DNA of 64,000 bases from positions 2,376,491 through 2,440,490 of the forward strand of contig OZ244816.1 in the NCBI GenBank assembly GCA_965220255.1, written 5' to 3'. This document shows positions 1-64,000 of the stretch, piece by piece (the first letter of the stretch is position 1; the number at the start of each line of letters is the position of its first letter). The position numbers were made by a program, and so were the translations under genes. The stretch is from Dehalococcoidia bacterium. Lineage in GTDB: Bacteria; Chloroflexota; Dehalococcoidia; Lucifugimonadales; VXLM01. The notes under the pieces were generated by a model that worked only from the letters and a program-made list of their open reading frames with translations, ran no database searches and was not told the origin of the DNA.

Positions 1-2057
1 TCGAAGTGCTCGACTCGCAGGGAGGCCGCGTCGACAACGACGACAGCACTGTCAATCCCAGCGATCCCACAATCATGTACGTCACCCTGCAGGACGACCT
101 GCCGAACGGCGCCTACACGGTCGCATGGCGTAGCCTCTCCACGGTCGATAGTCACACCATCCGCGGTACGTTCTTCTACTCGGTCGGCCAGCCGCTCTCC
201 GTAGGATCATCAGACCTCACCAGTGAGACGGCTCTCTTGTCTCCTGCAGAGCCGTTCATGCGATGGATTGTCCTCCTCGGCGGACTCTCGGTACTTGGCG
301 TCCTCATGCTCTGGCTCGTCGTCCTTCGCCCACCACTGGTGGCGATGAGTGACACCGAAGACCTCTTAGCGAGAGTGCGGGATCGAACGGACAAGATCGT
401 ACTCGCCGGCATCGTCGTGGCACTGCTAGGATCGTTGGGGCATCTACTGGTGCAAGCATCATCCGTGCACGAGGTGTCGCTCCTCGATGCGCTCGGAGAA
501 CCGGTCCGCTTCGTCATCACGGACACCGAATGGGGCAGGGGATGGCTCCAGCGAACATCTCTTCTCATCGGAGCGCTCGGCCCCACTTGGGCCTTACTGC
601 GACTCCGCAGGGTCCCATCACACCGCCGTGATATCGCCCTTTGGCTGTCGACATTCCTCGTCACCGCCCTGGCCATGGCAACCCTGAGCACCACCAGCCA
701 CGGAGCCGCCACCCCGGGCATCGAGCTTGCGGCCACCGTAAACGACTACATCCATCTCCTCGCTGCGGCCTTCTGGGTTGGCGGTCTGTTCGGACTCGCG
801 CTTATTCTCCCGGTCGTCTTCTCCCACTCGCCCGAGGGCAAAATCCCCCAGATAATCCTCGCCTTCCTCCCACGATTTTCCCTCGTGGCCGGGCTGAGCG
901 TCATTGCGCTCACTGTCACCGGCCTCTACAGCGCATGGGCTCAAGTTACCGTCCTGCCCGCGCTCACTGTCCCTTACGGACAGACCCTCATTGCGAAGAC
1001 AGCCCTGGTGGGTGTCCTCTTGATCTTCGGGGCCACGAACTTGCTGTGGCTCACTCCCGCCATCCGCGCAAACCGCAGGGCCGCATCACTATTGCGCCGA
1101 ACGGTCACCGCCGAAGCCATCGTTGGAGTCCTCGTCATTCTCGCCACCGCCTACCTGACGAGCCTCGAACCCGCGCGCCAGGTCGCATCTCGCGAGGGCA
1201 TCGGTCTTCCCAAGAGTCTGACCTTCCAGGACACGGCGGAGGGGGCCACCATCGATGTTGACATCGAGCCTGGGCGATTAGGTCCGAACACGGTGACCGT
1301 TATGCTTGCCGACCGCCGCGGAGATCCGATTGCGAATGCCTCCGGAGTGGATATACGCCTGTCCTACCTCGACGCCGACCTTGGAGAGGGCGTCCTGCCG
1401 ACCGGGCGAGCAGGGGAAGGAGAGTTTCTCGCCAGCGACATCCCGATCAACATTGCAGGCGCGTACCAGCTTGAGGTCACCGTCCGCCGTCCCGACACCT
1501 TCGATGCCCGTACCGCATTCCGCTTCGAGGTCGCCTCGGGCGGAGGTGTCAGTAGTTCCACCATCTTCCCGTCCGAGGACACTGGCCGTCTGCTCTTCGG
1601 TGTGGAACTCGCCGTCTTGGGTTTTATTTTCCTGGCCGTCGGCATTCCTCTTGGAGGCTGGTACTCGCGCAGGGGACTGGCCGTCATGTCCCCCGGCCTC
1701 GTCGTGTTCATCATCGGGGCGGGGGTTGTCTTCACCGCGCAGTTCGGGGATTCGACCACATCCGGCGACCGCAACCCATTCCCCCCCAACCCGGAGTCGC
1801 TCGCCATAGGCGACCGGGTCTACACCGAGGCCTGCGCCTCTTGCCACGGCGTTCAGGGACTTGGTGACGGCGCAGCAGGCGTCGGTCTCGACCCTCCTCC
1901 CGCCAATCTCATAGTCCACGTGCCGCTCCATCCCGACAGGGTGCTCTTCGACTTCATCAGCGAAGGAATCGCTGGCACCGCGATGGTCGGACTGGCCGGA
2001 CGCTACACCGACGAGGAGATCTGGCATGTCATCAACTACATCAAGACGCTAGAATAG
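1..2057 (+). CDS. CopC-CopD copper resistance/transport fusion with a C-terminal class I c-type cytochrome domain (5' end cut by window)
   Basis: N-terminal CopC-like segment LPNGAYTVAWRSLSTVDSHTIRGTFFYSVG. Multi-TM CopD-like core. Soluble Ig-like insert (IDVDIEPGRLGPNTVTVMLADRRG). Heme motif CASCH at 1833-1847 with a distal Met in GTAMVG. The ORF is open to the window edge. Confidence 0.8.
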   Translation, partial: EVLDSQGGRVDNDDSTVNPSDPTIMYVTLQDDLPNGAYTVAWRSLSTVDSHTIRGTFFYSVGQPLSVGSSDLTSETALLSPAEPFMRWIVLLGGLSVLGVLMLWLVVLRPPLVAMSDTEDLLARVRDRTDKIVLAGIVVALLGSLGHLLVQASSVHEVSLLDALGEPVRFVITDTEWGRGWLQRTSLLIGALGPTWALLRLRRVPSHRRDIALWLSTFLVTALAMATLSTTSHGAATPGIELAATVNDYIHLLAAAFWVGGLFGLALILPVVFSHSPEGKIPQIILAFLPRFSLVAGLSVIALTVTGLYSAWAQVTVLPALTVPYGQTLIAKTALVGVLLIFGATNLLWLTPAIRANRRAASLLRRTVTAEAIVGVLVILATAYLTSLEPARQVASREGIGLPKSLTFQDTAEGATIDVDIEPGRLGPNTVTVMLADRRGDPIANASGVDIRLSYLDADLGEGVLPTGRAGEGEFLASDIPINIAGAYQLEVTVRRPDTFDARTAFRFEVASGGGVSSSTIFPSEDTGRLLFGVELAVLGFIFLAVGIPLGGWYSRRGLAVMSPGLVVFIIGAGVVFTAQFGDSTTSGDRNPFPPNPESLAIGDRVYTEACASCHGVQGLGDGAAGVGLDPPPANLIVHVPLHPDRVLFDFISEGIAGTAMVGLAGRYTDEEIWHVINYIKTLE

Positions 2058-2083
2058 AAGGGTACTTCCCGTATGGACATCCC

Positions 2084-3625
2084 ATGCCACTGAGAAGAAT
2101 CGCAGTCATAGCCGCCCTCGTCGTTGCGGCGTCGGCATTGGCGATGTCCCCGGCCTACGCCCACGCTTTCGGCGAAAGATACGACCTCCCCCTTCCACTG
2201 AACCTCTTCATGATCGCGGCGGCCGCGACCGTGGCCGCCTCATTCGTCATCATCGGTCTCTTCGTCAACAAGCAGCCCGGCGAGTTCCGGTATCCCACGC
2301 TCAATCTCCTTGGTGTCCCCGTGCTTGGGGCAGTCCTGTCAAATAAGGTATTCACCTACACCTTCAAGCTCCTCGGCGTGGCCGTCTTCCTGCTCCTCAT
2401 CGCCACGAGCCTCTTCGGAGTCAACAAGCCCGTCGAGAACCTCTCTCCCACCTTCGTCTGGATCATCTGGTGGGTCGGCATGGGCTACATATCCGCCCTG
2501 CTCGGCAACTTCTGGATACTCGTCAACCCGTGGAAGACCATGTTTGAGTGGATTGAGGGATTCCTAACCGGCGATGACGACGGAGACGAGGGCTTGGTGG
2601 ACTACCCCGAAAGCTGGGGTGTCTGGCCCGCCGTCATCCTGTTCTTCATCTTCGCTTGGCTCGAGAATGTCTACAACGGCGCGCAGGCCCCCTTCAAGCT
2701 GGGACTCTTCATACTCGTCTACTCGGCCATCACGTGGGCTGGAATGCTCCTCTTCGGCAAGCATGTATGGCTCAGACGAGGCGAGGCATTCACCGTACTC
2801 TTCAGCCTCTTCGCCCGCTTCTCTCCAACCGAGGTCACGACTTCCCACGACGACCTGTGCGCCGCCTGCGAAAGCTGCGCCGAGCAGCACGCCCCTTGCG
2901 TGGATTGCTACGAGTGCTTCGAGATCGCCGAACCCCATGAACGCCGGTTCAACCTTCGCCCGTACTCGGTCGGCCTCGCAACGCGCGGGCTTGTATCGGC
3001 ATCCGTGGCTGTCTTCGTCATCCTCGCGCTTTCGACAGTCACCTTCGACGGCCTCACGGAGACCAACGCCTGGCTCGAGGTGCAGGATGCCCTGTATCCA
3101 GTATTCTCCTCCCTGCCTGTGGACACCTTCGGTACCATCGACACGCTCGGCCTGCTCGTACTGCCGGTCTTGTTCCTTGCGGTATATCTCGCCTTCTCGT
3201 GGGTGCTCCGCCAATTTGAAGGCACCACCGACTCTCCCGTCTTTGAAGTCGCCAAGGTCTTCGTCCTCTCGCTCGTCCCCATCGCCCTCGCTTACAACAT
3301 GGCCCACTTCATCTCGCTCCTCACAATACAAGGGCAGGGGATCATCCCCCTTCTGTCCGACCCGTTCGGCTTCGACTGGAACATCTTCGGCACCTCCGGC
3401 TACCTCATAAACATCAACCTCGTCTCCGTCCAATTCGTCTGGTGGGTATCGATCATCGCAATCGTCCTGGGACACATCCTCTCCGTCTACGTCGCCCACA
3501 TCATCTCCCTCCGCCGGATGCCCACGTCCGCCCAGGCCGTCAAGAGCCAGTATCCGATGCTCGCCCTCATGATCGTCTATACCGCCACCAGCCTCTGGAT
3601 AATCGCCCAGCCCATCGCCAACTGA
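2084..3625 (+). CDS. Polytopic membrane protein of unknown function with a signal peptide and a symmetric CxxCxxC-x6-CxxCxxC cluster
   Basis: 513-aa ORF with many hydrophobic helices. Signal-like N-terminus ends AYA then HAFGERY. Cys cluster CAACESCAEQHAPCVDCYEC lies at 2858-2917. Starts 27 nt after the CopCD-cytochrome c gene. Confidence 0.65.
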   Translation: MPLRRIAVIAALVVAASALAMSPAYAHAFGERYDLPLPLNLFMIAAAATVAASFVIIGLFVNKQPGEFRYPTLNLLGVPVLGAVLSNKVFTYTFKLLGVAVFLLLIATSLFGVNKPVENLSPTFVWIIWWVGMGYISALLGNFWILVNPWKTMFEWIEGFLTGDDDGDEGLVDYPESWGVWPAVILFFIFAWLENVYNGAQAPFKLGLFILVYSAITWAGMLLFGKHVWLRRGEAFTVLFSLFARFSPTEVTTSHDDLCAACESCAEQHAPCVDCYECFEIAEPHERRFNLRPYSVGLATRGLVSASVAVFVILALSTVTFDGLTETNAWLEVQDALYPVFSSLPVDTFGTIDTLGLLVLPVLFLAVYLAFSWVLRQFEGTTDSPVFEVAKVFVLSLVPIALAYNMAHFISLLTIQGQGIIPLLSDPFGFDWNIFGTSGYLININLVSVQFVWWVSIIAIVLGHILSVYVAHIISLRRMPTSAQAVKSQYPMLALMIVYTATSLWIIAQPIAN

Positions 3626-3723
3626 GATCCTCGCTCGTCTCCCAACGGCATACCCGCGAAGAGCCCCTTACGTAGCAGTGGTGCCCGTCATACTTCCGAG
3701 AACATTCCTCGGCCAAGGTTACC

Positions 3724-3751
3724 GTAGGGGCTATTCGCGAATTGCCCATAC
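3724..3751. repeat. Degenerate copy of the palindromic GTAGGGGC...GCCCCTAC hairpin repeat (family B)
   Basis: gtaggggctattcgcgaattgcccatac. Lies 3' of the gene ending at 3625. Compare the perfect copy at 63623-63650. Confidence 0.5.
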
Positions 3752-3838
3752 CGGCTGGTGCCAAGCCTAGGAACGTCAGCAATATTGAGAGGGAGCGGCT
3801 ATAGTAAACTCTCCAAACCCAACACCCCGGAGGCCCCT

Positions 3839-4882
3839 ATGCAAAAAATGCTCGCCGCGCTCTATAACGGCGTCGACACCGTCGAGATCAAGCGAATCAA
3901 ACGCCTCGAACCCGGCCCCGGGGATGCTCTCGTCAGGGTCCGCGCAGAGGGCATCTGCGGCTCCGATCTCAACCAGTACCGCAAGCTGACCGAGCCTGAG
4001 ACCCTTCCCGCCGGACACGAGACCGCTGGGGAGATTGTCGAGGTAGGCGAAGGGGTCGATCAGGCAAGGATCGGGCAGCGAGTCGCCGTCGAGGTCGTCG
4101 GACACGGCAAGGCCTGCCTGACCTGCTGGTACTGCCGTCAGGGCCACTACCGGAACTGCGATGACAAGGGCGACTATGCCGGCGGCGGCTTCGCAGAGTA
4201 CGTCACCCGCAATGCCGTCGCCTGCTACCCCCTCGGCAAGACCATGACGTGGGAGGAGGGCGCCCTCGTCGAGCCACTCGCCGTCTCAATTCGAGGGATG
4301 CGTCGCGGAAGCCTTATCGCTGGCGACACGGTCGTCGTGCTTGGCGCCGGTAATATCGGCCTGACCGCGATCGCTGCCGCGAGAGCCCTGGGAGCAGGCA
4401 CGATCATCGCTACCGCAAGACACGCCCAGCAGGCCGACTTGGCCAAGCAGTTAGGGGCTGACGTGGTGCTTGATCCCAACGATGCTGACGCGACAGCTGC
4501 CGTCGAAGACCTCACCGGTGGTCTGGGTGCCGACATCACCGTCGAGACCGTCGGAGGCTTCGGCAGCAACGCAACCCTCGTACAGGCCGTGGAGATGACC
4601 CGCGTCATGGGCCGGATCGTCGTCCTCGGCGTCTTCCACGACCCCGTCCTGACCGACTGGATGGAGCCGCTCCTCAAAGAGCAGTCGTTCATCTTCTCCG
4701 TCTGCTACGGCATCATGGACGGCAGGCACGACTTCGAAATGGCCATCGACCTCATGTCATCCGGCAAGATCGACCTAAAGCCCATGGTCACCCACACCTA
4801 CCCTCTCGCCGAAATGCCCCAAGCCCTGGCCACCGCCTATGACAAGTCCACCGGCTCCGTCAAAGTCCAGCTCCGAATGTGA
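3839..4882 (+). CDS. Zn-dependent MDR dehydrogenase (threonine/sorbitol dehydrogenase-like)
   Basis: GICGSDL zinc-ligand motif, structural-zinc Cys cluster CLTCWYCRQGHYRNC and Rossmann motif VLGAGNIGL. ATG at 3839 is preceded by GGAGG. The ORF-track start at 3758 is probably too far upstream. Confidence 0.85.
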   Translation: MQKMLAALYNGVDTVEIKRIKRLEPGPGDALVRVRAEGICGSDLNQYRKLTEPETLPAGHETAGEIVEVGEGVDQARIGQRVAVEVVGHGKACLTCWYCRQGHYRNCDDKGDYAGGGFAEYVTRNAVACYPLGKTMTWEEGALVEPLAVSIRGMRRGSLIAGDTVVVLGAGNIGLTAIAAARALGAGTIIATARHAQQADLAKQLGADVVLDPNDADATAAVEDLTGGLGADITVETVGGFGSNATLVQAVEMTRVMGRIVVLGVFHDPVLTDWMEPLLKEQSFIFSVCYGIMDGRHDFEMAIDLMSSGKIDLKPMVTHTYPLAEMPQALATAYDKSTGSVKVQLRM

Positions 4883-4977
4883 CTGATAGTACCACCGTCA
4901 TACCCGCGTACACGGGTATCCAGAGGAGAGGGGTAAGGGGCGGTGAGTGTCACCCCCTTGTGTCTATCCACCACCTC

Positions 4978-5862
4978 TTACCTCACGTTCCGAATCCCCT
5001 CGGCCAACCACTTGTCCCGAACCGTCGCCACCTCGATCGCAACGTCCTCCACCGTCCCCGGATGGTTCGTCGCCAGCACCTCCATCGTCCACGCGCCGTC
5101 GAACCCAATGTCGTCGAGCGCCTGTCCGAACGAGTCGAAGTCGATAACCCCGTGACCCGGCGGCAGGTGATCATCCTGATCCGAGGAGCCATCCTGGATG
5201 TGCAGCGCATACAGACGCTCCGACGCGATCCGGGTCTCCTCTGCCACATCCAGCTCCCGCAGCCGCGTGTGCCCGATGTCATGGCATATCCCGACGTGCT
5301 CCGCCGGTAGGTCTGACATGAACGACCGCAACTCCTGCATTGTCTCTAATGGACGGGCGGGGAACCCCATCTTCCCCACGAGGTTTTCGAGCGCCATACG
5401 AACTCCCGTCTCCTCGCTGACCCTCACCAGTTCAGAGATTGAGCGGTGCGCCTGCTCCGTGGCCGCTCCAACATTCTCCCTCGTGTACAACGGCACGTCC
5501 GGCGATGTCGGACTCCCCGACGGATGCACGATGATAGTCCGGCCCCCCACCTCGGCATGAAACCTCATCGCTGCCGCGACCTGCGCGACGCTGGCCTCCC
5601 GCTCGCCACCATCGAAGCTGGCGAGGTTAATGCTCTTGAACGGCGCGTGAATCGTATGGGGAAGCAGCCCCGAACTCTCTAGCGCTTCCCTGTATGGAGC
5701 AGGGTCGGGCGGCCCTTCCTCCCACTCGACTCCCTCCGCGATAAGCTCCACCTCGGAGTAACCGCTCGCTGCGACAGATCTCACCGCCTCGATCGGATCC
5801 CCGACGAAGTCTCCCGTCTCGTCGGTCATGTACAGTGCGCTCGCAATACTATACTTCGGCAT
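4978..5862 (-). CDS. Sugar phosphate isomerase/epimerase (xylose isomerase-like TIM barrel) family protein
   Basis: 294 aa with a family-typical pattern: GYSEVEL, IHAPF, IIVHPSG, LALEN, GICHDIGH. Confidence 0.75.
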   Translation of the reverse strand: MPKYSIASALYMTDETGDFVGDPIEAVRSVAASGYSEVELIAEGVEWEEGPPDPAPYREALESSGLLPHTIHAPFKSINLASFDGGEREASVAQVAAAMRFHAEVGGRTIIVHPSGSPTSPDVPLYTRENVGAATEQAHRSISELVRVSEETGVRMALENLVGKMGFPARPLETMQELRSFMSDLPAEHVGICHDIGHTRLRELDVAEETRIASERLYALHIQDGSSDQDDHLPPGHGVIDFDSFGQALDDIGFDGAWTMEVLATNHPGTVEDVAIEVATVRDKWLAEGIRNVR

Positions 5863-5951
5863 CGTCTCTCCTATCTTTGGTTATCCGGCATTATCGCCGG
5901 AACTTATGTGGGCATATCGTGGCACGCTGCGGTCATCGAGTGCAATCGCTC

Positions 5952-6230
5952 TCATTCTTCAAGCTCCGCAAACTCTGCGCAAATCTGCAGGTACGCGGCT
6001 TCGTCATCTTCACTGCCTTCCGCATCGATAGTCGCGCGCAACATCTCGCAGAACTCACTCTTCGGCGTACACCATGTATCACCCTCGAGGTTGTAGCTGG
6101 TAGCGTCTTCGGGAGGACAGGAAGATGTGCTGCGGGCGACATTCCATCCGACGATCAGTGCGCCCAGCAGAACTATCAGACCTATAACGACCACCGCCAC
6201 AGTCCTCTTCGTCTTCAGGCGGTCTTCCAT
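5952..6230 (-). CDS. Small single-pass membrane-anchored hypothetical protein
   Basis: 92-aa ORF with one hydrophobic helix (VAVVVIGLIVLLGALIVGW), then a Cys-containing acidic ectodomain. No recognisable family. Confidence 0.35.
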   Translation of the reverse strand: MEDRLKTKRTVAVVVIGLIVLLGALIVGWNVARSTSSCPPEDATSYNLEGDTWCTPKSEFCEMLRATIDAEGSEDDEAAYLQICAEFAELEE

Positions 6231-6276
6231 TGGCTCCGCGACTCCCTTCCCTTGGATGAGTGCCGCTCAACGCAGG

Positions 6277-8742
6277 TTACATGCGCACCCGCCTGCCCCT
6301 CGGATCGTAGGGAGCCGTCAGCCGCACCTTGGCCGGAAACCGTTCCGTCGCAACCTCCAGCTCATACGCCCCGCCTCGGACCCACTTGTTCGTGACCACG
6401 TCAGGGTCCTCCACGTATCCCATGCCCACCGACACGCCCAGAGTGTGCCCAAACGCCCCCGAGGTCGTCCTGCCCACCAGCCGCCCGTCGCGCCAGATCG
6501 GCTCGTTGCCCAATAGCAATGGCTCCGGGTCTTCGAGCGTGAACATTGCCAGCCGTCGCGTCACGCCCTCATCGCGCTGACGGAGCACCGCGTCGCGTCC
6601 GATGAAGTCGACTCCCTTGTCTAAAGCGACGGCGAAGGTCAGACCCGCCTCCACGACCGTGTCCACGTCACAGATATCGTGCCCCCACGACCGGTACGCC
6701 TTCTCCAGTCGCAAGGTCTCCATCGCGTGGAACCCTGCTGGAAGCAGACCATGCTTCGGCGCGACCTCCATGATCCGGTCGAAAACGTGCCCGGCAAACT
6801 CCGTCGGGATATACAGTTCCCATCCAAGCTCCCCGACATACGTCACCCTCGACGCCCGCACCGGCGCATACCCGATGGCGATCTCTTTGGAGGCCATGAA
6901 CGGAAACGCCTCATTCGAAACGTCCGCGTCGGTAACTTCCGAGAGAAGGGCCCGCGAGTTCGGCCCCATCAGCCCGAGCACCGCATACGACGAGGAAACA
7001 TCGGTCAGGAATGCGTGGGAATCGCTTGGGATGTTGTCCCGTATCCACCCGAAGTCGCGCCTTGCGGTTGAGCCTGCCGTCACGATCAGGTACTCCTCGT
7101 CCCCCGTCCGCGTCACCGTCAGGTCGGACTCGAATCCGCCCCGCGCATTCAGCATCGCCGTGTACACGATCCTGCCGGGATCGACCGCCATGTCCCCCGC
7201 GAAGATCGTCTGAGCTACTCGCTCTGCCTCCCTGCCTTGCAGGAGGAACTTCGCGAATGAGGTCTGGTCGAACAGCCCCACGCTCTCACGTACCGCTCGG
7301 TGCTCCTCGGCAGAGTAGGGGAACCAGTTCTGCCGTCCGAAGGAGTACCCGTACACCGGCTCAACGCCCTCAGGCGCGTACCAGTTGGGACGCTCCCAAC
7401 CTCCCACCTCGCCGAAACAGGCACCCATCGAAGCCAGCTTGTCGTGGAACGGCGACTGCCGCGCTCCCCGTGCCGTCTCCATCTGCTTGTGCGGCCAGTG
7501 CATCCCGTACAGGGTGCCGACCGATTCGATCGTCCGATCATGCAAGTACGTCTTGACGTTCTGGAACTGATGGAACCGGCGAATGTCCACTTCCCACAGG
7601 TCCATAGTGGGCTCGCCCGCCGCGATCCACTCCGCCACGGCCTTGCCCACGCCCGGCGCCGCCGCAATGCCCGTCGAGTTCAGCCCCGTAGCCAGGTAGA
7701 AATTCCTCAGGTCGGGCGACTCGCCCATCAGGTACCTGTCGTCCGGCGTGAAACTCTCGGCGCTCACGCAGAACCGGTTGATACCCGCCTCCGCCATCGC
7801 CGGAACACGATGCACTGCGTTCTCCCAGAACACCTTGAAGTGCTCCCAATCAGGTTCGAGCAACCCGAAGTGATAGTCCTCCGGTATCGCGTCGTCGCCC
7901 CACGGCTTGGCCGTCGTCTCGAACCCGCCCATCAGGATCGCTCCCTGCTCTTCCGCGTCTCTCCGGAAGTATATTTGCTCGTCCGGGTCCCGCAGCCCCG
8001 CAATGTCCTCGGGAATCCCCATCTTGTTGGTCACCAGCCACATGTGCTCCGCCGCGTGCAGCGGAATGTCGACCCCCGCCCTCAGCCCAAGCTGCCTCGA
8101 CCACATCCCCGCCGCGCAAACGACCACCTCGCACTCGATGTCCCCTCGGTCCGTCGAAACGCCGGTCACCGCTCCAGCTTCCTGCGTCACGCCGGTCACC
8201 TGTACGTTCTCGATGATCCGCGTTCCACCCATCTCCGCCCCTCGTGCCACCGAAAGCGCCGCGCTTGCCGGGAGCGCCTGGCCGTCCTTGGGGATGTAGA
8301 TGCCCCCCTTCAGGTCCTCCGTCCTCATGAGCGGCCACATCGTGCCGGCGTCCTCCGCCGTGATCTCATGGATATCTATTCCGTAGCACCTGCCCAGCGA
8401 CAGGATGCGCTTGAGTTCGTCCATCCGGTCATCCGTCGTGGTCACAGTCACGCTGCCCGACGCACGAAATCCCGTCGGAATTCCCGTCTCCTCGTGCAGC
8501 GTCGAATACAGCTGGACTCCCACGCGGTTGATGTCGATCATCGTTCTCGTCGCCCTGAGCTGCGTCACCATCCCCGCCGCGTGCCACGTCGACCCGCCCG
8601 CAACGGTCTTGCGCTCCAGCACCACAACGTCATTCCACCCCAGCTTCGTCAGGTAATACGCAACGCTGCATCCCACGATGCCCCCGCCGATGATGACCAC
8701 TCTCGCCCTATCCGGAATGTTTTCCACGGCTCTTATCTCCAT
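6277..8742 (-). CDS. FAD-dependent oxidoreductase fused to a GcvT-type aminomethyltransferase domain (dimethylglycine/sarcosine dehydrogenase family)
   Basis: N-terminal dinucleotide motif VVIIGGGIVGCS, DAO-like body and C-terminal GcvT-like folate-binding region. Start is ATG at 8742 (MEIRAV) or GTG at 8781. Confidence 0.85.
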   Translation of the reverse strand: MEIRAVENIPDRARVVIIGGGIVGCSVAYYLTKLGWNDVVVLERKTVAGGSTWHAAGMVTQLRATRTMIDINRVGVQLYSTLHEETGIPTGFRASGSVTVTTTDDRMDELKRILSLGRCYGIDIHEITAEDAGTMWPLMRTEDLKGGIYIPKDGQALPASAALSVARGAEMGGTRIIENVQVTGVTQEAGAVTGVSTDRGDIECEVVVCAAGMWSRQLGLRAGVDIPLHAAEHMWLVTNKMGIPEDIAGLRDPDEQIYFRRDAEEQGAILMGGFETTAKPWGDDAIPEDYHFGLLEPDWEHFKVFWENAVHRVPAMAEAGINRFCVSAESFTPDDRYLMGESPDLRNFYLATGLNSTGIAAAPGVGKAVAEWIAAGEPTMDLWEVDIRRFHQFQNVKTYLHDRTIESVGTLYGMHWPHKQMETARGARQSPFHDKLASMGACFGEVGGWERPNWYAPEGVEPVYGYSFGRQNWFPYSAEEHRAVRESVGLFDQTSFAKFLLQGREAERVAQTIFAGDMAVDPGRIVYTAMLNARGGFESDLTVTRTGDEEYLIVTAGSTARRDFGWIRDNIPSDSHAFLTDVSSSYAVLGLMGPNSRALLSEVTDADVSNEAFPFMASKEIAIGYAPVRASRVTYVGELGWELYIPTEFAGHVFDRIMEVAPKHGLLPAGFHAMETLRLEKAYRSWGHDICDVDTVVEAGLTFAVALDKGVDFIGRDAVLRQRDEGVTRRLAMFTLEDPEPLLLGNEPIWRDGRLVGRTTSGAFGHTLGVSVGMGYVEDPDVVTNKWVRGGAYELEVATERFPAKVRLTAPYDPRGRRVRM

Positions 8743-8852
8743 TTCTTCATGTCCCAGACTCCCGCGTCGAGATGTTCTCACTACGAGACCTGCAATTCAA
8801 TGCTGACCTGCGCTTAATCCTTGCCTTCAATCAGATGCCGCCCCAAAAGGAT

Positions 8853-8879
8853 CCCGTTCACCCTGAGCCTGTGGAAGGG
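8853..8879 (+). repeat. Family A dispersed repeat, short copy (core GAGCCTGT(C/G)GAAGGG)
   Basis: cccgttcaccctgagcctgtggaaggg, in the divergent intergenic region between 8742 and 9081. Confidence 0.6.
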
Positions 8880-9080
8880 TGAATAGGCCGTAGGTACAAT
8901 CATCATACTGACGAAGAGCCTACTCCGCATTACGATACGGGGCAGGTATCTAGGGGTCGGTATCCAACGGGTAGGCTGCCATGGTTTCGCACCACCCACA
9001 TCCCCCGACATCCAGCCTATACAAAAATCTCCTCTGCGATAAACTCTCCCTACACACCAAAGATCTCGGAGGCAACAACC

Positions 9081-9500
9081 ATGGCACATCAGCGTTTTCG
9101 TAAAGGCAGCACACGAGGTGGCCCGATGCTCCCTGAAGTCGAATTCCAGGCATGTCAAGCAGTCAGGGCCGGCAATCAGGTGTTCCTCGTGGGCCTGACG
9201 GGGTTCGACCGCGATACAAGTGAATTCATCGGCAGGAGAGACCCAGCCGCGCAGGCGGAAAAGGCCATGGAGAACTGCAAGGTGCTCCTCGAAGAGGCAG
9301 GCGCGCGGATGGAGGACATCTGCAAGATCACAACCTACGTCACCCAGCGCGAGTATCGCTACGACGTCTACCCTGTTCTCGGCAAGCACCTAAAGGATGT
9401 CTACCCCGTCTCAACCGGCCTCGTCGTCGACGGTCTAGCCGAGACCTACATCGACTTCGAGATTGACATCTTCGCCGTCATCCCCGACGACAGGATGTAG
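9081..9500 (+). CDS. RidA/YjgF/endoribonuclease L-PSP family protein
   Basis: 139 aa with a family pattern: AVRAGNQVFLVG, QAEKAMENCKVLLEEAG, ICKITTYV, EIDIFAV. The start could instead be the internal Met at 9126. Confidence 0.75.
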   Translation: MAHQRFRKGSTRGGPMLPEVEFQACQAVRAGNQVFLVGLTGFDRDTSEFIGRRDPAAQAEKAMENCKVLLEEAGARMEDICKITTYVTQREYRYDVYPVLGKHLKDVYPVSTGLVVDGLAETYIDFEIDIFAVIPDDRM

Positions 9501-9590
9501 GCACACCACACTAATTTCTCCCACACAGGGGGAGAGACACAGAGAGAGGGCTCCCTCACTTACGAATCACGAACCGGAACCTATTTTGCC

Positions 9591-12017
9591 TCATCCACCT
9601 GGCGAGAGGCTCTGTCTCGTCTCCGCGCCCGCCTCGATCTTGTTCCAGCTATAGAGCATCGGGATGAAGCCGACATCCGCCCAGGTAGACGACTGGTCGG
9701 CGAAATGTGAACTCGCCGGATGCCCTGAGGCGCCAAACGGCACGATCCAACGCGAGTTGTCCCAGTCGCTCAGGTCGTAGATGTACCGCGCGACGGACGA
9801 CCCGGCGATGCCGAATGGCTCGGCGTGCGAGTAGCTTGCGGCCAGGGGCGTGTCGCCGTCTCCGCCGAGCGGCATCACGGGGCCTTCTAGTTCCTTCGCC
9901 CAAGAGTAGGCGTTGGACAGCCAGTGGGGCCGGTTCGTCCGGTGAATGGCTCCCCACGTCCACTTGCTCATGTCGTCGCCAAGCCGTTCCGACAGGTACT
10001 CGACCGCGCTCCCAAGCGCCTCTGCCATGAGCGAACTCCATGTCGCACCGTCTGGCAGGAACGACGAGTCGCCGGCATCCGCCATGCGAACGAACTGGGC
10101 CTTGAGCAGCGAGACGTGATGGGGCGCGCCGCGTCCGCCCGCGCCAAGCGCGTAGTCCGCCAGCGGTCCGAGAAGTCCTCTCAATATCGTGTCGTCGAGA
10201 TGGTGCCGGAATGTGCTGTAGAGGGTCGGGCCGACCGCGTCCACGTCCATGCTCCCATCCCACGCCGTGAGAATCTCCTTCGCCGCAGCACAACGCTCGT
10301 CGGCGGGCTCCACGTTTGCCAAGAGCTTACTGTAGGCAAGACCCGGGATAGACACCCTCTCGGCGTGAACGTCACCCATGTCCTCGACCGTCGCGCTCTG
10401 TATCTCGACTAGCCGGTCATAGATCCGTCGAGCGCGGTGCTCCGTCGCGTACTGGACACTGATGTAGTGGGGAAAATCGTCCCCTACCTGCTTGTTGTTC
10501 GCCGTGACGATGAACCCGTTCTCAGGATTCCGAATGCGCGGCATCTCCTCGAACGGGATGAACCCGTCCCACTCGTGCTCACCCGTCCAGCCCGGCACAG
10601 GCAGCCAGGCGTTGGCCATATTCCGTACCGGCACCTTCCCCCTAGTGAGGTACGCGATGTCCCCGTCGACGTCCCCGAAGACGTAGTTGTTGCACGGGTC
10701 TACCCATCCCCTCATCGCCTCATCCATCTCACCCACCGAGCTTGACCGTAATTGCAGCAGCAGCGCCTCGTGTGCGGTGTTCGCACCATCCGTGGCCGTG
10801 TACTTGAAGGCGATCGCCTTCCCGTTGCTCGGCTCCCCAACCACAATGGGTCCGTGATGAGTGGTCGTGACCTCGATCTCCACCGGCTCCGCGCCTCTCA
10901 CCTGGATTGTTTCTGGGTGAGTCTCAGCATGTCTCCAGCTTCCCTTGTACTCGTAGTGGAGCGTTCCCCCTCCCCTGAACGATTCGATGTACATGTCCTG
11001 GTAGTCCGCCGCCGCATGGGTTACGCACCATGCCACGCGGGCGTTGTGACCGAAATGAGGAAACGCCGGACACCCCGGAAACGACAGTCCCATCGCATCG
11101 AACTCGTCGCAGGCGATGTGGTTCTGGTAGTAGACGCTCGGAGTCTCGATGGGACGGTGGGGGTCTCCTGCTATCAGGGGCTTGCCGGACTCCGTTCTGC
11201 TCCCGTGTACGGCCCAGTTGTTGCTGCCTGAGTCGGCATCCGCCATCCCGTCCACGTACTCCGCGCCGGACACGTACTCGCTCAGCACGTCGTAGTTGTC
11301 GCCGAGGTACTCGGCACCCGGCGGAACGATCAGCAGTCCCCCTTCTTCATACTGGGGCATGAGCTCCGCCGCCCGCTCCGGACCGAGCGCGGCCACCATC
11401 TTTGCCCGCCACAGCTTGGCCTCCATGTGACCCATCAACACGTGCCGCGCCTTGAAGACCGCCAGACAGTCATGCGCCGTCCACGTCTCAGGTGACTCGC
11501 CGAGCATCTTGTACTCGACGGGAAGCGACTCTGTCGTATTGAGAAAGCCGTTCACGCCTTCCGCGTATGCCTCGAACATCGCCCGCGTCTCGTCGTTGAT
11601 GGCCGCATAGTCCCGATCAACCGACCGGCGAAGTTGAAACTTCCGCATGAGCACGTCCTGCTCGACCGCGCCCTCGCCCGCAAACTCGGCCCAACGCCCG
11701 TACGCCCATCGGCGGTCGTGGTCCATCTGGAAGAAACGGTCCTGCGCCGTGGCAAACCCCTGGCCGAAGAACGCGTCGTGCGCCGTCGTCGCCTTAACGT
11801 GCGGAATGCCGTAGGCGTCGCGGTATATGGTCACCGGGCCGTCCAGCTCACTGAACGACAGGCTGACATTGACATTAGGAACTGCGGCGTCAAGTGCGTT
11901 TTGGGATATGGTTCGGGTTTCGGACAAGGGACTATTCCTCACATAAGACTGCTGTGGAAGTGCAGTGTAGGAGCATAGCCCTTCCGCGTCAACGCAATAT
12001 ACGTCCCTCCGGCCCAA
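9591..12017 (-). CDS. Penicillin acylase / acyl-homoserine-lactone acylase family Ntn hydrolase
   Basis: YRDAYGIPHV, GFATAQDRFFQMD and the nucleophile region GSNNWAVHG...GKPLIAGDPH. The track start at 12017 is a TTG; GTG at 11942 is an alternative. No obvious signal peptide. Confidence 0.85.
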   Translation of the reverse strand: MGRRDVYCVDAEGLCSYTALPQQSYVRNSPLSETRTISQNALDAAVPNVNVSLSFSELDGPVTIYRDAYGIPHVKATTAHDAFFGQGFATAQDRFFQMDHDRRWAYGRWAEFAGEGAVEQDVLMRKFQLRRSVDRDYAAINDETRAMFEAYAEGVNGFLNTTESLPVEYKMLGESPETWTAHDCLAVFKARHVLMGHMEAKLWRAKMVAALGPERAAELMPQYEEGGLLIVPPGAEYLGDNYDVLSEYVSGAEYVDGMADADSGSNNWAVHGSRTESGKPLIAGDPHRPIETPSVYYQNHIACDEFDAMGLSFPGCPAFPHFGHNARVAWCVTHAAADYQDMYIESFRGGGTLHYEYKGSWRHAETHPETIQVRGAEPVEIEVTTTHHGPIVVGEPSNGKAIAFKYTATDGANTAHEALLLQLRSSSVGEMDEAMRGWVDPCNNYVFGDVDGDIAYLTRGKVPVRNMANAWLPVPGWTGEHEWDGFIPFEEMPRIRNPENGFIVTANNKQVGDDFPHYISVQYATEHRARRIYDRLVEIQSATVEDMGDVHAERVSIPGLAYSKLLANVEPADERCAAAKEILTAWDGSMDVDAVGPTLYSTFRHHLDDTILRGLLGPLADYALGAGGRGAPHHVSLLKAQFVRMADAGDSSFLPDGATWSSLMAEALGSAVEYLSERLGDDMSKWTWGAIHRTNRPHWLSNAYSWAKELEGPVMPLGGDGDTPLAASYSHAEPFGIAGSSVARYIYDLSDWDNSRWIVPFGASGHPASSHFADQSSTWADVGFIPMLYSWNKIEAGAETRQSLSPGG

Positions 12018-12073
12018 AAGAAAGAGGTGGGCCCAATAGACCCACCTCTTGAAACTTCACCGGTCGGGAATCG

Positions 12074-13249
12074 TTACTGCACGTACACTGCCAACATCCT
12101 GCAATCGTCCGGGTCGGCGCTCGCGGCCGTTTCCAATCTTACACAGGCATTGATGTTCAACTTAGTGCCGCTCGCTGCATTGGCGATCGCCCGCACTTCG
12201 ATCTCTCCTGCCGCGCCAATTGTGCGGCCGCCCACGACACAGGTGATCGTTCCCCCTGGAGTTTCGGTAAATTCACCCTTGCCGTCCTTTTCAAAACCCT
12301 CCAGCACGTTCGGATGAGTGCAGTTGGGATGGCTGGGATAGAGTCTCTCGTCGATAAACCGCAGAAGGGTAGTGGCCGTGAGCTCATCTGGCAAGAAGAT
12401 GTCGATTGCCACGTCTTGAACTGACTCGTCGGTTCCCCCAACAGTTTCGTGGTCAACGACGAATTGGAATGTTCCTCCGGGAGCAACCGTTTCTTCCTGA
12501 GTCTCAATGGCCAGACTGCGCGACACGAACGCCAGCGATGAGCAGTTCAGGGGTTCGCTTGTAATCGCACCGCCTGATCCTGTAACTGCCGAAAGCCTGG
12601 TGCAGTTGTTGGACCAGACGCCTTCATCTTTGGCGACGTTGTCGGTCCGGTATGTCGTGAGCCAGACATCGAGGTTGAGGGTTGTGCCGTCGGCCACGTC
12701 GCCGACTTCAGTCTCAAGAGTGATGGTCCCCTGGGCATTCGTCGCGCGCGTCCCGAGGAGGCAGATCATTGTGCCTCCGGGATCGCCCGTTATTGCTCCC
12801 GCTTCTTGACTCGCAAACCGCTCGAGCTTGCTCGCCTGGCTGCATGCGGGAGTCCCCGGCTCCACTCTCGTTGCGGTCAGTGCGTCAGGCAACTCGATAT
12901 CGACCGTCACCGCACCCGCTTCCGAACTTCCCTGGTTAACGTGGATGATCTTGAAGACTACGGTGTCGCCCTTGGAAATCGAAGTCTTGTCTGCCGTTAT
13001 CGTCGCCGTCATGTCGGGCGGGTCGCGGAAGTCGAGGTGTCCAACGTCGCGGGCAATCCACCAGACCAACCCGGCCAGGGTTGCGATTGAAAGGAAGGCC
13101 AAGATTGAAGTCCACCAGAATACGCCGCCGCGCTTCCTCCACCACACGAGGATACCGATCAGCCCACTGGGCTCCTCCTCGCTGAGCCGTAGCGGCTTTA
13201 TCGGTTCTCTGGATCCTGGACCTACTTCCGGTGTATAACGTTCCGCCAA
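12074..13249 (-). CDS. Membrane-anchored protein with two DUF11/CARDB-like beta-sandwich modules
   Basis: One TM helix, then PPDMTATIT. Two modules of the type TVVFKIIHVNQG...VTVDIELPDALTAT and FQFVVDHETVGG...VAIDIFLPDELTAT. Confidence 0.55.
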   Translation of the reverse strand: MAERYTPEVGPGSREPIKPLRLSEEEPSGLIGILVWWRKRGGVFWWTSILAFLSIATLAGLVWWIARDVGHLDFRDPPDMTATITADKTSISKGDTVVFKIIHVNQGSSEAGAVTVDIELPDALTATRVEPGTPACSQASKLERFASQEAGAITGDPGGTMICLLGTRATNAQGTITLETEVGDVADGTTLNLDVWLTTYRTDNVAKDEGVWSNNCTRLSAVTGSGGAITSEPLNCSSLAFVSRSLAIETQEETVAPGGTFQFVVDHETVGGTDESVQDVAIDIFLPDELTATTLLRFIDERLYPSHPNCTHPNVLEGFEKDGKGEFTETPGGTITCVVGGRTIGAAGEIEVRAIANAASGTKLNINACVRLETAASADPDDCRMLAVYVQ

Positions 13250-13332
13250 CGATCTCCTCCTCGTCCTTCAATCGCAATCTCGCGAAGACGACATGAGACT
13301 AATGTAGTCTCGCCCCGCCTTCGATGCAAGCT

Positions 13333-13845
13333 TTATTGAACCGTGACAACCGCCGTTGCAGTGTTATTCTCTTTCACCGTCTCTGACTTCTTTTCATCGC
13401 GCGTAGTGGCGGTCTCTATAGTTGCCTGGGCCTGCAGTTCCGTGCCCTTTGCCGCCGAGGAATCTATCGTAGCCGTGACGGTCACGGTGCCGCTTCTCTG
13501 CGGTTGCTGTGTGCCCAGCCTGCAAGTGACCGTTGTGCCGGAGGACGTGCACGCCGCCGAAGGTACGATCTCTCCGATCGTCGACCCTCCCGGCAATGCG
13601 ATGGTCATCGAGACCGACCCGGCGGGGTTCTCACCCTTGTTCTCATACCCGATCGTATAGGTCACTTCTCCGCCCGCGGCTACTTGGCTGGAGGAGGGCG
13701 TCATCGTGGCCGCCATGTCCGGGGGGCCGCCCAACTCAACCGCTCCCTGATTTACGGCTATGTAGAAACCGCCTCCAATGATGAGGCCGGCCGTGAGAAG
13801 TCCTATGATCAGTACGAACCAGAATGCGGCGCCTTGGCGTAGCAT
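13333..13845 (-). CDS. Membrane-anchored DUF11/CARDB-like protein (short paralog of 12074-13249)
   Basis: One TM helix, then PPDMAATMT and EVTYTIGYENKGENPAGSVSMTIALP. Same layout as its neighbour. Confidence 0.55.
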   Translation of the reverse strand: MLRQGAAFWFVLIIGLLTAGLIIGGGFYIAVNQGAVELGGPPDMAATMTPSSSQVAAGGEVTYTIGYENKGENPAGSVSMTIALPGGSTIGEIVPSAACTSSGTTVTCRLGTQQPQRSGTVTVTATIDSSAAKGTELQAQATIETATTRDEKKSETVKENNTATAVVTVQ

Positions 13846-14111
13846 GAAACACCTTCTCTCTCGACGCCCCTTGAAGTCTGAGGTTCCTGCGCGGGCGTCA
13901 ATTCATTTCCCGGTGTGCCGAGCGAGTCCGAGTATATTGGCAGCGCTTACTACAGTCAAGCAGAAAGGCCTATGAGTCCGACACCTCGCAATCGAAGGCC
14001 GACGGGCCTGCCGCACGGTAGTGACGGGCTAGAAACCTGCCATGTCGATGGAGAAATCGAGCCCCCCATTGCCCCGTTATTTCAACGACCTCGGCCCAGG
14101 AGGGAAGGGGA

Positions 14112-15614
14112 CTACGCCGCAAATGACTCGCGAATGTTCATGAGGTCACGTCGGAGACGTGTGTCCGCCTCGAGCTGGCGCTCGATCCTCCGGCAGGCAT
14201 GAATCACCGTCGAGTGGTCTCTCCCGCCCATGACCCGTCCGATGGTAGCCAGGGGCAGTTGCACTTCCTCTCGCAGCAGGTACATCGACACATGCCGCGC
14301 CTGCGCCGTCGTCCTGTCGCGTTTCTTCCCCTTCAGCGTGGACTTGTCGATGGAGAAGTACCGTGCGACCGCGCTCAGGACGTCCTCCTCGGATACTCTC
14401 CTGGCACTCTCTTTGAGCGAGTCTTCCAACGCCTGCTCCACCAGGTCCAAGTCAACGTCCGAATCGGAGGCTCCATTCAGAGACTTGTGGCCCAGCCCTG
14501 CATACGCCGCCACGATGTTCAAGCATCCTTCCAACTCCCGCACATTTCGTTGGACTCGCCCCGCAATGAACTCCAGCACGTTGTTGGGGAACTCCCTGTC
14601 GATCTGCTCAGCCTTCGACCTTAGTATCGCCAGGCGCGTCTCCAGGTCGGGTATCTGGATGTCAACGACCAGGCCTCCCGCGAGCCTGGAAGACACGCGG
14701 TCCTGCAGCAGCGAAAGCTCGCTTACCGGCCTGTCGCACGTTATGACGATCTGCTTGCCCGCCATGTGGAGCGCATTGAACGTGTGGAAGAACCCTTCCT
14801 GTGTCTGCTCCTTGCCGATGATGAACTGGATGTCATCTAGGAGCAACACGTCGGCGCTCCGGTACCTGTCCCGAAACTCCTCCGTCGTACCCTCCCGGAT
14901 AGCCCTGATGTACTCGTTCGTGAACTCCTCTGTCGTCGTGTAAAGGACATCGAGCCCAGCATCCTTAACCCTGTGGCCGATTGCGTGCATCAAATGTGTC
15001 TTGCCGAGACCAACCCCCGAGTAGATCACCAGCGGGTTATACACGAATCCGGGATTCTCGGATACCGCCACCGACGCCGCATGCGCCAGGTTGTTGGAGG
15101 TGCCGACGATGAAGTTCTCGAATCGATACCTTGCATTCAACCCCATCCGTCGGTAGGACGGTCGAGATGCGGCGCCGTCTTGATCCAGAGACATTCGAGG
15201 AGTTCCTGCATCGCCGGCGCCGTTGGTTCGGGGCATCGATCCTGCGTTCGACCGCACCTCTCCACCGACTTCAAACCGGATCTCCAGGTGCTCTCCGGTG
15301 ATCCCCTCGAGGCACCGGGAAATGAGGGCGTACATCCGCGTGTCGAGCATCTCGGAGACGAAGGCGTTTGGTGTCCTCACCTCGAGCGCGCCATCCTCCA
15401 CAGAAACGCCGGTCGTCCCCTTCAGCCAGGTCTCGTAGCTCGGCTTGGGTATCTGCAGTTGAAGCTCGCCGAGGACTGCGTCCCACATCTCGCGTGGGCT
15501 GATTTTGGCAGGTTTGTCGGTCACGTGTTGGGGTTCTGGGAAAGTGGTCATGGGAGTGCGGATTCTAACACGCCGTAAACCCTCTGGAGTGGAAGTCTGA
15601 GCGAGTTTCCCCAC
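14112..15614 (-). CDS. dnaA: Chromosomal replication initiator protein DnaA
   Basis: AAA+ Walker A GVGLGKTHL, box VII and sensor motifs, and the C-terminal DNA-binding signature GGRDHSTVIHACRRIE. Confidence 0.95.
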   Translation of the reverse strand: MGKLAQTSTPEGLRRVRIRTPMTTFPEPQHVTDKPAKISPREMWDAVLGELQLQIPKPSYETWLKGTTGVSVEDGALEVRTPNAFVSEMLDTRMYALISRCLEGITGEHLEIRFEVGGEVRSNAGSMPRTNGAGDAGTPRMSLDQDGAASRPSYRRMGLNARYRFENFIVGTSNNLAHAASVAVSENPGFVYNPLVIYSGVGLGKTHLMHAIGHRVKDAGLDVLYTTTEEFTNEYIRAIREGTTEEFRDRYRSADVLLLDDIQFIIGKEQTQEGFFHTFNALHMAGKQIVITCDRPVSELSLLQDRVSSRLAGGLVVDIQIPDLETRLAILRSKAEQIDREFPNNVLEFIAGRVQRNVRELEGCLNIVAAYAGLGHKSLNGASDSDVDLDLVEQALEDSLKESARRVSEEDVLSAVARYFSIDKSTLKGKKRDRTTAQARHVSMYLLREEVQLPLATIGRVMGGRDHSTVIHACRRIERQLEADTRLRRDLMNIRESFAA

Positions 15615-15617
15615 ACT

Positions 15618-15626
15618 TTATCCACA
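15618..15626 (+). promoter_or_regulatory. Perfect DnaA box TTATCCACA
   Basis: Exact 9-mer consensus, 4 nt upstream of the dnaA start codon. Confidence 0.7.
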
Positions 15627-15998
15627 CCCCGACTTCCGCCCTCCCTCTTCAAACGTGAACAGGCCGTGAGCCGCTAGTTATAGGCGCTGCCCGTCTACAG
15701 GCCATTCGTTCTATTCGGCGGTATTCCGGAATATTCCTATATTCTGTTGAAAAATTGGCACCCCATTTCATTGACGTTCCGACCCCATGGATGCCATGGT
15801 TGACTGGCTGGTCCCATCTGAGAACTTCCCCTACACTCACATGGATTGGTTGTCATCTAATCTTTGGGAGAGAAAAAGACGAAAGTCTGAACATGTGGAA
15901 TCCGTACTTTTCTCACGACAATGACCATCGTTAGCGGCCCTGCACAGGTGTTCGGTATGCCTTGGTAGGTCGCATTCAACCACCATTCATCGAACTTT

Positions 15999-16007
15999 GG
16001 TGGATAA
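15999..16007 (-). promoter_or_regulatory. DnaA box, 8/9 match (GGTGGATAA on the + strand)
   Basis: One mismatch to TGTGGATAA. Confidence 0.45.
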
Positions 16008-16173
16008 CCTACCCGAACCGTACGCTACCTACGCCAGCCCGACGAATTCCAAGAACCTCCGCTCCCTAGGAAGGCCACACTTGACCCAAATAGACCGTCA
16101 AGCTATTCCAAACGCGGTCCCGTCCACTACGCCGCCGTGAGCTGTCCAGCTACTCCTCTCGTTTCGGGGAAGC

Positions 16174-16188
16174 GAGCCTGTCGAAGGG
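16174..16188 (+). repeat. Family A repeat core copy
   Basis: gagcctgtcgaaggg, 3' of the membrane-protein gene ending at 16257. Confidence 0.5.
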
Positions 16189-16256
16189 TGGTAAAGACCC
16201 TATCCTGCAGTCTCGTCCTGCATACGCACCGAAAACCGGAAGCGCCAATAGAGCGA

Positions 16257-16886
16257 CTACCAGGCGGCAGACCGGTCCCGCCACTGGAGATATCCCATCC
16301 AGATAAGCGCGGATCCTAAGGCCAAAACGGAGAGAAATCGCAACCCGAAAGCAATGCCGCTCAACCCAAATGTCAGTCCACCGAACCACAGCAAATGTCC
16401 CGCCCATCGGTGGAATACGCTGGCCGACGCGGTCGATCGCCCAAACAGAAAGAGCCCTATTCCCAGGAGCACGTAGGACGGCCAGTAGAGCACATCAAAT
16501 CGAAGTTCACCCAATAGCAGGAAGTCGAAATCGACGAGTTCGGGTGCTTCGGCAGCCAGTCTGGGCCACATGAGTGTCTGCTCGCTCTGCACCCACGCAA
16601 ACATCACCGCTCCAAGTAGCGAAAGATAAAACCCCACCTGTCCGGCTTTGGATATCGTCCCTTTCTGGGCTAGGTAGAAGCTCACAAGCACTCCCGGGAG
16701 CAGGATGGCCGCAATCATCCCGGCCACGTTGAGAGGCATCCACAACCCGTGTTCCACAACGTCCAGGATCTCCACCGTCGGGTCAAGGCGGGGCAGCAGG
16801 GTAGCGACCGGTATCCACCAGACCAGCAGCAGCACACCCGTCACCATGGCAATCATGCCGTCCCATCGGGTCAATTGTGTTCCCAT
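16257..16886 (-). CDS. Polytopic membrane protein, unknown function
   Basis: 209-aa ORF with about 6 hydrophobic helices. No recognisable motif. Confidence 0.5.
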   Translation of the reverse strand: MGTQLTRWDGMIAMVTGVLLLVWWIPVATLLPRLDPTVEILDVVEHGLWMPLNVAGMIAAILLPGVLVSFYLAQKGTISKAGQVGFYLSLLGAVMFAWVQSEQTLMWPRLAAEAPELVDFDFLLLGELRFDVLYWPSYVLLGIGLFLFGRSTASASVFHRWAGHLLWFGGLTFGLSGIAFGLRFLSVLALGSALIWMGYLQWRDRSAAW

Positions 16887-16919
16887 ACTTCCCCCGTAGA
16901 CCGTCCGGCCTTCGTCTGC

Positions 16920-17768
16920 TTACCCGTTCCCCAATATCTCCCGGTACCCGTCGACAATCGCCTTCGCGCCCCTCGATATCAGGTCCAGTTCGCTCGTTTC
17001 CTCGAAGAAGAGCGCCCCCTTGCCGATCCACCGCGCTGCCGACTCGTGTCCCTTGACGCTCGTCCCAAACGGCACGCCGTTCTGAAGACACAGTTCGAGC
17101 ACGTGCTCCATCGGTCCCAGGACGTCGGGATGGTCCCAGTCGCCCGGATGATCGAACTCCAGCGACGTATCTCCCGGGCCGCAGTACACCATGTCCACGC
17201 CCGGCGTGCTCACGATTTCCTCGGCGTTGGCGTATCCTGTCCGCGTTTCGATGTGGACGACCAGCGTCGTCTCCGCATCCTGACCCGCTATCCACCCCTG
17301 ACGGTCCGTGGGCTTTATGTAGTCGCTGCTCCCGTATCCCGTCGCGCTCGCCCTGCTCCCCTTGGGATACAGCTTGATCAGGTCCACCAGCGTCTCGATC
17401 TCCTCCCTCGTCTCCGTGCGCGGAAGCTGTATACCCACGATGCCGCATTCCAGGAGTTTCGCAACCTCCTGGCGCTCCAACTGAGGCGTCTTCGCGACGA
17501 CCGGCATCCCGTTGTCTCGCGCGGACACCACCATGTCCGCCAAATCGGTCATGCCGAAATAGGCGTGCTCGTATTCGATGTACACGAAATCGTACCCCGC
17601 CTGCTGGTATAGCTTCATCAGGGACGGCCGCGTGTACTCGCACACCATCCCACCGACCATCACCTCGCCGGCCGCGAGTCTCCCCTTGAGCTGGCGTCCC
17701 GGCCCGCCCTCAGGATAGAGGGCCTTGACCCGTGCCTCAGCCGAGGCCGCTATCTCCGACTTGGGCAT
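16920..17768 (-). CDS. HpcH/HpaI aldolase / citrate-lyase beta family protein
   Basis: Family pattern: AGYDFVYIEYEH, VVAKTPQLE, GIVGIQLPRTET, VHIETRTG. Confidence 0.8.
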   Translation of the reverse strand: MPKSEIAASAEARVKALYPEGGPGRQLKGRLAAGEVMVGGMVCEYTRPSLMKLYQQAGYDFVYIEYEHAYFGMTDLADMVVSARDNGMPVVAKTPQLERQEVAKLLECGIVGIQLPRTETREEIETLVDLIKLYPKGSRASATGYGSSDYIKPTDRQGWIAGQDAETTLVVHIETRTGYANAEEIVSTPGVDMVYCGPGDTSLEFDHPGDWDHPDVLGPMEHVLELCLQNGVPFGTSVKGHESAARWIGKGALFFEETSELDLISRGAKAIVDGYREILGNG

Positions 17769-17849
17769 CGATCATCCTCCGAATGGATATCATCGCGGAG
17801 AGTCGCTTTCTCCGCCGCCGCGCAGTGTATCGGATTGAAGGGTGGGGCG

Positions 17850-18545
17850 CTACCGAGCGCAGGCCGCCTCCCACAGTCCCTCATGCACCGTAATGATCCG
17901 TTCCACCGCCGCATCGAGACTCTCCCCAAACACCACCGTTCCCGTATGGGCCTTGTCCCACTCCGGCCAGTGGTCCTTCAGAACCACGTACTGCCCAAGC
18001 TCCTCGATGACCTCCTCGACCGAGTACGGCAGGTCGACCGTCCCCGCGTCGCCGTAACGGGTCGTCTCGACTACGCCGAGCCGCTCCCACGCCCCGCGTG
18101 ACCTGTCCGAGTACAGCAGCTCGGTATTCTCGTGAACATGCACAATCGCCTTGATCTGCGGATACTTCCGGTAGAAGTGCCAGTGAAGAATGCTCTCCGA
18201 CGACGGGAGCTTCTCCCCTGAGTAGTAGGCCCTCGACAGCATCTCGTTCGTCTCGTCGAAGGTGTACCGCTCCAGGCGCACATAGTCGTTCACCTTGAGC
18301 CCTCGCTTAGATGCAAGCTGAGTAGCCGTGACGATCATCGCCCCCTCGTCGCTCGCCCGCACGCTCACATTCCCATTGCTGCCAACGGGATTCCCTTCAG
18401 TGTACGACGCCAGCAAGTCGAGTGCGTCCAGCGCGTCGCACGCCTCGCTGAGCGGCCTCGTCTCCGATTCCGTGGGCGGGCAGGGGGATATCCGCTCCCA
18501 ACTGAATTTCACCAGTTCCGAACTAAGACCGGGAGTGTAGGGCAT
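17850..18545 (-). CDS. Class II aldolase/adducin N-terminal domain protein
   Basis: GNVSVRA...MIVTATQ, PSSESILHWHFY, IKAIVHVHE. Confidence 0.75.
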   Translation of the reverse strand: MPYTPGLSSELVKFSWERISPCPPTESETRPLSEACDALDALDLLASYTEGNPVGSNGNVSVRASDEGAMIVTATQLASKRGLKVNDYVRLERYTFDETNEMLSRAYYSGEKLPSSESILHWHFYRKYPQIKAIVHVHENTELLYSDRSRGAWERLGVVETTRYGDAGTVDLPYSVEEVIEELGQYVVLKDHWPEWDKAHTGTVVFGESLDAAVERIITVHEGLWEAACAR

Positions 18546-18608
18546 CTACGTGTAGAAGTCTCTCAAAGTAATTGACTTGGACGGCGAGAAAGTATATCCG
18601 CTCATCTT

Positions 18609-18712
18609 GGGCCTGTCGAAGGCTCGTCGCGCCACCCGTTCACCCCCGTATCAAGTACGGGGCAAGCTCTGAGCCTGCCGAATGGCGTCCCCTCGGTGAA
18701 ACCCCTCACACC
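18609..18712 (+). repeat. Family A dispersed repeat, long copy with an internal hairpin
   Basis: gttcacccccgtatcaagtacggggcaagctctgagcctgccgaatgg, plus a partial core at 18609-18622. The CCCCGTA-tcaag-TACGGGG stem-loop is present. Confidence 0.65.
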
Positions 18713-18718
18713 CACCGG

Positions 18719-19864
18719 CTACATCTTTACAATGTCGTCGTCCACGTGCGTAGCCATCTGCCGCATGTACGCCTCACGGCCAACCTGCAGCTTCTTATAG
18801 TTCATGCGCGAGGCATGGGGAATCATCCGCAGGCTCCTGTTCTCAAGTGGGAACCGAACGGGCGCGTGTCCCTGTCGGTGCGACTCCCGCAGACCGATGG
18901 CAATTTCGAGGACCTTCCTGCCGTTGTCGCCGCTCCCCGGCGGGTCCATGTCCTGCTCAAGATAGTCCACGAACAGCGAAACGCTCGCCAGGTTCCTGTC
19001 TCCCGGCCACAGCCACCCGTCCGGCTCGCGGTGACTGCTTGTCTTTCCCACGACATTCGTCTCCGGGAACAGTCCCTCGATCTCCTCCAACGTCTCCCAC
19101 GAAGACCTGCCGCCGGGCGACCTGTACATATGCAGGACATCCGAGTTGCTGACGAACACGCCCTCGGTGCAGTTCACCTGGAATCCGGAGCCCCTCGCGT
19201 CCGGCTCGCGGCTGATGAACGCCTCGACCCCATTGACGAACCTCACGTATCCCGATCCCCCTTGGTCGTAGTCTTTCCACGGATCGTCGTCCACCCATCC
19301 AAGGCACCACGCCACGTCGGCGAACCCTGCAAACATCCTCATCAGGCTGAACTGCTGGATGCCGCCACCCGAAAGCTCCGTTCCCCCTCCACCATAGAAG
19401 TGAATACTCTTGACCTCGCCAATCTCCCCGTCGGCGATCATCTTCGCTGCCGTCTGGTAGGCCGGAAGGTTGATGTTCAGGTCGCCTGCGCCGATCCTGA
19501 CGCCGTTCGACCTGCAAGCTGCCACCATCGCGTCAGCTTCCTGAAGCGACGGCGCGAAAGGCTTCTCGCACAGGATTCCCTTCACCCCCGCCTCAGCGCA
19601 GCCGATCACGATACCGGGATTCGGCCCGACCGGCAGGATCGGCGCGGCGATGTCCACGCTCTCTTCCCGGAGCATTTCCTTATAGTCGGTATACCCTCGT
19701 GCCCCGAACCGCTTGCAGAACACCTCGAGGTTCTCCTCGTCGGTATCCGCCGCCGCCACGATCTCCGTCCGGGGATCGAGCCTGTACGCCCTCGCGTGCT
19801 GAGCACCCTTGCGACCAATCCCGATCATCCCCACTCGGTACATCGCGTTGCCTTCCTCCGTCAT
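18719..19864 (-). CDS. Gfo/Idh/MocA family NAD(P)-dependent oxidoreductase
   Basis: N-terminal Rossmann motif YRVGMIGIGRKG. ATG at 19864 is preceded by GAGGAGGAA. The track start at 19963 is probably too long. Confidence 0.8.
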   Translation of the reverse strand: MTEEGNAMYRVGMIGIGRKGAQHARAYRLDPRTEIVAAADTDEENLEVFCKRFGARGYTDYKEMLREESVDIAAPILPVGPNPGIVIGCAEAGVKGILCEKPFAPSLQEADAMVAACRSNGVRIGAGDLNINLPAYQTAAKMIADGEIGEVKSIHFYGGGGTELSGGGIQQFSLMRMFAGFADVAWCLGWVDDDPWKDYDQGGSGYVRFVNGVEAFISREPDARGSGFQVNCTEGVFVSNSDVLHMYRSPGGRSSWETLEEIEGLFPETNVVGKTSSHREPDGWLWPGDRNLASVSLFVDYLEQDMDPPGSGDNGRKVLEIAIGLRESHRQGHAPVRFPLENRSLRMIPHASRMNYKKLQVGREAYMRQMATHVDDDIVKM

Positions 19865-20020
19865 GCGTTCCTCCTCGCCGGCTCTTTCATTAGCCCGCGC
19901 AGTAGAATTCGCCCCAATTCTATACCCCACCCCTATGAATGTGAACGACAGCCCCCATCGCACCTACCCCCTCTTCTTCCGCCGTGAGAGATACTTGGGG
20001 TGAGGGTGCGGCCCCGTACC

Positions 20021-20150
20021 AACCCACACGTCATTCCCGCGGCGGCGAGAATCCAGCCCCCGAACCAACATCCCTTTCACCTCCGTATCAAGTACGGGGC
20101 CGCCCCTGAGCCCGTCGAAGGATTGCCCCCAGAGGTGAATCCCCGTCACC
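20021..20150 (+). repeat. Composite intergenic repeat (CACGTCATTCCC...GAGAATCCAG module plus family A), copy 1
   Basis: About 125 bp, nearly co-linear with 23375-23500. Abuts or overlaps the stop codon of the LRR gene ending at 20146. Confidence 0.75.
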
Positions 20151-23100
20151 CGTCCGACTCGACTTCCCCGCAGAACTCCATTTCACCGAAAGAGAGTGTG
20201 CTGCCCAGCTTCTTTAGGCTATCGGGAACACACCCCGTCAACTCGTTGCCCGAAAGGTCAAGCTCTATGCCTACCCGAAGGTTCCCGAACTCCGACGGAA
20301 TCTCGCCGCTGAGCTTGTTGTTCTCCAAATACAGTGAGGTGAGATTCGACAGTTTGCCCAACTCAGGCGGTATCGCCCCGGATAGCATGTTGTTCGATAG
20401 GTCGATATGCTTTGTGTCAGAGAGATTTCCCAGTTCAGGCGGAATCTCACCACTCAGTGAGTTCTCCCATAGGTTCAGTTCTTCGAGGCTGGAGAGCCTC
20501 CCCAACTCGGTGGGAATCTCACCGGTCAGCTTATTATGGTTGAGGATCAGCTCTTTCAGATTAAAGAGGCCCCCCAGTTCCGGCGGAATTTCTCCGCTCA
20601 ACGAGTTCTCGTGAACGTACAGATCGACCAGGTTGGAAAGCATTCCCAACTCCGCCGGAATTTCCCCCTTCAAGCCGTTTTCCGAAAGATACAATCCCGT
20701 CAGCCTCGATAGGTTCCCCAGTGCAGCCGGAATCTCGCCGCTCAAGGTGTTTCCCCAAAGATGTAGATCTGACAGATTGATGAGTTCACCCAGTTCCGGC
20801 GGAATCTCCCCGCTCAATTGGTTCTCTGAAAGGGACAGATCCTTCAAGTTGGAAAGGCTTCCAAGTTCCCCCGGAATCTCTCCACTCAGATCGTTCTCCC
20901 ACAGATACAGGGTCTCCAGTTTGGCAAGTCTGCCCAACTCAGGGGGTATTGCGCCCGTCAAACCGTTCTGCGATATGGCCAGGAACGTTAGATTCGCCAG
21001 TCTTCCCAGTTCCGGTGGAATTTCGCCGCCAAGCTCGTTGATTGACAGGTCCAGCCCGGTCAGATTTGATAGCTTGCCCAGCTCCGGCGGTACCCCTCCG
21101 CTTAGCCGGTTCTGCCAGAGGTACAGCTCCTTCAAGTTGGTGAGTTCCACCAACTCCAACGGAATCTTCCCTTCCAGCCAGTTCTCATTAAGGTGCAGGT
21201 ACTGAAGTTTGGTGAGGTTGCCCAGCTCTGGCGGGATCTCTCCACCCAGGAGGTTATCGTCCAAAAACAACTCGGTGAGGTTGGAGAGCTCTCCCAGTTC
21301 CGCCGGAATCTCGCCCGTCAGCCGGTTGTTCCATAGGCCCAGTATCGTCAATTCAGAGAGGTTGCCCAACTCTGCCGGTATCTGTCCCCTCAGCAAGTTT
21401 CCCTGCAGGTCCAACTCTGTCAACGTGGTTAGCATCCCCAGGTTCTCCGGGATCGAACCCTTCAGGCGGTTCTCGCCCAGGGACAGCTTTATGATGTTTC
21501 CGCTCTCGTCCGTCACGACGCCGTACCATTCGCTGACCGGAGCGTCGCTCAACCAGTGGTCGTTGTTCTCCCAATTCGGACCGTCCGTCGCGTTGTAGAG
21601 TGTGACGAGCGCTTCCTTTGAATCGTCCGCGACCTGATTGGGCGCGCTCTGCGCATCGCCGGTGTCACAGGCAGGAATGCCTGGATTGCCGATGTCCGCA
21701 AGTCTGGCCGGTGCGCACCCGGTCAAATTGTTTCCCCAGAATTCCGCCTCCGACAGGTGTTCCAAGTTGCCCAGCCCTGCCGGAATCTCTCCACTCAAGC
21801 TGTTGTCCTCAAGGTGCAGTCCGGTTAGGTATGTGAGCCTGGCCAGTTCCAATGGGATCTCTCCCGTCAGGTCATTGCGGGACAAGTCCAGCCACTCTAA
21901 GAGCGAAATCTTGCCCAGCTCCGGCGGGATATCGCCGGACAATTGGTTGCCCCAGGCACTCAACCAACTTAGCCGGGAGAGATTGCCCAATTCAGGTGGA
22001 AGCGGTCCGCTCAATCGGTTTTGGCTAAGGTATAGCCATTGGAGGAAGAAAAGACTCCCCAGTTCAACGGGTATTTCGCCGCTTAAGTCATTGGTGTGGA
22101 GGGCCAGTCCTACCAGCCTGGAAAGCTCGCCCAGTTCAGGCGGTATCCGCCCACTCAGGCTGTTCTCTGAAAGGTCGAGCCTCCTCAGATTGCGGAGATA
22201 ACCAAGTTCGGCAGGGATTTCTCCCCTCAACCCATTGTCGGCAAGCGTTAGCCATTCGACCTCTCCCTGGGAGTCAACCGTTATCCCATACCATTCGCCA
22301 AGGGGCGCATCACTCAACCAGTTGTCGTTGTTCTTCCAGTTCGGGCCGTCCGTGGACTCGTACAGCGCTGCCAGGGCATCCATCGGATCGCAGGTTCCCT
22401 GGACGAGGATATCCAAGTCGGCAGCGCTCTCCGGTATGCACCCCGTCAAATTGTTCTCCGAAAGGTCCAGAATTACCAGATTGGAAAGATCCACCAACTC
22501 CATCGGTACGCTTCCGGTGAACCCGTTCCCCGAAAGGTCGAACAACTCCAGGCTGGTGAGATCACCCAATTCGGGAGGTATCTCTTCCAGCAGCCAGTTC
22601 TTCGATAGATCCAACTCCGTCAGGGATCTGAGTTTGCCAAGTTCCGGCGGAATTTCCCCGGTCAACTGGTTCTCTGAAAGATCGAGTTTCGTCAATTCGG
22701 CGAGACGACCCAACTCCCGTGGTATCTCACCAATCAGCCTGTTCTCAGATAGGTCGAGCACGGCCAGACTGGAAAGGGTGCCAAGCTCGGAAGGTATCAG
22801 CCCCAGTAGCCAATTCCCCCGAAGCTCCAGCACCCTCAACCTCGATAGCTGACCCAATTCCGGCACGATATTCCCGGTCATCTCGTTCTCGGTGAGCACC
22901 AGTTCAGCCACCCTGCCACTCTCGTCGGTCGTAACCCCGTGCCACTCACCGATTGGCCTATCGCTCAGCCAGTTGTCGCTCCTGGTCCAGTCCTCCCCAC
23001 CAGCGGACTCGTACAGCAAAACGAGAGCATCCCTGTCGGGACTCGTCGCAAACGTAGTGGGGACGGCCGTCGGCTCAGGGGTAGACGTGGGCACTACCGG

Positions 23101-23298
23101 GGTACTCGGTACAGACGTCGCCGTTCCTCCCGCCGCTACTGCCTTCTCCCCCGAACGAACAACTGTGGGCTCGGGACCAGGATCCCCACACGCGACCAGC
23201 ACCACCGCAAACAACATCGCCAACATCAACACAATGCTTCTCGCTGTCGTCCCCATTGCAGTGAACCCCAAGACATCCTTCATACAGACAGCACTCAT
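20146..23298 (-). CDS. Modular leucine-rich-repeat lipoprotein, plant-type 24-residue LRRs (33 units in 3 modules)
   Basis: Lipobox LVAC-GDP after a hydrophobic signal, then a Pro/Thr-rich linker. Three cap motifs (ALxxLYxxxxGxxWxxxDNWLSDxPxxEW(H/Y)G(V/I)T) are each followed by exact 24-aa units LxxLxLxxNxLxGEIPxELGxLxx. Start may be Met1 (23298) or Met15. Confidence 0.9.
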   Translation of the reverse strand: MSAVCMKDVLGFTAMGTTARSIVLMLAMLFAVVLVACGDPGPEPTVVRSGEKAVAAGGTATSVPSTPVVPTSTPEPTAVPTTFATSPDRDALVLLYESAGGEDWTRSDNWLSDRPIGEWHGVTTDESGRVAELVLTENEMTGNIVPELGQLSRLRVLELRGNWLLGLIPSELGTLSSLAVLDLSENRLIGEIPRELGRLAELTKLDLSENQLTGEIPPELGKLRSLTELDLSKNWLLEEIPPELGDLTSLELFDLSGNGFTGSVPMELVDLSNLVILDLSENNLTGCIPESAADLDILVQGTCDPMDALAALYESTDGPNWKNNDNWLSDAPLGEWYGITVDSQGEVEWLTLADNGLRGEIPAELGYLRNLRRLDLSENSLSGRIPPELGELSRLVGLALHTNDLSGEIPVELGSLFFLQWLYLSQNRLSGPLPPELGNLSRLSWLSAWGNQLSGDIPPELGKISLLEWLDLSRNDLTGEIPLELARLTYLTGLHLEDNSLSGEIPAGLGNLEHLSEAEFWGNNLTGCAPARLADIGNPGIPACDTGDAQSAPNQVADDSKEALVTLYNATDGPNWENNDHWLSDAPVSEWYGVVTDESGNIIKLSLGENRLKGSIPENLGMLTTLTELDLQGNLLRGQIPAELGNLSELTILGLWNNRLTGEIPAELGELSNLTELFLDDNLLGGEIPPELGNLTKLQYLHLNENWLEGKIPLELVELTNLKELYLWQNRLSGGVPPELGKLSNLTGLDLSINELGGEIPPELGRLANLTFLAISQNGLTGAIPPELGRLAKLETLYLWENDLSGEIPGELGSLSNLKDLSLSENQLSGEIPPELGELINLSDLHLWGNTLSGEIPAALGNLSRLTGLYLSENGLKGEIPAELGMLSNLVDLYVHENSLSGEIPPELGGLFNLKELILNHNKLTGEIPTELGRLSSLEELNLWENSLSGEIPPELGNLSDTKHIDLSNNMLSGAIPPELGKLSNLTSLYLENNKLSGEIPSEFGNLRVGIELDLSGNELTGCVPDSLKKLGSTLSFGEMEFCGEVESDG

Positions 23299-23326
23299 CC
23301 TTTAGGCACCCTAACTCATGGGAGGC

Positions 23327-23335
23327 AGTATACCA
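23327..23335 (-). promoter_or_regulatory. Candidate extended -10 promoter element TGGTATACT for the first LRR gene
   Basis: The same 9-mer in the same sequence context (gcagtatacca) lies upstream of both LRR genes. Confidence 0.4.
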
Positions 23336-23374
23336 AGCAAAACGACCTAACCACTCGATCATCCCGGAACCCCA

Positions 23375-23500
23375 CCCCACACGTCATTCCCCCAGCGGCG
23401 AGAATCCAGTCCCCAAACCAAGGACCCGTTCACCCCCGTATCAAGTACGGGGCCGGCTCTGAGCCTGTCGAAGGGTCTTCACCAGAGGTGAATCCCCACA
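23375..23500 (+). repeat. Composite intergenic repeat (CACGTCATTCCC...GAGAATCCAG module plus family A), copy 2
   Basis: Co-linear with 20021-20150. Lies immediately 3' of the second LRR gene. Confidence 0.75.
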
Positions 23501-23531
23501 CCATAATTTCCGTGAAGGAAGGAGTCCCCCA

Positions 23532-25919
23532 TCACCCGTCCGACGCGTCCTTCCCGCAGAACTCCATTTCACCGAAATTAACCCCGCTGCCCAAATTCCG
23601 CAGACTATCGGGAACGCACCCTGAAAACTCGTTGCCTGCCGCCTCAAACGTTATCCCCCAGGTCAAGTTGCCAAGCTCCGGCGGTATCTCACCACTTAGC
23701 ATGTTGTCCCACAGATAGAGGACATTCAGGTTCGACAGATTGCCCAACTCAGGCGGAATCTCCCCCGTCAGCTTATTCCGCGAAAGGCTCAATTCCTCCA
23801 AGTTGGTGAGGTTGCCCAGTTCTGCCGGAATCTCACCGCTCAACAAGGTCTTCCACAGGTACAGGAACTTGAGATTGGTCAGCCTCCCCAACTCAGGTGG
23901 TATCTCCCCGGTCAATTCGTTCTCTGAGATCGAAAGACGTGTCAGGTTTGAGAGGGTGCTCAGTTCAACTGGAATCTCACCGCTCAGATTGTTATCTGAG
24001 AGTTCCAATATTGTCAGATTGGACAGTTGGGCCAGTTCCGGCGGGACCTCTCCACTCACCATGTTGCCCCACAAGTAGAGTTCCTTCAGGTTGGCAAGGT
24101 TCCCCAACTTAGGAGAAATCTCACCGCTCAGTTGGTTTTCGCTCAGGTACAGATATGCCAGCTCGGTTAGATCGGCCAGTTCCGTCGGTATTGCCCCGGT
24201 GAGCTGGTTGTCCCAGAGAGACAGCACAGCTAAGTTTGAGAGGCGCGACAGCTCCGGCGGTATCTCCCCGCTCAGGTCATTTTCATTAAGGTAGAGGTAT
24301 TCGAGGTTGGAGAGGAGTCCCAATTGCGGCGGTATGGCCCCGAATAGATTATTCCCCGACAGTGTCAGTTCCGTCAGATTAGTGAGCTTGGCAAGCTCTA
24401 CCGGAATCTCGCCGTCCAGCTGGTTCTTCCTCAGGCCAAGTTCCGTCAGGTTGGACAGTCGCGCCAGCTCCGGTGGTATCTCACCACCCAGCCAGTTGTT
24501 GTTAAAGTACAGGGACTCCAGCTTTCCCAGGTTGCTTAGTTCCGGGGGGATTTCACCGACCAACCCGTTGTCAAAGAGATTCAGGATTTTCAGGTTGGCA
24601 AGGTTGCCCAGTTCCGGCGGTATCTCCCCGCTCAACAGGTTCTCGTTCAGGTACAGGTCGGTCAGATTGGAGAGCTTTCCCAGTGCCGCCGGAATCTCGC
24701 CCGAGAATTGGTTGTTCCATAGGCCCAGTATTGTCAATTCAGAGAGGTTTCCCAACTCCGCCGGAATCGGCCCCCTCAACCAGTTTCCCTGCAGGTCCAA
24801 CTCTGTCAGTGTGGTCAACAGCCCCAGTTCCGCGGGGATCGACCCCCTCAGGCGGTTCTCGCCGAGAGACAGCTTGATGACGTTTCCATCCGCGTCAGTC
24901 ACGACCCCGAGCCACCAATCGAGCGGCCTGTCGCTCAACCAGTTGTCGTTGTTTTCCCATTTCTCACCCTCCGTGGCATGGTAGAGCGCCGTTAGCGCAT
25001 CCAGGGCGGCGCACGACGGCCCGACAAGGTCGATGAGATGCTCGAGACCCTCCGAAGAGCATCCGCTAAGCTGCAGGCCCTCAAGTCCCAGATCCGTCAG
25101 TTGGGAGAGTTGCCCCAGTTCCCGGGGTATCTCTCCCCTCAGGTTGGTCTTCGAGAGGTCCAGCTTCCTTAACTTGGAAAGGCTGCCCAACTCCGGTGGA
25201 ATCGTCCCCTGCAGACCGTTCTCCGAAAGATCAAGCTCCTCCAGGCTGCCGAGACGGCCCAACTCAGGCGGTATCTCACTGATCAACCTGTTGTCGTGGA
25301 GGTCCAGCAATTCCAGCTTGGCGAGGTTGCCCAACTCCGGCCGTATCTCGCCAATCAGGAGGTTATCCGAAAGGTCGAGCACAACAAGGTTCGAAAGCTC
25401 GCCTAGCTCCTTCGGGATCAGCCCTACCAGCCAGCCCCCACGAAACTCTAACTTTGTCAGTTTGGACAGTTGGCCTAGCTCCTCTGGGATATTCCCCGCC
25501 ACCTTGTTGTCGACGATGACCAATTCAATAACCCGGCCATCGTCGTCGGTCGTAACCCCGTACCACTCACCGATCGGCCTGTCGCTCAACCAGTTGTCGC
25601 TATTCTTCCAATTCTCCCCACCCGCCGACTCGTAAAGCGCCACCAGCGCGTCCCTGTCCAGAAGCGTCGAATCTACAGCGGGCGTCGCCGTCGGCTCCGG
25701 CGTAGACGTGGGCACTACCGTGGGACTCGAAACAGACGTCGCCGTCGGCTCCGGCGCAACTGTCTCCGCCGTGGGAACAGCGGTAGCCTCCGGACGAGGA
25801 TCGCCACACGCGACAAGCGTCGCCGTCACGCACCCCATTGCCAACGTCAACGCGATGCCTCTCGCCTTCGCCCCCATAGTAGTGGACCCCAAGATAATCC
25901 TCGTGCCGTAATCACTCAT
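23532..25919 (-). CDS. Modular leucine-rich-repeat lipoprotein, plant-type 24-residue LRRs (25 units in 2 modules); paralog of 20146-23298
   Basis: Lipobox LVAC-GDP, Pro/Thr linker, two cap motifs and 7+18 exact 24-aa units. C-terminal tail GEMEFCGKDASDG matches the paralog's GEMEFCGEVESDG. Confidence 0.9.
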   Translation of the reverse strand: MSDYGTRIILGSTTMGAKARGIALTLAMGCVTATLVACGDPRPEATAVPTAETVAPEPTATSVSSPTVVPTSTPEPTATPAVDSTLLDRDALVALYESAGGENWKNSDNWLSDRPIGEWYGVTTDDDGRVIELVIVDNKVAGNIPEELGQLSKLTKLEFRGGWLVGLIPKELGELSNLVVLDLSDNLLIGEIRPELGNLAKLELLDLHDNRLISEIPPELGRLGSLEELDLSENGLQGTIPPELGSLSKLRKLDLSKTNLRGEIPRELGQLSQLTDLGLEGLQLSGCSSEGLEHLIDLVGPSCAALDALTALYHATEGEKWENNDNWLSDRPLDWWLGVVTDADGNVIKLSLGENRLRGSIPAELGLLTTLTELDLQGNWLRGPIPAELGNLSELTILGLWNNQFSGEIPAALGKLSNLTDLYLNENLLSGEIPPELGNLANLKILNLFDNGLVGEIPPELSNLGKLESLYFNNNWLGGEIPPELARLSNLTELGLRKNQLDGEIPVELAKLTNLTELTLSGNNLFGAIPPQLGLLSNLEYLYLNENDLSGEIPPELSRLSNLAVLSLWDNQLTGAIPTELADLTELAYLYLSENQLSGEISPKLGNLANLKELYLWGNMVSGEVPPELAQLSNLTILELSDNNLSGEIPVELSTLSNLTRLSISENELTGEIPPELGRLTNLKFLYLWKTLLSGEIPAELGNLTNLEELSLSRNKLTGEIPPELGNLSNLNVLYLWDNMLSGEIPPELGNLTWGITFEAAGNEFSGCVPDSLRNLGSGVNFGEMEFCGKDASDG

Positions 25920-25946
25920 GGTGTAAGTGACTTACTAGCGGCAGGC

Positions 25947-25955
25947 AGTATACCA
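25947..25955 (-). promoter_or_regulatory. Candidate extended -10 promoter element TGGTATACT for the second LRR gene
   Basis: Identical 9-mer to 23327-23335, at a similar distance from the start codon. Confidence 0.4.
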
Positions 25956-26022
25956 CGAAAACCGGCTCATGCATCTTCATGGAAGGGCGGCAAGAGATAG
26001 CCGGCTCAAGGCCCCGGAAACG

Positions 26023-26048
26023 AAAAAGGGCCCCGCGAAGGGGCTCTT
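26023..26048 (-). terminator. Candidate intrinsic terminator on the minus strand
   Basis: A 9-bp GC-rich stem (aagggcccc / ggggctctt, one G-U pair) with a gcgaa loop. On the minus strand it is followed by TTTTTCGTTT. Confidence 0.4.
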
Positions 26049-26071
26049 CTCAATTCCGCATGTCTATCTTA

Positions 26072-26215
26072 TCAGATTGCATCCAAAACTGTCAAGTAAA
26101 TATTACTAATAACGTCGAATAATACTTCATAACAGTCGTTATAGTGTGCAGTAATACAAATAAAGTATATCATATACCACAATAAAGAACAATATTGTAC
26201 GAATAACGTCTCCAT
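26072..26215 (-). CDS. Candidate 47-aa hydrophobic, Cys/aromatic-rich small protein encoded in the AT-rich island
   Basis: My own translation (below the ORF-track cutoff): METLFVQYCSLLWYMIYFICITAHYNDCYEVLFDVISNIYLTVLDAI. An open frame in about 28% GC DNA, followed 24 nt later by the terminator at 26023-26048. No obvious SD. Confidence 0.25.
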   Translation of the reverse strand: METLFVQYCSLLWYMIYFICITAHYNDCYEVLFDVISNIYLTVLDAI

Positions 26216-26256
26216 GTTATGGTGGTTGTCTATCCCCGCGCCCGAAAGGAGACATA

Positions 26257-28017
26257 TTGACAGCCACCTCTACCACAAATAGCTACACCCAAACCCTCGT
26301 CATCCGCGAAGTTCGCAAACAGTGGCGCACGCTCGCGTTCGTCGTCGTCCTCATGTTCCTCGGGACAGCCTCCGCGCTTGTCACGCCGTTGCTCCTCAGA
26401 GAGTTGATCGACCACGCCATTCCCAGTGGCGACACCGCCATGATCCTCGCGCTCGTCGTGGCGATGACCCTGCTCCCGGTTGTCGACGTGGGGCTGGGGC
26501 TCGTGCGTAACTACGCCCGCGCTACCGTGGGCGAGGCTGTCACTCGCCGTCTTCGCACAGACCTGTTCAACCACCTCATCCAAGCCCGCCTCGACGACAT
26601 CGAACGCACAAGACTGGGGCACATCGTCACGGTCATCACGAGCAGTTGCGGCCGTGTGGGGGAGATGTTCGTCGCCCAGACCGTCGTGCAATCGATATAT
26701 CACTCGATGCTGGTTTTCGTGACCGCCGGGATCATGTTCTCCCTCAACTGGAAGCTGGCGCTCATCACACTGCTGGCCTTCCCTCCCTCGTACCTCCTCG
26801 CCCGCGTTGCCGGAAGCCGAGAACGACGCCTGCACGCCGAGCAAATGGACATCCTCTCCTCCGGCCAGTCGTACATCACGGAAGTCTTCGACAACATCAA
26901 GACCGTCAAGTCGTTCACCGGCGAGAGCCGCGAGACGGCCTGGTGGGAGGGGTGGACGCGCCGCAACTGGCGAAACAAGGCCCGCATGACGGCGCACCAC
27001 GATCTCTTCCGCTTCGGCTTCTGGGTCGCCATTCAGAACGTCGTGCGCGGCCTCATCTTCGGCTACGGCGCGTTCGAGGTCGTCAACGGTCGCGCGACGG
27101 TCGGCGATCTCGTGGCGTTTCTCGCCTACTTGCCCGGCCTTTACGAGTCCGTCAGAAGAGTCCTCGACTTCATCACCGTGGGCGAGTCTACCAAGGCCTC
27201 CTCTGATCGGATCGACGAACTCATGGCCCTTCCCACTGAGGGTACGTCCGGCGTCCGAGAGCCGGTCACGAAGAATGGCGGACCTTCTGTGGAATTCTCC
27301 AACGTCAGCTTCCGCTATGCGCGTGAAGGATTCGGAATCGAAAACTTCAGCTTTCGTGCGAACGCTGGCGAGTTCGTCGGCATCGTCGGCCCGACGGGAG
27401 GTGGCAAGAGCACCGTTCTCGACCTCGTGAAGGGCTTCTACGAACCGTTGAATGGCCGTATCCTCATCAATGGCCAAGACCTACTCGACCTCCCCATCGG
27501 CGCGGTGCGACGGCACATATCCGCCGTCCCGCAGGATGCCTGGCTATGGAACGACACCGTTCTCGCCAACATCATCTACCCCGAAAAGCAACCTGATATG
27601 GCCCTCGTCGAGCAGGTTGTCCATGACGCCCAGCTTGCAGAGTTCATCGAGTCACTCCCGAGCGGACTCGACGAAAGACTCGGACCGAAGGGCCTCGACC
27701 TCTCCGGCGGCGAGCGCCAGCGTATCGCCATCGCTCGCGCCCTCTACAGGAAGGCCGGACTCGTCCTCCTCGACGAGCCGACCTCCGCCCTCGACGCCCG
27801 CACCGAGTTCCATCTCACCTCCGCGCTCGACACCCTCCGCGAACGCAGCACCCTCATCGTCGTCGCCCACCGCCTCAAGACCGTCATCACCGCCGACAAA
27901 ATCCTCGTCATCGACGGCGGCCGCATCGTCGAGTCCGGCTCGCCCGAAGAGCTCAAGCGCGGTTCGGGCCTGTTCGCTATGATGTATGAGATGCAGTCGC
28001 TTGAAGTAAAGCGGTAG
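26257..28017 (+). CDS. ABC exporter, fused permease/ATPase (MsbA/type IV exporter-like half transporter)
   Basis: Six-TM N-terminal domain, Walker A GPTGGGKST, signature LSGGERQRIAIARAL and Walker B LVLLDEPTS. TTG start at 26257 is preceded by AAAGGAG. Confidence 0.9.
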   Translation: MTATSTTNSYTQTLVIREVRKQWRTLAFVVVLMFLGTASALVTPLLLRELIDHAIPSGDTAMILALVVAMTLLPVVDVGLGLVRNYARATVGEAVTRRLRTDLFNHLIQARLDDIERTRLGHIVTVITSSCGRVGEMFVAQTVVQSIYHSMLVFVTAGIMFSLNWKLALITLLAFPPSYLLARVAGSRERRLHAEQMDILSSGQSYITEVFDNIKTVKSFTGESRETAWWEGWTRRNWRNKARMTAHHDLFRFGFWVAIQNVVRGLIFGYGAFEVVNGRATVGDLVAFLAYLPGLYESVRRVLDFITVGESTKASSDRIDELMALPTEGTSGVREPVTKNGGPSVEFSNVSFRYAREGFGIENFSFRANAGEFVGIVGPTGGGKSTVLDLVKGFYEPLNGRILINGQDLLDLPIGAVRRHISAVPQDAWLWNDTVLANIIYPEKQPDMALVEQVVHDAQLAEFIESLPSGLDERLGPKGLDLSGGERQRIAIARALYRKAGLVLLDEPTSALDARTEFHLTSALDTLRERSTLIVVAHRLKTVITADKILVIDGGRIVESGSPEELKRGSGLFAMMYEMQSLEVKR

Positions 28018-28120
28018 TCTCAGTCTCTGCCACGAACGACCCCGACCCCCACTGTAGTGCCAAGCCTGACAACCCCTCATTTGGCAGTTCTCCCTGCATT
28101 CTGACCTAGCACTCTCATGG

Positions 28121-28142
28121 TATGATGTAGACTGTGGTCTAC
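28121..28142 (+). promoter_or_regulatory. Candidate TA promoter -10 (TATGAT) abutting the operator palindrome GTAGAC-tgtg-GTCTAC
   Basis: Perfect 6-bp inverted repeat at 28127-28142, directly after TATGAT (28121-28126) and 10 nt upstream of the toxin ATG. Confidence 0.4.
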
Positions 28143-28151
28143 AGAACTTGC

Positions 28152-28448
28152 ATGATTAGAGTACTTCAAACAGGAGTATTCAGACGATGGTTGCATGGGC
28201 TCAGGGATGATCGGGCGGTGGTCAGGATCACTGCCCGCTTGCGACGGGTAGGACAAGGAAGTCTCGGAGACGTGCGGTCAGTCGGAAACGGTGTACTTGA
28301 GATGAGGATTCAGTATGGGCCAGGGTATCGGCTCTACTTCATCCGACGTGGTTCTGAAGTGATCGTGTTGCTGTGTGGCGGTGATAAGGGGAGTCAGCGA
28401 CGGGATATTGAGAAGGCCAAGAGGTTGGCCGAAAATCTGGAGGAGTGA
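28152..28448 (+). CDS. Type II toxin, addiction-module killer protein (RelE/ParE superfamily, HigB/Gp49-like)
   Basis: GDVRSVGNGVLEMRIQYGPGYRLYF...VLLCGGDKGSQRRDIEKAKRLA matches the killer-protein family pattern. Overlaps the antitoxin start by 4 nt (ATGA). Confidence 0.85.
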   Translation: MIRVLQTGVFRRWLHGLRDDRAVVRITARLRRVGQGSLGDVRSVGNGVLEMRIQYGPGYRLYFIRRGSEVIVLLCGGDKGSQRRDIEKAKRLAENLEE

Positions 28449-28804
28449 TGCCGGAGAAACTGACACAATTCGACGCAGCGGAATTTATCGACACCGAGAC
28501 GCGAGCACGACTGTACCTCGAAGCGGCTGCGGACGAGGACCCCGGAGACGGTAGCCTCATTCGTGCCGCGCTAAGCGATATCGCCCGTGCCCGGAACATG
28601 AGCCGCCTCGCACGCGATGCCAAGCTGGATCGGGCCGGTCTCTACAAAGCGCTGTCCGAAGAGGGCAACCCGTCTTTCACTACGGTGATGAAGATTACCC
28701 GTGCGCTGGGACTGAGACTACGCCTCGAACCCGAAGACTCGCTTGGGGAAAGTGCCACAAGCTCCACTGAGGACGAATCCCTTGTTTCGGCGTCACGAAC
28801 GTGA
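28445..28804 (+). CDS. higA: Type II antitoxin, addiction-module antidote protein (HigA family, HTH)
   Basis: KLTQFDAAEFIDTE...AALSDIARARNMSRLARDAKLDRAGLYKALSEEGNPSFTTVMKITRALGLRL is the family-typical HTH pattern. Confidence 0.85.
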   Translation: MMPEKLTQFDAAEFIDTETRARLYLEAAADEDPGDGSLIRAALSDIARARNMSRLARDAKLDRAGLYKALSEEGNPSFTTVMKITRALGLRLRLEPEDSLGESATSSTEDESLVSASRT

Positions 28805-28892
28805 CGAAAACCAACCCAAGCTCGATTTCTTCAACCGCATCGTTTGAACCGAGCATTCTCCTTCGTAATCCCTACGTCGAGTAACCCCACTT

Positions 28893-29240
28893 ATGAAAAC
28901 AACCAAAATCCTCTACATGCTCTGGGTCGACGACATGGACCGCGCGGTGGCTTTCTACCATGACGTCTTCGGTCTGGACGTCCATACGCAGTCGCCCAAC
29001 TGGTCGGAGCTTACGCTCGGCGACTCCACGGTCGCTCTCCATCAGGGGACCAACGACAGCTTTCGCATGACCGGCCTGAGCTTCGAGGTCGACCACATCG
29101 ACGAGGCTTGCCACGAAATAGAAACGGTGGGCGGGAGCATCGTCCATCCTCCGCGAGATGGGAAAGTCCCCGGTCTGCGCCTCGCCGACGTCACCGACCC
29201 CGACGGCAACCGTATCCAACTCTTCAGTTACGGGAACTAG
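28893..29240 (+). CDS. VOC (glyoxalase/bleomycin resistance/dioxygenase) family protein
   Basis: 115 aa. AVAFYHDVFGL and a C-terminal DPDGNRIQL pattern. Confidence 0.8.
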   Translation: MKTTKILYMLWVDDMDRAVAFYHDVFGLDVHTQSPNWSELTLGDSTVALHQGTNDSFRMTGLSFEVDHIDEACHEIETVGGSIVHPPRDGKVPGLRLADVTDPDGNRIQLFSYGN

Positions 29241-29242
29241 TG

Positions 29243-29806
29243 ATGGCGCTCGGAATTCCCCGGACCAGCGCCATCGTCGTACCTTACGACCCGAACTGGC
29301 GCTTGCTGTTCGAGGCGGAGCGTCGCCGCATTCTGGGCGCCATCGGACACATCGTGGCGGGCGTCCATCATGTCGGCAGCACGGCGATTCCGGGTATGCC
29401 CGCCAAGCCCATCCTCGATATCGCCGTGCTGCTGCACGAGTTCGAGGACGGGGAGCGGTGCGTTGAGCCGTTGGAGAACATCGGCTACTTTCACAAGGGT
29501 GCGGATGAAGTCGACATCCCCGGCGATCGTTTCTTCCTCAGGGGCCATCCTCCGCAAGAGGGCTGCTCCGATGGAGAAGAGATAAGGACTCACGTCCTCC
29601 ACATGTATGCTGTTGACAGTCCAGTCCGGCAGAACCACTTCCTTTTCCGCGATTACCTGATTGCCCACCCTAGAGCCGCCGCCGAGTATGCGCGGCTCAA
29701 GCTCGCCCTTGCGGAAAGGCACCCGGACGACCGCACTGCTTACAGTGCTGGCAAGAGATCGTTCATAACCGAAGTGCTCGCAAGGGCCGCCGAGGAGTCC
29801 GAGTAG
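29243..29806 (+). CDS. GrpB (UPF0157) family protein
   Basis: VVPYDPNWRLLFEAE...HHVGSTAIPGMPAKPILDI...YLIAHPRAAAEYARLK. ATG at 29243 lies just after the VOC stop. The track start at 29108 overlaps the VOC gene. Confidence 0.8.
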   Translation: MALGIPRTSAIVVPYDPNWRLLFEAERRRILGAIGHIVAGVHHVGSTAIPGMPAKPILDIAVLLHEFEDGERCVEPLENIGYFHKGADEVDIPGDRFFLRGHPPQEGCSDGEEIRTHVLHMYAVDSPVRQNHFLFRDYLIAHPRAAAEYARLKLALAERHPDDRTAYSAGKRSFITEVLARAAEESE

Positions 29807-30543
29807 TGCCGCATCGAGGAATCACCGTCACCGACGCCGACGACATGGCCGACCTCCTCCGCCGGGACTCGTCATTCGTCGAGTGCATCTTCGACGGAGG
29901 ATCATTCACTGACCTGATTGCCGATGCCCTCGAACTGACCGGCTGCTCGCTCCAGGACTCCGACTTCTCGCACCTGACCTGTGCCGAGCTCCGGATCTCA
30001 CGTTCCGACCTTCAGCGCGCCAACTTCTACCGCGCGGACATCAAGGAGTCCCGCATCATCGACTCCAACTGCGCCACAGCAAGATTCCAAAATGCCAAGC
30101 TGAACCTGTCCCGGCTGACCGACAGCGACTTCTCTCTCAGCAGCTTCGATGGAGCAAGCCTATTCGGCGCCGACCTCACCGGCTCCCGCTTCCGTGCAGT
30201 CATCTTCGGATCGACCAACCTCGATGGCGTCACCATCGACCGAGCGGGCTTTGTTATGGCGACCCTCGCACACAAGAGCTTCCGCAAACAGCGGCTCGTC
30301 GGGATCGACTTTACCGAGGCCGACCTTTCCGGCTGCGACTTCTCCGACGCGGTCTTCGAGGACTGCCGCATCGAGAACGCCATCGTCAGCCCCGAAACAA
30401 CCTTCGCCGGGGCGGACCTCCGAGGCGCCCGCCTCTCCAACCTCCGCCTCGACGTGGCACGCGCCACCGGGGCTGTCATCTCACAATCGCAGGCGGCGGG
30501 ATTCTTGCAGGATGCCTACGGGGTCCTTGTAGTAGAGGCGTAG
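29806..30543 (+). CDS. Pentapeptide-repeat protein
   Basis: Runs of A(D/N)LxX pentads, for example ADLSGCDFSDAVFEDCRIENA and ANFYRADIKES. Confidence 0.85.
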   Translation: MPHRGITVTDADDMADLLRRDSSFVECIFDGGSFTDLIADALELTGCSLQDSDFSHLTCAELRISRSDLQRANFYRADIKESRIIDSNCATARFQNAKLNLSRLTDSDFSLSSFDGASLFGADLTGSRFRAVIFGSTNLDGVTIDRAGFVMATLAHKSFRKQRLVGIDFTEADLSGCDFSDAVFEDCRIENAIVSPETTFAGADLRGARLSNLRLDVARATGAVISQSQAAGFLQDAYGVLVVEA

Positions 30544-30617
30544 GCGACTAGAGCGTGTCCAGCACATCAACCGAGTCCCGTCGTAGCGGGGTCGTCGGAC
30601 TATCAACGACGCTTCGG

Positions 30618-30645
30618 CCCTTCGACAGGCTCAGGGCGAACGGGG
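30618..30645 (-). repeat. Family A repeat, inverted-orientation copy
   Basis: cccttcgacaggctcagggcgaacgggg is the reverse complement of ccccgttcgccctgagcctgtcgaaggg. It overlaps the 3' end of the HAD ORF. Confidence 0.6.
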
Positions 30646-31299
30646 TCTTGGCGGACGCTCGCTTAGACTGTGTCCCTCATCGCCCCACCGCCCGCACAAT
30701 CCCCTCGGCGACCACCGTATATCCCCGTCCGGCACATGAACAACCTTCCCGACCAACTCAACCGGAACAGTCGCCCCAACCCAGTACGGATGACCCACCG
30801 CAAGTAACATGGGCACGTCTCCCCTCGTGTCACCCACAGCAGCCACGTCCCTCATCTCAACGCCCAACTCACGCGCCAGCCCTGCGACCCATGTCGCCTT
30901 GTCCTCAGGCCAGAAGTGAGTAATCCCCCCATCTTGCGTAAGCCCGGTGCCAACGTAGTAGTCTCCACCGAACCTCTCCGCGCACCACTCCACGGCAAAC
31001 TCCCACGTGAGCGACACGATGGCAATCCTGAAGCCGTGTTCTCGAAGCAACGCGAATCCTTCATCAACTCCGGGAGCAACGCGCATTGACACGACGTGCT
31101 CGCGCAGCTCATCTATCGTGAAGGAGCGAAACCACCCCGTGAACTCCTCCCCTGCTGCGACTATGGCCTCCGTCTGGGTGGCGTTCAATTGCTCAAACTC
31201 GCGCACCCGGTCCTCTCGCCCGATGCCCCGCGCGATGGCTTCCCATACAGACTCACCCCAAAGCAGCGTCCCATCGAGGTCAAATGCGACGAGCTTCAA
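30631..31299 (-). CDS. HAD-superfamily hydrolase (phosphoserine-phosphatase-like subfamily)
   Basis: Motif I FDLDGTL at the N-terminus and a late GDTRGD motif. The last ~15 codons run into a family A repeat, so the true stop is uncertain. Confidence 0.7.
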   Translation of the reverse strand: MKLVAFDLDGTLLWGESVWEAIARGIGREDRVREFEQLNATQTEAIVAAGEEFTGWFRSFTIDELREHVVSMRVAPGVDEGFALLREHGFRIAIVSLTWEFAVEWCAERFGGDYYVGTGLTQDGGITHFWPEDKATWVAGLARELGVEMRDVAAVGDTRGDVPMLLAVGHPYWVGATVPVELVGKVVHVPDGDIRWSPRGLCGRWGDEGHSLSERPPRPRSP

Positions 31300-31448
31300 G
31301 ACGGCACGTTCAAACTGTTAGCTGAGAAAGAAGAAAGAAGGGACCGTGTACTCACGGCACAGGCGGTGGGGTTTCTTCATGATGTCTGTGGGTGTTTGTT
31401 GGGGAGCAATACTAGAAGTAGAAGCAAATGGAGAGATTTGCAGAAGGT

Positions 31449-31943
31449 TTAACGCCATTCCCTTTTGTCGAGCCATTTGTCTAGGGTACGAGCCATCTGG
31501 TTGATGCCCTGCCCGCCAATGTCGATGGTGTCCACCCGTTTGTTTTTGAACCACCCTGTTTTCATAAGGTCGTAGATATGCCATTTCTGACCATCGGTCA
31601 GCACACAGACTTTTGGTTTCACAGCTTTAGCGTACTCTGACAACGTTCGTACATGTGAGCTAGACAGTCGATTCAGGCGCTTGGCTTCAATCAAGATCAC
31701 TGGGTTGCCCTTTCGAGAAAGAAGGGCATAATCGACTCGGCTTGGGTTTCTTTTTCTTCGTTTCTTGCATGGATATTCCACCACGCACTCATCTGGGTTG
31801 TAAGTTTCCCAACCCAGTGCACGGATGATGGGATCGATAATGGCATATCGTGTGCTGTACTCAGGCAGGTCAACCAGTTCAGGGTGCGCTCTTACTATCT
31901 TGCGACCGTGCCGAATGGCACCTTCGACATCTCTGAGTGCCAT
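31449..31943 (-). CDS. Stand-alone PD-(D/E)xK nuclease-fold protein resembling the type I restriction enzyme HsdR N-terminal domain
   Basis: IIDPIIRALGW...VDYALL...VILIEAKR gives a D...ExK arrangement in a context typical of HSDR_N domains. The gene sits in a low-GC patch (26 G+C of 60 at 31561-31620). Confidence 0.55.
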   Translation of the reverse strand: MALRDVEGAIRHGRKIVRAHPELVDLPEYSTRYAIIDPIIRALGWETYNPDECVVEYPCKKRRKRNPSRVDYALLSRKGNPVILIEAKRLNRLSSSHVRTLSEYAKAVKPKVCVLTDGQKWHIYDLMKTGWFKNKRVDTIDIGGQGINQMARTLDKWLDKREWR

Positions 31944-32052
31944 CGTGACCTCCCTCTCAAGACAAGCTATTCACCGGTACTTCGTCGCGATGCCTACGGA
32001 TATCATCCGATGTCAAGAGGTATGCGAGTCGAACTGTCTTTAGCCCCGACTC

Positions 32053-32919
32053 TCACCGAGCGATGATCGGCGACTGCAGGAACTGGAAGATTTCCGAGTC
32101 CGCCGGTAGCACAACGGTTGTGTTCTCACCAAGGAACTCGGCGTAGGCATCCAACGACCGAAGGAAGGTATAGAATTCGGGGTCTTGCTCCAATGCCTCG
32201 GCGTAGATCGCGATGGATTCAGCCTCGGCCTCACCCTTTATAATGTCGGCTTCCTTCTGCGCCGTCGACCGGATCTCAACGGCCTCGCGATCGACCTCCG
32301 CCCGCTTTTGCAGGTCGGCCTCCGCGCCCTCAGCGCGCTCACGGTCTGCGATGCGCTTCCGTTCCGCCTTCATGCGCTCGTAGACGCTGCCGGCGATCGA
32401 CTGCGGGAAGTCCGCTCGCTTGATTCTCACGTCCACTATGTCGATCCCAAGCTCGCTGATGAGCGGCCGGACGGCGTCGCGCACATCGTTTTCGATCTGC
32501 TCGCGCTTGGTCTTGATGATTTCGAGCTGCAGATCGCTGGCAATCTCGCGGCGCAATTCCGACGCAACGATGTCAATAACCCGCGACCGCGCCTGCGTGA
32601 CGTTGCGCACAGTCTGGAAGAACAGCAGCGGATCGGTCACCCTGCCCCTCGCGTACACGTCGATGATCAACCGCTTCTTGTCCGAGGTCAATAGCGACTC
32701 GGCTGGCGCGTCGAAGATGAGAAGCCGCTTCTCAAACTTCGTAACGCTGTCAACCAGCGGCGCCTTGACGTACAACCCCGCGGACCTGATCGATCGCTGC
32801 GGGTCGCCCAATCGCGTGATGATTGCGAGCTCCGTCTCGTCGACCACGACCAGCACTTGCGGCAACACGATTGCCGATAGTACCAACAGCGTTATGAGTA
32901 GTGTCGCGATGAATCTCAT
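32053..32919 (-). CDS. hflC: SPFH/band-7 protease modulator HflC
   Basis: N-terminal TM, then the SPFH pattern VVVDETELAIITRLG...GLYVKAPLVDSV. ATGA overlap with hflK. Confidence 0.85.
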   Translation of the reverse strand: MRFIATLLITLLVLSAIVLPQVLVVVDETELAIITRLGDPQRSIRSAGLYVKAPLVDSVTKFEKRLLIFDAPAESLLTSDKKRLIIDVYARGRVTDPLLFFQTVRNVTQARSRVIDIVASELRREIASDLQLEIIKTKREQIENDVRDAVRPLISELGIDIVDVRIKRADFPQSIAGSVYERMKAERKRIADRERAEGAEADLQKRAEVDREAVEIRSTAQKEADIIKGEAEAESIAIYAEALEQDPEFYTFLRSLDAYAEFLGENTTVVLPADSEIFQFLQSPIIAR

Positions 32920-33992
32920 TGCGATGTCGACTCCGTCTGCTGGATCGTAGGTATGGGGCCTACAGGCTGCGTCGGCGCCTGTGGCGCGGCGAACGGAGCC
33001 TGGTCCGTCTCATTCAGGTTGAGTAGCTGCAGCAGACCTCCGCCCACTTCGCCGTCCACGATGAATATCTCTACGGCGGGCAGGATGTCTTCCATACTTT
33101 CGAGGAACAGTCTCTGGGCCGTCACGTCAGGAGCCTCGCGATACGCGTTCAGGATGGACGTGAAACGTTCCGCTAGACCCGTCGCCTCGTTGACCCGCTG
33201 CGCCTTGAAGGCCTGTGCTTCCTGCAGGAGCCGCTCCGCGTCACCCCTGGCCCTCGGAAGAATGTCCTCTCCGTAGGCGTCCGCCAGGTTGATGATTCGT
33301 TCCTTGTCCTCTCTTGCCCGCACCACATCGTCGAAGGCGTCCTGTACCTCCGCCGGCGGGTTCACGTTCAGAAGCTTGACTTCAGCCACACGGATGCCCG
33401 CCTCATACGTGTCCAGAAGCTGCTGCAGCAGGTCTTTCGTCTCGGCCTGCACAGCCTCCTTCTCCGTCGTGAGCACGTCATCGATGTTGCGGCTGCCGAC
33501 GACCTGCCTCAATGCTGATTCGGAGGCGTCCTTGATCGTCTTGCCTGCGGGATCCACCGCGCGGAAAAGGAATTTCTCAATGTCCTTGATCTCGAACTGA
33601 ACGAGAAGCTGTACGTCGACGATGTTCTCGTCGCCCGTGATCATGAGGGACTCTTCGAGGAAGGGAGTGTCGCCCCGGATGCCGATCTCAAGTCGACGGC
33701 GCTGGCGAACGTCGACGATGGCGCGGTTGCCTATCGGGTTCGGCCACCACCAGTGAAGGCCCGGTCCGGCCGTATCTTCGAAGATGCCGAACCGGCGGAG
33801 CGCCGCAACCTCGGCGGGCTCTACCGTGTAGAACCCCGTGCCGAGCCATCCAATGGCCCCAAGCACGATGACTCCGAGTATGCCATAAACGAGACCGCCG
33901 CCACCGCCACCTAGGCCGAACCGGCCAAATACGCCCTTGATCCGAGACGTTATCTGCTCGAAGTTTACTTCCGGCTCGTCTTGCCTGTACAT
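32916..33992 (-). CDS. hflK: SPFH/band-7 protease modulator HflK
   Basis: Gly-rich N-terminus, a TM, then GFYTVEPAEVAALRRFG...GPGLHWWWP. ATG at 33992 is preferred over the track start at 34040. Confidence 0.85.
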   Translation of the reverse strand: MYRQDEPEVNFEQITSRIKGVFGRFGLGGGGGGLVYGILGVIVLGAIGWLGTGFYTVEPAEVAALRRFGIFEDTAGPGLHWWWPNPIGNRAIVDVRQRRRLEIGIRGDTPFLEESLMITGDENIVDVQLLVQFEIKDIEKFLFRAVDPAGKTIKDASESALRQVVGSRNIDDVLTTEKEAVQAETKDLLQQLLDTYEAGIRVAEVKLLNVNPPAEVQDAFDDVVRAREDKERIINLADAYGEDILPRARGDAERLLQEAQAFKAQRVNEATGLAERFTSILNAYREAPDVTAQRLFLESMEDILPAVEIFIVDGEVGGGLLQLLNLNETDQAPFAAPQAPTQPVGPIPTIQQTESTSQ

Positions 33993-34107
33993 CCGGTCCC
34001 GATTGCGTCCGATACAAGTGTTGAATTCATAGTACCACACTCACGCTCCCAATCTTCCAGCCCTTCCATCAAAAGCTACCCAAACGCCACCGTCCGACAC
34101 CACGAAG

Positions 34108-34184
34108 AACCTATCCCCTCTCCAGTCGGGGGAAAGACAAATGGACCCCTCCGCTCGCCCTGAGCCTGTTGAAGGGCAGGTTCC
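34108..34184 (+). repeat. Composite intergenic repeat (CCCCTCTCC hairpin module plus family A core)
   Basis: ctatcccctctccagtcggggg followed by cgctcgccctgagcctgttgaagggcaggttcc. Confidence 0.55.
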
Positions 34185-34377
34185 ACAAACCAAGACGCCA
34201 ACTGCCGAACATCCACCCACCTCTCAGCACTCTGATCCCACCGTCATTCTGGTGGAAGGAGGCTTTTGAGCAACCGTTATACCGGCGTAGGCCGGTATCA
34301 AGATGGGTGGAGTTGAAGTTGAGTAGCATTGGTTTTTCATGCCAAGGTCTTCCCGCACGGTGAATTATACGAAGGTC

Positions 34378-35733
34378 TCAGGAGACGGGAATCCACATTT
34401 TCCCCCTTCGCCCTACGCGCCTCTGCCATGAATCCCTGTACTCTAGTTCCCCCTCCAACTCCGCCAACCGCTCCAGGAACTGCGCGTAACTCGATATCCC
34501 TCCCATCTCCGAAACGAACGTCCTCAGGTCTGGCATAAGCTCTCGAAACCTGTGCAGTTGCCCCGCGATCGGGCTCGACGATGCGGCATTCTCAGCATAC
34601 GTCCCATGAAACGCGAAGTACGCCTGGTTTAGCCTGCGAATCGGGTACCCGTTCTCAACGAACTTCAGCCGCCTCTCTTCCATGTACGCCTCTGCCTCCT
34701 CCACCTTCCCTTCAGCCAACAGCTCGTCCACCCTCAAGCGGGTCTCACGCATCTCCTCGCGATATCCGAAATGCTCGTCCCTGCCGTGAAGACCACTCTC
34801 AGGAGCGGGCAGGGGAGACTCCTGAGTGGATGGATTCTCCTCCTCAGTGAATACCAACTCCCTCGCCGCGTCGCCGATCTCTCGCCCGACGATGTCCGCA
34901 AGTGTCTCGTTCAGCGTCACCATCTCGCCGGACGTGAACATCTTCTGCCCCAGCGGCCGAAACGCCATGTAGTGGTGCATCCACTCGTGGGCCCCCGCCC
35001 GAAACGTGTACTCCGGCGAAAGTGTGTCAAGCACCGACGCCGGATACGCCGCGAGCCCTCCCACCTGGATGCTGATCGCCGCCACATCCTCCTCTTCCAT
35101 TAACCTGTCCTCAAGACTCTCTCGCACCACGAGGCTGATGTCCGGCTCCATGAGCACCTCGTGCTGCCGCTCGATGCGGTCCCGTGGGGAGGTCAACAGC
35201 ACTATCGGGGGCCCCGCCAACCGGATGTCGACCGGAGGAAATACGAAACTCTCCCATCCGCTCAGGCCCGCCTCCCGTATCGCCGTGCTCAACGCGCTCT
35301 CTATCGTCTCCTCCACGCTGTCACGCAACGCCGATCGCTCACCGGCAAGCCGCTCGACCTCCTCCTGGAGCGCCTGCACTTCCCCGCTACTCGGACCGGA
35401 CATCGCGCGGTCCAGCGCATAGTCCGCCCCTAAGAGGTCTTGCCCCAGTTCAAAGTACCGCTCCAGTTCAGCCAGTCGTTCCGCCTCGGACTTCTCCCGC
35501 CCGAACAGCCTCGTCCGCAGCAGATGCACCCACTTATCAGGGAAATTCCGCACCTCCCACTCGCTGATGCTGTATCGGTACGGCAATGCCACCCGCTGCA
35601 CCGGATTCAAGCTCAACGTATCCCTCGCCACCCCGAACACCAGCACCACCGGAAGTAGAAAGAAAAATACCCACCTGAGTACCCGCCGCACCCTGCGAAT
35701 AGGAACGTACCTCCAAAACACTGCTACTCTCAA
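34378..35733 (-). CDS. Membrane-anchored hypothetical protein with an HExxH zinc-metallopeptidase motif
   Basis: N-terminal TM (VFFFLLPVVLVFGV), coiled-coil-like acidic segments and HEWMH at 34975-34989. No family recognised. Confidence 0.55.
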   Translation of the reverse strand: MRVAVFWRYVPIRRVRRVLRWVFFFLLPVVLVFGVARDTLSLNPVQRVALPYRYSISEWEVRNFPDKWVHLLRTRLFGREKSEAERLAELERYFELGQDLLGADYALDRAMSGPSSGEVQALQEEVERLAGERSALRDSVEETIESALSTAIREAGLSGWESFVFPPVDIRLAGPPIVLLTSPRDRIERQHEVLMEPDISLVVRESLEDRLMEEEDVAAISIQVGGLAAYPASVLDTLSPEYTFRAGAHEWMHHYMAFRPLGQKMFTSGEMVTLNETLADIVGREIGDAARELVFTEEENPSTQESPLPAPESGLHGRDEHFGYREEMRETRLRVDELLAEGKVEEAEAYMEERRLKFVENGYPIRRLNQAYFAFHGTYAENAASSSPIAGQLHRFRELMPDLRTFVSEMGGISSYAQFLERLAELEGELEYRDSWQRRVGRRGKMWIPVS

Positions 35734-35989
35734 TCATATCTCCCCCTCCCTCTCCCACGCACATCAAGTTCCGGATCCGCTACCGTCGCTCTCACCCCCT
35801 CTCCCGTTCACGGGAGATAACCTGCCCCGTGATTCCCGTGGAGACGGAATCCCTCTATCCCTTCAACATTCTCCACGGTGAGTCCTCTCACGCCCGACCG
35901 GCGAGGTCCGCCCGACTGGCGAAGTCCTTGACCCTTCGACCTCATCACCGTACCCTTCCGTCCTGACAATCCCCGCTGGAGGAACTCCC

Positions 35990-37072
35990 ATGAAAGCAGC
36001 CGTGCTCTACGAAGCTCAGACCCCCCTCGTCATCGAGGAGCTAGACATCGAGGAGCCCGGACCCGGCCAGGTCATGGTGAAGATGATGTCGAGCGGTGTC
36101 TGCCACTCCGACTGGCACGTCGTTAAGGGTGAGTGGACCCACCTGCCTCTGCCCATCATCCTTGGCCACGAGGGCGCGGGCGTCGTCGAGGCCACCGGCC
36201 CCGGCGTCAACAACGTGCAGCCTGGAGACCACGTCATACTGGCATGGCGTTCACAGTGCGGACTCTGTGAGATGTGCCAGCTCGGATGGCCGGCCCTGTG
36301 CTACCACAACAAGTACCCTGAGCAGAAGCCCACCATTCGGCAGACGCGAAAGGAGATCAACCAGATGGTCGGGGTAGGGAGCTTCGGAAGCTACCAACTC
36401 GTCAGCGAGGTCGCAGCCATCCCCATCGACAAGGACATCCCCTTTCCACAGGCGTCCCTCATCGGCTGCGGCGTGACCACAGGCGTCGGCGCCGCCATCA
36501 ATACGGCCAATGTTCAGCCCGGTACGACCGCCGCCGTCTTCGGTGCGGGAGGCGTCGGACTGAACGTCATACAGGGTTGCCGCATCGCCGGCGCCACTAC
36601 GATCATTGCCGTCGACCTCCTCGACAACAAGCTCGACATGGCAAGGGAGTTCGGCGCGACTCACACCGTCAACGCCGGTGACGAAGACGCAGTCGAGGCC
36701 ATCAAGGCCCTCACCGGCGGACTCGGCGTCCACTACGCCTTCGAAGCCATTGGCCTCGTGGAAAAGCCCTTCATCCAGAGCATCCACTGCACCCGCAATC
36801 GAGGTATGTCGATCTGGGTAGGCCACGCACCCCACGGCACCCCCGTCACCATCGACGCGCGCGACCTCATGATGGAAAAGATCATTATGGGATCGCTCTA
36901 CGGCAGCGGCCAGCCCCTGATCACCTTCCCCCGACTCCTCAACCTCTACAAGTCGGGGGAACTGATGCTCGATGAACTCGTCTCCCGGACCTATCCCCTC
37001 GAGCAGATCAACGACGCCTTCGAAGCCCTGGGCAAAGGCGAGGTCGCCCGAAGCACTCTATCCTTCGACTAA
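35990..37072 (+). CDS. Zn-dependent alcohol dehydrogenase (MDR family)
   Basis: GVCHSDWH and ILGHEGAGVV, structural-zinc CGLCEMCQLGWPALC, and Rossmann motif VFGAGGVGL. Confidence 0.85.
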   Translation: MKAAVLYEAQTPLVIEELDIEEPGPGQVMVKMMSSGVCHSDWHVVKGEWTHLPLPIILGHEGAGVVEATGPGVNNVQPGDHVILAWRSQCGLCEMCQLGWPALCYHNKYPEQKPTIRQTRKEINQMVGVGSFGSYQLVSEVAAIPIDKDIPFPQASLIGCGVTTGVGAAINTANVQPGTTAAVFGAGGVGLNVIQGCRIAGATTIIAVDLLDNKLDMAREFGATHTVNAGDEDAVEAIKALTGGLGVHYAFEAIGLVEKPFIQSIHCTRNRGMSIWVGHAPHGTPVTIDARDLMMEKIIMGSLYGSGQPLITFPRLLNLYKSGELMLDELVSRTYPLEQINDAFEALGKGEVARSTLSFD

Positions 37073-37117
37073 GGGGATCGACTTCATAGTATTGAAGGGG
37101 CATGAGGCTATGACTTG

Positions 37118-37271
37118 GTAGGGGCGGGTTTGAAACCCGCCCAGTCTCGCTTATCCCCTCTCCCATACGCGGGCGAGGGCTGGGGTGAGGGTGAATGACC
37201 TAACAATAACCCCGTTCGCCCCAGTACCAAGTACAGGGGAAGCTCTGAGCCTGTCAAAGGGCAGGGTTCTC
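37118..37271 (+). repeat. Mosaic of three repeat families: B hairpin, CCCCTCTCCC/GGGGTGAGGGTG module and family A
   Basis: gtaggggcgggtttgaaacccgccc; tatcccctctcccatacgcgggcgagggctggggtgagggtg; ccccgttcgccccagtaccaagtacaggggaagctctgagcctgtcaaaggg. Sits between convergent genes. Confidence 0.7.
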
Positions 37272-37309
37272 CAAGAACACGTAGCTCCGGAGAACCCTCG
37301 AACCCCCTG

Positions 37310-38230
37310 CTAGTCCACAGTCTGGCTCTTCGAGCGAATCGACGACTCGAAGGCCGACATCTTGTTCAGCGGCAGGCGAGGCCACGTTCGCTTCCACGGG
37401 TCGGTGACGTTCACCGTCAGCAGACCGAAGTCGCCGATCTCCTCGGTAATCACGTCGCCGTGCTGGATGGGACCCAGCCCCACGTGGTTCGTGCCCGTCG
37501 CGATCACGTCACCGGCCTTCATCGTCGTGATCCACGTGATGAACTCTACGGTCTCCTCAACCGTTCGACCCATGTCGCTCGTGTTGTGGTCCTGCCGTGG
37601 CTCGCCGTTGACCCACAGCTTGATATCGAGATTCTGCGGATCGTCCACCTCGTCGGCCGTGACGATCACCGGCCCGAGCGGGCAGAAAGTGTCCCAGGAT
37701 TTGCCCCAGAAGAAGCTGCTGCCGCCATTGGGGTTCACGCCCCGCGCCGACACGTCCATGAAGTTCAGGTAGCCGAAGATATGACCACCCGCCTTCTCCG
37801 CCGGAACGTCGGTCGACGTCTTTCCGATAACCAGCCCAAGCTCCGCCTCGTGGTGGAAGTGGGGCACCGGCGCGTCCGGAAGCTCGACCGTGTCGCCGTC
37901 TCCGATCACCGCGCTCGGTGACTTCAGGAAGGCCTCCCGGTCGGTCGGAAACGGCAGCTTGCCGTTCTCGAGGTAGTTGCCCGCCATGCAGGCGATACGC
38001 GTCGGTTCCGGCAGCGGCGCTCGCAACCGCACGTCGGCGATCGGCACCCCCTCTAAGTTGGCCGCCGCGTCTTCCAGCTTGCTCCTGTAGTCGTCGAAAC
38101 GGTCGATCAGCCCACGCATCCACGTCTGCGCGTCGATATGCGGGATATCATCAATCACCCCCGACACGTCCACCACGTTGTCACCCCTCAGCACGCCCGG
38201 AGTGAAGTCGTTGAATAGTACCAGCCTCAT
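37310..38230 (-). CDS. Fumarylacetoacetate hydrolase (FAH) family protein
   Basis: HHEAELGLVIGK, GYLNFMDVSAR and FCPLGP are typical FAH-fold motifs. Confidence 0.85.
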   Translation of the reverse strand: MRLVLFNDFTPGVLRGDNVVDVSGVIDDIPHIDAQTWMRGLIDRFDDYRSKLEDAAANLEGVPIADVRLRAPLPEPTRIACMAGNYLENGKLPFPTDREAFLKSPSAVIGDGDTVELPDAPVPHFHHEAELGLVIGKTSTDVPAEKAGGHIFGYLNFMDVSARGVNPNGGSSFFWGKSWDTFCPLGPVIVTADEVDDPQNLDIKLWVNGEPRQDHNTSDMGRTVEETVEFITWITTMKAGDVIATGTNHVGLGPIQHGDVITEEIGDFGLLTVNVTDPWKRTWPRLPLNKMSAFESSIRSKSQTVD

Positions 38231-38403
38231 GTACCAATCTCCTTTTCGCTAGGTCTTTCAGCCGCGCGATTGTAGCACAGCCCCTTCGACACCGTCCAAG
38301 CGGCAGGAGCCTTCGTTGACATGCCGCCTCCACCACAATACCGTACTTTCAGGCTCAAGAGTCCACGCACAACCGACAATCCAGCTATAACCCACTCTGC
38401 CAC

Positions 38404-38949
38404 ATGATCCCCGACTGGCTCCCATACTTCCTTAACGGCCTCCTCCTCCTCGCCATTGCCTCCATCATCTACTACGGCGTCAGGCTCGGCATAACCCCCA
38501 TGCCGAGCTCCCGCAAAGCCGTAGCAACGTTCATCGACCTCATCCCTGATTCCACCGACGGCAGGATAGTCGACCTCGGTTCCGGCTGGGGTACGCTCGC
38601 CTATCCCATCGCCAGGCGCTTCCCCGACGCCTCAGTCATCGGCTGCGAGCTCTCGCCCATCCCTTGGATCTACTCGCGTCTCAAGGGCATTTTCGTCCGA
38701 CGCCCCAACCTCACACTCCACAGGCGGAGCGTCTTCGACGTCGATCTTACCGGTGTCGACGTGGTCGTCGTCTACCTGCACCCCGCTGCGATGAAGAAAC
38801 TCGCCCCCAAATTCGAGCGAGAGCTGCGTCCCGGAACCCTCGTCCTCTCCAACACATTCCCTGTTCCCACATGGGAAGCCACGGAGACCCACCACCTCGG
38901 CAAGTCCTGGTTTTCCACATCAAACGACATCTACGTCTACCGTGTTTGA
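38404..38949 (+). CDS. Class I SAM-dependent methyltransferase with an N-terminal TM helix
   Basis: Motif I IVDLGSGWGTL, then VIGCELSP. Confidence 0.7.
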   Translation: MIPDWLPYFLNGLLLLAIASIIYYGVRLGITPMPSSRKAVATFIDLIPDSTDGRIVDLGSGWGTLAYPIARRFPDASVIGCELSPIPWIYSRLKGIFVRRPNLTLHRRSVFDVDLTGVDVVVVYLHPAAMKKLAPKFERELRPGTLVLSNTFPVPTWEATETHHLGKSWFSTSNDIYVYRV

Positions 38950-39006
38950 CGATTGTGATGTAGCATAGCTACCCTAGTATCCAGGAAGCACAGGAGCGCT
39001 CTTCAG

Positions 39007-40737
39007 ATGTACGAGACCATATCGACCGACGTACTTATCATTGGCGGTGGAGGCGCGGGACTTCGAGCCGCCGTAGAGGCGCGTGACCACGGTGCGAGCG
39101 TGACCATGGTCGTCAAGGGCAAGTACGGAAACAGCGGCTGCACCCTGAACGTCGGCACCAGTGCCGTAGTGGGCCTCAACGGGCAGAACGGCGACTCCAA
39201 CATGTCCTCCATGTGCGACCTGGTCTCCTTCGGCGGATTCCTCGCCGACCAGAAGCTCGCAAAGATTCTCGTTGATGAGACCATGGAGCGTGTCCAGGAG
39301 CTCGTCGAGTGGGGCGTCGATTTCCAGCGCGAGGACGACGGAAGCGTCGCCCTCTATCGTTCCGCCGCGCACACCCACGTAAGGAACTTCACCCTGAAGC
39401 CGGGCGACAACGCGCGCCAGCACACCTATGGCGCTCCTCCGGGCTGGGCCATGATGGACGCCCTCATGGACCAGGCCGAAAATCGCGGCGTAACGGTCAT
39501 GGACGACGCCGTGCTCATTGACCTCCTGACGGCCGACGGACGCGTCGTCGGGGCTACGGTGCTCGACTGCCGCCGCAACGAGACACTCGTCGTCCAGGCC
39601 AAGACGACCATCCTCGCGACAGGAACCTACAGCCACATATTCGCTCCCACCACCGTCTCGCCCTTCGAGACCGGCGATGGACAGTGCGCAGCCTATCGCG
39701 TCGGCGCCGACCTCACCGGTATGGAGGCATCCCAGTTTGTCGCAACGTCCGTCGGCTTCCCGCCCGGCACGAGATTCCTCAACTCCGAGAACGAGGACTT
39801 CCTTCCGAAGTACGGCATTGACGACCCGCGCAACTTCGCCAAGGAACCGCTCACCTACGCCGTCTGGAAGGAGATCAAGGAGGGCAGGGGATTCAAGGGC
39901 GATAAGGTCATGCTCGACATGAGCGCTGCCTTCGAAAGAGAGAATATGCCGTGGTGGTTCATGGACTTGGTGAAGGAGCAGACCGAGAAGCGTGGCATTG
40001 ACCTGCGTCACGAGCCCGTTGCCTCCGAGCCGCGCGCGCATACGACGATCGGCGGCATCTCCATAAACGAGAAGTGCGAGACAACTGTTCCCGGCCTCTA
40101 CGCGTCCGGCGCGGTTGCCGGCGGGGTCTACGGTCATGCCAGGCCCGAGGGATACACATCCATGATAACCGTCGTCTTCGGACAGCGGGCAGGGCGCTAC
40201 GCCGCCGAGGAGGCTAATGCCATTGGCCACGTCTCCGTGGATTCCGAGCAAGTGGGGGCAAGCCTCATGGCCGCGTCGAACACAATCGACAACGCCGCCT
40301 CTGTGAAGCCCAGCGACATCAAGCGCAAGATCAAAGCCACGACGCGGCGCTACGCCTGGGTCATCAAGGACGAAGAAGGACTCACCAACGGCCTCTCCCG
40401 CATCCGGCAGATTCGCTCCGAGACCGGAAAGTTGAGAGCCCGAAGCGGGTACGATTGGGCTCGCGCATTGGAAGTCCGCAACCTGCTCCTGTCGGCCGAA
40501 CTGCACTTCATCGGTTCATTGGAGCGCAAGGAGAGCAGGGGAGCTTTCTTCCGCGACGACTACTCTGAGACCGACAACGTCAACTGGCTGAAGAACATCC
40601 TGTACAGGCAGGTCGGCGGCGAACTGGTGCTCGATTACGAGGCGCCCGACCTTCTGTACTGCGATCCCGCCACGCATAATGGGCGGCTCCAGTATCAGCC
40701 GATCTCCAACTACGGAACGCGGGCGGCAACCGTCTAA
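39007..40737 (+). CDS. FAD-binding oxidoreductase of the succinate dehydrogenase/fumarate reductase flavoprotein family
   Basis: DVLIIGGGGAGLRAAVEA, ILATGT, HTTIGGI, LYASGAVAGG and ESRGAFFRDDY. Confidence 0.8.
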   Translation: MYETISTDVLIIGGGGAGLRAAVEARDHGASVTMVVKGKYGNSGCTLNVGTSAVVGLNGQNGDSNMSSMCDLVSFGGFLADQKLAKILVDETMERVQELVEWGVDFQREDDGSVALYRSAAHTHVRNFTLKPGDNARQHTYGAPPGWAMMDALMDQAENRGVTVMDDAVLIDLLTADGRVVGATVLDCRRNETLVVQAKTTILATGTYSHIFAPTTVSPFETGDGQCAAYRVGADLTGMEASQFVATSVGFPPGTRFLNSENEDFLPKYGIDDPRNFAKEPLTYAVWKEIKEGRGFKGDKVMLDMSAAFERENMPWWFMDLVKEQTEKRGIDLRHEPVASEPRAHTTIGGISINEKCETTVPGLYASGAVAGGVYGHARPEGYTSMITVVFGQRAGRYAAEEANAIGHVSVDSEQVGASLMAASNTIDNAASVKPSDIKRKIKATTRRYAWVIKDEEGLTNGLSRIRQIRSETGKLRARSGYDWARALEVRNLLLSAELHFIGSLERKESRGAFFRDDYSETDNVNWLKNILYRQVGGELVLDYEAPDLLYCDPATHNGRLQYQPISNYGTRAATV

Positions 40738-40752
40738 CCGACTGGTCCGGTC

Positions 40753-41661
40753 CTACTGGTCTGTAGGTCGGCGGAAGCGGTTGATGTAGTCTTCATCGCC
40801 GGTTTCCGTTTGGTCCGCGACTTCGCTCGCGTCATCCGACGATTCAGCGGCGCTTGCCGGTGCGTCATCCGAGGCGCTTGCGCCTGTCCCATCCGAGCCG
40901 TCCTCCGACGAAGGCCTGTCACGGTAGCGGCTGGCCTGGATGTCCTCCAGCCGGCTCTGAAGGTCTTCCCCTTCGAGATGCCCGACAATGCTGCCGTCGC
41001 GCATCTCGTTCACCTGGTCGGCCATCGCCAGCAGCGTCGAGTCGTGCGTAGCGGCGACTACGGTGATGCCGTGTGTCTCCACCATCTCGCGGAACAGCCC
41101 GAAGATCGACTGAGCATTCGTAGAGTCCAACTCACCCGTCGGCTCGTCCGCCAGGATCAGGGGCGGCCTCGTGACGATCGCGCGAGCGATGGCGACCCTC
41201 TGCTGCTCACCGCCCGATAGCTCGTACGGACGGTGGTTCGCGCGCGGGACGAGGCCAACGATTCCCAGCGCCTCCCTCGTGCGTTCCTCCCGCTCTCGGA
41301 CCCCGTATCCCGAAATCCTCAGCGGCAATTCGACGTTCTCGAACGCTGACAGCAGCGGAAGCAGGCCGAACGCCTGGAATACGAAACCCACCTTATGACG
41401 GCGAATTTCCGTGAGCTCCTTTTCGCCCATCGCCGTCAGATCCTCTCCTTCGAAGAGGATCTTGCCGGATGTCGGTTTGTCGAGCCCGGCCATGAGGTTC
41501 AAGAGCGTCGTCTTGCCCGAGCCCGATCTGCCGACGAGCGCAATGAACTGGCCCGGCGGTACCTGCAGGGTCACGTCGTTGACCGCCGTGACCTGCTCCG
41601 CCCCCACGTCGTACACGCGGGAGAGGTTCTCAATGTCGATGATGACCTGTGAACTGCTCAT
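40753..41661 (-). CDS. ABC transporter ATP-binding protein (MacB/LolD/FtsE-type) with an acidic low-complexity C-terminal tail
   Basis: Walker [10 protein letters not shown], signature [14 protein letters not shown], Walker [10 protein letters not shown]. An ~80-aa Asp/Glu/Ser-rich tail follows. The start is coupled to the upstream ATPase stop (TAAGATG). Confidence 0.9.
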
Positions 41662-41662
41662 C

Positions 41663-42547
41663 TTATTCCTCTCCGGAAACGATGGTGACCTTGCCGTCCT
41701 CGACCTTCACCCTTGCTCGATCGCGGATCCTTACCTCGTCTAGGTACTCGCGTGGAAGCTGCACTCGCCCGGCTCCATCGACCAGCGTGTACTCTTCGAG
41801 CGGTGTCTCAATGTCCACTTCCCCAGTAATCTGCCGCTCGTAGGAATGCGCGCGCCTGACCTCCGTCGAGGTCTTCCCGTCTCGAATCATGACAACCCGT
41901 CCGACTTTGTAGGCGATGTCGCGGTCGTGCGTTACGATCACGATGGTCGTCCCCAGCTCGCTGTTCACCGACCCGAACAGGTCCAGGATCTCGCTTGCCG
42001 TCGCGTCATCCAACTCACCCGTCGGCTCGTCCGCAAGAAGTAGGGGAGGGTGGTTTGCCAGAGCGACCGCAATCGCGACCCTCTGCTGCTCGCCCCCGGA
42101 CAAGCGCTCCGGCGTGTGGTCAAGCCTGTGCCCCAGGCCCACAAGGTTCAGCAGGTCTTCCGATCGTTCCTGTCGTTCCTTCGGGGAGAGGCTCGTGAGC
42201 ATCATGGGCAGCGCCACGTTCTCGACGGCGCTCAAGTACGGGAACAGATTGCGGCTCGTCTGCTGCCACACGAACCCGACCTCATGACGACGATAGTCCT
42301 CTACCTCCCGACCTCCCATGCGAAGGAGATCACGGTCTCCGACTCGGACCTTCCCGGCTGAGGGAGTATCATATCCCGCGAGGATATTCAGCAGCGTAGT
42401 TTTCCCGCTGCCGCTCGCACCCACGACGGCGATGACCTCGCCTCGCGATACGACGAGATCCAGACCCCTCAGCGCTACAACTTCCAGGTCGGCGATCTTG
42501 TATATCTTGAACAGGTCTTCGCAGACGATGTAGTCTTCCGTTCTCAC
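41663..42547 (-). CDS. ABC transporter ATP-binding protein (MacB/LolD/FtsE-type) with a C-terminal AbrB/SpoVT-like extension
   Basis: Walker A GASGSGKTT, signature [14 protein letters not shown], Walker B LLLADEPTG. GTG at 42547 is preceded by GGAGGG. Alternative starts are ATG 42568 and GTG 42583. Confidence 0.9.
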   Translation of the reverse strand: MRTEDYIVCEDLFKIYKIADLEVVALRGLDLVVSRGEVIAVVGASGSGKTTLLNILAGYDTPSAGKVRVGDRDLLRMGGREVEDYRRHEVGFVWQQTSRNLFPYLSAVENVALPMMLTSLSPKERQERSEDLLNLVGLGHRLDHTPERLSGGEQQRVAIAVALANHPPLLLADEPTGELDDATASEILDLFGSVNSELGTTIVIVTHDRDIAYKVGRVVMIRDGKTSTEVRRAHSYERQITGEVDIETPLEEYTLVDGAGRVQLPREYLDEVRIRDRARVKVEDGKVTIVSGEE

Positions 42548-42569
42548 GTTTGGCCCTCCACGATTCATT

Positions 42570-45500
42570 CTAACCAATTTCACCCAACCGCAAGACCCGC
42601 TGCAGCGAGATGCGATTGACCAGCCATATCATTCCCAAGATTATCACGGCGAACACGAGGAACATAATCGCGTAAGTCAGGATAAGCACGTTCCAATTGA
42701 TCTGCATCGCGAACGGCGGCATCACCTGCGAACCGAAGTCGTCGTGTCCGAGGAATGGCATAATCACCGCGCCCAGTCTTCCGCCCATCCACGTTCCCAG
42801 CGCCAGTCCTACGAGAATCACCAGCATCTGCTCCAGCCATACCATCGTGACGAGCTGCCGCATGGAGAATCCCACCGTTCGCAGCAGGGCGAACTGGAGC
42901 TGTCTGTTTCTAAACGATATGTAGGCGTGCACGAGGAACCCCAAGCAGCTCAGTACCAGCACCGACGAGAAGGCGATGAACAGAAGCGATCTCCATCCCG
43001 CCTTCACGAGCGGGTCCACCTTCGACTCGGCCAGCAGGGCGTCCCTGTCTTGGAATGAGTCGATCAGAAATCCGCCGTTGGTGTTCAACTCCTCGATGAG
43101 CGCTGCTCGTTCTGCCCCCGTGGACGTCGATGAAATCCAGAGTTCGTTGGGCAGGACCTCGCTGTTCAATGTTCCCATGCTTGCATACTTCACGAGAGAA
43201 CTCATGTCAGAAACGAGGAAGCTCTTCTCCCGCAAATTCATCGTGGGGAAGAACTCCATCTCATCGATGATTCGCACGGGTACGCGATGTCCCGAGACCG
43301 AAACGTCGAATTCCTCGCCGACCTTATGGCCGGTATTCTTGTTGAATCCCTTGCTTGCGAGCACCGGTAGAGGAGTGAACTGACCGGGGAAAATGCCACG
43401 CACCGAGGCCGCCGCGCCCTCGGCCCATGAGAAGAGGGCCGACCCCGACTCGTCTTCGAATCCAACGTCGGACGCCCGGAGCACGTCTGCGATCGCGGTC
43501 TCGGTAGTCCGCAGAAGACTCCAGCCTTCCACGTCATTGAATGACTCGATAACGGTCGTCCTACCTGTCTCCGTCTTCGCCTTGATCTCATCTATCAGGA
43601 CGGATCCGGGTTGGAGTTGCCTGTCGCCTCGGCGCTCCCGGATGGTCACCGAGGCGAGGGAAATCGGCTCCGATGGAGCGGTTGACGGCTGCCCCCTTCC
43701 TCCGACCGCCGTCAGATCGACGCTAAGTTCCGCCCAGTCGGCGAAGTTCAGCTCACCGAGAACATAGGTGTAGTATCTGCCGCGAGAGTCTAATATCCGC
43801 GCTGTCATGCGGACGGATGGATGTGGCCGGTCCGGCTTGATTCTCAGAGTGAGATGCTTCGATCCGTTCGGAATGGGCAGCCCCTCCGGTCCGCCTTCGA
43901 GGGCCAGTGAGGAAATTAGTTCGTCCACGGGTTGCCCGGCGAAGTCTTCTCGGAACCAGGCAACATCCAGAAAGTCCTCCGGGTTGACCGCCACCATGTC
44001 GTAGGTGCCGCCGAATAGCTTGGAAAGGTCGTGCCCCGAACTCCTGCGAACGAGACTGACCTTCTCAACTCCGAGGAGGTTCTCATATCGGTCCTTCAGC
44101 ACACTCGTGGACATGAACTGGTCGTCTGGAGATAGACCCCGCCGGAACCCTGAGGTGGGAACGTTTCCGTTGAGCCGTACGTCGCTTCCGGTGAAGAAGA
44201 GCACCCGCTCGACGAAGCTGCGGTCGAGCGTCGCGCTGAAGCTCGCCGCGAAGATTCCCAGCCCTGCCGTCAGAATCAGCAACAAGGACAGTCGGGCGTA
44301 GTGCGCCGGGTTTCGCGCCATCTGCCAGACTCCCATAACCATACCCGCCGGCAGCCACGCGGAAAGTAGGCGGCTTGCAAGGTTCATCACAACGGGGAAC
44401 AGCCGCAAGAGCACCATCGCCGACGCCACCAGTATTATCCCCGGCACCGCCAGCAGCATCTGGTTCACCGCGATTTCTCCGAACAGGTTCCTGGCCACTA
44501 CCGAACCCTGTTCGGTCAACTGTCGGAACAGCAGGATTCCCACGATGAGCAGCAATACGTCGAGATAGTACCTCTGGACAAACGGCAAGTCGGTCGGTCT
44601 GGCCGACCTTTGACGTTCTTGGGTCACGCTCATTTGAGACGCTCTGAACGCCGGGAATATCAGGGCAACGAAGCTCAAGACACCGCCCAGCGCAGCCATC
44701 ATGTAGGCACCGCTTGAAAGGCTGACCGACAGGAGACCGTCGGCGCCCAGATCGGAAAACGCCGGCGTCACGCCCAGCACGCTGATGGCCAACGCCGCCA
44801 GAATGGGACCGAATATCACGGACAACGCAGCGATCGTCAGTCCTTCCATGACGAATACCATGAGAATCTGCGTCGAGTTGGCCCCCCGGCTTCTCAGCAG
44901 GGCAACCTCGTTCCGTCGGTCTTCCACAACCAGCGATGACAACGTGGCGACGTAATACAGGATCACGATCGCGATTAGCACCAACACAACGAACATCGGC
45001 AATTTGCTGAAGAACAAACGCCTGTCGTACTCGTCGAGTGCGTTGTCCAGGGTCGTCGTCTGTCGGAAGCTAGATAGCGTGGAACTCAGCAGCGCATTCG
45101 TTCCCCTGATGTCCAACAGCGTGGAGGTGCTGTTTCTGGCATTGACTCGGTCGGCATCGGTCATCAGGAGCCATGCGTAGGTGGCTTCCATCCTCCGGAG
45201 TCGAGGTCCCAAGGTCTCAAGGAACGCCTCTTCGGATATATGGAAGGGCATCGTCCTGAAGCTGGTGCCGGTCGCTGCTTCAAGGACTTCTCTCTCAAGC
45301 TGCCAGACCTCTGCCTCAGGGTCCTCGCGTTGGAAGATGGCGCTGATCACCACTTCTACGTGGGCGAGGTCATCCGACCACGGCAGCACCGCGGACACCC
45401 GGTCTCCTATGCGTGTACCGAATGTCTCCGCTGCCTCGACCGGAATCATCGCCTCTATGGTGAATGGTTCTCCGGGCGCGTTTACCGGGCTGACGCCCGG

Positions 45501-45953
45501 GGCGACACCTCCCCGGATAACGATGTGTTGCTCGATGTTGGGAACATAGGCGAAGTACGTCCTGGCGTTGTCGTCGCCCGCAACGGCCTCGTCGCCGGTT
45601 GCCGTAAGGAACATCGTGGGAGTCTTTGCCGCGCTTAGCCTGCCCTCGACGAGCCAGTTTAGTCTGTCCCAAACGACTTGATTCACGACCCCCGAGACTC
45701 GATCGGCCTCTTCACGATTCACCGGGCCCCTCTGCCCCTGCATGATGATGTGCAGTTCGGCTTCGGAGTGCTGGTCCAGCGCGCTGCGCAGCGCTATCTC
45801 CCTGAGCGCGTCGAAATAGATCACCGTTCCCGACATGATTGACGACGCCAACAGCACGCCAAGGACGACCGAAGACAACAGTCGCCAGTGGGCCAGGCTG
45901 CGCTTCAGTACAAACTGCCAAGCGGAAATGAACCGCTGTACGGCTGAGACCAT
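42570..45953 (-). CDS. Very large ABC permease with two FtsX (MacB-type) domains and two large extracytoplasmic domains
   Basis: 1127 aa. FtsX signatures RRNEVALLRSRGANSTQI...MEG and RQLQFALLRTVGFSMRQL...LEQ, each preceded by a long soluble segment bounded by TM helices. Confidence 0.85.
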   Translation of the reverse strand: MVSAVQRFISAWQFVLKRSLAHWRLLSSVVLGVLLASSIMSGTVIYFDALREIALRSALDQHSEAELHIIMQGQRGPVNREEADRVSGVVNQVVWDRLNWLVEGRLSAAKTPTMFLTATGDEAVAGDDNARTYFAYVPNIEQHIVIRGGVAPGVSPVNAPGEPFTIEAMIPVEAAETFGTRIGDRVSAVLPWSDDLAHVEVVISAIFQREDPEAEVWQLEREVLEAATGTSFRTMPFHISEEAFLETLGPRLRRMEATYAWLLMTDADRVNARNSTSTLLDIRGTNALLSSTLSSFRQTTTLDNALDEYDRRLFFSKLPMFVVLVLIAIVILYYVATLSSLVVEDRRNEVALLRSRGANSTQILMVFVMEGLTIAALSVIFGPILAALAISVLGVTPAFSDLGADGLLSVSLSSGAYMMAALGGVLSFVALIFPAFRASQMSVTQERQRSARPTDLPFVQRYYLDVLLLIVGILLFRQLTEQGSVVARNLFGEIAVNQMLLAVPGIILVASAMVLLRLFPVVMNLASRLLSAWLPAGMVMGVWQMARNPAHYARLSLLLILTAGLGIFAASFSATLDRSFVERVLFFTGSDVRLNGNVPTSGFRRGLSPDDQFMSTSVLKDRYENLLGVEKVSLVRRSSGHDLSKLFGGTYDMVAVNPEDFLDVAWFREDFAGQPVDELISSLALEGGPEGLPIPNGSKHLTLRIKPDRPHPSVRMTARILDSRGRYYTYVLGELNFADWAELSVDLTAVGGRGQPSTAPSEPISLASVTIRERRGDRQLQPGSVLIDEIKAKTETGRTTVIESFNDVEGWSLLRTTETAIADVLRASDVGFEDESGSALFSWAEGAAASVRGIFPGQFTPLPVLASKGFNKNTGHKVGEEFDVSVSGHRVPVRIIDEMEFFPTMNLREKSFLVSDMSSLVKYASMGTLNSEVLPNELWISSTSTGAERAALIEELNTNGGFLIDSFQDRDALLAESKVDPLVKAGWRSLLFIAFSSVLVLSCLGFLVHAYISFRNRQLQFALLRTVGFSMRQLVTMVWLEQMLVILVGLALGTWMGGRLGAVIMPFLGHDDFGSQVMPPFAMQINWNVLILTYAIMFLVFAVIILGMIWLVNRISLQRVLRLGEIG

Positions 45954-46099
45954 TCCATCTCCCTTATACTGTGGGTCCCGCTAAGTCCTATCCCCACCGC
46001 TCGGATTGTAGCTGAATCGCCCCGGCGAGAAAAGTTTACTGCCTATTAGTACGCCCGTGACTCTCTAAAGTTACTATCCGTTCGATTCATGCCGGCGGT

Positions 46100-49000
46100 C
46101 TATGCCTCGCCGCTGCGTGCCAGTTCAAACAATTTCGTCTTGCCGATTGATCGATAGAGAATAAACATTACCGTTACGAATATCGCCAGGATCATTCCGT
46201 ATGTCGGAAGCATCAACGTCCAGTCGGTAACGAGAATGAACGGCGGCACTATCGACTGCCCAATGTCCGACACCGCCAGTGGCGCGACCATGAGTCGGCT
46301 CATCTGGAAGCCTGCCCAAGTCCCAACCCCAAGGCCAAGCGCCACAACGGTCAAGTGTTCAAAGCTGAGTAGTCCAAGAAGCTGAATCTTCGACAGGCCA
46401 AGCGACTGGAGGAATCCCATCTCGTGCTTGTTGCTCTCGCCCACCAGGAGCATGTACGCCACATAACCGAAAATCGCTGCCAGCAGCACTACTCCCAACG
46501 CCATGAACACAAGGGCCCTCCAACCGGCGTTCTGCAGCGGGTCTCTGCGAATCTCCTCCCTCTGCTCCGTGGTGTCGTTCACCTTGAGGAGGATCCTCTC
46601 CATCTCCTGAGAGATCTCCTCGACGATCTCCGGCGCTTCTCCTGTCTTCCTGAGATACAGTTCATTCGGGACGACGGATGAAAGCTGGCTCATCATGTTC
46701 ATGTACTCCAGCAGGGCATCGATGTCGGCCAGCATGAATCCTGAGTTCGCCGTATTGAGCGTTGGGAAGAGGTCGATCACTCCTTTGATCTCGATGGGGA
46801 CCAGCCAGCCCGAGACGCTCACAATTTGAGATACTCCAGGCCGCAAGCCCGTCGCCTCGGAGACGTCACGGCTGATGACTGCGGGAATTACGCCTCTGCC
46901 CGCGGCCTCGTATATCCCTCGTACAGATCGGTTTCTGTCTGTTCCGAAGGTGAAGACGCCGGCCCGTCTTCCCTCGTAAGGGTCGTCGGCCGCAGTGTAG
47001 AGAACGTCCGAATTAAAGAAGTTCGTGGGTATCGGCGACCAGACATTGGTTCCCTCGAACCCCTCCAATACCACCTCCGAGCCGTCCGAAAGGACCACGT
47101 AAACATTGTCGAACAGCACCGTTCCGGGCGTTCCCCCGCCCGAGGTCTGTGTTGTGGTTCCGGGCTCGTACAGCGATACCGCCATGAGGTTGAGAGGCCT
47201 GACTAGGTCATCGGGCAGGACGGTGCTCGCACTATGCCAATCGAGACTGCCCACATCTCCAAGGGATATGGTATTGACCTTGCCTTCTGCGTCTCGAATC
47301 ACCACCCAAACGGACATCAGAGGCTGCGGTTCAAGCGGCTTGATCCACAGACCGATGCTCTCCGAGTCCGCCGGGAGTGTGATTCCCCCCTGTTTGCCAG
47401 GCACTGCGATCAAGTCCATGATCTCTTCCAGTTCCAGGTCCGCGAAATCGTTGCGGAACCATGCGATCTCGGCGAACGCCTTAGGTTCCAGTGCCAAGAG
47501 CTGCATACTTACGCTGCCAAGTGACGCGCTTGACCGGTATCCGAGCGCTCCGCTGTCTATCGCCGGCGTCTCCACGAATTCCTCCAGCATGCCCGGAAGC
47601 CCCTTCTTCAGAAACAGCGGTGTGCCCTGGATTCGCATGTCGGTTGGAGTGCCGAACTGGATCTGTTCGTCCTGGCTGCGAGTCAGCGTGCCCCCCACCG
47701 TGGTCGCAAAGATACCGAGGCCCGTTACCAGCACAAGGAGGAGCACCAGCCACGTGTACTGCAGCGGATTTCGGGCCATGTGCCACAGGCTGATGGAAAG
47801 CCACGCAGGGGCCGATCGGATAACAAGCGAGAGCAGTTGGTACAGAACTTGGCCCGGCACAATTGCCAGGAGTCCGATCTCCGCGACGAAGAGTGGGTTG
47901 GACGGTTGAATATCCCCAGTGAGTACGTACCCCGCGATCGGAGCCGTCTGGACGGCCATGCCTGCCCATATCCACTTTCCATTGAGGTACCGCGAAGTTA
48001 CGTAGTAGGCTCCGCCGACTGCCAATGCGAGGGCCGCTGGCACGTATGCCTCGGAGACCATCCCGTCCTGGTAGCTCAGGAAGAGTGAGCCACCCGCCAG
48101 TGCCACAACGGAGAATCCCGCGATCAGATGAATGAGCCCGCGCGACTCACCGCCAATGTAGCGGACGAACAGGGGAAACAGCCGCATGAAGAATAAGGCA
48201 ACCACGATGAGAAAGAGGATCGGGCCAAACAGCAGCGTCTCGTTGACCTGGAGTTGGGTGAACAGGCCGCTCGAAACGATCTGCTCCCTGCTCTGAAGCT
48301 CCCAAAATACCAGCCCTCCGACGGCCACGAGCCCTACGTCGAGATAGTACCTGTGAAAGAACGACATGGTCGCCGGTCTTGCCGCCTTGACCCTTTGTAC
48401 GAGCAGACCACTCCTTGCGCCGGCTGCCCCGAAGGCCACGTACAGGAAAAGACACAGCATAGCCACTCCCGCGCCGATAGCGAAGGAGAGTGGATCAGCC
48501 CTGACTAGGAGAAGCTCGCCCCCGGTAGTAGCTCGAAACGGAGGCATGAGCCCGATCAGGGCAATCGTCGCAAAGGAGATCAGGGGTCCCAAGATGAATG
48601 CCAGCAGGCACATCACGACGCCCTCGATCGAGTAGAGTCGCAGAAGTTCGGAGATTCCAACCCCCCGCGTCCGCATTAGCGCCGAGTCCCGCTCTCTGCT
48701 CTTCGCTAGGTAGGAGACCATCATCGTCATGTAGAACAGCACCGTGACGACCATGATCGTAAGCAGGAAGAGCAGGGGAATCCTCGAGAAGAACACCCGC
48801 CTCCCAACGTTTGCGATCAGCCCGCGAACCGTTCCTGAGCTAACGGTCGCGCCGACAATCGAATTGTAAATGTCGTCTTCAAGCAGATCCAAGCGGTGGA
48901 TGAATCCGGCTGCTGTCCAACTGCTCAGCTTTTCCTTATCGATCTTTCCAAAGACGATGGGATTGACCAGCGTCCTCTCGTATGCGGGCCCAATGGCGTC

Positions 49001-49792
49001 CGTCAAGACCTCGATACGAACGAAGAGGCCGATTGCCAGGTTCTGGTTTTCGTCCCACAACACACCGTCGGGCGGCGGGAATCCCGATTCCTCGCCACCC
49101 TGCGCCGGTCTGGATTGGGAGGTGAGCACGAGCGCAGCCATCGACCAGAACTCGTCCGAGAGATCGTCGGCTTGAAAGACCCCCACGATATTTACCGTGA
49201 TCCTCGTTTCCACGAACGCGTCCACGGCCACGACGACCGAGTCTCCGACGCCAAGTTCCGAATCATCGGCCACCTGTTCCGATATCACCGCTTCAACCGT
49301 TATCCCGTCGGAAGTCTCCGCAACCTCCGTGCTTGGCGCCCGACCATCTACGAAGACCGATCGATTTTGGAAGTTGGTCAGGGTGTGAAAGAACCCGTCC
49401 AAGACCACAGGAAGGGACTCTTGGTCGCCTACGGCCGGCAGAGGCAATTCATCCGTCCCTACGATGGACGCGGTGCCCCTGAGGTACATCTCCTGTCCCG
49501 CGTACAGGTCCTCGATATGCTCCGTAGCTATCGAATGGACGAGTTGGTCCAGTTCGTCCACGGCCTCTGTTGTAAGGGGAATGCGCTTGGCGAAGACGCT
49601 CAGGTTGAGCTGGGGCGCGGGAATCTGGTTGAGTGACACCCGAAAAGCCAGCTGTTCAAGGGCGGTGAGGTATACCGTCGACCCCACACTGATCGTCACG
49701 GCGACAAGTATGCCGATGAACACGCTCGAAAGGAGCTTCCACTCGTCCAACAGTCGATTGGACACGAGTCGTGCGTTCGTTAGTTTGCGCAT
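46100..49792 (-). CDS. Very large ABC permease with two FtsX (MacB-type) domains, extra central TM helices and two large extracytoplasmic domains
   Basis: 1230 aa. FtsX signatures RERDSALMRTRGVGISEL...IEG and NKHEMGFLQSLGLSKIQL...FEH. Confidence 0.85.
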   Translation of the reverse strand: MRKLTNARLVSNRLLDEWKLLSSVFIGILVAVTISVGSTVYLTALEQLAFRVSLNQIPAPQLNLSVFAKRIPLTTEAVDELDQLVHSIATEHIEDLYAGQEMYLRGTASIVGTDELPLPAVGDQESLPVVLDGFFHTLTNFQNRSVFVDGRAPSTEVAETSDGITVEAVISEQVADDSELGVGDSVVVAVDAFVETRITVNIVGVFQADDLSDEFWSMAALVLTSQSRPAQGGEESGFPPPDGVLWDENQNLAIGLFVRIEVLTDAIGPAYERTLVNPIVFGKIDKEKLSSWTAAGFIHRLDLLEDDIYNSIVGATVSSGTVRGLIANVGRRVFFSRIPLLFLLTIMVVTVLFYMTMMVSYLAKSRERDSALMRTRGVGISELLRLYSIEGVVMCLLAFILGPLISFATIALIGLMPPFRATTGGELLLVRADPLSFAIGAGVAMLCLFLYVAFGAAGARSGLLVQRVKAARPATMSFFHRYYLDVGLVAVGGLVFWELQSREQIVSSGLFTQLQVNETLLFGPILFLIVVALFFMRLFPLFVRYIGGESRGLIHLIAGFSVVALAGGSLFLSYQDGMVSEAYVPAALALAVGGAYYVTSRYLNGKWIWAGMAVQTAPIAGYVLTGDIQPSNPLFVAEIGLLAIVPGQVLYQLLSLVIRSAPAWLSISLWHMARNPLQYTWLVLLLVLVTGLGIFATTVGGTLTRSQDEQIQFGTPTDMRIQGTPLFLKKGLPGMLEEFVETPAIDSGALGYRSSASLGSVSMQLLALEPKAFAEIAWFRNDFADLELEEIMDLIAVPGKQGGITLPADSESIGLWIKPLEPQPLMSVWVVIRDAEGKVNTISLGDVGSLDWHSASTVLPDDLVRPLNLMAVSLYEPGTTTQTSGGGTPGTVLFDNVYVVLSDGSEVVLEGFEGTNVWSPIPTNFFNSDVLYTAADDPYEGRRAGVFTFGTDRNRSVRGIYEAAGRGVIPAVISRDVSEATGLRPGVSQIVSVSGWLVPIEIKGVIDLFPTLNTANSGFMLADIDALLEYMNMMSQLSSVVPNELYLRKTGEAPEIVEEISQEMERILLKVNDTTEQREEIRRDPLQNAGWRALVFMALGVVLLAAIFGYVAYMLLVGESNKHEMGFLQSLGLSKIQLLGLLSFEHLTVVALGLGVGTWAGFQMSRLMVAPLAVSDIGQSIVPPFILVTDWTLMLPTYGMILAIFVTVMFILYRSIGKTKLFELARSGEA

Positions 49793-50043
49793 CTCTTACA
49801 GCGGGACAACAGCGTTCCGAATGCTCCGGAAAACGCCTGCCAAGCGAGCACACGGATGCCCCATGTGGATCTAGTCACTGATGTGCTCGGCGGAGGGATT
49901 CTGGGCGATACTGTCTTCTCAGAAGCATCATTTATTTGGGCACCTACACATATAGTACAAACGAGACGGTCAAGAGGTTGAGGTGCATTATACTCCATGC
50001 GTAATTCGTCTGGGTTCTCGGAAGGGCGATGCCCTCAGGCATG

Positions 50044-51426
50044 TCAGCCACCTCGGCTCTCCTCGGCAAGGAGCCGCGCCACCTCCTGTCTCATGAATTC
50101 CTGCACGGCTTCCACTAACTCATCCGACGTGTTGCCGATGACTCTCGACTCCAGGCCATGATCGCCGAACCCGAATTGCAGCTCGTGCCGAACGTGACGC
50201 TCCGGCCCGTCGTAGTAGTATGGCCGGTTCCCTCGCAGGTTCTCATGGATGTCGGGGTCGTCCGCATCCGTGCGGTAGATTATCGGATTCGCCATCACCA
50301 CCTGTGGCACGTCCGACCCATACTCGACCGGCCGAGTCTTCACACGGAAGTCTCCAAGCATCGTCTCGTCGGTAATCTCCGGTGCCCACATCGTCATTGA
50401 ATACGTTTCGCCCCGTTCTACCCATGGGCGTATCTTCCTCTGCACCTCCACGAAGGCATACCACCTCTTGATCTCCGGGAAGTGGTTGGAAGCGTGGGGC
50501 ATCTTGTCCTCGTATTTCGACACGTCGCCTCCCGCCCGAAGGTCGTTGAACGCGATGAACCAGTTCGCGTAGTCTCTCGCCCCCCGCGACATTCGCATCA
50601 CCAACCTGTCCTTGCCCTGTCCCACGTTCCGCGCGTCGACGACGATCACATGCGGCATCTCGCTGCTGAGGTACCGAATCGTTCCACGGTCCGGACCTGC
50701 GCGGACTCCCGATCTCAGGATCATGTTCGGCACCGTCAGGCGAGTCGACCTGTGGGAAGGCACGCGGGGATACACGATCGTGAAATCGTCCTTGAGATGC
50801 TCCTCCAGCGGCTCGACTCCCCACTGCCTTCCATACCGGTCGTTGCCAATGATGACTATCGGTCGTGTTGTCTCCTCGCGGAATTTCAAGAGGAATCTCA
50901 GTAGCGTATACGCCTCGTATGCCACCCTCCTCGCCTCTACGAGGTTCTGCCCGTCGAGAACGAACTCTTCGTACGTCTGCGGACCGAGCAAGGGCAGCTT
51001 TATGAACTCATCGTAGGGAGCACTGGTATATGGGTCGAAGTCGGGCTTGATCTCCTCGTGATAAGCCCAGTTGAACCTGTGGTATTCGAGGTCGCGCTCC
51101 ACCTCATTGCTGGGATCGAAGCGACCCACTCTCGTGTTCTTTCGAAGCCGGTCGATCTCCGCCAGCTTGTCGTCGAGAGCCCCCGGCTGAACGAGATAGT
51201 CCTTCAGAACCGGCGTCAGGGTCACGCCGTCGTGATTCTGCCGGTTGACCCAACCGTGCCACTCCGCCAATCGCTCCAGGTCGTCGGTCGCCTCGTCAAC
51301 AGAACGATCACTGAGGAAAGATTCTATCCACGCTTCATCAAATTCAAATCCGTACCGGCGAATACTGCCATTGCTCTCTTCGTTCAAACGATCGACAACG
51401 GATTGGATCTCGGCTATTTTGCTCAT
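50044..51426 (-). CDS. Hypothetical soluble protein, no recognisable family
   Basis: 460-aa ORF with host-like GC and codon usage. No signal peptide or TM. No motif I can name. Confidence 0.6.
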   Translation of the reverse strand: MSKIAEIQSVVDRLNEESNGSIRRYGFEFDEAWIESFLSDRSVDEATDDLERLAEWHGWVNRQNHDGVTLTPVLKDYLVQPGALDDKLAEIDRLRKNTRVGRFDPSNEVERDLEYHRFNWAYHEEIKPDFDPYTSAPYDEFIKLPLLGPQTYEEFVLDGQNLVEARRVAYEAYTLLRFLLKFREETTRPIVIIGNDRYGRQWGVEPLEEHLKDDFTIVYPRVPSHRSTRLTVPNMILRSGVRAGPDRGTIRYLSSEMPHVIVVDARNVGQGKDRLVMRMSRGARDYANWFIAFNDLRAGGDVSKYEDKMPHASNHFPEIKRWYAFVEVQRKIRPWVERGETYSMTMWAPEITDETMLGDFRVKTRPVEYGSDVPQVVMANPIIYRTDADDPDIHENLRGNRPYYYDGPERHVRHELQFGFGDHGLESRVIGNTSDELVEAVQEFMRQEVARLLAEESRGG

Positions 51427-51520
51427 CTCGTCTCCACGCTCGAGGTGTTGGCGACAATACCCTATGCCATTGCGCTGCAGCTTTCTACCCTAACGGAACC
51501 GAATACGGCCCCGAACGTGT

Positions 51521-51730
51521 ATGATTCACACCGAACCGAGCTCGACATGGAGGACGCTCGTGACACTCTACTGGATATTCGTAGGACTCTTCGTATTCTC
51601 AATTGCCATTTTCACCTTTGCCGTCTTCACGGCGAACGTCTCCCTGGGCGCCCTCGGTGTAATCATAGTCTTCCTCCTCTACCTGTTCCGACGCTGGTTT
51701 CTGCCGGAATCTCCGGATGACACCAAATAG
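51521..51730 (+). CDS. Candidate small two-TM membrane protein
   Basis: 69-aa ORF with two hydrophobic helices (LVTLYWIFVGLFVFSIAIFTFAVF and LGALGVIIVFLLYLF). Confidence 0.3.
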   Translation: MIHTEPSSTWRTLVTLYWIFVGLFVFSIAIFTFAVFTANVSLGALGVIIVFLLYLFRRWFLPESPDDTK

Positions 51731-51849
51731 TGAGAGTCGGTAGGGCACAACAGGTCCGATGACCTGGCTGCAACTGCCGAACCGGCTGCCCGAATTTTCA
51801 TTGACGAAGCAACCTTGTGCGTGCTAGCCTTATACTTGCGTAACATTCG

Positions 51850-52187
51850 AATACTTGAAGTATGCGTCGAAGGGGAGTAGTAACGGGAAGCGCACGATAG
51901 AGAACGGGGTATTTTGGTGGAAGCCCCGGCGTGACAGCGACCGCGAACTCGCCCCCGAGCATCCTGCTTGATACCGGACATCGCATCAGGTGTGATTCCG
52001 ACATAGGGCAGGGCGGTCAGGCCCCGTTACGGCCCGGCTCCACGGAGCCATGAGTGTCCTCCAAGCACCCACACAGGGTCTCTCCCCCAAAGTGAGAGAT
52101 ATGGACATGGGTCGGAGGGAACGAGGGTGGTACCGCGGGAATTGTCTAATCAGCAGTCCCGTCCCTTTGGTGGGACGGGACTTTTTG
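51850..52187 (+). promoter_or_regulatory. T-box leader (tRNA-sensing riboswitch), probable Leu (CUC) specifier, controlling the ilv-leu operon
   Basis: Stem I elements: GAAGGGGAGTAGTA, AG bay AGAGA at 51899-51903 and distal loop TGGTGGAAG. Candidate specifier GAA-CTC-G has CTC at 51948-51950. The conserved T-box sequence GGGTGGTACCGCG lies at 52125-52137, and a terminator follows directly. Confidence 0.75.
52155..52187 (+). terminator. Intrinsic terminator of the T-box leader
   Basis: An 11-bp perfect stem agtcccgtccc / gggacgggact with loop tttggt, followed by TTTTTG. Confidence 0.8.
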
Positions 52188-52243
52188 CTTAGTACGACAG
52201 AACGGTGGAAGAAAATACTCCGAGCAAGGGAGGTGCGAAGATC

Positions 52244-53974
52244 ATGGGAATCCGACTGAATGGATCACAGTTACTGTGCGAAAGCCTAGTACGTGAGGGC
52301 GTCGTAGAGATCTTCGGTCTTCCCGGCGGAGCAATCCTGCCTCTCTACCAGACCCTGCCGGAGTACCTGCAGCTCCGACACATCCTGACTCGTCATGAGC
52401 AGGGAGCCGCCCACGCCGCCGACGGTTACGCCCGCGTAACCGGCAGAGTAGGCGTATGCTGGGCCACGTCCGGCCCCGGAGCCACCAACCTCATAACCGG
52501 CATCGCGACCGCCCAGATGGATTCCGTCCCTGTCGTCGCCGTCGTCGGACAGGTGGCGCGCGCCTCCATCGGGACCGACGCCTTCCAGGAAACCGACACC
52601 ACAGGCATCACTCTCCCCATCACCAAGCACAATACGCTGGTGATGGATCCCATAGAGATACCGCAGGTGGTCAAGGAGGCTTTTCACATCGCCAACACCG
52701 GCAGGCCCGGCCCTGTCGTCATCGACGTGCCCAAGGATGTGCAGACCGAGGAGGTTGAGCTTCCCTACGAGACGTTCGATGAGTACTACGAAGCCCTGGA
52801 GATCGACCTGCCCGGCTACAAGCCGAACCTGAAGGGCCACAACAGCCAGATCAAAAAGGCCGTCAATCTGATAGAAGAGGCCGAACGGCCTGTCATCCTA
52901 GCCGGTCACGGTATCGTCTTCTCCGGGGCGTATGAAGAGTTGCGCGAACTGGCTGAGAAGGCGCAAATTCCGGTCATAACGACCCTGCTCGGCATAAGCT
53001 CGTTCCCCGACGATCACATCCTTTGTGTCGGTATGCCGGGAATGCACGGCATGGCCTACGCCAGCATCGCCATCGAGGAGGCCGACCTGCTCATAGCCCT
53101 CGGCATGCGCTTCGACGACCGAATCACCGGCAAGCCGAGCGCCTTCGCTCGGAGGTCCAAGAAGATTCACATCGACATCGACCCCTCCGAAATCGGCAAG
53201 AACGTCGAGGTCGACGTACCTATCGTGGGAGACCTCAAACGTGTGCTGACGAAGCTCAACCCGCAGGTCAGCGAAAACACCCACACCGAATGGCTCCAGC
53301 GCATCGAGGAACTCAAGGCGGAGCATCCTTCTCACAACATTCGCGACGCGAACCAACTCCTGCCGCAGCTCATCGTCAAGGAGCTGTCCGAGGTTACGGA
53401 AGGCGACGCCATCGTCGTGACCGGCGTCGGCCAGCACCAGATGTGGGCCGCCCAGCACTTCACCTACAAGTACCCCTGCTCCTTCATCACGTCGGGCGGC
53501 TCCGGCGCGATGGGCTACGAGGTGCCCGGCGCGATGGGCGTACAGGTCGGCGCGCCCGGCAAGGCCGTATGGTCGGTTGCGGGAGATGGTGGATTCCAGA
53601 TGACCATGTGCGAATTAGCCACCATCGTCGAGAACCGTCTGCCCGTGAAGTTCGCCATCATCAACAACAACGTGCTCGGTATGGTCCACCAGTGGCAGGA
53701 ATTCTTCTACGACAAGAGCTACGTTGCCACGGCCTACACCGCGAACCCTGACTTCGTGAAGCTCGCCGAGGCCTTCGGAATCAAGGCCATGCGCGTCACC
53801 GACAAGGTGCAGGTGCGAGGAGCCATCGAAGAGGCTATGGCGCACGACGGACCCGTAGTCATCGACTTCATCGTCGAGGAAGAGGAGCGCGTCTATCCCA
53901 TGATCAAGGCGGGAGGCACCATCGAGGACCTCGTCGAGGAACCCGACTTCGCCCCGTGGGAGGTGGCACGATGA
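52244..53974 (+). CDS. ilvB: Acetolactate synthase (acetohydroxyacid synthase) large subunit
   Basis: ThDP-enzyme pattern: FGLPGGAILPLY, HEQGAAHAADGYAR, GPGATN, and the ThDP motif GDGGFQM...NN. ATG at 52244 is preceded by AAGGGAGG. Confidence 0.95.
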   Translation: MGIRLNGSQLLCESLVREGVVEIFGLPGGAILPLYQTLPEYLQLRHILTRHEQGAAHAADGYARVTGRVGVCWATSGPGATNLITGIATAQMDSVPVVAVVGQVARASIGTDAFQETDTTGITLPITKHNTLVMDPIEIPQVVKEAFHIANTGRPGPVVIDVPKDVQTEEVELPYETFDEYYEALEIDLPGYKPNLKGHNSQIKKAVNLIEEAERPVILAGHGIVFSGAYEELRELAEKAQIPVITTLLGISSFPDDHILCVGMPGMHGMAYASIAIEEADLLIALGMRFDDRITGKPSAFARRSKKIHIDIDPSEIGKNVEVDVPIVGDLKRVLTKLNPQVSENTHTEWLQRIEELKAEHPSHNIRDANQLLPQLIVKELSEVTEGDAIVVTGVGQHQMWAAQHFTYKYPCSFITSGGSGAMGYEVPGAMGVQVGAPGKAVWSVAGDGGFQMTMCELATIVENRLPVKFAIINNNVLGMVHQWQEFFYDKSYVATAYTANPDFVKLAEAFGIKAMRVTDKVQVRGAIEEAMAHDGPVVIDFIVEEEERVYPMIKAGGTIEDLVEEPDFAPWEVAR

Positions 53975-54534
53975 CCACGAACGGCACCACCGTCCAGAAC
54001 CATACCATCACCGCCCTCGTGAGAGACAAGCCAGGTGTCCTGAACCGCGTTTCCAGCATGTTCCGCAGGCGCGGGTTCAACATCGTCAGCCTTGCCGTCG
54101 GCCACAGCGAAGAGCCGGACCTCTCGCGTATGACCTTTGTCGTCGAGGGCGACAAGCGCACCATCGAGCAGGTCAACAAGCACCTGCACAAGCTCATCGA
54201 CGTCATCCGCGTCTCCGAGGTGTCCAGCGACAATGTCGTATCGCGTGAGCTCGCCCTCATCAAGATCAGGGCCACCAGTGAGACCCGCTCAGAGATCATC
54301 CAGATCGTCGAGATATTCAACGCAAAGATAGCAGGAGTCTCCCCGGACCACCTGATCGTCGAAGTCACCGGCGACCAGGACAAGATCGAGTCCCTCCTGG
54401 GTCTCGTGAAACGCTTCGGCATAATGGAAGTTATGCGCACCGGCACCATCGTCATGGAACGATGGATAGGCCACATGCACGAACAACAGACGGGAGCCAG
54501 GGGTCGCAACTGGGGCGAAGCCGCATCTGTGTAA
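53971..54534 (+). CDS. ilvN: Acetolactate synthase small (regulatory, ACT-domain) subunit
   Basis: [38 protein letters not shown] overlap with ilvB. Confidence 0.9.
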
Positions 54535-54569
54535 TCTCAAACCCAACAAAACGGAGTCTAAACAAAAAA

Positions 54570-55571
54570 ATGCCAGCAGAGATGTTCTACGACAACGACG
54601 CCGACCTGTCCCTCTTGGAGGACAAGACCATCGGCATCATCGGATACGGAAGCCAGGGTCACGCCCACGCCCTCAACTGCCATGACAACGGCCTCAACGT
54701 GATGGTCGGACTGTACGAGGGCAGCAGAAGCCGTGAAAAGGCCGAGAGCGACGGCCTGCGCGTCGGAACCGTCGACGAGACGGCCGCGGAGTCCGACATC
54801 GTCATGGTGCTCATCCCCGACCACCTCCAGGCCGATGTCTACAATCAGGAGATCGCCCCGCACATGGGCGCGGGCAAGACGCTCATGTTCGCCCATGGCT
54901 TCAATATCCACTATGAGACCATCACCCCATCGGAGAACATCGATGTCTCCATGGTCGCGCCCAAGGCCCCCGGTCACCGGATGCGCGAGGTCTTTACGCG
55001 CGGCTCCGGCGTGCCCGGACTGCTGGCAATCCATCAGGACGCCTCCGGTTCCGCCCGCGACATCGGCCTGGCTTACGCCAGGGGAGTGGGCTGCACACGA
55101 GCCGGAGTCCTAACGACCACCTTCAAGGAGGAGACCGAGACCGACCTTTTCGGCGAGCAGACCATCCTCTGCGGCGGCGTAACCGCCCTCATCAAGGCGG
55201 GTTACGAGGTCCTCGTCGAGGCGGGGTACCAGCCGGAGTCGGCCTACTTCGAGTGCATGCACGAGCTCAAGCTCATCGTCGATCTGCTCTACCAGGGCGG
55301 CATGGAGTACATGCGCTATTCCGTCAGCGATACCGCCGAGTACGGCGATCTGACCCGGGGCCCGGTCGTCGTCGACGAGCGCGTCAAGGAGAACATGAAG
55401 AAGGTACTCGAGGCCGTTCAGGACGGCACCTTCGCCCGCGAGTGGATAGCGGAGAACGACGAGGGCCGCCACCGCTTCACCCAACTCCGCAAAGAAGCCG
55501 CCGAGCACTCCATCGAAAAGGTCGGCGCGGAACTCCGTGGCATGATGAGTTTCCTAAAGGATGCCGACTAA
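54570..55571 (+). CDS. ilvC: Ketol-acid reductoisomerase
   Basis: [43 protein letters not shown]. Confidence 0.95.
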
Positions 55572-55595
55572 CTACCCATAGGAGGCAAACTAATC

Positions 55596-56022
55596 ATGGG
55601 AGAAGGCATTCGAAATCCGGAGGTTCGTTGAAACCGACACGGAGAGCGTCGTCGCTCTGTGGACCAACGTCTTCGGCTACGACGGACTGCATAACGACCC
55701 TCTGCTATCGATCAAGCAAAAGACCTCCCGCGACCCCGACCTCTTCCTGGTCGCAATCACCGAAGGCCGGGTGATAGGCACCGTAATGGGCGGCTACGAC
55801 GGACACCGAGGCTGGGTCTACTCACTGGCAGTCTACAACCGCGAGCGACACAGAGGCATCGGAACGGCATTGGTAGAGAATATCGAGCAGTCCCTGAAAG
55901 CCCTCGGATGCCTGAAAGTGAATCTGCAGGTTGTTGGCTCGAATTCAAACGTTGTCGACTTTTACAAAAAACTAGGGTTCTCGGTCGAAGACCGCATAAG
56001 CATGGGCAAAAGACTGTATTGA
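55596..56022 (+). CDS. GNAT-family N-acetyltransferase with a frame-disrupted or non-canonical 5' end
   Basis: GNAT motif A RGIGTALV and C-terminal FYKKLGF. The well-placed SD+ATG (GGAGG at 55581, ATG at 55596) is in a different frame from the GNAT body. That body is open from 55594 with no ATG/GTG/TTG before 55771. Confidence 0.55.
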
Positions 56023-56033
56023 GAAGGTCACGT

Positions 56034-56984
56034 ATGACGACCGTGAGACACCAGGCAAATCGCGGAGGAAGTGCTGTTCCGATAAGCATGGGCGGTCTCT
56101 TGGGCATCGAGCCTGAGTTCTCTCCGAATGCCATCCCTGTGCTGTCGGAGAGTGTAGTCAATGTCGCGTCCGTGCCGCAGAGGAGCCCCCTGCGCTATCC
56201 CGGTGGCAAGACTTGGCTTGTTCCTCAGATACGTAATTGGCTAGCCGGTTTGGATACTCGTCCGGAAGTGTTTGTAGAACCTTTCGCTGGTGGCGCTATT
56301 GCGTCTCTAACGGCCGTGATGGACGGACTGGCGGATCGTGCGGTGCTGTGTGAAATCGATCCCGACATCGCTCTCCTGTGGCGATGCATCATCGACCATT
56401 CTGAGCGGCTGGCGCAACTGGTAGAGGTGTTCGAAGCGACCAATGAAAACGTGCAGGCGATCTTGGGCGAGACTGATGGTGATGAAGTCAACACCGCATT
56501 CAAAACGTTGCTGCGAAACAGGATTAGTCGTGGCGGCATTCTTGCCAAGGGCGCCTCGATAATGAAGCAAGGTGAAAATGGAAGCGGCGTCGCGTCCCGC
56601 TGGTATCCCAGAACTCTAGCTACTCGCATCCGCGCCATCGGAAGCTATGCTGACCGGATCGAGTTCATTCATGGCGATGGCATGAGCCTCATCGACCAGG
56701 GTAAGGATAGCCCAACGACCGCGTTCTTCATCGACCCCCCGTACACCGCCGCAGGAAAGCGAGCCGGAAGACGCCTCTACAACCATAATGATATCGACCA
56801 TGAAGACCTGTTCGAGCGCATGGCCACCGTAAAAGGTCCCTTCATGATGACATACGACGAGAGTGATGAAATCATCCGAATGGCGCGGGGCCATAGGTTC
56901 TGCATGTCTAAGGTGCCTATGAAGAATACGCACCACGACCTTTTGTATGAGTTGCTCATCACGTCGAGTGAGCTGTCGGCGTGA
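56034..56984 (+). CDS. D12-class (Dam-like, alpha-group) N6-adenine DNA methyltransferase
   Basis: PLRYPGGKTWL, SAM motif VEPFAGGA and catalytic DPPY at 56733-56744. An alternative start at Met 56088 is possible. Confidence 0.85.
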   Translation: MTTVRHQANRGGSAVPISMGGLLGIEPEFSPNAIPVLSESVVNVASVPQRSPLRYPGGKTWLVPQIRNWLAGLDTRPEVFVEPFAGGAIASLTAVMDGLADRAVLCEIDPDIALLWRCIIDHSERLAQLVEVFEATNENVQAILGETDGDEVNTAFKTLLRNRISRGGILAKGASIMKQGENGSGVASRWYPRTLATRIRAIGSYADRIEFIHGDGMSLIDQGKDSPTTAFFIDPPYTAAGKRAGRRLYNHNDIDHEDLFERMATVKGPFMMTYDESDEIIRMARGHRFCMSKVPMKNTHHDLLYELLITSSELSA

Positions 56985-57856
56985 GCAAAACACGCCGTTT
57001 TGGAATAGGAGAGTGGTACGGACATTCTTATGTAGGGCTGACTTCCGACGAGAGGCGAACATATTCCAGTTCCCCGGAAACTCAGCCATGTCCATTTAGG
57101 ATCAAAGGAGGTTCATGCACCAAGAAAGGTGGAGTCTGTTCCTTCCGTCTCTATAGGAACGACGATGGGCTAGCCGTTCCGACACTGGATGACGAAGACG
57201 GATTGCGGGTACTTTGCCCTCGACGATTTGAAGAGGATATGACGATATTTCAGTGGGTCGGTGAGACCGTTCTTGGTACGCCGACACCCGAAATAGTAAC
57301 TGAAGTCGGTTTTCTCAAAGCGGAAGAACGCAATGCTCACGTAGGGCGGATAGATATGGTTCTGGCTAATCGAGGGAATCACTTGTCGAGCCTGGAATGG
57401 TGCGCTCTGGAGATACAGGCGGTCTATTTCTCAGGCAGGAGCATGACCGCTGAGTTCCATAGCATCGGAGCGTTTGGAGGTGAAGGGCCGCCATTTCCGG
57501 GACACACACGGAGACCGGACTATCGAAGTAGCGGGCCTAAGCGATTGATGCCCCAGTTGCAAACCAAGGTGCCTACGCTCCGACGGTGGGGAAAGAAGAT
57601 GGCGGTTGTAGTCGATAAACACTTCTTCGCGTCATTGGGACATATGGAAGAGGTTGATGACCTCTCGAGCGGAGACATTGCTTGGTTCACAGTGGATTTT
57701 GAAGAAACCGACGATGGCAGAAGTTTCCAATTGGTTCGAGACAAAGTTCATGTCACGACGTTGGAGAGGGCTACGGAGGGCCTTACCGGAGGCTATCCTG
57801 TGACATTGACTGAATTTGAAAGAGGCATACTGTCCAAGCTGAGTAGTACGAGGTAA
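56981..57856 (+). CDS. NotI-family (PD-(D/E)xK with N-terminal Cys4 metal site) type II restriction endonuclease
   Basis: CPF...C...GVC...LCPRRF four-Cys pattern. GRIDMVL and LEIQAVYFSG resemble my recollection of NotI (CPF..C..GVC..CPNR; LEIQTMDFHGS). GTGA overlap with the methylase stop. Confidence 0.6.
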   Translation: MSKTRRFGIGEWYGHSYVGLTSDERRTYSSSPETQPCPFRIKGGSCTKKGGVCSFRLYRNDDGLAVPTLDDEDGLRVLCPRRFEEDMTIFQWVGETVLGTPTPEIVTEVGFLKAEERNAHVGRIDMVLANRGNHLSSLEWCALEIQAVYFSGRSMTAEFHSIGAFGGEGPPFPGHTRRPDYRSSGPKRLMPQLQTKVPTLRRWGKKMAVVVDKHFFASLGHMEEVDDLSSGDIAWFTVDFEETDDGRSFQLVRDKVHVTTLERATEGLTGGYPVTLTEFERGILSKLSSTR

Positions 57857-58018
57857 GACGAATGCACACAACGGAGGAATCCCACGTAGTTCGCCGGCAA
57901 TGGCGGGTCCTGGCAGGGCTCGGCATGGCGGACTGCGTTGCCCTTAGGTAACGGCCCCTCACTAACCGACCGAAGGGTTAGAGACACGTACAAGCCTGCC
58001 GTACAAGGGAGAAATACC

Positions 58019-59581
58019 ATGACAACCAAAGATAACGTACTGATCTTCGACACCACGCTGCGCGACGGCGAGCAGTCCGCCGGAATCGGCCTGACGCTCG
58101 ACGAGAAGATGGAGATCGCAAAGCAGCTCGAACGCCTCGGCGTTGACATCATCGAGGCGGGATTCGCCGCAAGCTCACCGGGCGACTTCGAGGCGGTCTC
58201 CGCCATAGCCAAGGAGGTCCGCGTGCCTACCATCGCATCGCTCGCACGCTGCGTCCCCGGCGACATCGACGCCGCGTGGGAGGCTATCAAGGACGCCGCC
58301 AGTCCTCGCATCCACACGTTCATATCGAGTTCCGACAGCCACCTGATGGACCTCCTGCGAAAGAACCCGGAGGAGGTGCTCGATCAGGCTGTCTCATCCG
58401 TCGAGCGCGCCCGAAACCTCTGCGACAACGTCGAGTTCTCGCCGATGGACGCCACGCGCACGGACATCGAGTACCTGTACCGGATGCTCGAGGCCTGCAT
58501 CAACGCCGGCGCTACCACCGTGAACATTCCCGATACCGTCGGGTATGCGCTCCCGACCGAGTTCGCTGAGCGCATCCGCCTCATCAAGGAGAACGTCCCG
58601 AACATCGACAAGGCCATAATCAGCGTCCACTGCCACAACGACCTCGGCAACGCCGCGCCGAACAGCATCGCGGCCGTCATAGAAGGCGCTCGACAGGTCG
58701 AGGGATGCATCAACGGCCTCGGCGAGCGCGCGGGCAATGCCTCCCTTGAAGAGGTCATCATGACCATCGAGACCCGTGGTGATGCCCTCGGCGTGACGAC
58801 CAATATCGACACCCGGCAGATCTACCGCACGAGCCGACTCGTCAGCGACATCACCGGGTTCCCCGTTCAGCCCAATAAGGCCATTGTCGGGGCGAACGCC
58901 TTTCGCCATGCCTCCGGCATCCACCAGGACGGCGTCATCAAGTCCCGCACCACCTTCGAGATCATGGACCCGCACACCGTCGGCTGGCCGAGCAGCAGCC
59001 TCGTGCTGGGCAAGCTGAGCGGACGCGCCGGTCTCCGGTCTCGGCTGGAAGAGTTGGGCTTCACGCTCGACCAGTCGCAGCTCGACCTGGCATTCCAGGC
59101 ATTCAAGGAACTGGCCGACCGCAAGCGCGAGGTGACCGACGCCGACCTCATGTCGCTCATGTCCATGCAGCGCCGCCGTCAGGACGTCGTGCAGGTCTAC
59201 AAGATGGAGCGAGTACAGGTCACTTGCGGCAACGGTGAGATTCCCACCGCCACCGTGCAACTCGTCAACCCGGACGGCGAGACAGTTACCGACGCCGCCA
59301 CCGGAGCCGGACCGGTCGACGCCGTCTATCAGGCCATCAACCGCATCGTCGGTGTGCCGAACACCCTGACCGAGTTCCGCGTGGACGCCGTCACCGAGGG
59401 CGTCGACGCGCTGGGCGACGTGACCATCCGCATCCGGCAGAACGGCAACACCTTTGTCGGGCGCGGCTCCGACACCGACATCATCGTCGCCAGCGCGAGG
59501 GCTTACATGAACGCCCTCAACCGCGCCCTCGCCGAGATGGAGGACCAGAAGCTCCCGATGGAGCCAGTTCCGACGAGCTAG
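58019..59581 (+). CDS. leuA: 2-isopropylmalate synthase
   Basis: IFDTTLRDGEQSAG, HCHNDLGNA and the C-terminal LeuA dimerisation/regulatory domain. ATG at 58019 is preceded by AAGGGAG. Confidence 0.95.
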   Translation: MTTKDNVLIFDTTLRDGEQSAGIGLTLDEKMEIAKQLERLGVDIIEAGFAASSPGDFEAVSAIAKEVRVPTIASLARCVPGDIDAAWEAIKDAASPRIHTFISSSDSHLMDLLRKNPEEVLDQAVSSVERARNLCDNVEFSPMDATRTDIEYLYRMLEACINAGATTVNIPDTVGYALPTEFAERIRLIKENVPNIDKAIISVHCHNDLGNAAPNSIAAVIEGARQVEGCINGLGERAGNASLEEVIMTIETRGDALGVTTNIDTRQIYRTSRLVSDITGFPVQPNKAIVGANAFRHASGIHQDGVIKSRTTFEIMDPHTVGWPSSSLVLGKLSGRAGLRSRLEELGFTLDQSQLDLAFQAFKELADRKREVTDADLMSLMSMQRRRQDVVQVYKMERVQVTCGNGEIPTATVQLVNPDGETVTDAATGAGPVDAVYQAINRIVGVPNTLTEFRVDAVTEGVDALGDVTIRIRQNGNTFVGRGSDTDIIVASARAYMNALNRALAEMEDQKLPMEPVPTS

Positions 59582-59620
59582 CGGCCATCGGCGTGTACTT
59601 CACGGCGATCGCTTAACCCG

Positions 59621-59649
59621 GTAGGGGCAGGTTTCAAACCTGCCCCTGC
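59621..59649. repeat. Family B palindromic hairpin repeat, probable bidirectional terminator
   Basis: gtaggggcaggtttcaaacctgcccctgc, between convergent leuA and the VOC gene. Confidence 0.65.
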
Positions 59650-59721
59650 TTCGTTTACCCGCCGGGCCAGCCCCTTCTCCCATTCGGAGCCTTGTAATGC
59701 CTCAGTTTGAAATGTCAAATC

Positions 59722-60084
59722 TTACGAAGTGGGTTCCCAAAGCTCGATCGCGTTTCCTTCGGGGTCGTGGATGCGGGCGAAGCGGCCTATGCCCTCCATC
59801 TCGCTTTCGAGGCTGACCTCGATATCCGCAGACTTCAGTTGTGCGACCATCGCGTCCAAATCGGCCACGCGGAAATTCAGCATGAAAGTCTTGTCCGCTG
59901 CGAAATAGTCCGTGTCAGCATCGAAGGGCGAGAAAACCGTTACCCCGGACTCGGTCACCCATGGCTCCATCTCCATGTTCGTCGGAGCAGGATTGATACC
60001 AAGGTGGTCCTGATACCATTTCGCAAGTGCTTCCGGGTTCTTTGCCCGAAAGAAGAACCCGCCGAATCCCTGGACCTTCTGCAT
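59722..60084 (-). CDS. VOC (glyoxalase) family protein
   Basis: 120 aa. GFFFRAKNPEALAKWYQDHLG and a C-terminal HDPEGNAIELWE. Confidence 0.8.
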   Translation of the reverse strand: MQKVQGFGGFFFRAKNPEALAKWYQDHLGINPAPTNMEMEPWVTESGVTVFSPFDADTDYFAADKTFMLNFRVADLDAMVAQLKSADIEVSLESEMEGIGRFARIHDPEGNAIELWEPTS

Positions 60085-60132
60085 GTTTCACCTTTCTTTG
60101 CGTGGAAGTCTCTAGACGTGAGGGTGCTCTCC

Positions 60133-60978
60133 CTACCTCTTCCCTGCAATCACGTTCATCGTATCCGCCCGCGTCTCCGTGCCCTTGCGAAGCGTGTACG
60201 GCGACAGTTCGATGTGAGGAACCGTCGGCGCGCTCTCCTGCACGAACCCCTCGGCGTACGGCACTCCCGCCGACATGCCTTGATGCCCCACACCTATCTC
60301 TACTCGGCGCGCGCCGTACTCCTCGTCGTGACCCTGCGACTTGTACATTGCCTCGGCCTTCTTGCGCGCGTCGATCTGGTCCGTCACGTCGACGGCGAAG
60401 TCCCAGTACTCGCGGGCGAAGTAGACGCCGGGGAAGAACGTGGCCGGCACCGTATGCGGCGGCGTCCGCTGGCCGTAGCGCGGTAGCTGTGCAAGCAGTT
60501 TCGCCTCCATCGTGGCCATGCCCGTCTCCGTATGGTCGTTCTTCGTGGCAGACGCCATACCGTGATGCCTGTCTACGAACGGGCTCTGCGCCAGTATCAC
60601 GTGCGGACGGATCTCTAGGATCAGTTCACGCATCGCCTCGATGGAGTCCGGCTGCCGCTCCACGACGAACGGCTTGTCTGTGAACTGAAGGACTCGCACG
60701 TCCGTCACGCCGAACAGCGCCCCGACCTGTTTCAACTCCGCAGCCTTCTCCGCCGCGTAGCTTTCCGCCGACTGGTTGACGATGGCCGGGTCCTGCTCGC
60801 TTTCGGGCTTCCTGAGCTCGTCCGCAAGACGCTCGTTGTGCGTCATCCTGCCCGACGTCATCGACACCCATATCACCTCGTCGCCCAATCCCGAGTGGAC
60901 CCCGCAGGTACCCGCCACGTGGGTAAAGTCATGAGGGTGCGCCATCACCACAAGAAACCGAAGCTGTTCTCGCGCCAT
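60133..60978 (-). CDS. PIG-L/LmbE-family deacetylase-like protein
   Basis: N-terminal LVVMAHPHDFTHVAG resembles the AHPDD zinc motif of the family. Remaining similarity is judged by eye only. Confidence 0.55.
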   Translation of the reverse strand: MAREQLRFLVVMAHPHDFTHVAGTCGVHSGLGDEVIWVSMTSGRMTHNERLADELRKPESEQDPAIVNQSAESYAAEKAAELKQVGALFGVTDVRVLQFTDKPFVVERQPDSIEAMRELILEIRPHVILAQSPFVDRHHGMASATKNDHTETGMATMEAKLLAQLPRYGQRTPPHTVPATFFPGVYFAREYWDFAVDVTDQIDARKKAEAMYKSQGHDEEYGARRVEIGVGHQGMSAGVPYAEGFVQESAPTVPHIELSPYTLRKGTETRADTMNVIAGKR

Positions 60979-61161
60979 TGTTTACTCCTTTAGCCTATTG
61001 ATCACTGTCCTTCCCTCGCCTGGGAAAAACTTCTCCCAAGCTCCCTATCCTTCCCCTGCTGGGGGAAGGACTTAAGGAAGGGGGTTCTCCCTTCCAAACT
61101 CCGCTGCCATAATACCCCATCCACCATCCTCTGTGTCCCTGAGATTTCTGTGACGATCCCT

Positions 61162-62355
61162 TTAGCCCACCTCATACTCCCTGCTATCCGACCCTGCACC
61201 TACCACAAGACCAAGCAGAAGCACGACCGGCCCTGCCAGAAGCAGCCACATGGCCGTGTCGAGACCCCAATTATCTGACACCACGCCAAGCCCGAATGGA
61301 ATCACCGAAGCCACAATCCCGAAGACATTACCGAGCGCCACGATAGTACCGCTCCGTCCGGGCATCGAGGAGTAGGCCCGCCCTTGGAGCACCGAGTACC
61401 ATCCCGCGCACGCAAATCCCAGCAGCGCGACGATGACCAGCTTCAACTCTACCGAAGACGCGAGCAGGAACGCCGGATACAACCCCAGCACGGCGACAAC
61501 GCTGAATCGCAGGTAGGTTAGCCCCTTTATCCGTTCCAGCAGGGGAATCAAGATGAGGTTGCCAACCAGGCCCGCTCCCACCCACACCGAAAGCGTCAGC
61601 GCCGCTCTCGATTCGGATGCTCCGGCGATGTCCACCATGTACAGCGCAAGGAAGCCGAGGAATATGTCGAGCATCAGGTCCGACGCTTGCAGAAGTGCGA
61701 GCCACTTCACCACCCTGAATCTCCTGAGCGCCCCCACTGCGGTGCGTATCCCTTCCCCAAACGAAGGCGTGCTTGGATCGGACTCGCTCCTCAGCGGGCC
61801 GAGAGATATTCGGGACACCGCGATAATCGCCGGGATCGTGAGAACGGCCATCGTCAGGAACGCCATCCGCCAACCCAGACCAACCGCGATGGCAGCCGTC
61901 AGCGCCAGCGGACCGAGCGCGACCGCTACCCACCCGGCCAACTCCCAGCGCACCATGTTCTGCTCGCGGCGCGCGGGATCGAGGTCCATCAATGACGCCT
62001 GCGACAGGCTGACGAACCCACCCGACGCGGGATAGAAAATCACCCATGCTGCGAGCAGCACGACAAATCCCTGGCTTACCGAAATGAGTCCGACCGCCGC
62101 CGCGAACACCACGCCGCCCCCAAGCACGAGCAGTCTGCGATATCCCACGTCGCCCAATATGCCGATGAACGGTTCGACGAAACTGGAAACAATGCCCGGC
62201 ACGCTCAGCAGCAGCCCGATCTGCACGTACGTTAGATCGAGATCGTCACGCACTAGGGGCCATGCGGCATTCGCCACGCCTCCCACCAGTTCATCCAGGA
62301 ACACAATGGCAAGAAAGACCAGTAACGTCGTAGACGGCAGCCGCAAATGACGCAT
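61162..62355 (-). CDS. MFS transporter
   Basis: 397 aa with about 12 hydrophobic helices and a GDVGYRR-type loop between TM2 and TM3. Confidence 0.8.
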   Translation of the reverse strand: MRHLRLPSTTLLVFLAIVFLDELVGGVANAAWPLVRDDLDLTYVQIGLLLSVPGIVSSFVEPFIGILGDVGYRRLLVLGGGVVFAAAVGLISVSQGFVVLLAAWVIFYPASGGFVSLSQASLMDLDPARREQNMVRWELAGWVAVALGPLALTAAIAVGLGWRMAFLTMAVLTIPAIIAVSRISLGPLRSESDPSTPSFGEGIRTAVGALRRFRVVKWLALLQASDLMLDIFLGFLALYMVDIAGASESRAALTLSVWVGAGLVGNLILIPLLERIKGLTYLRFSVVAVLGLYPAFLLASSVELKLVIVALLGFACAGWYSVLQGRAYSSMPGRSGTIVALGNVFGIVASVIPFGLGVVSDNWGLDTAMWLLLAGPVVLLLGLVVGAGSDSREYEVG

Positions 62356-62530
62356 CGTATGCTAAGCAACCATCCCTAGTGACATCTCGTTCAGTTCTGC
62401 ACGAAGAGCATTAGGAGAGACGTTCGCCCTGAGCAGCGTTATGCCCCGGGAGCGGGGCCGTGCAGGGGTGTCGGTAACTGTCCCCAAGCCTACTCTTTTT
62501 CCCCACTCTGTGATCTCTGTGTCCTCTGTG

Positions 62531-62586
62531 GTGAATCCCCGTCGTCCTGATCAGTTACTTGAAAGCCTGTCGAAGGGCAGTTCTCC
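62531..62586 (+). repeat. Family A repeat copy with a GTGAATCCCC flank
   Basis: gtgaatccccgtcgtcctgatcagttacttgaaagcctgtcgaagggcagttctcc. The same GTGAATCCCC flank occurs at 20134 and 23488. Confidence 0.6.
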
Positions 62587-62614
62587 GCGCACCAAAGTGG
62601 TTCCTAAGACCGGA

Positions 62615-63451
62615 CTACCTGGGCGGACCCTTCCGAATGCGCTCCCTGCAACCCTTTATGGTCCCGTGCCATGACCCGAAGCTATAGATCGCCCACGTCA
62701 AACCCGCTTCCTCCAGCGCCGCAACACGCTCCGCGATCTCGGCCGGATCGTCCATCGGGTTCCCGGCTCCGGCGACCATGTCGAACGACCCGTCGCTCGT
62801 TCGATGTGCCCTGGTGAAATCGCCGATCTCGAGGAGGACGTCCGGCGTGATGGTCGTCTGACCATTGTTCACGATCGGGAACACCCCGTCCCACCGTGCG
62901 GCCCTCCGGAATGGCGCCCGATTCGGCCACTGACCACCCACCCAGATGGGAATGCGAGGCTCCTGCACCGGCTTTGGAAGAAAGGTCACATTGTCGATGC
63001 GATACTCTTCGCCCTCATACGAGAACGGCTCGCCGCTCCAAAGGCCCGCTAGAACGTCGAGTCCCTCGTCCAGCTTCCGGGCCCGTACCTTGTTGTCGGT
63101 CTCCTCACCAAACGCGCCGAACTCGGTGTCTGCGGGACTGCCGAGACCCACCCCGAAGATCAGCCTCCCGTTGGAGAGATGGTCGAGCGATACCGTCGCC
63201 CGCGCCACCTGCCAGGGCCTCCGTCGTGCCAGCGGCGTTACCATCGCCCCGATGCGGACACGCTCCGTTCGCGCCGCGACAACAGACAGCGCCACCCACG
63301 GGTCGGTGAACGGCTCCTTCATGCCCAGCCAGACGTGGTCCCACGTGAACACGCCGTCCCATCCGGCCTGCTTGGCCTCATACGCGACCTCCGCCATGAA
63401 CCGTGGGTCCGCAAACTCTTCAAACGGGGGAATGTCTATGCCGTGCTTCAC
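62615..63451 (-). CDS. LLM-class (luciferase-like) flavin/F420-dependent oxidoreductase
   Basis: GWDGVFTWDH, RVRIGAMVTPLARR, SLDHLSNGRLIFGVGLG. Confidence 0.85.
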   Translation of the reverse strand: MKHGIDIPPFEEFADPRFMAEVAYEAKQAGWDGVFTWDHVWLGMKEPFTDPWVALSVVAARTERVRIGAMVTPLARRRPWQVARATVSLDHLSNGRLIFGVGLGSPADTEFGAFGEETDNKVRARKLDEGLDVLAGLWSGEPFSYEGEEYRIDNVTFLPKPVQEPRIPIWVGGQWPNRAPFRRAARWDGVFPIVNNGQTTITPDVLLEIGDFTRAHRTSDGSFDMVAGAGNPMDDPAEIAERVAALEEAGLTWAIYSFGSWHGTIKGCRERIRKGPPR

Positions 63452-63622
63452 GAGTTGCTCCTCATTTGGTCTTCTGCATAGTCGAGAGAAGTGTACCTAC
63501 TTTCAGCCCAACGTTTCCCCACACACGCCTTTTGTGCATGAAGTAGTCGGGATCATTCCCTCGCATTTCGTAACAATCCCTCATGTCGGTTGCCATCGAC
63601 ACCATCCATCATGAAAACTACT

Positions 63623-63650
63623 GTAGGGGCGATTCGCGAATCGCCCCTAC
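63623..63650. repeat. Family B hairpin repeat, perfect 28-nt palindrome
   Basis: GTAGGGGCGATTCGCGAATCGCCCCTAC, 3' of the partial gene ending at 63791. Confidence 0.75.
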
Positions 63651-63790
63651 GAGAGGTCATTTTCAGGGTAATGACGACAGGCAGACTGCCCGCCACACTA
63701 CGGTAGACGACATGGGTTGCGTGCGGAAGAGAGACAGTCTTAGCGCGATCGAGAACAGGAAGAGAGGGGAAAAAGTCGGCGGGGCCGTCT

Positions 63791-64000
63791 CAGTTACGAG
63801 ACGTCCAGATCGTATGGTAGTTGTCGCCGAGGATGGCGGCGGTCATCTCGGTCTTCTCACATTGCCTGAGCTCCCTGAGGACGGAGGCGCAGGTGTCCTG
63901 CGATTCGCGCTGGTTCGAGCCCGACCGGGAGAATCTCTCAACGAGCTTCGCCCAAATGCCGTTCTGCACGAGGGTATCGACGTAGCCGTGCCAGGGAATG
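63791..64000 (-). CDS. 3' end of a CDS running off the window, unknown function
   Basis: My own translation of the open minus-strand frame: ...IPWHGYVDTLVQNGIWAKLVERFSRSGSNQRESQDTCASVLRELRQCEKTEMTAAILGDNYHTIWTSRN then stop at 63791-63793. Host-like GC. Confidence 0.4.

What the first reader, a model, noticed from the sequence alone, without database searches (positions are those of the whole stretch)
20146..25919. Tandem pair of modular plant-type LRR lipoproteins forming a duplicated cassette with shared promoter and 3' repeat
Two adjacent minus-strand genes encode proteins of 1050 and 795 aa. Each has a lipoprotein signal (…LVAC-GDP), a Pro/Thr-rich stalk and then LRR modules. A module consists of a ~45-aa cap (ALxxLYxxxxGxxWxxxDNWLSDxPxxEW(H/Y)G(V/I)T) and strictly 24-residue units LxxLxLxxNxLxGEIPxELGxLxx. 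It closes with a Cys-containing unit (LTGC…). I count 7+8+18 = 33 units in the first gene and 7+18 = 25 in the second. The longer protein therefore looks like the shorter one with an extra 8-unit module. Both end in GEMEFCG(E/K)xxSDG. The repeat consensus and length match the plant-specific LRR class found in receptor kinases and PGIPs, not the usual 20-22-residue bacterial class. The cap recalls the plant LRR N-terminal cap without its Cys pair. Each gene has the same TGGTATACT element upstream and the same ~125-bp composite repeat at its stop codon, which points to a recent cassette duplication. These eukaryote-like, surface-tethered binding proteins could mediate host, prey or particle recognition. 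Their ligand and role are unknown.
Basis: partly seen in the sequence, partly recalled or inferred. Interest (0 to 1): 0.7.

Follow-up and report, generated by a model that had tools for sequence, protein, structure and literature searches.

The report
Paired plant-type LRR surface lipoproteins
Two neighbouring genes of a probably sponge-associated Dehalococcoidia bacterium encode membrane-anchored surface proteins built from plant-type leucine-rich repeats; they are real and neatly modular, but belong to a very large, already noted and still uncharacterised class of "eukaryote-like" proteins of sponge symbionts.

Summary
ORFs 20146-23298(-) (1050 aa) and 23532-25919(-) (795 aa) each have a lipobox (LVAC), a Pro/Thr stalk, and modules of cap + strictly 24-residue LRRs (7+8+18 and 7+18). 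Each module ends in a Cys pair.

The repeats are the plant-specific LRR class. The best solved relatives are plant receptor-kinase ectodomains (GSO1, E 3e-147). AlphaFold models (pLDDT 93 and 91) show separate solenoids with β-β-helix units.

The genes are bacterial. dnaA lies 4.5 kb away, and the window is from a Dehalococcoidia (SAR202-like) chromosome whose more distant relatives (84-85% DnaA identity) include sponge MAGs. Relatives carry 0, 1 or 2 genes at this site.

The "recent cassette duplication" reading fails. The 3' repeat is a dispersed intergenic element, and paralogue dS (0.6-1.9) exceeds orthologue dS (~0.45). The genes instead evolve as mosaics, through gene conversion, unit-number change and faster change at exposed positions (ω 0.40 versus 0.06).

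The cap alone finds 11,531 protein clusters, with up to 20 caps per protein. LRR genes in sponge SAR202 have been reported before.

Verdict: a new member of a known kind. The likely role is surface ligand or host binding; the ligand is unknown.

The parts
20146..23298 (-). LRR lipoprotein A, 1050 aa: signal + lipobox, stalk, three cap+LRR modules (7, 8, 18 units)
   Evidence: AlphaFold model pLDDT 91.2 with three solenoids
23532..25919 (-). LRR lipoprotein B, 795 aa: signal + lipobox, stalk, two cap+LRR modules (7, 18 units)
   Evidence: AlphaFold model pLDDT 93.0 with two solenoids
23188..23298 (-). A signal peptide with lipobox L-V-A-C (Cys37 codon 23188-23190). The start could instead be Met15.
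   Evidence: lipobox Cys conserved in orthologues
25806..25919 (-). B signal peptide with lipobox L-V-A-C (Cys38 codon 25806-25808)
23041..23187 (-). A Pro/Thr/Ala-rich stalk (residues 38-86)
25662..25805 (-). B Pro/Thr/Ala/Glu-rich stalk (residues 39-86)
22390..23040 (-). A module 1: cap + 7 LRR units + Cys287/Cys303
21667..22389 (-). A module 2: cap + 8 LRR units + Cys528/Cys544. This is the extra module, and units 4-8 are 96-99% nt identical to L002.
20149..21666 (-). A module 3: linker, cap + 18 LRR units + Cys1023/Cys1043 + tail GEMEFCGEVESDG
25011..25661 (-). B module 1: cap + 7 LRR units + Cys287/Cys303
23535..25010 (-). B module 2: cap + 18 LRR units + Cys768/Cys788 + tail GEMEFCGKDASDG
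23327..23335 (-). TGGTATACT, an extended -10-like element 28 nt upstream of the A start codon
   Evidence: Function as a promoter is inferred, and the consensus scan found no matching -35.
25947..25955 (-). TGGTATACT, an extended -10-like element 27 nt upstream of the B start codon
   Evidence: conserved in L001
20019..20144 (-). Composite intergenic repeat directly after the A stop codon. It is a copy of a dispersed REP-like element.
23372..23497 (-). Composite intergenic repeat after the B stop codon, 86% identical to the copy after A

Best explanation
These are two paralogous, separately promoted genes for surface-displayed binding proteins. The organism is a Dehalococcoidia (SAR202-like) bacterium, probably sponge-associated.

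Proposed steps:
1. Each precursor is exported, and the lipobox Cys is lipidated. This tethers the protein to the outer face of the cytoplasmic membrane. It is inferred from sequence; Chloroflexota are generally single-membrane bacteria, which is established knowledge and was not tested here.
2. A Pro/Thr-rich stalk of about 45 residues holds the rest of the protein away from the membrane (inferred).
3. Two (B) or three (A) independently folded solenoids follow, like beads on a string. Each has a helical N-cap, then 7, 8 or 18 plant-specific-type 24-residue LRRs, then a Cys pair that probably forms a capping disulfide. The fold is shown by the models; the disulfide is inferred.
4. The concave β-sheets carry the variable residues, which include many Tyr and Trp, and bind an extracellular ligand. 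The most likely ligand is a sponge host or matrix protein or glycan. This would place the proteins among the 'eukaryotic-like proteins' thought to mediate symbiont recognition or evasion of phagocytosis (inferred; no ligand is known).
5. The locus diversifies by paralogue gene conversion, gain or loss of whole units, patchy recombination, and faster amino-acid change at exposed positions (shown by comparison with three sister genomes).
For: Architecture and repeat class:
- The repeat consensus LxxLxLxxNxL(S/T)GEIPxELGxLxx equals the published plant-specific consensus (PMC2946307).
- The models show β-β-helix units, as described for that class (PMC5976695).
- Best solved relatives by sequence are plant LRR receptor kinases: GSO1 3e-147, RGFR 8e-146, FLS2 9e-134. 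The first bacterial entry is Leptospira LIC11098 at 8e-46. The fold search agrees.

Separate solenoids:
- pLDDT drops below 50 only at the inter-module linkers. pTM is 0.72 for B and 0.57 for A.

Bacterial chromosomal origin:
- dnaA and housekeeping genes surround the locus.
- DnaA is 94-95% identical to Dehalococcoidia MAGs. Relatives at 84-85% include MAGs from Ircinia ramosa and Aplysina aerophoba.
- Independent assemblies, including a complete 4.1 Mb chromosome (L009), carry orthologues with the same 7+8+18 layout.
- The best database homologues are bacterial (650-900 bits, against 495 bits for the best plant structure). They include the sponge symbionts Ca. Poriferisodalis and Caldilineaceae SB0662.

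Diversification:
- The site holds 0, 1 or 2 genes among relatives.
- The long module has 16 units in L009 against 18 here.
- Paralogue gene conversion over 9 units in L009, with dS 0.27.
- Patchy orthologue identity, 0.67-0.99 per unit.
- ω is 0.20-0.27 for the LRR genes against 0.02-0.19 for neighbours at similar dS.
- ω is 0.40 at concave x positions against 0.06 at scaffold positions.

Literature:
- LRR genes were found in sponge SAR202 and Caldilineae genomes (PMC6306507).
- LRR is enriched in sponge symbionts (PMC11706023).
Against: - There are no expression, localisation or ligand data.
- Lipoprotein processing rests on a pattern match only. SignalP and LipoP were not available, and lgt/lspA were not sought.
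- ω stays below 1 everywhere, so positive selection is not shown. The estimate is crude: Nei-Gojobori, three partly non-independent pairs.
- The sponge habitat of this particular genome is inferred from relatives, and the three closest genomes have no host stated.
- About 45 of the 120 best homologues fuse the same modules to proteases. A few others fuse them to solute-binding domains. That pattern fits a substrate-capture role as well as a host-recognition role.
Confidence: 0.6

Rival explanations
1. Substrate-capture modules for feeding. The LRR solenoids bind proteinaceous or glycan polymers (dissolved or particulate organic matter, sponge matrix) at the cell surface and hand them to proteases and transporters. 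Host signalling is not involved.
For: - About 45 of the 120 best homologues fuse the same cap+LRR modules to trypsin-like protease plus SH3 domains.
- Other homologues fuse them to subtilase, reprolysin-like metalloprotease, SBP_bac_5 or DctP solute-binding domains.
- One homologue sits next to a secreted trypsin-PPC protein.
- An ABC transporter gene is the conserved divergent neighbour of gene B, here and in L001.
- Bayer et al. credit sponge Chloroflexi symbionts with the genomic potential for DOM degradation (PMC6306507 abstract).
Against: - Genes A and B carry no catalytic or solute-binding domain.
- The neighbouring ABC protein is the fused membrane+ATPase exporter type, not an importer with a binding protein.
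- Copy-number variation and mosaic evolution fit a recognition interface better than a generic polymer binder.
Confidence: 0.22
2. Recent cassette duplication. One gene with its promoter and 3' repeat was copied in tandem not long ago, and one copy then gained an 8-unit module.
For: - Homologous upstream element and 86%-identical 126-nt downstream composite.
- Modules correspond as A1~B1 and A3~B2.
- L001 has only the B gene.
Against: - A-versus-B dS is 0.57-0.71 in the most similar patches and 0.9-1.9 in the rest. Orthologue dS is 0.43-0.49.
- Both A and B have separate orthologues in L002 and L009.
- The 3' repeat is dispersed through this and other Dehalococcoidia genomes, and is arranged differently at the L002 orthologues.
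- No remnant of gene A is present in L001.
Confidence: 0.08
3. Eukaryotic (plant or algal) DNA: contamination, a chimeric assembly, or a very recent transfer from a eukaryote.
For: - The closest solved structures are all plant receptor kinases.
- The LRR genes have somewhat lower GC3 (0.69-0.72 against ~0.75-0.82) and a lower codon-usage correlation (0.63-0.65) than their neighbours.
Against: - Bacterial lipobox signals, no introns, and tight bacterial gene context next to dnaA.
- The same genes lie in the same place in three independent Dehalococcoidia assemblies.
- Thousands of bacterial homologues score higher than plant proteins.
- The plant LRRNT_2 cap model does not match.
- The compositional shift is mild, and repeat and amino-acid bias can explain it.
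Confidence: 0.03

Closest known systems
Plant LRR receptor-kinase ectodomains and PGIP (plant-specific LRR class)
   Same: - 24-residue consensus LxxLxLxxNxL(s/t)GxIPxxLGxLxx with β-β-helix units.
- The N-cap ends in W....W.GV.
- Best sequence and fold matches: GSO1, RGFR1, FLS2, PEPR1, MIK2, BRI1.
   Different: - No Cys pairs in the N-cap, and no LRRNT_2 match.
- No transmembrane helix, kinase or island domain.
- Bacterial lipoprotein anchor.
- Several capped solenoids per chain instead of one.
- The convex-side motif GEIPPELG is far more uniform.
LRR 'eukaryotic-like proteins' of sponge symbionts (SAR202, Caldilineae, Acidimicrobiia, cyanobacteria, Thaumarchaeota)
   Same: - Same type of organism and probably the same habitat.
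- Same Pfam families used to define the class (PF00560, PF12799, PF13855).
- The best database hits include Ca. Poriferisodalis and Caldilineaceae SB0662.
   Different: In the papers read here that class is defined only by Pfam domain counts. The module grammar, lipid anchor, locus variability and mosaic evolution shown here do not appear in the passages read.
Xanthomonas type III effectors XopAC/AvrAC, XopAE, XopL
   Same: Bacterial proteins whose LRRs give the best NCBIfam alignments to A and B (E 1e-76 to 1e-24).
   Different: - Scores of 84-256 bits lie far below the curated cut-offs of 450-600.
- Those proteins are injected effectors with added enzymatic domains (my knowledge).
- A and B have Sec/lipoprotein signals and no such domains.
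Listeria internalins and Leptospira LRR lipoproteins (LIC11098, LIC10831, LIC_11051)
   Same: Surface-anchored bacterial LRR proteins that bind host molecules. The Leptospira proteins are the best bacterial solved structures (E 8e-46 and 7e-37).
   Different: - A different repeat class and length: internalins are 22-residue SDS22-like (PMC2946307).
- Different anchors and accessory domains.
- NCBIfam scores of 31-183 bits against cut-offs of 1000-1600.

Membership tests
Plant-specific (PS) LRR class | Repeat length 23-25 with consensus LxxLxLxxNxL(t/s)GxIPxxLGxLxx (PMC2946307) | tested here: met
   All 58 units are exactly 24 residues. Occupancy of the 58 units: L1 50, L4 54, L6 49, N9 54, L11 52, G13 56, I15 50, P16 54, L19 56, G20 43, L22 56.
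Plant-specific (PS) LRR class | Structural unit β-β-3_10 helix, i.e. a second β-strand after the concave strand (PMC5976695) | tested here: met
   DSSP on the AlphaFold models shows E-E-H per unit in many repeats. An example is E294-296, E301-304, H308-312. These are predicted, not solved, structures.
Plant LRR receptor ectodomain (LRRNT_2 cap + LRR + TM/kinase) | N-terminal cap matching Pfam LRRNT_2 (PF08263). The paired cysteines and the transmembrane/kinase part are named from my knowledge. | tested here: not met
   No LRRNT_2 hit for any of four caps at E<=10. The caps contain no Cys. No TM or kinase domains were found. Only the W..x.W.GV motif aligns to GSO1.
Bacterial lipoprotein | Lipobox [LVI][ASTVI][GAS]C after a hydrophobic stretch and a positively charged N-region | tested here: met
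   LVAC at Cys37 (A) and Cys38 (B), preceded by a hydrophobic run and by Arg/Lys. The Cys is conserved in the L001, L002 and L009 orthologues. This is a pattern test only. Lipidation itself is not testable here.
Sponge-symbiont LRR eukaryotic-like proteins | Protein with PF00560/PF12799/PF13855 domains, encoded by a sponge-associated prokaryote (definition used in PMC11706023) | tested here: inconclusive
   The Pfam criterion is met. The host criterion is inferred. Relatives at 84-85% DnaA identity are MAGs from I. ramosa and A. aerophoba. The host of this genome and of its three closest relatives is not stated.
XopAC / XopAE / XopL type III effectors | NCBIfam equivalog or subfamily score above the curated cut-off | tested here: not met
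   A: 256/248/122 bits; B: 178/176/84 bits; cut-offs 600/450/500.
Class 1 internalins; LIC_11051 fibronectin-binding family | NCBIfam score above the curated cut-off | tested here: not met
   31-183 bits against cut-offs of 1000-1600.

The most novel reading that the evidence does not exclude
The capped 24-residue 'plant-specific' LRR module may not be plant-specific at all. It may be an old and hugely diversified bacterial building block: 11,531 clusters carry the Cys-free cap, with up to 20 caps per protein. Plant receptor ectodomains could then derive from it rather than the reverse. In sponge symbionts, tandem paralogues such as A and B would use unit shuffling and gene conversion as a diversification engine for a host-facing recognition surface.
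Probability: 0.15. Interest if true: 0.65.

Novelty: new member of a known kind. Interest (0 to 1): 0.3.

Why it matters
LRR proteins are counted as 'eukaryotic-like' symbiosis factors in sponge microbiomes. In the papers read here they are treated only as Pfam domain counts, and no ligand is named. This locus offers a clean, well-modelled pair whose variation between sister genomes can be followed directly. That variation includes 0, 1 or 2 genes, 16 or 18 units, and gene-conversion tracts. The pair could therefore serve as a test case for binding assays and for asking whether symbiont surfaces co-evolve with host recognition. It also adds to the evidence that the 'plant-specific' LRR class is abundant in bacteria, which bears on the direction of transfer between plants and bacteria.

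Tried and rejected
- The exact-sequence look-up of protein B found nothing on record.
- The listing of cluster members gave no organism names.
- The look-up of encoding contigs on two homologues gave context but no taxonomy.
- Rfam found nothing in the whole window at gathering score, nor in 25900-26300 at E<=1.
- There are no tRNAs in the window.
- No inverted repeats of 25 nt or more lie in 19800-26400, so there is no sign of an invertible switch.
- RNA folding of the 3' repeat copies is no more stable than shuffles, with z from -0.65 to +0.76. Only a short conserved hairpin, CCCCGTA-cttga-TACGGGG, stands out.
- The consensus scan found no -35/-10 pair at the TGGTATACT sites and no intrinsic terminator after either LRR gene.
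- The afdb50 fold library was unavailable.
- A literature search for 'Poriferisodalis' found nothing.
- The dN/dS values for the GFO gene against L002 and L009 (dN > 2) are frame-registration artefacts of my script and are disregarded.
- I did not scan metagenome or viral collections, because contig names would not have given habitat.
Full report
**What is there**

The six-frame ORF list gives two adjacent minus-strand ORFs, 20146-23298 (1050 aa, here A) and 23532-25919 (795 aa, here B). I anchored on the LxxLxLxxNxL motif and printed the proteins in 24-residue register. The result is uninterrupted blocks of 7, 8 and 18 units in A and of 7 and 18 units in B, with no indel.

- Each block is preceded by a cap of about 45 residues (…ALxxLYxxxxGxxWxxxDNWLSDxPxxEWxGV…).
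- Each block closes with a unit that carries a Cys.
- All cysteines of the mature proteins occur as pairs at module ends: A 287/303, 528/544 and 1023/1043; B 287/303 and 768/788.
- Both proteins begin with a hydrophobic signal ending in LVAC|GDP. This passes a lipobox pattern test, and A and B are the only ORFs in the window with such a signal.
- A Pro/Thr/Ala-rich stretch of about 45 residues follows the signal.
- Both proteins end in GEMEFCG(E/K)xxSDG.
- The mature proteins are strongly acidic, with 157 D+E against 55 K+R in A.
- Pfam confirms LRR_1/4/8/14 at E 1e-43 to 1e-100.

**Repeat class and fold**

The per-position consensus is LxxLxLxxNxL(S/T)GEIPxELGxLxx. This is the published plant-specific consensus of 23-25 residues (PMC2946307).

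A sequence search of all solved structures is headed only by plant LRR receptor kinases: GSO1 3e-147, RGFR1 8e-146, FLS2 9e-134, PEPR1, MIK2, HSL1 and BRI1. The first bacterial entry is Leptospira LIC11098 at 8e-46.

AlphaFold models built on alignments with database homologues are confident. B residues 80-795 give pLDDT 93.0 and pTM 0.72. A residues 80-1050 give pLDDT 91.2 and pTM 0.57.

- They show β-β-helix units, the hallmark of this class (PMC5976695).
- Each module is preceded by a helical cap.
- Confidence falls below 50 only at the chain ends and in the inter-module linkers.
- The modules are therefore predicted to be separate solenoids whose mutual orientation is undefined.
- A Foldseek search of the PDB again returns plant ectodomains.

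The cap does not match Pfam LRRNT_2, even at E<=10. Its second half does align with the W…C.W.GV.C motif of GSO1, with the cysteines replaced. 'Plant cap without the Cys pair' is a fair description.

**Whose genes they are**

- dnaA lies at 14112-15614(-), 4.5 kb from A.
- The rest of the window encodes ordinary bacterial metabolism and transport.
- DnaA finds Dehalococcoidia/SAR202 genomes only.
- The three closest genomes are 94-95% identical in DnaA (L001, L002 and L009; L009 is a complete 4.1 Mb chromosome).
- A second tier at 84-86% includes SB0661_bin_13 and APA_bin_48.
- MAGs carrying these prefixes are attributed to the sponges Ircinia ramosa and Aplysina aerophoba (PMC11706023).
- The few named protein homologues are also from sponge symbionts: Ca. 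Poriferisodalis and Caldilineaceae SB0662.
- Contamination or a chimera with eukaryotic DNA is excluded.
- A mild compositional shift (GC3 0.69-0.72; codon-usage correlation 0.63-0.65) is all that sets the genes apart from their neighbours.

**Comparison with sister genomes**

Flanking genes are collinear and 90-99% identical in protein. At the LRR site the genomes differ.

- L002 and L009 carry both genes. A is 84% and 74% identical; B is 83% and 71% identical.
- L001 carries only B (82%). Where A would be, it has 1.1 kb of repeat-laden non-coding DNA.
- The 84-86% tier has no LRR gene there, and synteny ends exactly at this point.
- Architecture is conserved (7+8+18 and 7+18), except that the long module of L009-B has 16 units.

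Unit-by-unit matrices show mosaicism.

- In the window, only units 1-4 and unit 18 of the long modules of A and B correspond one to one. The interior is scrambled.
- In L009, units 1-9 of A and B are 19-23/24 identical, with dS 0.27. This is a recent paralogue gene-conversion tract.
- Orthologue identity per unit ranges from 0.67 to 0.99. Units 4-8 of A module 2 are 96-99% nt identical to L002, which is higher than any other orthologous stretch compared. This suggests recombination between lineages.

Rates were estimated crudely with Nei-Gojobori.

| Comparison | Value |
|---|---|
| ω, LRR genes | 0.20-0.27 |
| ω, neighbouring genes | 0.02-0.19 |
| dS, LRR orthologues (window vs L001/L002) | 0.43-0.49 |
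| dS, neighbouring genes (window vs L001/L002) | 0.21-0.52 |
| ω, concave x positions 2, 3, 5, 7, 8 | 0.40 |
| ω, positions 21, 23, 24 | 0.38 |
| ω, scaffold positions | 0.06 |

Exposed positions are relaxed or diversifying, but ω never exceeds 1.

**The 'cassette' claim**

TGGTATACT occurs twice in the window, at 27-28 nt upstream of each ATG, against 0.06 expected by chance. It is conserved upstream of L001-B and L009-A and is degenerate in L002-A. It reads as an extended -10 (TGnTATAnT). Promoter function is inferred, and the consensus scan found no matching -35.

The 126-nt downstream composite is 86% identical between the two genes. However, its first half recurs after the neighbouring oxidoreductase gene (18634-18709) and at 37211-37261. 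Pieces of it also occur in eight other Dehalococcoidia loci, after unrelated genes. At the L002 orthologues the halves are rearranged or partial. It is a dispersed REP-like intergenic element, not a cassette mark.

Paralogue dS is 0.57-0.71 in the best-conserved patches and 0.9-1.9 elsewhere. That exceeds orthologue dS, and both paralogues have their own orthologues. The duplication is therefore older than these species.

The module correspondence A1~B1 and A3~B2, with A2 extra, is supported.

**How common the family is**

- The full-length search saturated its cap, with 7993 of 8000 scored candidates at E<=1e-10.
- The best hits are 33-53% identical, bacterial, and encoded on contigs of up to 5.9 Mb.
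- The 50-residue cap alone finds 11,531 clusters at E<=0.001 and 3,488 at E<=1e-10 among 1.84 billion representatives. Up to 20 caps occur in one protein.
- A motif count on the new hits listed shows mostly 3-5 caps per protein and modules of roughly 2-38 units. About a fifth have lipobox-like N-termini.
- About 45 of the 120 best full-length hits fuse the modules to trypsin-like protease and SH3 domains. Others carry fn3, subtilase, metalloprotease or solute-binding domains.
- The modular grammar is thus a property of the whole family.

**What is already known**

- Bayer et al. reported LRR genes in sponge SAR202 and Caldilineae genomes, and describe LRR proteins as postulated mediators of host-microbe interaction (PMC6306507).
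- LRR enrichment in sponge symbionts is documented (PMC11706023).
[quoted passage not shown] Sci. 5:580) is cited in PMC9471246 and PMC13618415. It is not held in the library, and I did not read it.

**Conclusion**

A and B are real, correctly described, surface-anchored multi-solenoid LRR proteins of the plant-specific class. They sit in a probably sponge-associated Dehalococcoidia chromosome, at a variable locus that evolves by recombination.

- The most likely function is binding of an external, probably host-derived, ligand on the concave faces.
- A substrate-capture role is the main rival.
- The ligand is unknown.
- This is a new member of a known and very large kind, not a new kind.

Noticed in passing
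window 18634-18709(-), 20019-20144(-), 23372-23497(-), 37211-37261(-); also L001, L002, L003, L022, L038, L040, L045, L063: A dispersed REP-like intergenic repeat. Its core is CCTTCGACAGGCTCAGAGCNGGCCCCGTACTTGATACGGGGGTGAACGGG, with the hairpin CCCCGTA-cttga-TACGGGG. A second half-element is GGATTCTCGCCGC..GGGAATGAC. It lies just downstream of unrelated genes across Dehalococcoidia genomes. It gives spurious ORF translations (…RIKYGA.SEPVEG…). Its overall fold is no more stable than that of shuffled sequence.
   Followed up: partly
window 26030-26095(-), within the AT-rich ABC/LRR-B intergenic region 25920-26256: A near-consensus sigma-70 promoter (TTGACA-18 nt-TAAGAT with TG) is followed after about 20 nt by a GC hairpin plus T-run (GCCCCTTCGCGGGGC CCTTTTT). 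Both are conserved in L001. This could be a ~40-nt small RNA or a terminator-controlled leader upstream of gene B. There is no Rfam match.
   Followed up: partly
window 55908-57856(+): A type II restriction-modification pair sits between ilvC and leuA: a D12-class N6-adenine methyltransferase and a NotI-family endonuclease with overlapping stop and start. The island has low GC (0.54) and the most deviant codon usage in the window (correlation 0.49). It is probably horizontally acquired.
   Followed up: partly
window 14112-15614(-): dnaA is here, so the window lies next to the probable replication origin. Cumulative GC skew falls monotonically across the window, with no turning point.
   Followed up: no
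window 40753-49792(-): Two very large FtsX-type permeases (1127 and 1230 aa) lie upstream of two ABC ATPase genes. Most of each permease has no Pfam match.
   Followed up: no
window 21667-22389(-) versus L002: Units 4-8 of the 8-unit middle module of gene A are 96-99% identical in nucleotides to L002. Most other units of the same gene are about 67-96%. This suggests a recent recombination between lineages confined to this module.
   Followed up: partly
L001 4496-5612: In L001, the place where gene A sits in the window holds 1.1 kb of non-coding DNA made largely of dispersed repeats. One of them matches window 63566-63657.
   Followed up: partly
window 6277-8781(-) and 9591-12017(-): A fused DAO + GCV_T protein (sarcosine/dimethylglycine-oxidase-like) and a penicillin-amidase family protein lie near dnaA. 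Next to them is a DUF11 repeat protein (12074-13249).
   Followed up: no

Follow-up and report, generated by a model that had tools for sequence, protein, structure and literature searches.

Two fused double-FtsX permeases and two distinct ATPases in a conserved Dehalococcoidia gene module, with a possible shared ATPase pair

In Bacillus subtilis, the single operon YtrBCDEF holds two nucleotide-binding domain (NBD) genes, each for different permeases, and the duplicated permeases known as ADOP are proteins of ~800 aa. Importer ATPases such as MalK, MetN, and ModC carry C-terminal TOBE or NIL/ACT-like folds, and the AbrB fold is normally found only as a dimer. YbbAP has 10 transmembrane (TM) helices and two ectodomains and works by mechanotransmission (PMC12646458), and Dehalococcoidia are monoderms (PMC10284905). 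Here, we describe a locus that joins two fused double permeases to two different ATPases, a subunit make-up undescribed for this transporter class. A characterised family with this exact four-gene layout, a possibility raised in the preliminary description, was found neither among family models nor in the literature.

Within the window (the whole 64,000-nucleotide stretch of DNA that was analysed), four co-directional minus-strand ORFs occupy positions 40753-49792 in the order permease A (PA), permease B (PB), ATPase A (NA), and ATPase B (NB), with the following features.

46100..49792, minus strand: PA, ORF of 1230 aa
48773-49678, minus strand: PA ectodomain 1, residues ~39-340
47828..48154, minus strand: PA-specific insertion, residues ~547-655, delimited by a gap in the PA/PB alignment and by hydropathy
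46517-47692, minus strand: PA ectodomain 2, residues ~701-1092
45954..46099, minus strand: PA-PB intergenic spacer, 146 nt
42570..45953, minus strand: PB, ORF of 1127 aa
44997-45812, minus strand: PB ectodomain 1, residues ~48-319, ~270 aa
42987-44234, minus strand: PB ectodomain 2, residues ~574-989, ~415 aa
43368..43904, minus strand: all-beta insertion (beta-sandwich) in PB ectodomain 2, residues 684-862
41663..42547, minus strand: NA, 294 aa when started at the codon-13 GTG
41666..41797, minus strand: AbrB/SpoVT-like (swapped-hairpin type) C-terminal domain of NA, from hhalign and PDB profiles
40753..41661, minus strand: NB, ORF of 302 aa
40756..40977, minus strand: C-terminal tail of NB, acidic and rich in Ser/Asp/Glu, residues ~229-302

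The longest NA ORF spans 41663-42583 (306 aa counted from the first GTG), and depending on the start chosen, NA either overlaps the PB stop or begins after a gap of 22 nt. The latter is likely, because GGAGGG precedes the codon-13 GTG and NA orthologues are 294 aa long. A single nucleotide separates the NA stop from the NB start, and the gene positions and spacing were as originally described. In the PA-PB spacer, a CTACAAT box (46005-46011) was invariant across close relatives in an alignment of seven loci and may, judged from its sequence, be a candidate internal promoter for PB-NA-NB. A generic sigma-70 scan did not call this box, and promoter and terminator counts were not above those of shuffles.

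Pfam searches revealed two FtsX stretches in each of PA and PB, and one ABC_tran domain in each of NA and NB. Together with the PB model, these results agree with the preliminary description, which had read two FtsX domains in each permease, two distinct NBDs, and, overall, twice as many parts as a single MacB-type transporter needs. PB has 10 TM helices by hydropathy and in an AlphaFold2 model (mean pLDDT 81.4), and Foldseek matched this model best to Escherichia coli YbbP (9ge6_A/9ge7_A, E 2.6e-16, ~1135 columns), followed by MacB, BceB, LolC/E, YtrF (from the YtrEF structure 9o9x), and HrtB. PA belongs to the type VII ABC permeases, has a fused double-FtsX build with ~14 predicted TM segments, and is collinear with PB at 26-28% identity in pairwise alignment. 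Its specific insertion (~108 aa, between TM6 and the elbow helix preceding TM7) contains four hydrophobic segments (552-572, 581-598, 609-624, and 632-655), and family-averaged hydropathy of 21 A-type homologues gave 100% column occupancy and the same number of hydrophobic peaks, which bears out the extra central TM helices proposed for the first permease. The two coupling-helix regions inside one permease differ, and each is similar to the corresponding region of the other permease, a pattern also predicted by common descent. Both permeases were intact in 12 close relatives, with full-length orthologues down to ~26% identity and PB homologues of ~1100-1140 aa, so that neither is the pseudogene or frameshifted duplicate that had been considered.

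Two ectodomains of ~250-400 aa per permease had been anticipated, and those of PB are ~270 and ~415 aa long. By modelled structure, the ectodomains are of MacB/LolCE/YbbP type, and the earlier statement that they lack a recognisable motif therefore holds only for the beta-sandwich in ectodomain 2. This insert of about 175 aa carries conserved Trp, Gly, and Asp, and was modelled as a sub-domain with pLDDT 89.6 and pTM 0.85. Foldseek against the PDB returned no match below E 1e-3 for it; the spirochaete FlaA1 sheath protein, PLAT domains, and jelly-roll/CBM folds resembled it only weakly, and there was a weak Pfam FlaA match. The equivalent region is present in PA according to the PA/PB alignment.

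NA and NB are LolD/MacB-type NBDs (top-scoring models LolD, YbbA, FtsE, and MacB) that share 47% identity. Canonical Walker A, signature, Walker B-Glu, and H-loop motifs occur in both, with no degenerate-site signature, an observation that speaks against an obligate heterodimer. In the NA/NB alignment, NA has a conserved 2-residue insertion beside the Q-loop (WQQTxRNL) that NB lacks, and NA orthologues are 77-84% identical where PB is only ~55%. The C-terminal extension of NA follows a linker of ~25 residues and bears the motif EE[FY]xL[VI]DxxG[RS]VQ[IL]PR[ED]. It matched the AbrB N-domain with 92% probability in hhalign, its top six PDB profile matches were AbrB/SpoVT at a marginal E of ~0.04, and NCBI names for its fragments are AbrB/MazE/SpoVT, all of which upholds the AbrB-like character first suggested for it. 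This domain was kept in all NA orthologues examined, the most distant clade included. A literature search found no precedent for an AbrB-like domain on a type VII NBD, and we know of no described case in which one of two such NBDs carries it. The acidic NB extension noted previously is present here but is not conserved beyond the close clade, as NB orthologues in L018-L025 are 233-241 aa long without it; the tail is hence a clade-specific local peculiarity and not a family feature.

The module is real, intact, and widely conserved in Dehalococcoidia/SAR202, for which it is characteristic. All of its named members are Chloroflexota, and the closest genomes are Dehalococcoidia metagenome-assembled genomes, in keeping with the Chloroflexota-type monoderm initially guessed. 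The PA-PB-NA-NB order recurs at 52%, 49%, 32%, and 26% PB identity with differing flanking genes, and is present also in L023, L025, and L107. Permeases and NBDs alike fall into A and B orthology groups, and PA and PB are ancient paralogues. We surveyed 80 metagenome loci seeded with a PB profile, from which PA-only modules would escape, and found a second permease directly upstream in 49 of 53 testable loci, and both NBD genes in 44, none in 20, and a single one in 0 of 64 testable loci. The complete module was present in 28 of 44 loci, which addresses the co-occurrence of the four genes that had been suggested for checking. PA-PB pairs without adjacent NBD genes occurred at 20 loci plus L016 and L022; in L016, the 5.57-Mb contig with such a pair also bears a complete module at another site. 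In three diverged lineages, whose PB proteins are mutually 73-77% identical, PA has been lost and PB, NA, and NB are intact, a stable variant with both ATPases; PA is possibly located elsewhere in those genomes, which would make the variant weaker evidence for a shared ATPase pair. IS elements lie between PA and PB at some loci, with neither gene apparently lost.

Because Pfam detects FtsX twice per permease, PB matches YbbP structurally over its full length, and the NBD models score as they do, we assign the locus with high confidence to the type VII (MacB/FtsX-fold) ABC systems. We further propose a mechanotransmission system in which an NA/NB heterodimer drives each fused permease to perform work at the outer face, a proposal that, taken as a whole, we regard as evenly poised. 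In PA and in PB, two FtsX units are fused as in YbbP (TM1-4, a pair of linker helices, and TM7-10), with two MacB-type extracytoplasmic domains, the second with the added beta-sandwich. Each permease, with its two coupling helices, is thus complete as a membrane unit and needs two ATPase subunits, which NA and NB might provide as a heterodimer, one NBD per non-identical permease half; for this step, the chances seem equal either way. One NA/NB engine could be common to PA, PB, and other PA-PB pairs at remote sites of the genome without ATPase genes of their own. NBD closure by ATP would be relayed through long stalk helices to the ectodomains, and hence do work at the outer face of the monoderm cytoplasmic membrane, for example, extracting or expelling a hydrophobic or lipid-anchored molecule, a substrate class that we purely infer, as the beta-sandwich has no confident fold match; import would not be expected. 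The AbrB-like domain probably brings two NA subunits together, thereby coupling PA-NA-NB with PB-NA-NB, or else may serve as a regulatory clamp.

Gene content, folds, topology, conservation, and linkage statistics are direct results of the analysis; the heterodimer, the shared engine, the coupling of units, and the direction of work are what we infer. Heterodimer and shared engine are both suggested by NBD genes that are always present or absent together, by PA-less lineages that retain NA and NB, and by the unusual conservation of NA relative to PB. Both are further suggested by the existence of PA-PB pairs without NBD genes, with a complete module elsewhere in L016, by the Q-loop-side insertion (at the permease-coupling surface) in NA but not NB, and by the differing coupling-helix regions. 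Work at the outer face is suggested by the monoderm envelope, and by the finding that no solute-binding protein, adaptor, two-component system, or hydrolase was consistently linked in the window and independent contexts. Taken together, the comparative data lean toward a shared A/B ATPase pair over two independent homodimeric transporters.

Such adjacent transporters, one permease working with NA2 and the other with NB2 on related but distinct substrates, are unlikely but carry weight, with NA2 in that case potentially joining its AbrB-like halves into a swapped-hairpin barrel beneath the NBDs, MalK/MetN-style, an equally unlikely detail. The NBDs are homodimers in every solved type VII system (e.g., YbbA2-YbbP and BceA2-BceB) and in all characterised ones, fused YbbAP and BceAB included; the obligate-dimer AbrB fold, on just one of the two NBDs, would most simply mean that NA pairs with itself as NA2 beneath a single permease; permeases and NBDs show parallel A/B paralogy, compatible with a permease-NBD system having been duplicated; and YtrBCDEF offers a precedent. 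However, the gene order is not PA-NA-PB-NB, no locus keeps a single NBD gene, NBD genes are missing altogether from many PA-PB pairs, both NBD genes persist at PA-less loci across 23-27% PB divergence, and dissimilar coupling regions are awkward for one NBD type, though YbbP and BceB manage.

Beyond the preferred NA/NB heterodimer serving each permease, an obligate supercomplex (PA-PB-NA2-NB2 or similar) appears quite unlikely. It would arrange four FtsX units as a dimer of fused transporters, with the PA and PB ectodomains forming one large extracytoplasmic chamber and an AbrB-like barrel tying the cytoplasmic halves, details that are just as doubtful. PA-PB adjacency in nearly all testable loci and throughout the independently sampled contexts, also where NBD genes lie elsewhere, fits this arrangement, as do the dimer-only fold on one NBD type and the very strong conservation of NA, suggestive of many simultaneous contacts. 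Yet higher-order type VII assemblies are without precedent, the persisting PB-NA-NB variant implies that PA is dispensable in at least some lineages, and IS elements separate PA from PB at some loci. A BceAB-like sensing/detoxification module or MacB-like efflux pump against antimicrobial peptides is very unlikely, as the JGI automatic name ('antimicrobial peptide transport system permease') reflects generic COG transfer, and the 10-TM topology common to BceB is outweighed by two ectodomains per permease versus one, a PB structure closer to YbbP, and no histidine kinase/response regulator pair or membrane-fusion adaptor adjoining the module in the window and >10 independent contexts. The same lack of consistently linked hydrolase, two-component system, and adaptor genes disfavours the hydrolase activation and BceAB-type sensing floated earlier, and the initial caution in leaving two transporters or a hetero-assembly as options, with no role assigned, was justified.

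Returning to the shared NA/NB pair, NBD-less PA-PB pairs recall ADOP of Acidobacteria (TIGR03434), duplicated FtsX permeases often without an adjacent ATPase gene, though the match here is marginal (21 bits, cut-off 622), and we are not aware of ADOP occurring as A/B pairs. LolCDE likewise combines two different FtsX-type membrane units with LolD-like NBDs and Porter/Sabre ectodomains, and LolC, LolE, LolF, and LolD were the best-scoring NCBIfam and PDB sequence matches, with NCBIfam scores far under equivalog cut-offs; LolC and LolE, however, are single four-TM units forming one transporter with LolD2, whereas each permease here corresponds to LolC + LolE in a monoderm host with no outer membrane to supply. 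BceAB(-BceRS) of Firmicutes, which senses bacitracin and lantibiotics, shares the fused 10-TM FtsX-type permease, the separate NBD gene, and the monoderm setting, but BceB has a single ectodomain (TM7-8), BceA is a homodimer, and the system is coupled genetically and physically to a two-component system, which was not seen for this module. Like MalK, MetN, and ModC, NA has an extra C-terminal domain that should dimerise below the two NBDs and could thereby hold or regulate their dimer, though here as an AbrB/SpoVT-like swapped hairpin on one of two paralogous type VII NBDs. The best full-length structural match for PB is E. coli YbbAP(-TesA) (PDB 9GE6/9GE7/9GE8; PMC12646458), in which YbbP has 10 TM helices, two linker helices, Porter/Sabre ectodomains at TM1-2 and TM7-8, and two coupling helices, with LolD/YbbA-type NBDs as here. 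Sequence identity to YbbP is only ~12%, and with the YbbA model (cut-off 336) the NBDs reached 203 and 192 bits. A single permease gene and a single NBD gene encode YbbAP (YbbA2:YbbP1), whose partner is the esterase TesA, whereas this module has two paralogous permeases (320-430 aa longer than YbbP owing to the beta-sandwich insert and, in PA, four extra TM segments), two paralogous NBDs, an AbrB-like domain on NA, and no linked esterase; even so, the two systems likely have in common a mechanotransmission mechanism that extracts hydrophobic molecules from the outer leaflet.

The four genes of the module lie on the minus strand of the window, where the co-directional ORFs that a preliminary description had reported were recovered:

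40753-41661, minus strand: NB, ATPase B (acidic tail), ORF of 302 aa
41663-42583, minus strand: NA, ATPase A (AbrB-like C-terminus), longest ORF
42570-45953, minus strand: PB, permease B, ORF of 1127 aa
46100-49792, minus strand: PA, permease A, ORF of 1230 aa

The reported gene spacing was reproduced as well, with 146 nt between PA and PB, a single nucleotide between NA and NB, and an ambiguous start for NA, whose longest ORF runs into the end of PB and has two possible starts. Because GGAGGG precedes a GTG at codon 13 and NA orthologues are nearly all 294 aa long, translation of NA likely begins at this GTG, which leaves 22 nt after PB. Base composition of the module region was ordinary for the window, and an Rfam search of the entire window returned zero matches. 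Within the PA-PB spacer (45954-46099), a CTACAAT box (46005-46011, minus strand) and its flanks are invariant in seven close relatives while the remaining spacer varies; given this invariance, the box may be an internal -10 element that provides PB-NA-NB with a promoter of its own. In other lineages, the PA-PB gap is only a few nt. A sigma-70 promoter and terminator scan of 40500-50300 yielded sites not above shuffled sequence and says nothing on operon structure.

Pfam searches found FtsX (PF02687) twice in each permease (whole-protein sums of 42.9 and 54.9 bits against a cut-off of 25.5) and ABC_tran once in each small gene, in agreement with the domain content first proposed. PA and PB are collinear paralogues with 26-28% identity over their whole length. 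The possibility, raised in the preliminary description, that one of them is a pseudogene or frameshifted duplicate was examined and ruled out, as both are intact and conserved. According to its hydropathy profile and AlphaFold2 model (57-sequence alignment, mean pLDDT 81.4), PB runs in the order N-terminal elbow helix, TM1, ectodomain 1 (~270 aa), TM2-4, linker helices TM5-6, second elbow helix, TM7, ectodomain 2 (~415 aa), and TM8-10, with the modelled ectodomains being alpha/beta (residues ~61-300 and ~590-975) and having long helices on either side. PDB sequence searches with PA and PB gave matches confined to the FtsX helices. Structural comparison of the PB model against the PDB with Foldseek returned E. 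coli YbbP as the best match over essentially the whole chain (9ge6_A/9ge7_A, E 2.6e-16), followed by BceB, MacB, LolC/E, YtrF, and HrtB (probability 1.00 for all six); structures of the LolE and MacB periplasmic domains on their own (5udf, 3ftj) matched locally. Each permease thus forms by itself a full type VII membrane unit of the YbbP kind, in which there are two coupling regions, and, on the strength of the YbbP-family and isolated-domain matches, the modelled ectodomains have the MacB-type (Porter/Sabre) fold on stalk helices, which supersedes the initial view that they carry nothing recognizable.

Ectodomain 2 additionally carries a ~175-residue all-beta insertion with a counterpart in PA. 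Modelled in isolation (pLDDT 89.6), this insertion weakly resembles the spirochaete FlaA1 sheath protein, PLAT domains, and jelly-roll/CBM sandwiches, and Foldseek against the PDB found nothing better than E 3e-3. PA alone has a further ~108-residue insertion between TM6 and the second elbow helix, whose four hydrophobic segments are fully conserved in 21 of 21 A-type homologues, implying from sequence that PA has ~14 TM helices. One protein in the B position with B-like sequence (P0112 at locus L019, 9001-12666, 1221 aa) exceeds the typical ~1127-aa PB by ~95 aa, and its alignment with PB breaks at TM6-TM7, the site of the four extra segments in PA; the TM6-TM7 linker may be a hot spot for gaining helices.

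The two ATPases share 47% identity, retain all Walker A, Q, signature, Walker B-Glu, D, and H motifs, and find their best NCBIfam matches in LolD, YbbA, FtsE, and MacB (E 1e-53 to 1e-68), all under the equivalog cut-offs. They differ in a conserved two-residue insertion in NA just after the Q-loop glutamine (WQQTxRNL in NA vs FQxxG--L in NB), the Q-loop region being the NBD surface that touches the permease. They also differ at their C-termini. In NA, a ~25-residue linker leads to a ~40-residue domain with the motif EE[FY]xL[VI]DxxG[RS]VQ[IL]PR[ED], which hhalign matches to the AbrB N-domain in a 36-column alignment (92% probability) that takes in the VDxxGRVxIP hairpin motif. A PDB profile search ranked AbrB and SpoVT as the top six matches (E 0.04-0.06), with MraZ further down, and NCBI PGAP labels stray C-terminal NA fragments AbrB/MazE/SpoVT; hmmscan of the isolated 64 residues against Pfam gave no match. 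Together, these comparisons agree with the AbrB-like extension originally proposed and support, with moderate confidence, a domain of the AbrB/MazE/SpoVT swapped-hairpin type. The domain is present in all NA orthologues examined, including the most distant clade, while the acidic tail of NB is limited to close relatives of the window and NB elsewhere is 233-241 aa. Searched against a protein database, the profile of the NA C-terminus retrieved only frameshift or contig-end fragments of NA and no other family with the domain. Many Chloroflexota mini-proteins named "AbrB/MazE/SpoVT family" are such fragments (e.g., L107 8426-9318; P0445-P0480), which makes them an annotation artefact rather than stand-alone regulators.

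The closest genomes are Dehalococcoidia MAGs, several of them sponge-associated or marine, and because the entire neighbourhood is syntenic in these close relatives, they are uninformative on functional linkage. Further afield, the PB family comprises 1353 representative clusters (50% identity) at E <= 1e-30; among the best 150 of these 1353, nearly all members are 1100-1240 aa long, with identity down to ~26%, and the family members that bear a taxonomic name are all Chloroflexota (Dehalococcoidia or SAR202). The PA-PB-NA-NB order occurs with unrelated flanks at seven loci (L018, L019, L020, L021, L023, L025, and L107), one of which (L021) is from a 1.96-Mb circular genome; co-occurrence of the four genes, which the preliminary description had put forward as a check, thus extends to unrelated contexts. 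Reciprocal BLAST recovered stable A and B orthology groups for permeases and ATPases alike, which indicates that both duplications are old. The family is, in short, large and old.

We extended this comparison with a PB profile-seeded scan of metagenome contigs, which added 80 loci and by its design covers loci that carry PB. A second fused permease lay directly upstream of PB at 49 of 53 testable loci, ATPase genes downstream of PB were both present at 44 and both absent at 20 of 64 testable loci (none had a single one), and the complete four-gene set was found at 28 of the 44 loci with both flanks testable. The apparent PA-PB gap was 7-153 nt in 45 of the 49 two-permease loci, and the remaining four have a ~2.76-kb insertion between PA and PB. 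Insertions sit exactly in the spacer (L016/L017, 7558-8928; L047, L048, and L075, ~4250-7000) and disrupt no permease, that of L016 being a 456-aa HTH_32-type transposase gene and those of the other loci ~2.76 kb; the spacer apparently tolerates insertions. At four loci (L086, L087, L088, and L103), PA is reduced to its last 53-67 codons and unrelated minus-strand genes stand upstream of PB (~3000-7000), while PB, NA, and NB are intact; as these PBs are 23-27% diverged from each other, the one-permease PB-NA-NB variant has been stably maintained. The converse case, PA-PB pairs without ATPase genes, was found at L016 and L022, and the 5.57-Mb contig of L016 also carries a complete module (L023). 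The module often occurs in several copies per genome, and some genomes have at least two PB paralogues (e.g., P0049 and P0105 on one 3.0-Mb contig).

Across the window and the related loci inspected, no accessory gene was consistently linked to the module, and no solute-binding protein, adaptor, kinase, or hydrolase gene travelled with it; neighbours vary by locus and include penicillin amidase, transglutaminase with MoxR, and metabolic enzymes. In the window, the flanks (35990-40737 and 51058-53974) hold ordinary metabolism genes, i.e., a Zn-dependent alcohol dehydrogenase, an FAA hydrolase, a small methyltransferase, an FAD-binding SdhA/FrdA-like flavoprotein, and a TPP-dependent acetolactate-synthase-like enzyme, as well as a plus-strand ORF (51058-51720) with no Pfam match. 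Directly upstream of PA (gap ~250 nt) lies a gene for a 460-aa predicted cytoplasmic protein (50044-51426, minus strand) with no Pfam, NCBIfam, or PDB relative. The gene precedes PA in the window clade, and its homologues (~41-43% identity) are upstream of PA in L016/L017 and L032 and absent from this position in most other modules; whether as an accessory particular to this lineage or as a mere neighbour, it may have come to lie there. DUF3179 genes stand by the module at four otherwise unrelated loci (L016, 1-1899; L019, 3744-5042, minus strand; L025, 16939-17589, minus strand; L032, 152-1036), and the 64-kb window has no DUF3179 homologue; the L019 protein has an N-terminal membrane anchor. 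We regard the DUF3179 protein as a candidate extracytoplasmic partner of the module. PADLOC returned generic P-loop and LolE-TM matches only and assigned no defence system. Approximately 2 kb downstream of the L019 module are three tandem archaeal-type flagellin genes (PF01917, 16384-20476), consistent with the archaellum clusters reported in Chloroflexota (PMC12488501).

How the four proteins might work together can be approached through the class to which they belong. Type VII ABC systems (MacB, LolCDE, FtsEX, BceAB, and YbbAP) are envelope machines that perform mechanical work outside the membrane: no substrate passes through the bilayer, and NBD closure is relayed by stalk helices to ectodomains, which in turn engage substrates or partners on the external side. 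Since such systems act via ectodomains rather than by through-bilayer passage, extraction or expulsion at the outer face is expected here, and, by analogy, a hydrophobic or lipid-anchored molecule would be extracted or expelled from the outer leaflet of this monoderm host, with specificity set by the beta-sandwich-bearing ectodomains.

Regarding the engine, we give about an even chance to an NA/NB heterodimer acting on each permease, while noting that our probabilities overlap where the models themselves overlap. We lean towards it because gain and loss of the two ATPase genes always coincide (0 of 64 loci have a single one), the one-permease variant retains both ATPases, ATPase-less permease pairs coexist with complete modules, NA and NB differ at the permease-contacting Q-loop region, and the coupling sequences differ between the halves of each permease. 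The four coupling-helix regions (N and C halves of PA and PB) group by position, as common descent predicts, a pattern that does not separate NA2/NB2 from NA/NB. Two points count against the heterodimer and in favour of two independent homodimeric transporters: all solved type VII systems that we know of have NBD homodimers, and the AbrB-like fold is an obligate dimer that NA2 would satisfy most simply. Set against the joint gain and loss of NA and NB, the homodimeric alternative seems unlikely, if a serious contender. The heterodimer and the AbrB dimer could, speculatively, be reconciled by a pairing of NA C-termini across two transporter units, which would at the same time account for the persistent association of PA with PB. 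That all four proteins form one obligate supercomplex we consider doubtful.

Taking the heterodimer further, we offer tentatively, and with real doubt about the whole, a joint reading in which the module is the first type VII machine with a heterodimeric NA/NB ATPase, and in which two fused transporters, PA-NA-NB and PB-NA-NB, make up a dimer linked on the cytoplasmic side by a swapped-hairpin barrel of two NA AbrB-like domains; NA/NB would be the shared engine for several interchangeable PA-PB pairs per genome, and lineage-specific beta-sandwich ectodomains would act on lipids of the envelope or molecules associated with the S-layer in marine, wall-less Dehalococcoidia. As a more exotic extension, the AbrB-like barrel could also bind DNA or a regulator, linking transporter state to gene expression.

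Dehalococcoidia and SAR202 rank with the most abundant bacteria in sponges and in the dark ocean, and many of their lineages lack peptidoglycan and have an S-layer. The substrate of the module, once known, would fill a gap in the understanding of surface construction or defence in these monoderms. To our knowledge, all characterized type VII systems have a single NBD species and one membrane unit-pair, and the present family would add to the class an architecture of paired fused permeases, what is probably its first heteromeric NBD pair, and an AbrB-like domain on an ABC ATPase.

An FtsX unit, a MacB-type ectodomain, and a LolD/MacB/FtsE-type NBD place the module within the type VII ABC (MacB/FtsX-fold) superfamily, while membership tests ruled out LolCDE, FtsEX, MacAB, BceAB, and ADOP. 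LolCDE likewise combines two non-identical membrane units, although these are unfused, with four TM helices apiece, and it serves an outer membrane whereas Dehalococcoidia are monoderms (lolCE model TIGR02212, 22-47 bits vs cut-off 362; LolD model, 221-228 bits vs 307.75). FtsEX has a single four-TM FtsX in contrast to fused permeases of 1100-1230 aa (FtsE TIGR02673, 193.5 and 216.1 bits vs 264.85), and the ADOP duplicated-permease model TIGR03434 matched PA only, and marginally (21 bits vs 622.3). The 10-TM fusion also occurs in BceAB, which, however, bears one ectodomain (confined to TM7-8) and depends on a two-component partner; each module permease has two ectodomains, and no BceRS-like kinase or regulator gene was found near the module in the window and related loci inspected. 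We consider a BceAB-like peptide-sensing role unlikely. A 2018 review of the MacB family lists homodimers, the LolCE heterodimer, and BceB- or YbbP-type fusions as permutations, with nothing resembling two fused permeases and two NBD paralogues. Our literature search found no description of the four-gene module, and no characterized family of the same layout, such as the preliminary description had allowed for, was found. YbbAP-TesA is the closest system, its permease having the same topology (fused 10-TM, two ectodomains) and fold as PB despite ~12% identity between PB and YbbP, and the two probably share a mechanism. YbbAP-TesA nevertheless has one permease, one NBD species, and an esterase partner, where the module has two permease and two NBD genes as a conserved set and no TesA-type esterase/lipase gene beside it in the window and related loci inspected. 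YbbA is encoded by a single gene and forms a homodimer on one permease, an arrangement from which the paired NBD genes appear to depart. In sequence, too, the two ATPases score below the YbbA equivalog NF007879 (203 and 191.8 bits vs cut-off 336). The module represents a large, uncharacterized family, restricted to Chloroflexota, in which both the subunit composition and the NBD appendage are new.

Follow-up and report, generated by a model that had tools for sequence, protein, structure and literature searches.

Mobile restriction-modification (R-M) units that carry no mobility genes have been described as entering genomes by insertion with a long duplication of the target, or by 'allelic substitution' (Furuta, Abe and Kobayashi 2010, PMC2853133). 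Among restriction nucleases, NotI has an Fe-Cys4 motif and an active site with Q in place of K (PMC4081073), and upstream of leuA an actinobacterial LEU element has been reported (Seliverstov et al. 2005, PMC1262725). Here we compare these systems with a locus in a 64-kb window (the whole stretch of DNA analysed, 64,000 nucleotides), in which a methylase gene (M) and a nuclease gene (R) are encoded in the ilv-leu operon (Table 1). We regard it as probable that the ancestor of a SAR202-like clade of marine Dehalococcoidia gained this cassette by horizontal transfer, in a recurrent slot of a T-box-controlled operon, and that the cassette is transcribed with the operon.

Table 1. Features of the ilv-leu operon and its surroundings, in window coordinates
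Feature	Position	Strand	Annotation or remark
Leu T-box leader incl. intrinsic terminator	51858-52182	+	Upstream control element of operon; Rfam RF00230
ilvB	52205-53974	+	Pfam TPP_enzyme_N/M/C
ilvN	53956-54534	+	Pfam ALS_ss_C/ACT
ilvC	54567-55571	+	Pfam KARI_N/C
12-codon ATG ORF	55596-55631	+	GGAGG 5' of start; out of GNAT frame
YpeA-like GNAT acetyltransferase gene	55603-56022	+	NCBIfam NF002959, Pfam Acetyltransf_1
Methylase M, D12-class N6-adenine, 316 aa	56034-56984	+	PF02086
Nuclease R, NotI-family PD-(D/E)XK, 291 aa	56981-57856	+	PF12183
Leader small ORF, 29 codons, MHTTEESHVVRRQWRVLAGLGMADCVALR	57862-57951	+	5 nt past R stop
Hairpin inside small ORF	57884-57938	+	12-bp outer stem 57884-57895 / 57927-57938 plus inner helices
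CCCUU tail with CUU Leu codon, candidate anti-Shine-Dalgarno	57941-57945	+	Complementary to AAGGG of leuA SD 58005-58012
leuA (2-isopropylmalate synthase), final operon gene	58019-59581	+	Pfam HMGL-like, HCS_D2, LeuA_dimer
GC-rich palindromic hairpin, 25 nt, candidate bidirectional terminator	59623-59647	.	Between convergent leuA and glyoxalase genes

The methylase and nuclease genes

The gene coordinates bear out the original prediction of an M-R pair on the operon strand with a GTGA overlap (R start GTG at 56981, M stop TGA at 56982-56984). Its placement of the pair between ilvC and leuA is right as to position, but a GNAT gene that it had missed intervenes after ilvC. The absence of leuBCD 3' of leuA was also noted correctly: convergent genes are found there, and past leuA lies a palindromic hairpin that is kept in a related genome (L081).

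By its family match (PF02086 MethyltransfD12, 45.7 bits, cut-off 22, E 8.9e-12), M is a D12-class N6-adenine DNA methyltransferase with predicted enzymatic activity; in PDB, it matches the adenine methylase 7m6b (E 2.4e-9). It shares PF02086 with the Dam-like D12 (alpha-group) Type II m6A methyltransferases, together with LRYPGGK near the N-terminus, the FxGxG-like EPFAGGA and, after the target-recognition region, DPPY (FFIDPPY), but unlike them bears a variable N-terminal extension of ~45 aa. A Dam orthologue was rejected, as M scores 41.2 bits on TIGR00571 against a curated cut-off of 114.85. Among PADLOC models, M matches MTase_II and PD-Lambda-5_B (the latter with E 3.6e-46), the B component of a two-gene defence system that is defined by A and B together. 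Component A is absent here and R matches no PADLOC model, so membership in PD-Lambda-5 was rejected.

R matches PF12183 NotI at E 2.8e-66 (223.7 bits), with residues 33-251 aligned to positions 13-238 of the 238 in the model. Searches of PDB by sequence and by profile found nothing for R, and the fold search alone recovered NotI: the AlphaFold model (pLDDT 84.7) matched the structures 3c25 and 3bvq in Foldseek (E 1.9e-8 to 7e-7, TM 0.58-0.63), the only significant PDB fold match, the next being at E 0.035. Inspection of 18 diverse homologues showed that C46, C53 and C79 are invariant, that conservation of C37 is 90% or more, and that all three residues of D125...E144-x-Q146 are invariant. As putative metal-binding and active-site motifs, these four N-terminal cysteines and the D...ExQ fit the description of NotI (PMC4081073), at ~15% identity and with a length of 291 aa in R against 383 aa in NotI. 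Family match and modelled fold together identify R as a NotI-family nuclease, for which cleavage activity is predicted; a homologue search detected ~2,900 relatives.

The recognition site of NotI, GCGGCCGC, contains no adenine. Since the partner of R is an N6-adenine methylase, unlike the case of NotI, the specificity of R would have to differ, and cleavage of GCGGCCGC is unlikely. The pair belongs to a large subfamily, and its combination of a NotI fold with an adenine methylase may give a new specificity. The most depleted 6-mer of the window, AAGCTT (2 observed, 21.5 expected), was rejected as a recognition site, being equally rare in the non-carriers L170, L085 and L004, and a search for palindrome avoidance found no carrier-specific depleted site.

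In all nine loci examined, which represent three genomic contexts, the M-R order and the 4-nt overlap are kept. The adjacent and co-inherited methylase and nuclease genes make the pair a minimal Type II R-M cassette, with predicted site-specific activity. It could instead be a domesticated pair that no longer acts in defence or as a selfish unit, for example if the methylase had an epigenetic role and the nuclease were inactive or had taken on another function, and a long vertical stay in a housekeeping operon and the lack of a matching PADLOC nuclease model for R would suit this. We consider domestication very unlikely, as purifying selection on R is at least as strong as on M (dN/dS 0.13 versus 0.16), D125, E144, Q146 and the four cysteines vary little or not at all, and gene order and overlap are preserved in every context.

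Composition, age and origin of the insertion

The R-M genes are the lowest-GC stretch of the window. Their 1.8 kb have a GC content of 53.6%, where the window averages 59.7%, and fall within the lowest 0.4% of windows of the same size. The counts of G and C quoted earlier for one stretch of the pair and one of leuA (29/60 and 37/60) are exact, and the lower GC of the pair than of its neighbours, claimed from them, is also seen at third codon positions (GC3 of 0.51 in R and 0.63 in M, 0.85 in ilvC and 0.86 in leuA). This low GC3 of M-R recurs in every genomic context.

We found M-R in unrelated contexts in L082, L168, L169 and L083/84. Homology between contexts stops at the ends of the ORFs, and no conserved promoter region travels with the cassette, as no homology extends beyond the ORFs. 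The original prediction of a foreign insertion into a contiguous ilvBNC-leuA operon is supported by 14 related loci with ilvC next to the leuA leader, by these unrelated contexts and by the atypical composition; comparing related loci did not reveal the same genes with host-like composition in all relatives. Judged by these comparisons, M-R is inserted and mobile.

The order ilvC-GNAT-M-R-leader-leuA is common to five genomes. Among these, dS is 0.50-0.55 for M, R and GNAT and 0.41-0.53 for the flanks, and dN/dS is 0.16 for M, 0.13 for R and 0.27 for GNAT. Because its dS equals that of the flanks (~0.5) and its dN/dS is 0.13-0.16, the M-R module is, by these measures, old, vertically inherited and selected. 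The arrangement, common to five genomes at dS ~0.5, is not recent.

Such age and purifying selection would also be expected if GNAT-M-R were ancestral between ilvC and leuA and the contiguous ilvC-leuA the product of repeated loss; low GC would then reflect weak expression, and low GC3 in all hosts could mean selection and not recent transfer. This is hardly credible given 14 empty sites in all parts of the clade, among them that of the next-closest lineage (L086/87, ilvC 88% aa identity), the unrelated cargo at the same point in other lineages, and the presence of M-R in two or more unrelated contexts that share homology in the ORFs alone. Moreover, one genome inside the carrier clade (L170) holds DUF952 instead.

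Transcription of the operon and control of leuA

The predicted T-box leader matches RF00230 over its full length (51858-52169; 85.5 bits, E 9.6e-18), just under the gathering score of 93; orthologous T-boxes of L001, L004, L010, L085 and L167 exceed this threshold (93.4-111.4 bits). The specifier position, read off the alignment, is GAA-CUC-G, which would correspond to Leu (CUC). The terminator scan identified the T-box terminator as a hairpin with a T-run (52155-52182), and no terminator-like site on the + strand from there to the end of leuA, in agreement with the earlier statement that none separates ilvC from the R-M genes.

From ilvC to the leader, the spacers are 24 nt (ilvC/GNAT), 11 nt (GNAT/M), -4 nt (M/R) and 5 nt (R/leader small ORF), leaving scant space for an intergenic promoter or terminator. 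Given these tiny spacers and the lack of terminator-like sites, co-transcription of GNAT-M-R with the T-box operon is the simplest reading and most likely correct. The operon mRNA beginning at the T-box leader would then carry the cassette: basal read-through would give housekeeping R-M expression, which would rise when leucyl-tRNA is limiting, and the GTGA overlap would couple translation of R to that of M. If so, R-M expression would depend on the T-box, and a defence or selfish R-M module would be wired to leucyl-tRNA charging and come under amino-acid-starvation control. The locus would then give an example from nature of foreign genes that make use of a riboregulated housekeeping mRNA, with the essential gene leuA expressed through foreign DNA.

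Type II R-M systems commonly have their own promoters. The cassette could accordingly be autonomous, with an M-R promoter inside the GNAT or ilvC coding sequence and one for leuA either within R, at its 3' end, or in the leader region, so that the T-box would be irrelevant to R-M and the location accidental. A sigma-70-like match does occur within M (56847-56875), but it is the single promoter-like match where 3.3 are expected by chance, using a sigma-70 consensus that is uncalibrated for Chloroflexota. Other genomes have 600-800 nt of non-coding DNA 5' of the cassette, where an own promoter may be normal, and in L081 an IS element parts ilvN from ilvC while ilvC, GNAT, M, R and leuA are intact; expression without the T-box promoter would therefore be possible. 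In the operon itself, the intergenic gaps are those given above, and the leuA leader of empty-site genomes starts 11-50 nt past ilvC, which leaves no room for an ancestral leuA promoter. The cargo sets in this position are also all co-oriented with the operon, which has a chance of ~2^-8 on the assumptions of independent events and neutral orientation. Overall, we consider autonomy unlikely and retain co-transcription from the T-box leader.

The 162-nt spacer before leuA (57857-58018), in which no obvious promoter had been seen, holds an ancestral leuA leader with a conserved small ORF and a covarying hairpin. We found this leader in 29 loci, where a covariance model hit each locus once, in every case 5' of leuA. 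All 23 leader sequences examined contain an in-frame, ATG-initiated small ORF (26-86 aa, mostly 26-48), and that of L081 is called as a 29-aa gene. In an alignment of 22 sequences, 92% of the hairpin cells are paired, versus 81% in shuffles and at most 45% in slid controls, and 12 pairs show compensatory changes, a number reached by 0 of 500 shuffles. A search of the spacer against Rfam with E up to 10 found no family.

Because the spacer is the ancestral leader, leuA probably retains its own cis-control, which would be translational. The duplex of CCCUU with the leuA SD is more stable across 20 loci than in shuffles (-10.3 versus -7.9 kcal/mol, p 0.003). By the mechanism these features suggest, the anti-SD would sequester the leuA SD and translation of the small ORF would probably relieve this. 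Ribosome-masking folds modelling a stalling-dependent release of the SD gave heterogeneous results. The leader is a candidate for a new class of cis-regulatory RNA or small ORF, supported by covariation. As in the LEU element (PMC1262725), leuA is directly preceded by a small ORF, by conserved RNA structure and by a Leu-codon sequence complementary to its SD. The leader differs from that element in lacking any sequence or Rfam relationship to it and any run of Leu codons, in folding as one long hairpin, in which no pseudoknot was detected, and in lying inside the operon after ilvC and not at the transcript start.

The ilvC-leuA slot and mobile R-M units

The GNAT gene matches the YpeA-like family NF002959 (173.8 bits). 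Its frame has no ATG, GTG or TTG before codon 57, and the start is probably ATC at 55615; the NCBI product of the L170 orthologue starts at an ATC codon. A 30-nt stretch of the region shared by the 12-codon ORF and the GNAT start is identical in six genomes. With this identity, the dN/dS of 0.27 and the L170 product, a frameshifted pseudogene is unlikely.

The sixth genome of the carrier clade, L170, encodes GNAT with DUF952 in the place of M-R. The cargo is accordingly three genes, GNAT-M-R, which by this comparison were gained in at least two steps with GNAT the older. The cassette would have landed between this earlier cargo gene and the leuA leader, essentially without flanking DNA.

Across 27 related loci, the slot is empty in 14, with ilvC 11-90 nt from the leuA leader, and occupied in 13 by at least eight gene sets, all on the operon strand. 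Besides GNAT-M-R, these include HAD, a PIN pair, bPH, DUF952 and DUF2283 genes. The notion that the location shields the module from deletion was unsupported: cargo in the slot can be exchanged among members of the clade (M-R versus DUF952), and alleles with an empty slot are available for recombination.

We tentatively propose, while holding it somewhat doubtful, that the ilvC/leuA-leader junction (less often ilvN/ilvC) is a 'hitch-hiking slot', where cassettes without promoters or terminators would be captured repeatedly, always co-oriented and sometimes via duplication of the ilvC 3' end, be expressed from the T-box mRNA, and be tolerated since the leader insulates leuA. The kinds of hitch-hiking cassette are R-M, toxin-antitoxin, GNAT, HAD, DUF952, DUF2283 and others. 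With at least eight co-oriented cargo sets at one junction, the locus offers a tractable system for operon recruitment and tolerance of accessory genes in uncultured marine Chloroflexota.

No significant direct repeat, as target duplication or terminal repeat, was found around GNAT-M-R, and an R-M insertion that duplicates a long stretch of the target (direct repeats >30 bp) was rejected for this cargo. The duplication feature is seen only in a neighbouring cargo gene of L081, a DUF2283 gene flanked by a 50-nt copy of a gene 3' end (47 of 50 positions identical). Like the units described previously (PMC2853133), the pair lacks an integrase or transposase, has a GC content under that of its host, and shows presence/absence and substitution at one locus (here M-R versus DUF952). 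Unlike them, it occupies a site inside a T-box-controlled biosynthetic operon that is also used by many non-R-M cargo genes. The kinds of R-M are already known, while the slot is unusual and recurrent.

Operon layout and identity of the restriction-modification genes

The operon opens with a T-box leader that gives a full-length Rfam match of 85.5 bits (E 9.6e-18), slightly below the gathering score of 93, and appears to read leucine because GAA-CUC-G occupies the expected place of the specifier codon. Orthologous T-boxes (93-111 bits) lie 5' of ilvB in five related genomes, so T-box control is probably ancestral in the lineage. Chloroflexi T-boxes are already documented (PMC2494555). As predicted, the operon ends at a hairpin, a perfect 25-nt palindrome between convergent genes that is kept in the related locus L081, has no second copy within the 64-kb window and is probably a bidirectional terminator.

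Features of the operon (positions in the window)
Feature	Position	Strand	Remark
T-box leader	51858-52169	+	leading element of operon
Intrinsic terminator of T-box leader	52155-52182	+	
ilvB	52205-53974	+	
ilvN	53956-54534	+	
ilvC	54567-55571	+	
GNAT acetyltransferase gene	55603-56022	+	
D12-class adenine methyltransferase gene (M)	56034-56984	+	
NotI-family nuclease gene (R)	56981-57856	+	
Spacer	between R and leuA	+	162 nt
Leader small ORF	57862-57951	+	
Leader outer stem	57884-57895 / 57927-57938		12 bp; hairpin 57884-57938
leuA	58019-59581	+	
Palindromic hairpin	59623-59647		3' of leuA, then convergent glyoxalase and PIG-L genes

The nuclease matches the NotI family in Pfam (E 2.8e-66). Sequence and profile searches of PDB with R missed NotI; the only significant structural matches of its AlphaFold model (pLDDT 84.7) are to NotI (3c25 and 3bvq; E about 1e-8, TM 0.58-0.63, identity 15%). 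Conservation of C37, C46, C53 and C79 and of D125...E144-x-Q146 is complete or almost complete across 18 diverse homologues, and these residues fit by description the Fe-Cys4 motif and Q-for-K active site of NotI (PMC4081073). The methylase has the motifs EPFAGGA and DPPY; its matches are PF02086, MTase_II and PD-Lambda-5_B in PADLOC, and the solved adenine methylase 7m6b in PDB. Assignment as a Dam orthologue was rejected, its score falling below the NCBIfam cut-off. Since the NotI recognition site contains no adenine whereas M is an adenine methyltransferase, the pair must recognise a different sequence; palindrome-avoidance analysis pointed to no site specific to carriers. AAGCTT is strongly scarce across the 64-kb window (2 observed against 21.5 expected), as are CCGCGG and CTCGAG, and the rarity of AAGCTT in relatives that lack these genes as well points to some other restriction pressure acting on the clade.

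The GTGA overlap, the coordinates of the pair and the GC counts of the original prediction (29 of 60 at 57301-57360, 37 of 60 at 58081-58140) were exact on recheck, and the lower GC extends to the whole pair (53.6% against 59.7% in the window). No other 1.8-kb segment of the window has a lower GC, and the pair falls in the bottom 0.4% of equal-sized windows. GC3 is 0.51 in R, 0.63 in M and 0.69 in GNAT, compared with 0.85-0.86 for ilvC and leuA and a range of 0.71-0.82 among the other genes nearby, and the low GC3 of the M-R cassette is retained in every host.

A cargo slot between ilvC and the leuA leader

The window comes from a member of the Dehalococcoidia; the closest ilvC in genome collections is 78% identical, and nearer relatives come from marine metagenomes. 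We surveyed 27 loci holding both ilvC and the leader, a small ORF with a hairpin directly 5' of leuA. The slot between them is empty in 14 (11-90 nt from the ilvC end to the leader) and filled in 13 (680-2586 nt), showing, as predicted, that the pair is a foreign insertion into the operon. Cargo comprises GNAT-M-R (the window, L081, L165, L166 and L167; L081 additionally has a DUF2283 gene), GNAT with DUF952 (L170), a HAD hydrolase (L085, L103) or a HAD hydrolase with a 133-aa ORF (L001), small ORFs (L002), a 184-aa ORF with a PIN toxin (L007), and a coiled-coil with a bPH-domain protein (L016). All cargo genes lie on the operon strand and are tightly packed.

In L081 the last 50 nt of ilvC are directly repeated on either side of the 70-aa DUF2283 gene (4237-4286 and 4529-4578; 47/50 identical, z 31.7), which regenerates the ilvC terminus; the gene is evidently an insertion with long target duplication. 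The ilvN-ilvC junction is variable too, with an IS (DDE_Tnp_1) in L081 (1446-2648), a PDDEXK_3 gene in L085 (4715-5059) and L103, and a 740-nt gap in L166 (515-1254).

The window, L081/L167, L165/L166 and L170 form a star-like clade whose ilvC and leuA genes are about 90% identical at the nucleotide level. Between the window and L081, dS and dN/dS are 0.53 and 0.04 for ilvC, 0.50 and 0.27 for GNAT, 0.55 and 0.16 for M, 0.54 and 0.13 for R, 0.41 and 0.06 for leuA, and 0.49 and 0.09 for PIG-L. Judged from sequence divergence, the M-R cassette was already present in the common ancestor and then vertically inherited, and both M and R are evidently under purifying selection. L170 is syntenic on both flanks and carries GNAT with DUF952 at the position of M-R, so the slot 3' of GNAT is polymorphic and GNAT and M-R were acquired separately; the proposal that the location protects the pair from deletion is thus unsupported. 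The next lineages also lack M-R: L085/L103 (ilvC 86% amino acid identity) carry the HAD gene, and in L086/87 (88%) the slot is empty.

Elsewhere, M-R occurs without GNAT 3' of an MFS gene (L083/84) and, in L082, L168 and L169, with luciferase-like monooxygenase genes on one side and an FAD-dependent enzyme gene on the other. In the latter context M-R lies co-oriented within a metabolic cluster (L082 6001-6886; L168/L169 6900-7785): three monooxygenases precede it, and the gene that follows is just 9 nt from the R stop. Nucleotide homology between contexts runs from about 35 codons into M to the R stop codon, so what moves is in essence M and R themselves. Around M-R there is neither an integrase or transposase gene nor a flanking repeat.

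The GNAT protein is YpeA-like (NF002959, 174 bits). In the window, as in L081, L165, L166, L167 and L170, the first in-frame ATG, GTG or TTG of its gene comes no earlier than codon 57. A 12-codon ATG ORF with a GGAGG Shine-Dalgarno (SD) sequence lies one frame off (55596-55631), 30 nt at the GNAT start (ATGGGAGAAGGCATTCGAAATCCGGAGGTT) are identical in six genomes despite a dS of about 0.5, and the NCBI product of the L170 orthologue begins at an ATC codon. Translation may begin at AUC, reinitiate or shift frame by +1.

The leuA leader and expression of the cassette

The spacer before leuA had been taken as featureless; aligning relatives' sequence 5' of leuA revealed the conserved leader there. 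Its outer stem and inner helices are 92% paired in 22 sequences, against 81% in shuffles and at most 45% in slid controls, with compensatory changes at 12 hairpin pairs (reached by 0/500 shuffles). A covariance model finds one copy each in 29 of 172 sources (2.3 Mb), directly 5' of leuA on the same strand and nowhere else (leader loci: the window, L081, L085, L086, L001-L010, L016, L017, L023, L088-L094, L099-L103, L165-L167 and L170), and an Rfam search gave no match even at E 10.

The hairpin lies inside an ATG-initiated ORF in 23/23 sequences examined. The peptides are Val- and Leu-rich; most have 26-48 aa, and a few reach 57-86 aa through an N-terminal extension. They share the motif ...VV(R/H)R...(V)LAGL...D(C/Y)V(A/T)L. 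The pyrimidine tail 3' of the hairpin, CCCUU with a Leu codon (CUU) in it, shows complementarity to the leuA SD region and is a candidate anti-SD; the mean duplex energy over 20 loci is -10.3 kcal/mol, compared with -7.9 in shuffles (p 0.003) and -6.4 in coding-sequence windows. Folds under simulated ribosome masks were heterogeneous. In several genomes a short hairpin-forming repeat, CCCTCTCCC...GGGAGAGGG / GGGTGAGGG, resembling a MITE or REP element, is inserted between the leader and the leuA SD (L085/L103 about 6870-6990, L007 about 12150-12200, L017 about 11190-11240).

In empty-site genomes the small ORF starts 3-50 nt past ilvC, which leaves no room for an ancestral leuA promoter, so the leader must act in a polycistronic mRNA. 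Co-transcription of M-R with the operon is plausible from the sequence. The T-box-controlled promoter would give an operon mRNA that includes the cassette, the overlap would couple R translation to that of M, and leuA translation would be set locally by its leader. This model is the simplest because spacers are tight (ilvC to the GNAT region 24 nt, GNAT-M 11 nt, M-R -4 nt, R-small ORF 5 nt), all cargo is co-oriented, no terminator-like hairpin was found on the + strand between the T-box terminator and the leuA end, in line with the predicted lack of one between ilvC and the pair, and the same scan gave a single promoter-like match (within M), fewer than the 3.3 that chance would yield. Internal promoters could conceivably drive the genes downstream of the T-box instead: the IS of L081 should uncouple ilvC-leuA from it, which indicates that these genes can survive disconnection. 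Taken as a whole, the original prediction is partly supported.

Relation to known systems

The nearest analogue of the leader is the actinobacterial LEU element (PMC1262725), which likewise combines an upstream ORF, structured RNA and Leu codons pairing with the leuA SD. Restriction-modification units moving without mobility genes have been catalogued, some inserting and leaving long target duplications over the 3' ends of genes, others taking the place of different genes at a locus (PMC2853133). The first mode is resembled by the ilvC duplication around the DUF2283 gene and the second by the exchange of M-R and DUF952, and the pair thus belongs to known kinds. What is unusual is its address, a biosynthetic operon under riboswitch-like control with a junction repeatedly used by unrelated cargo, and the appeal of the finding is raised by this slot together with the unannotated leuA leader.
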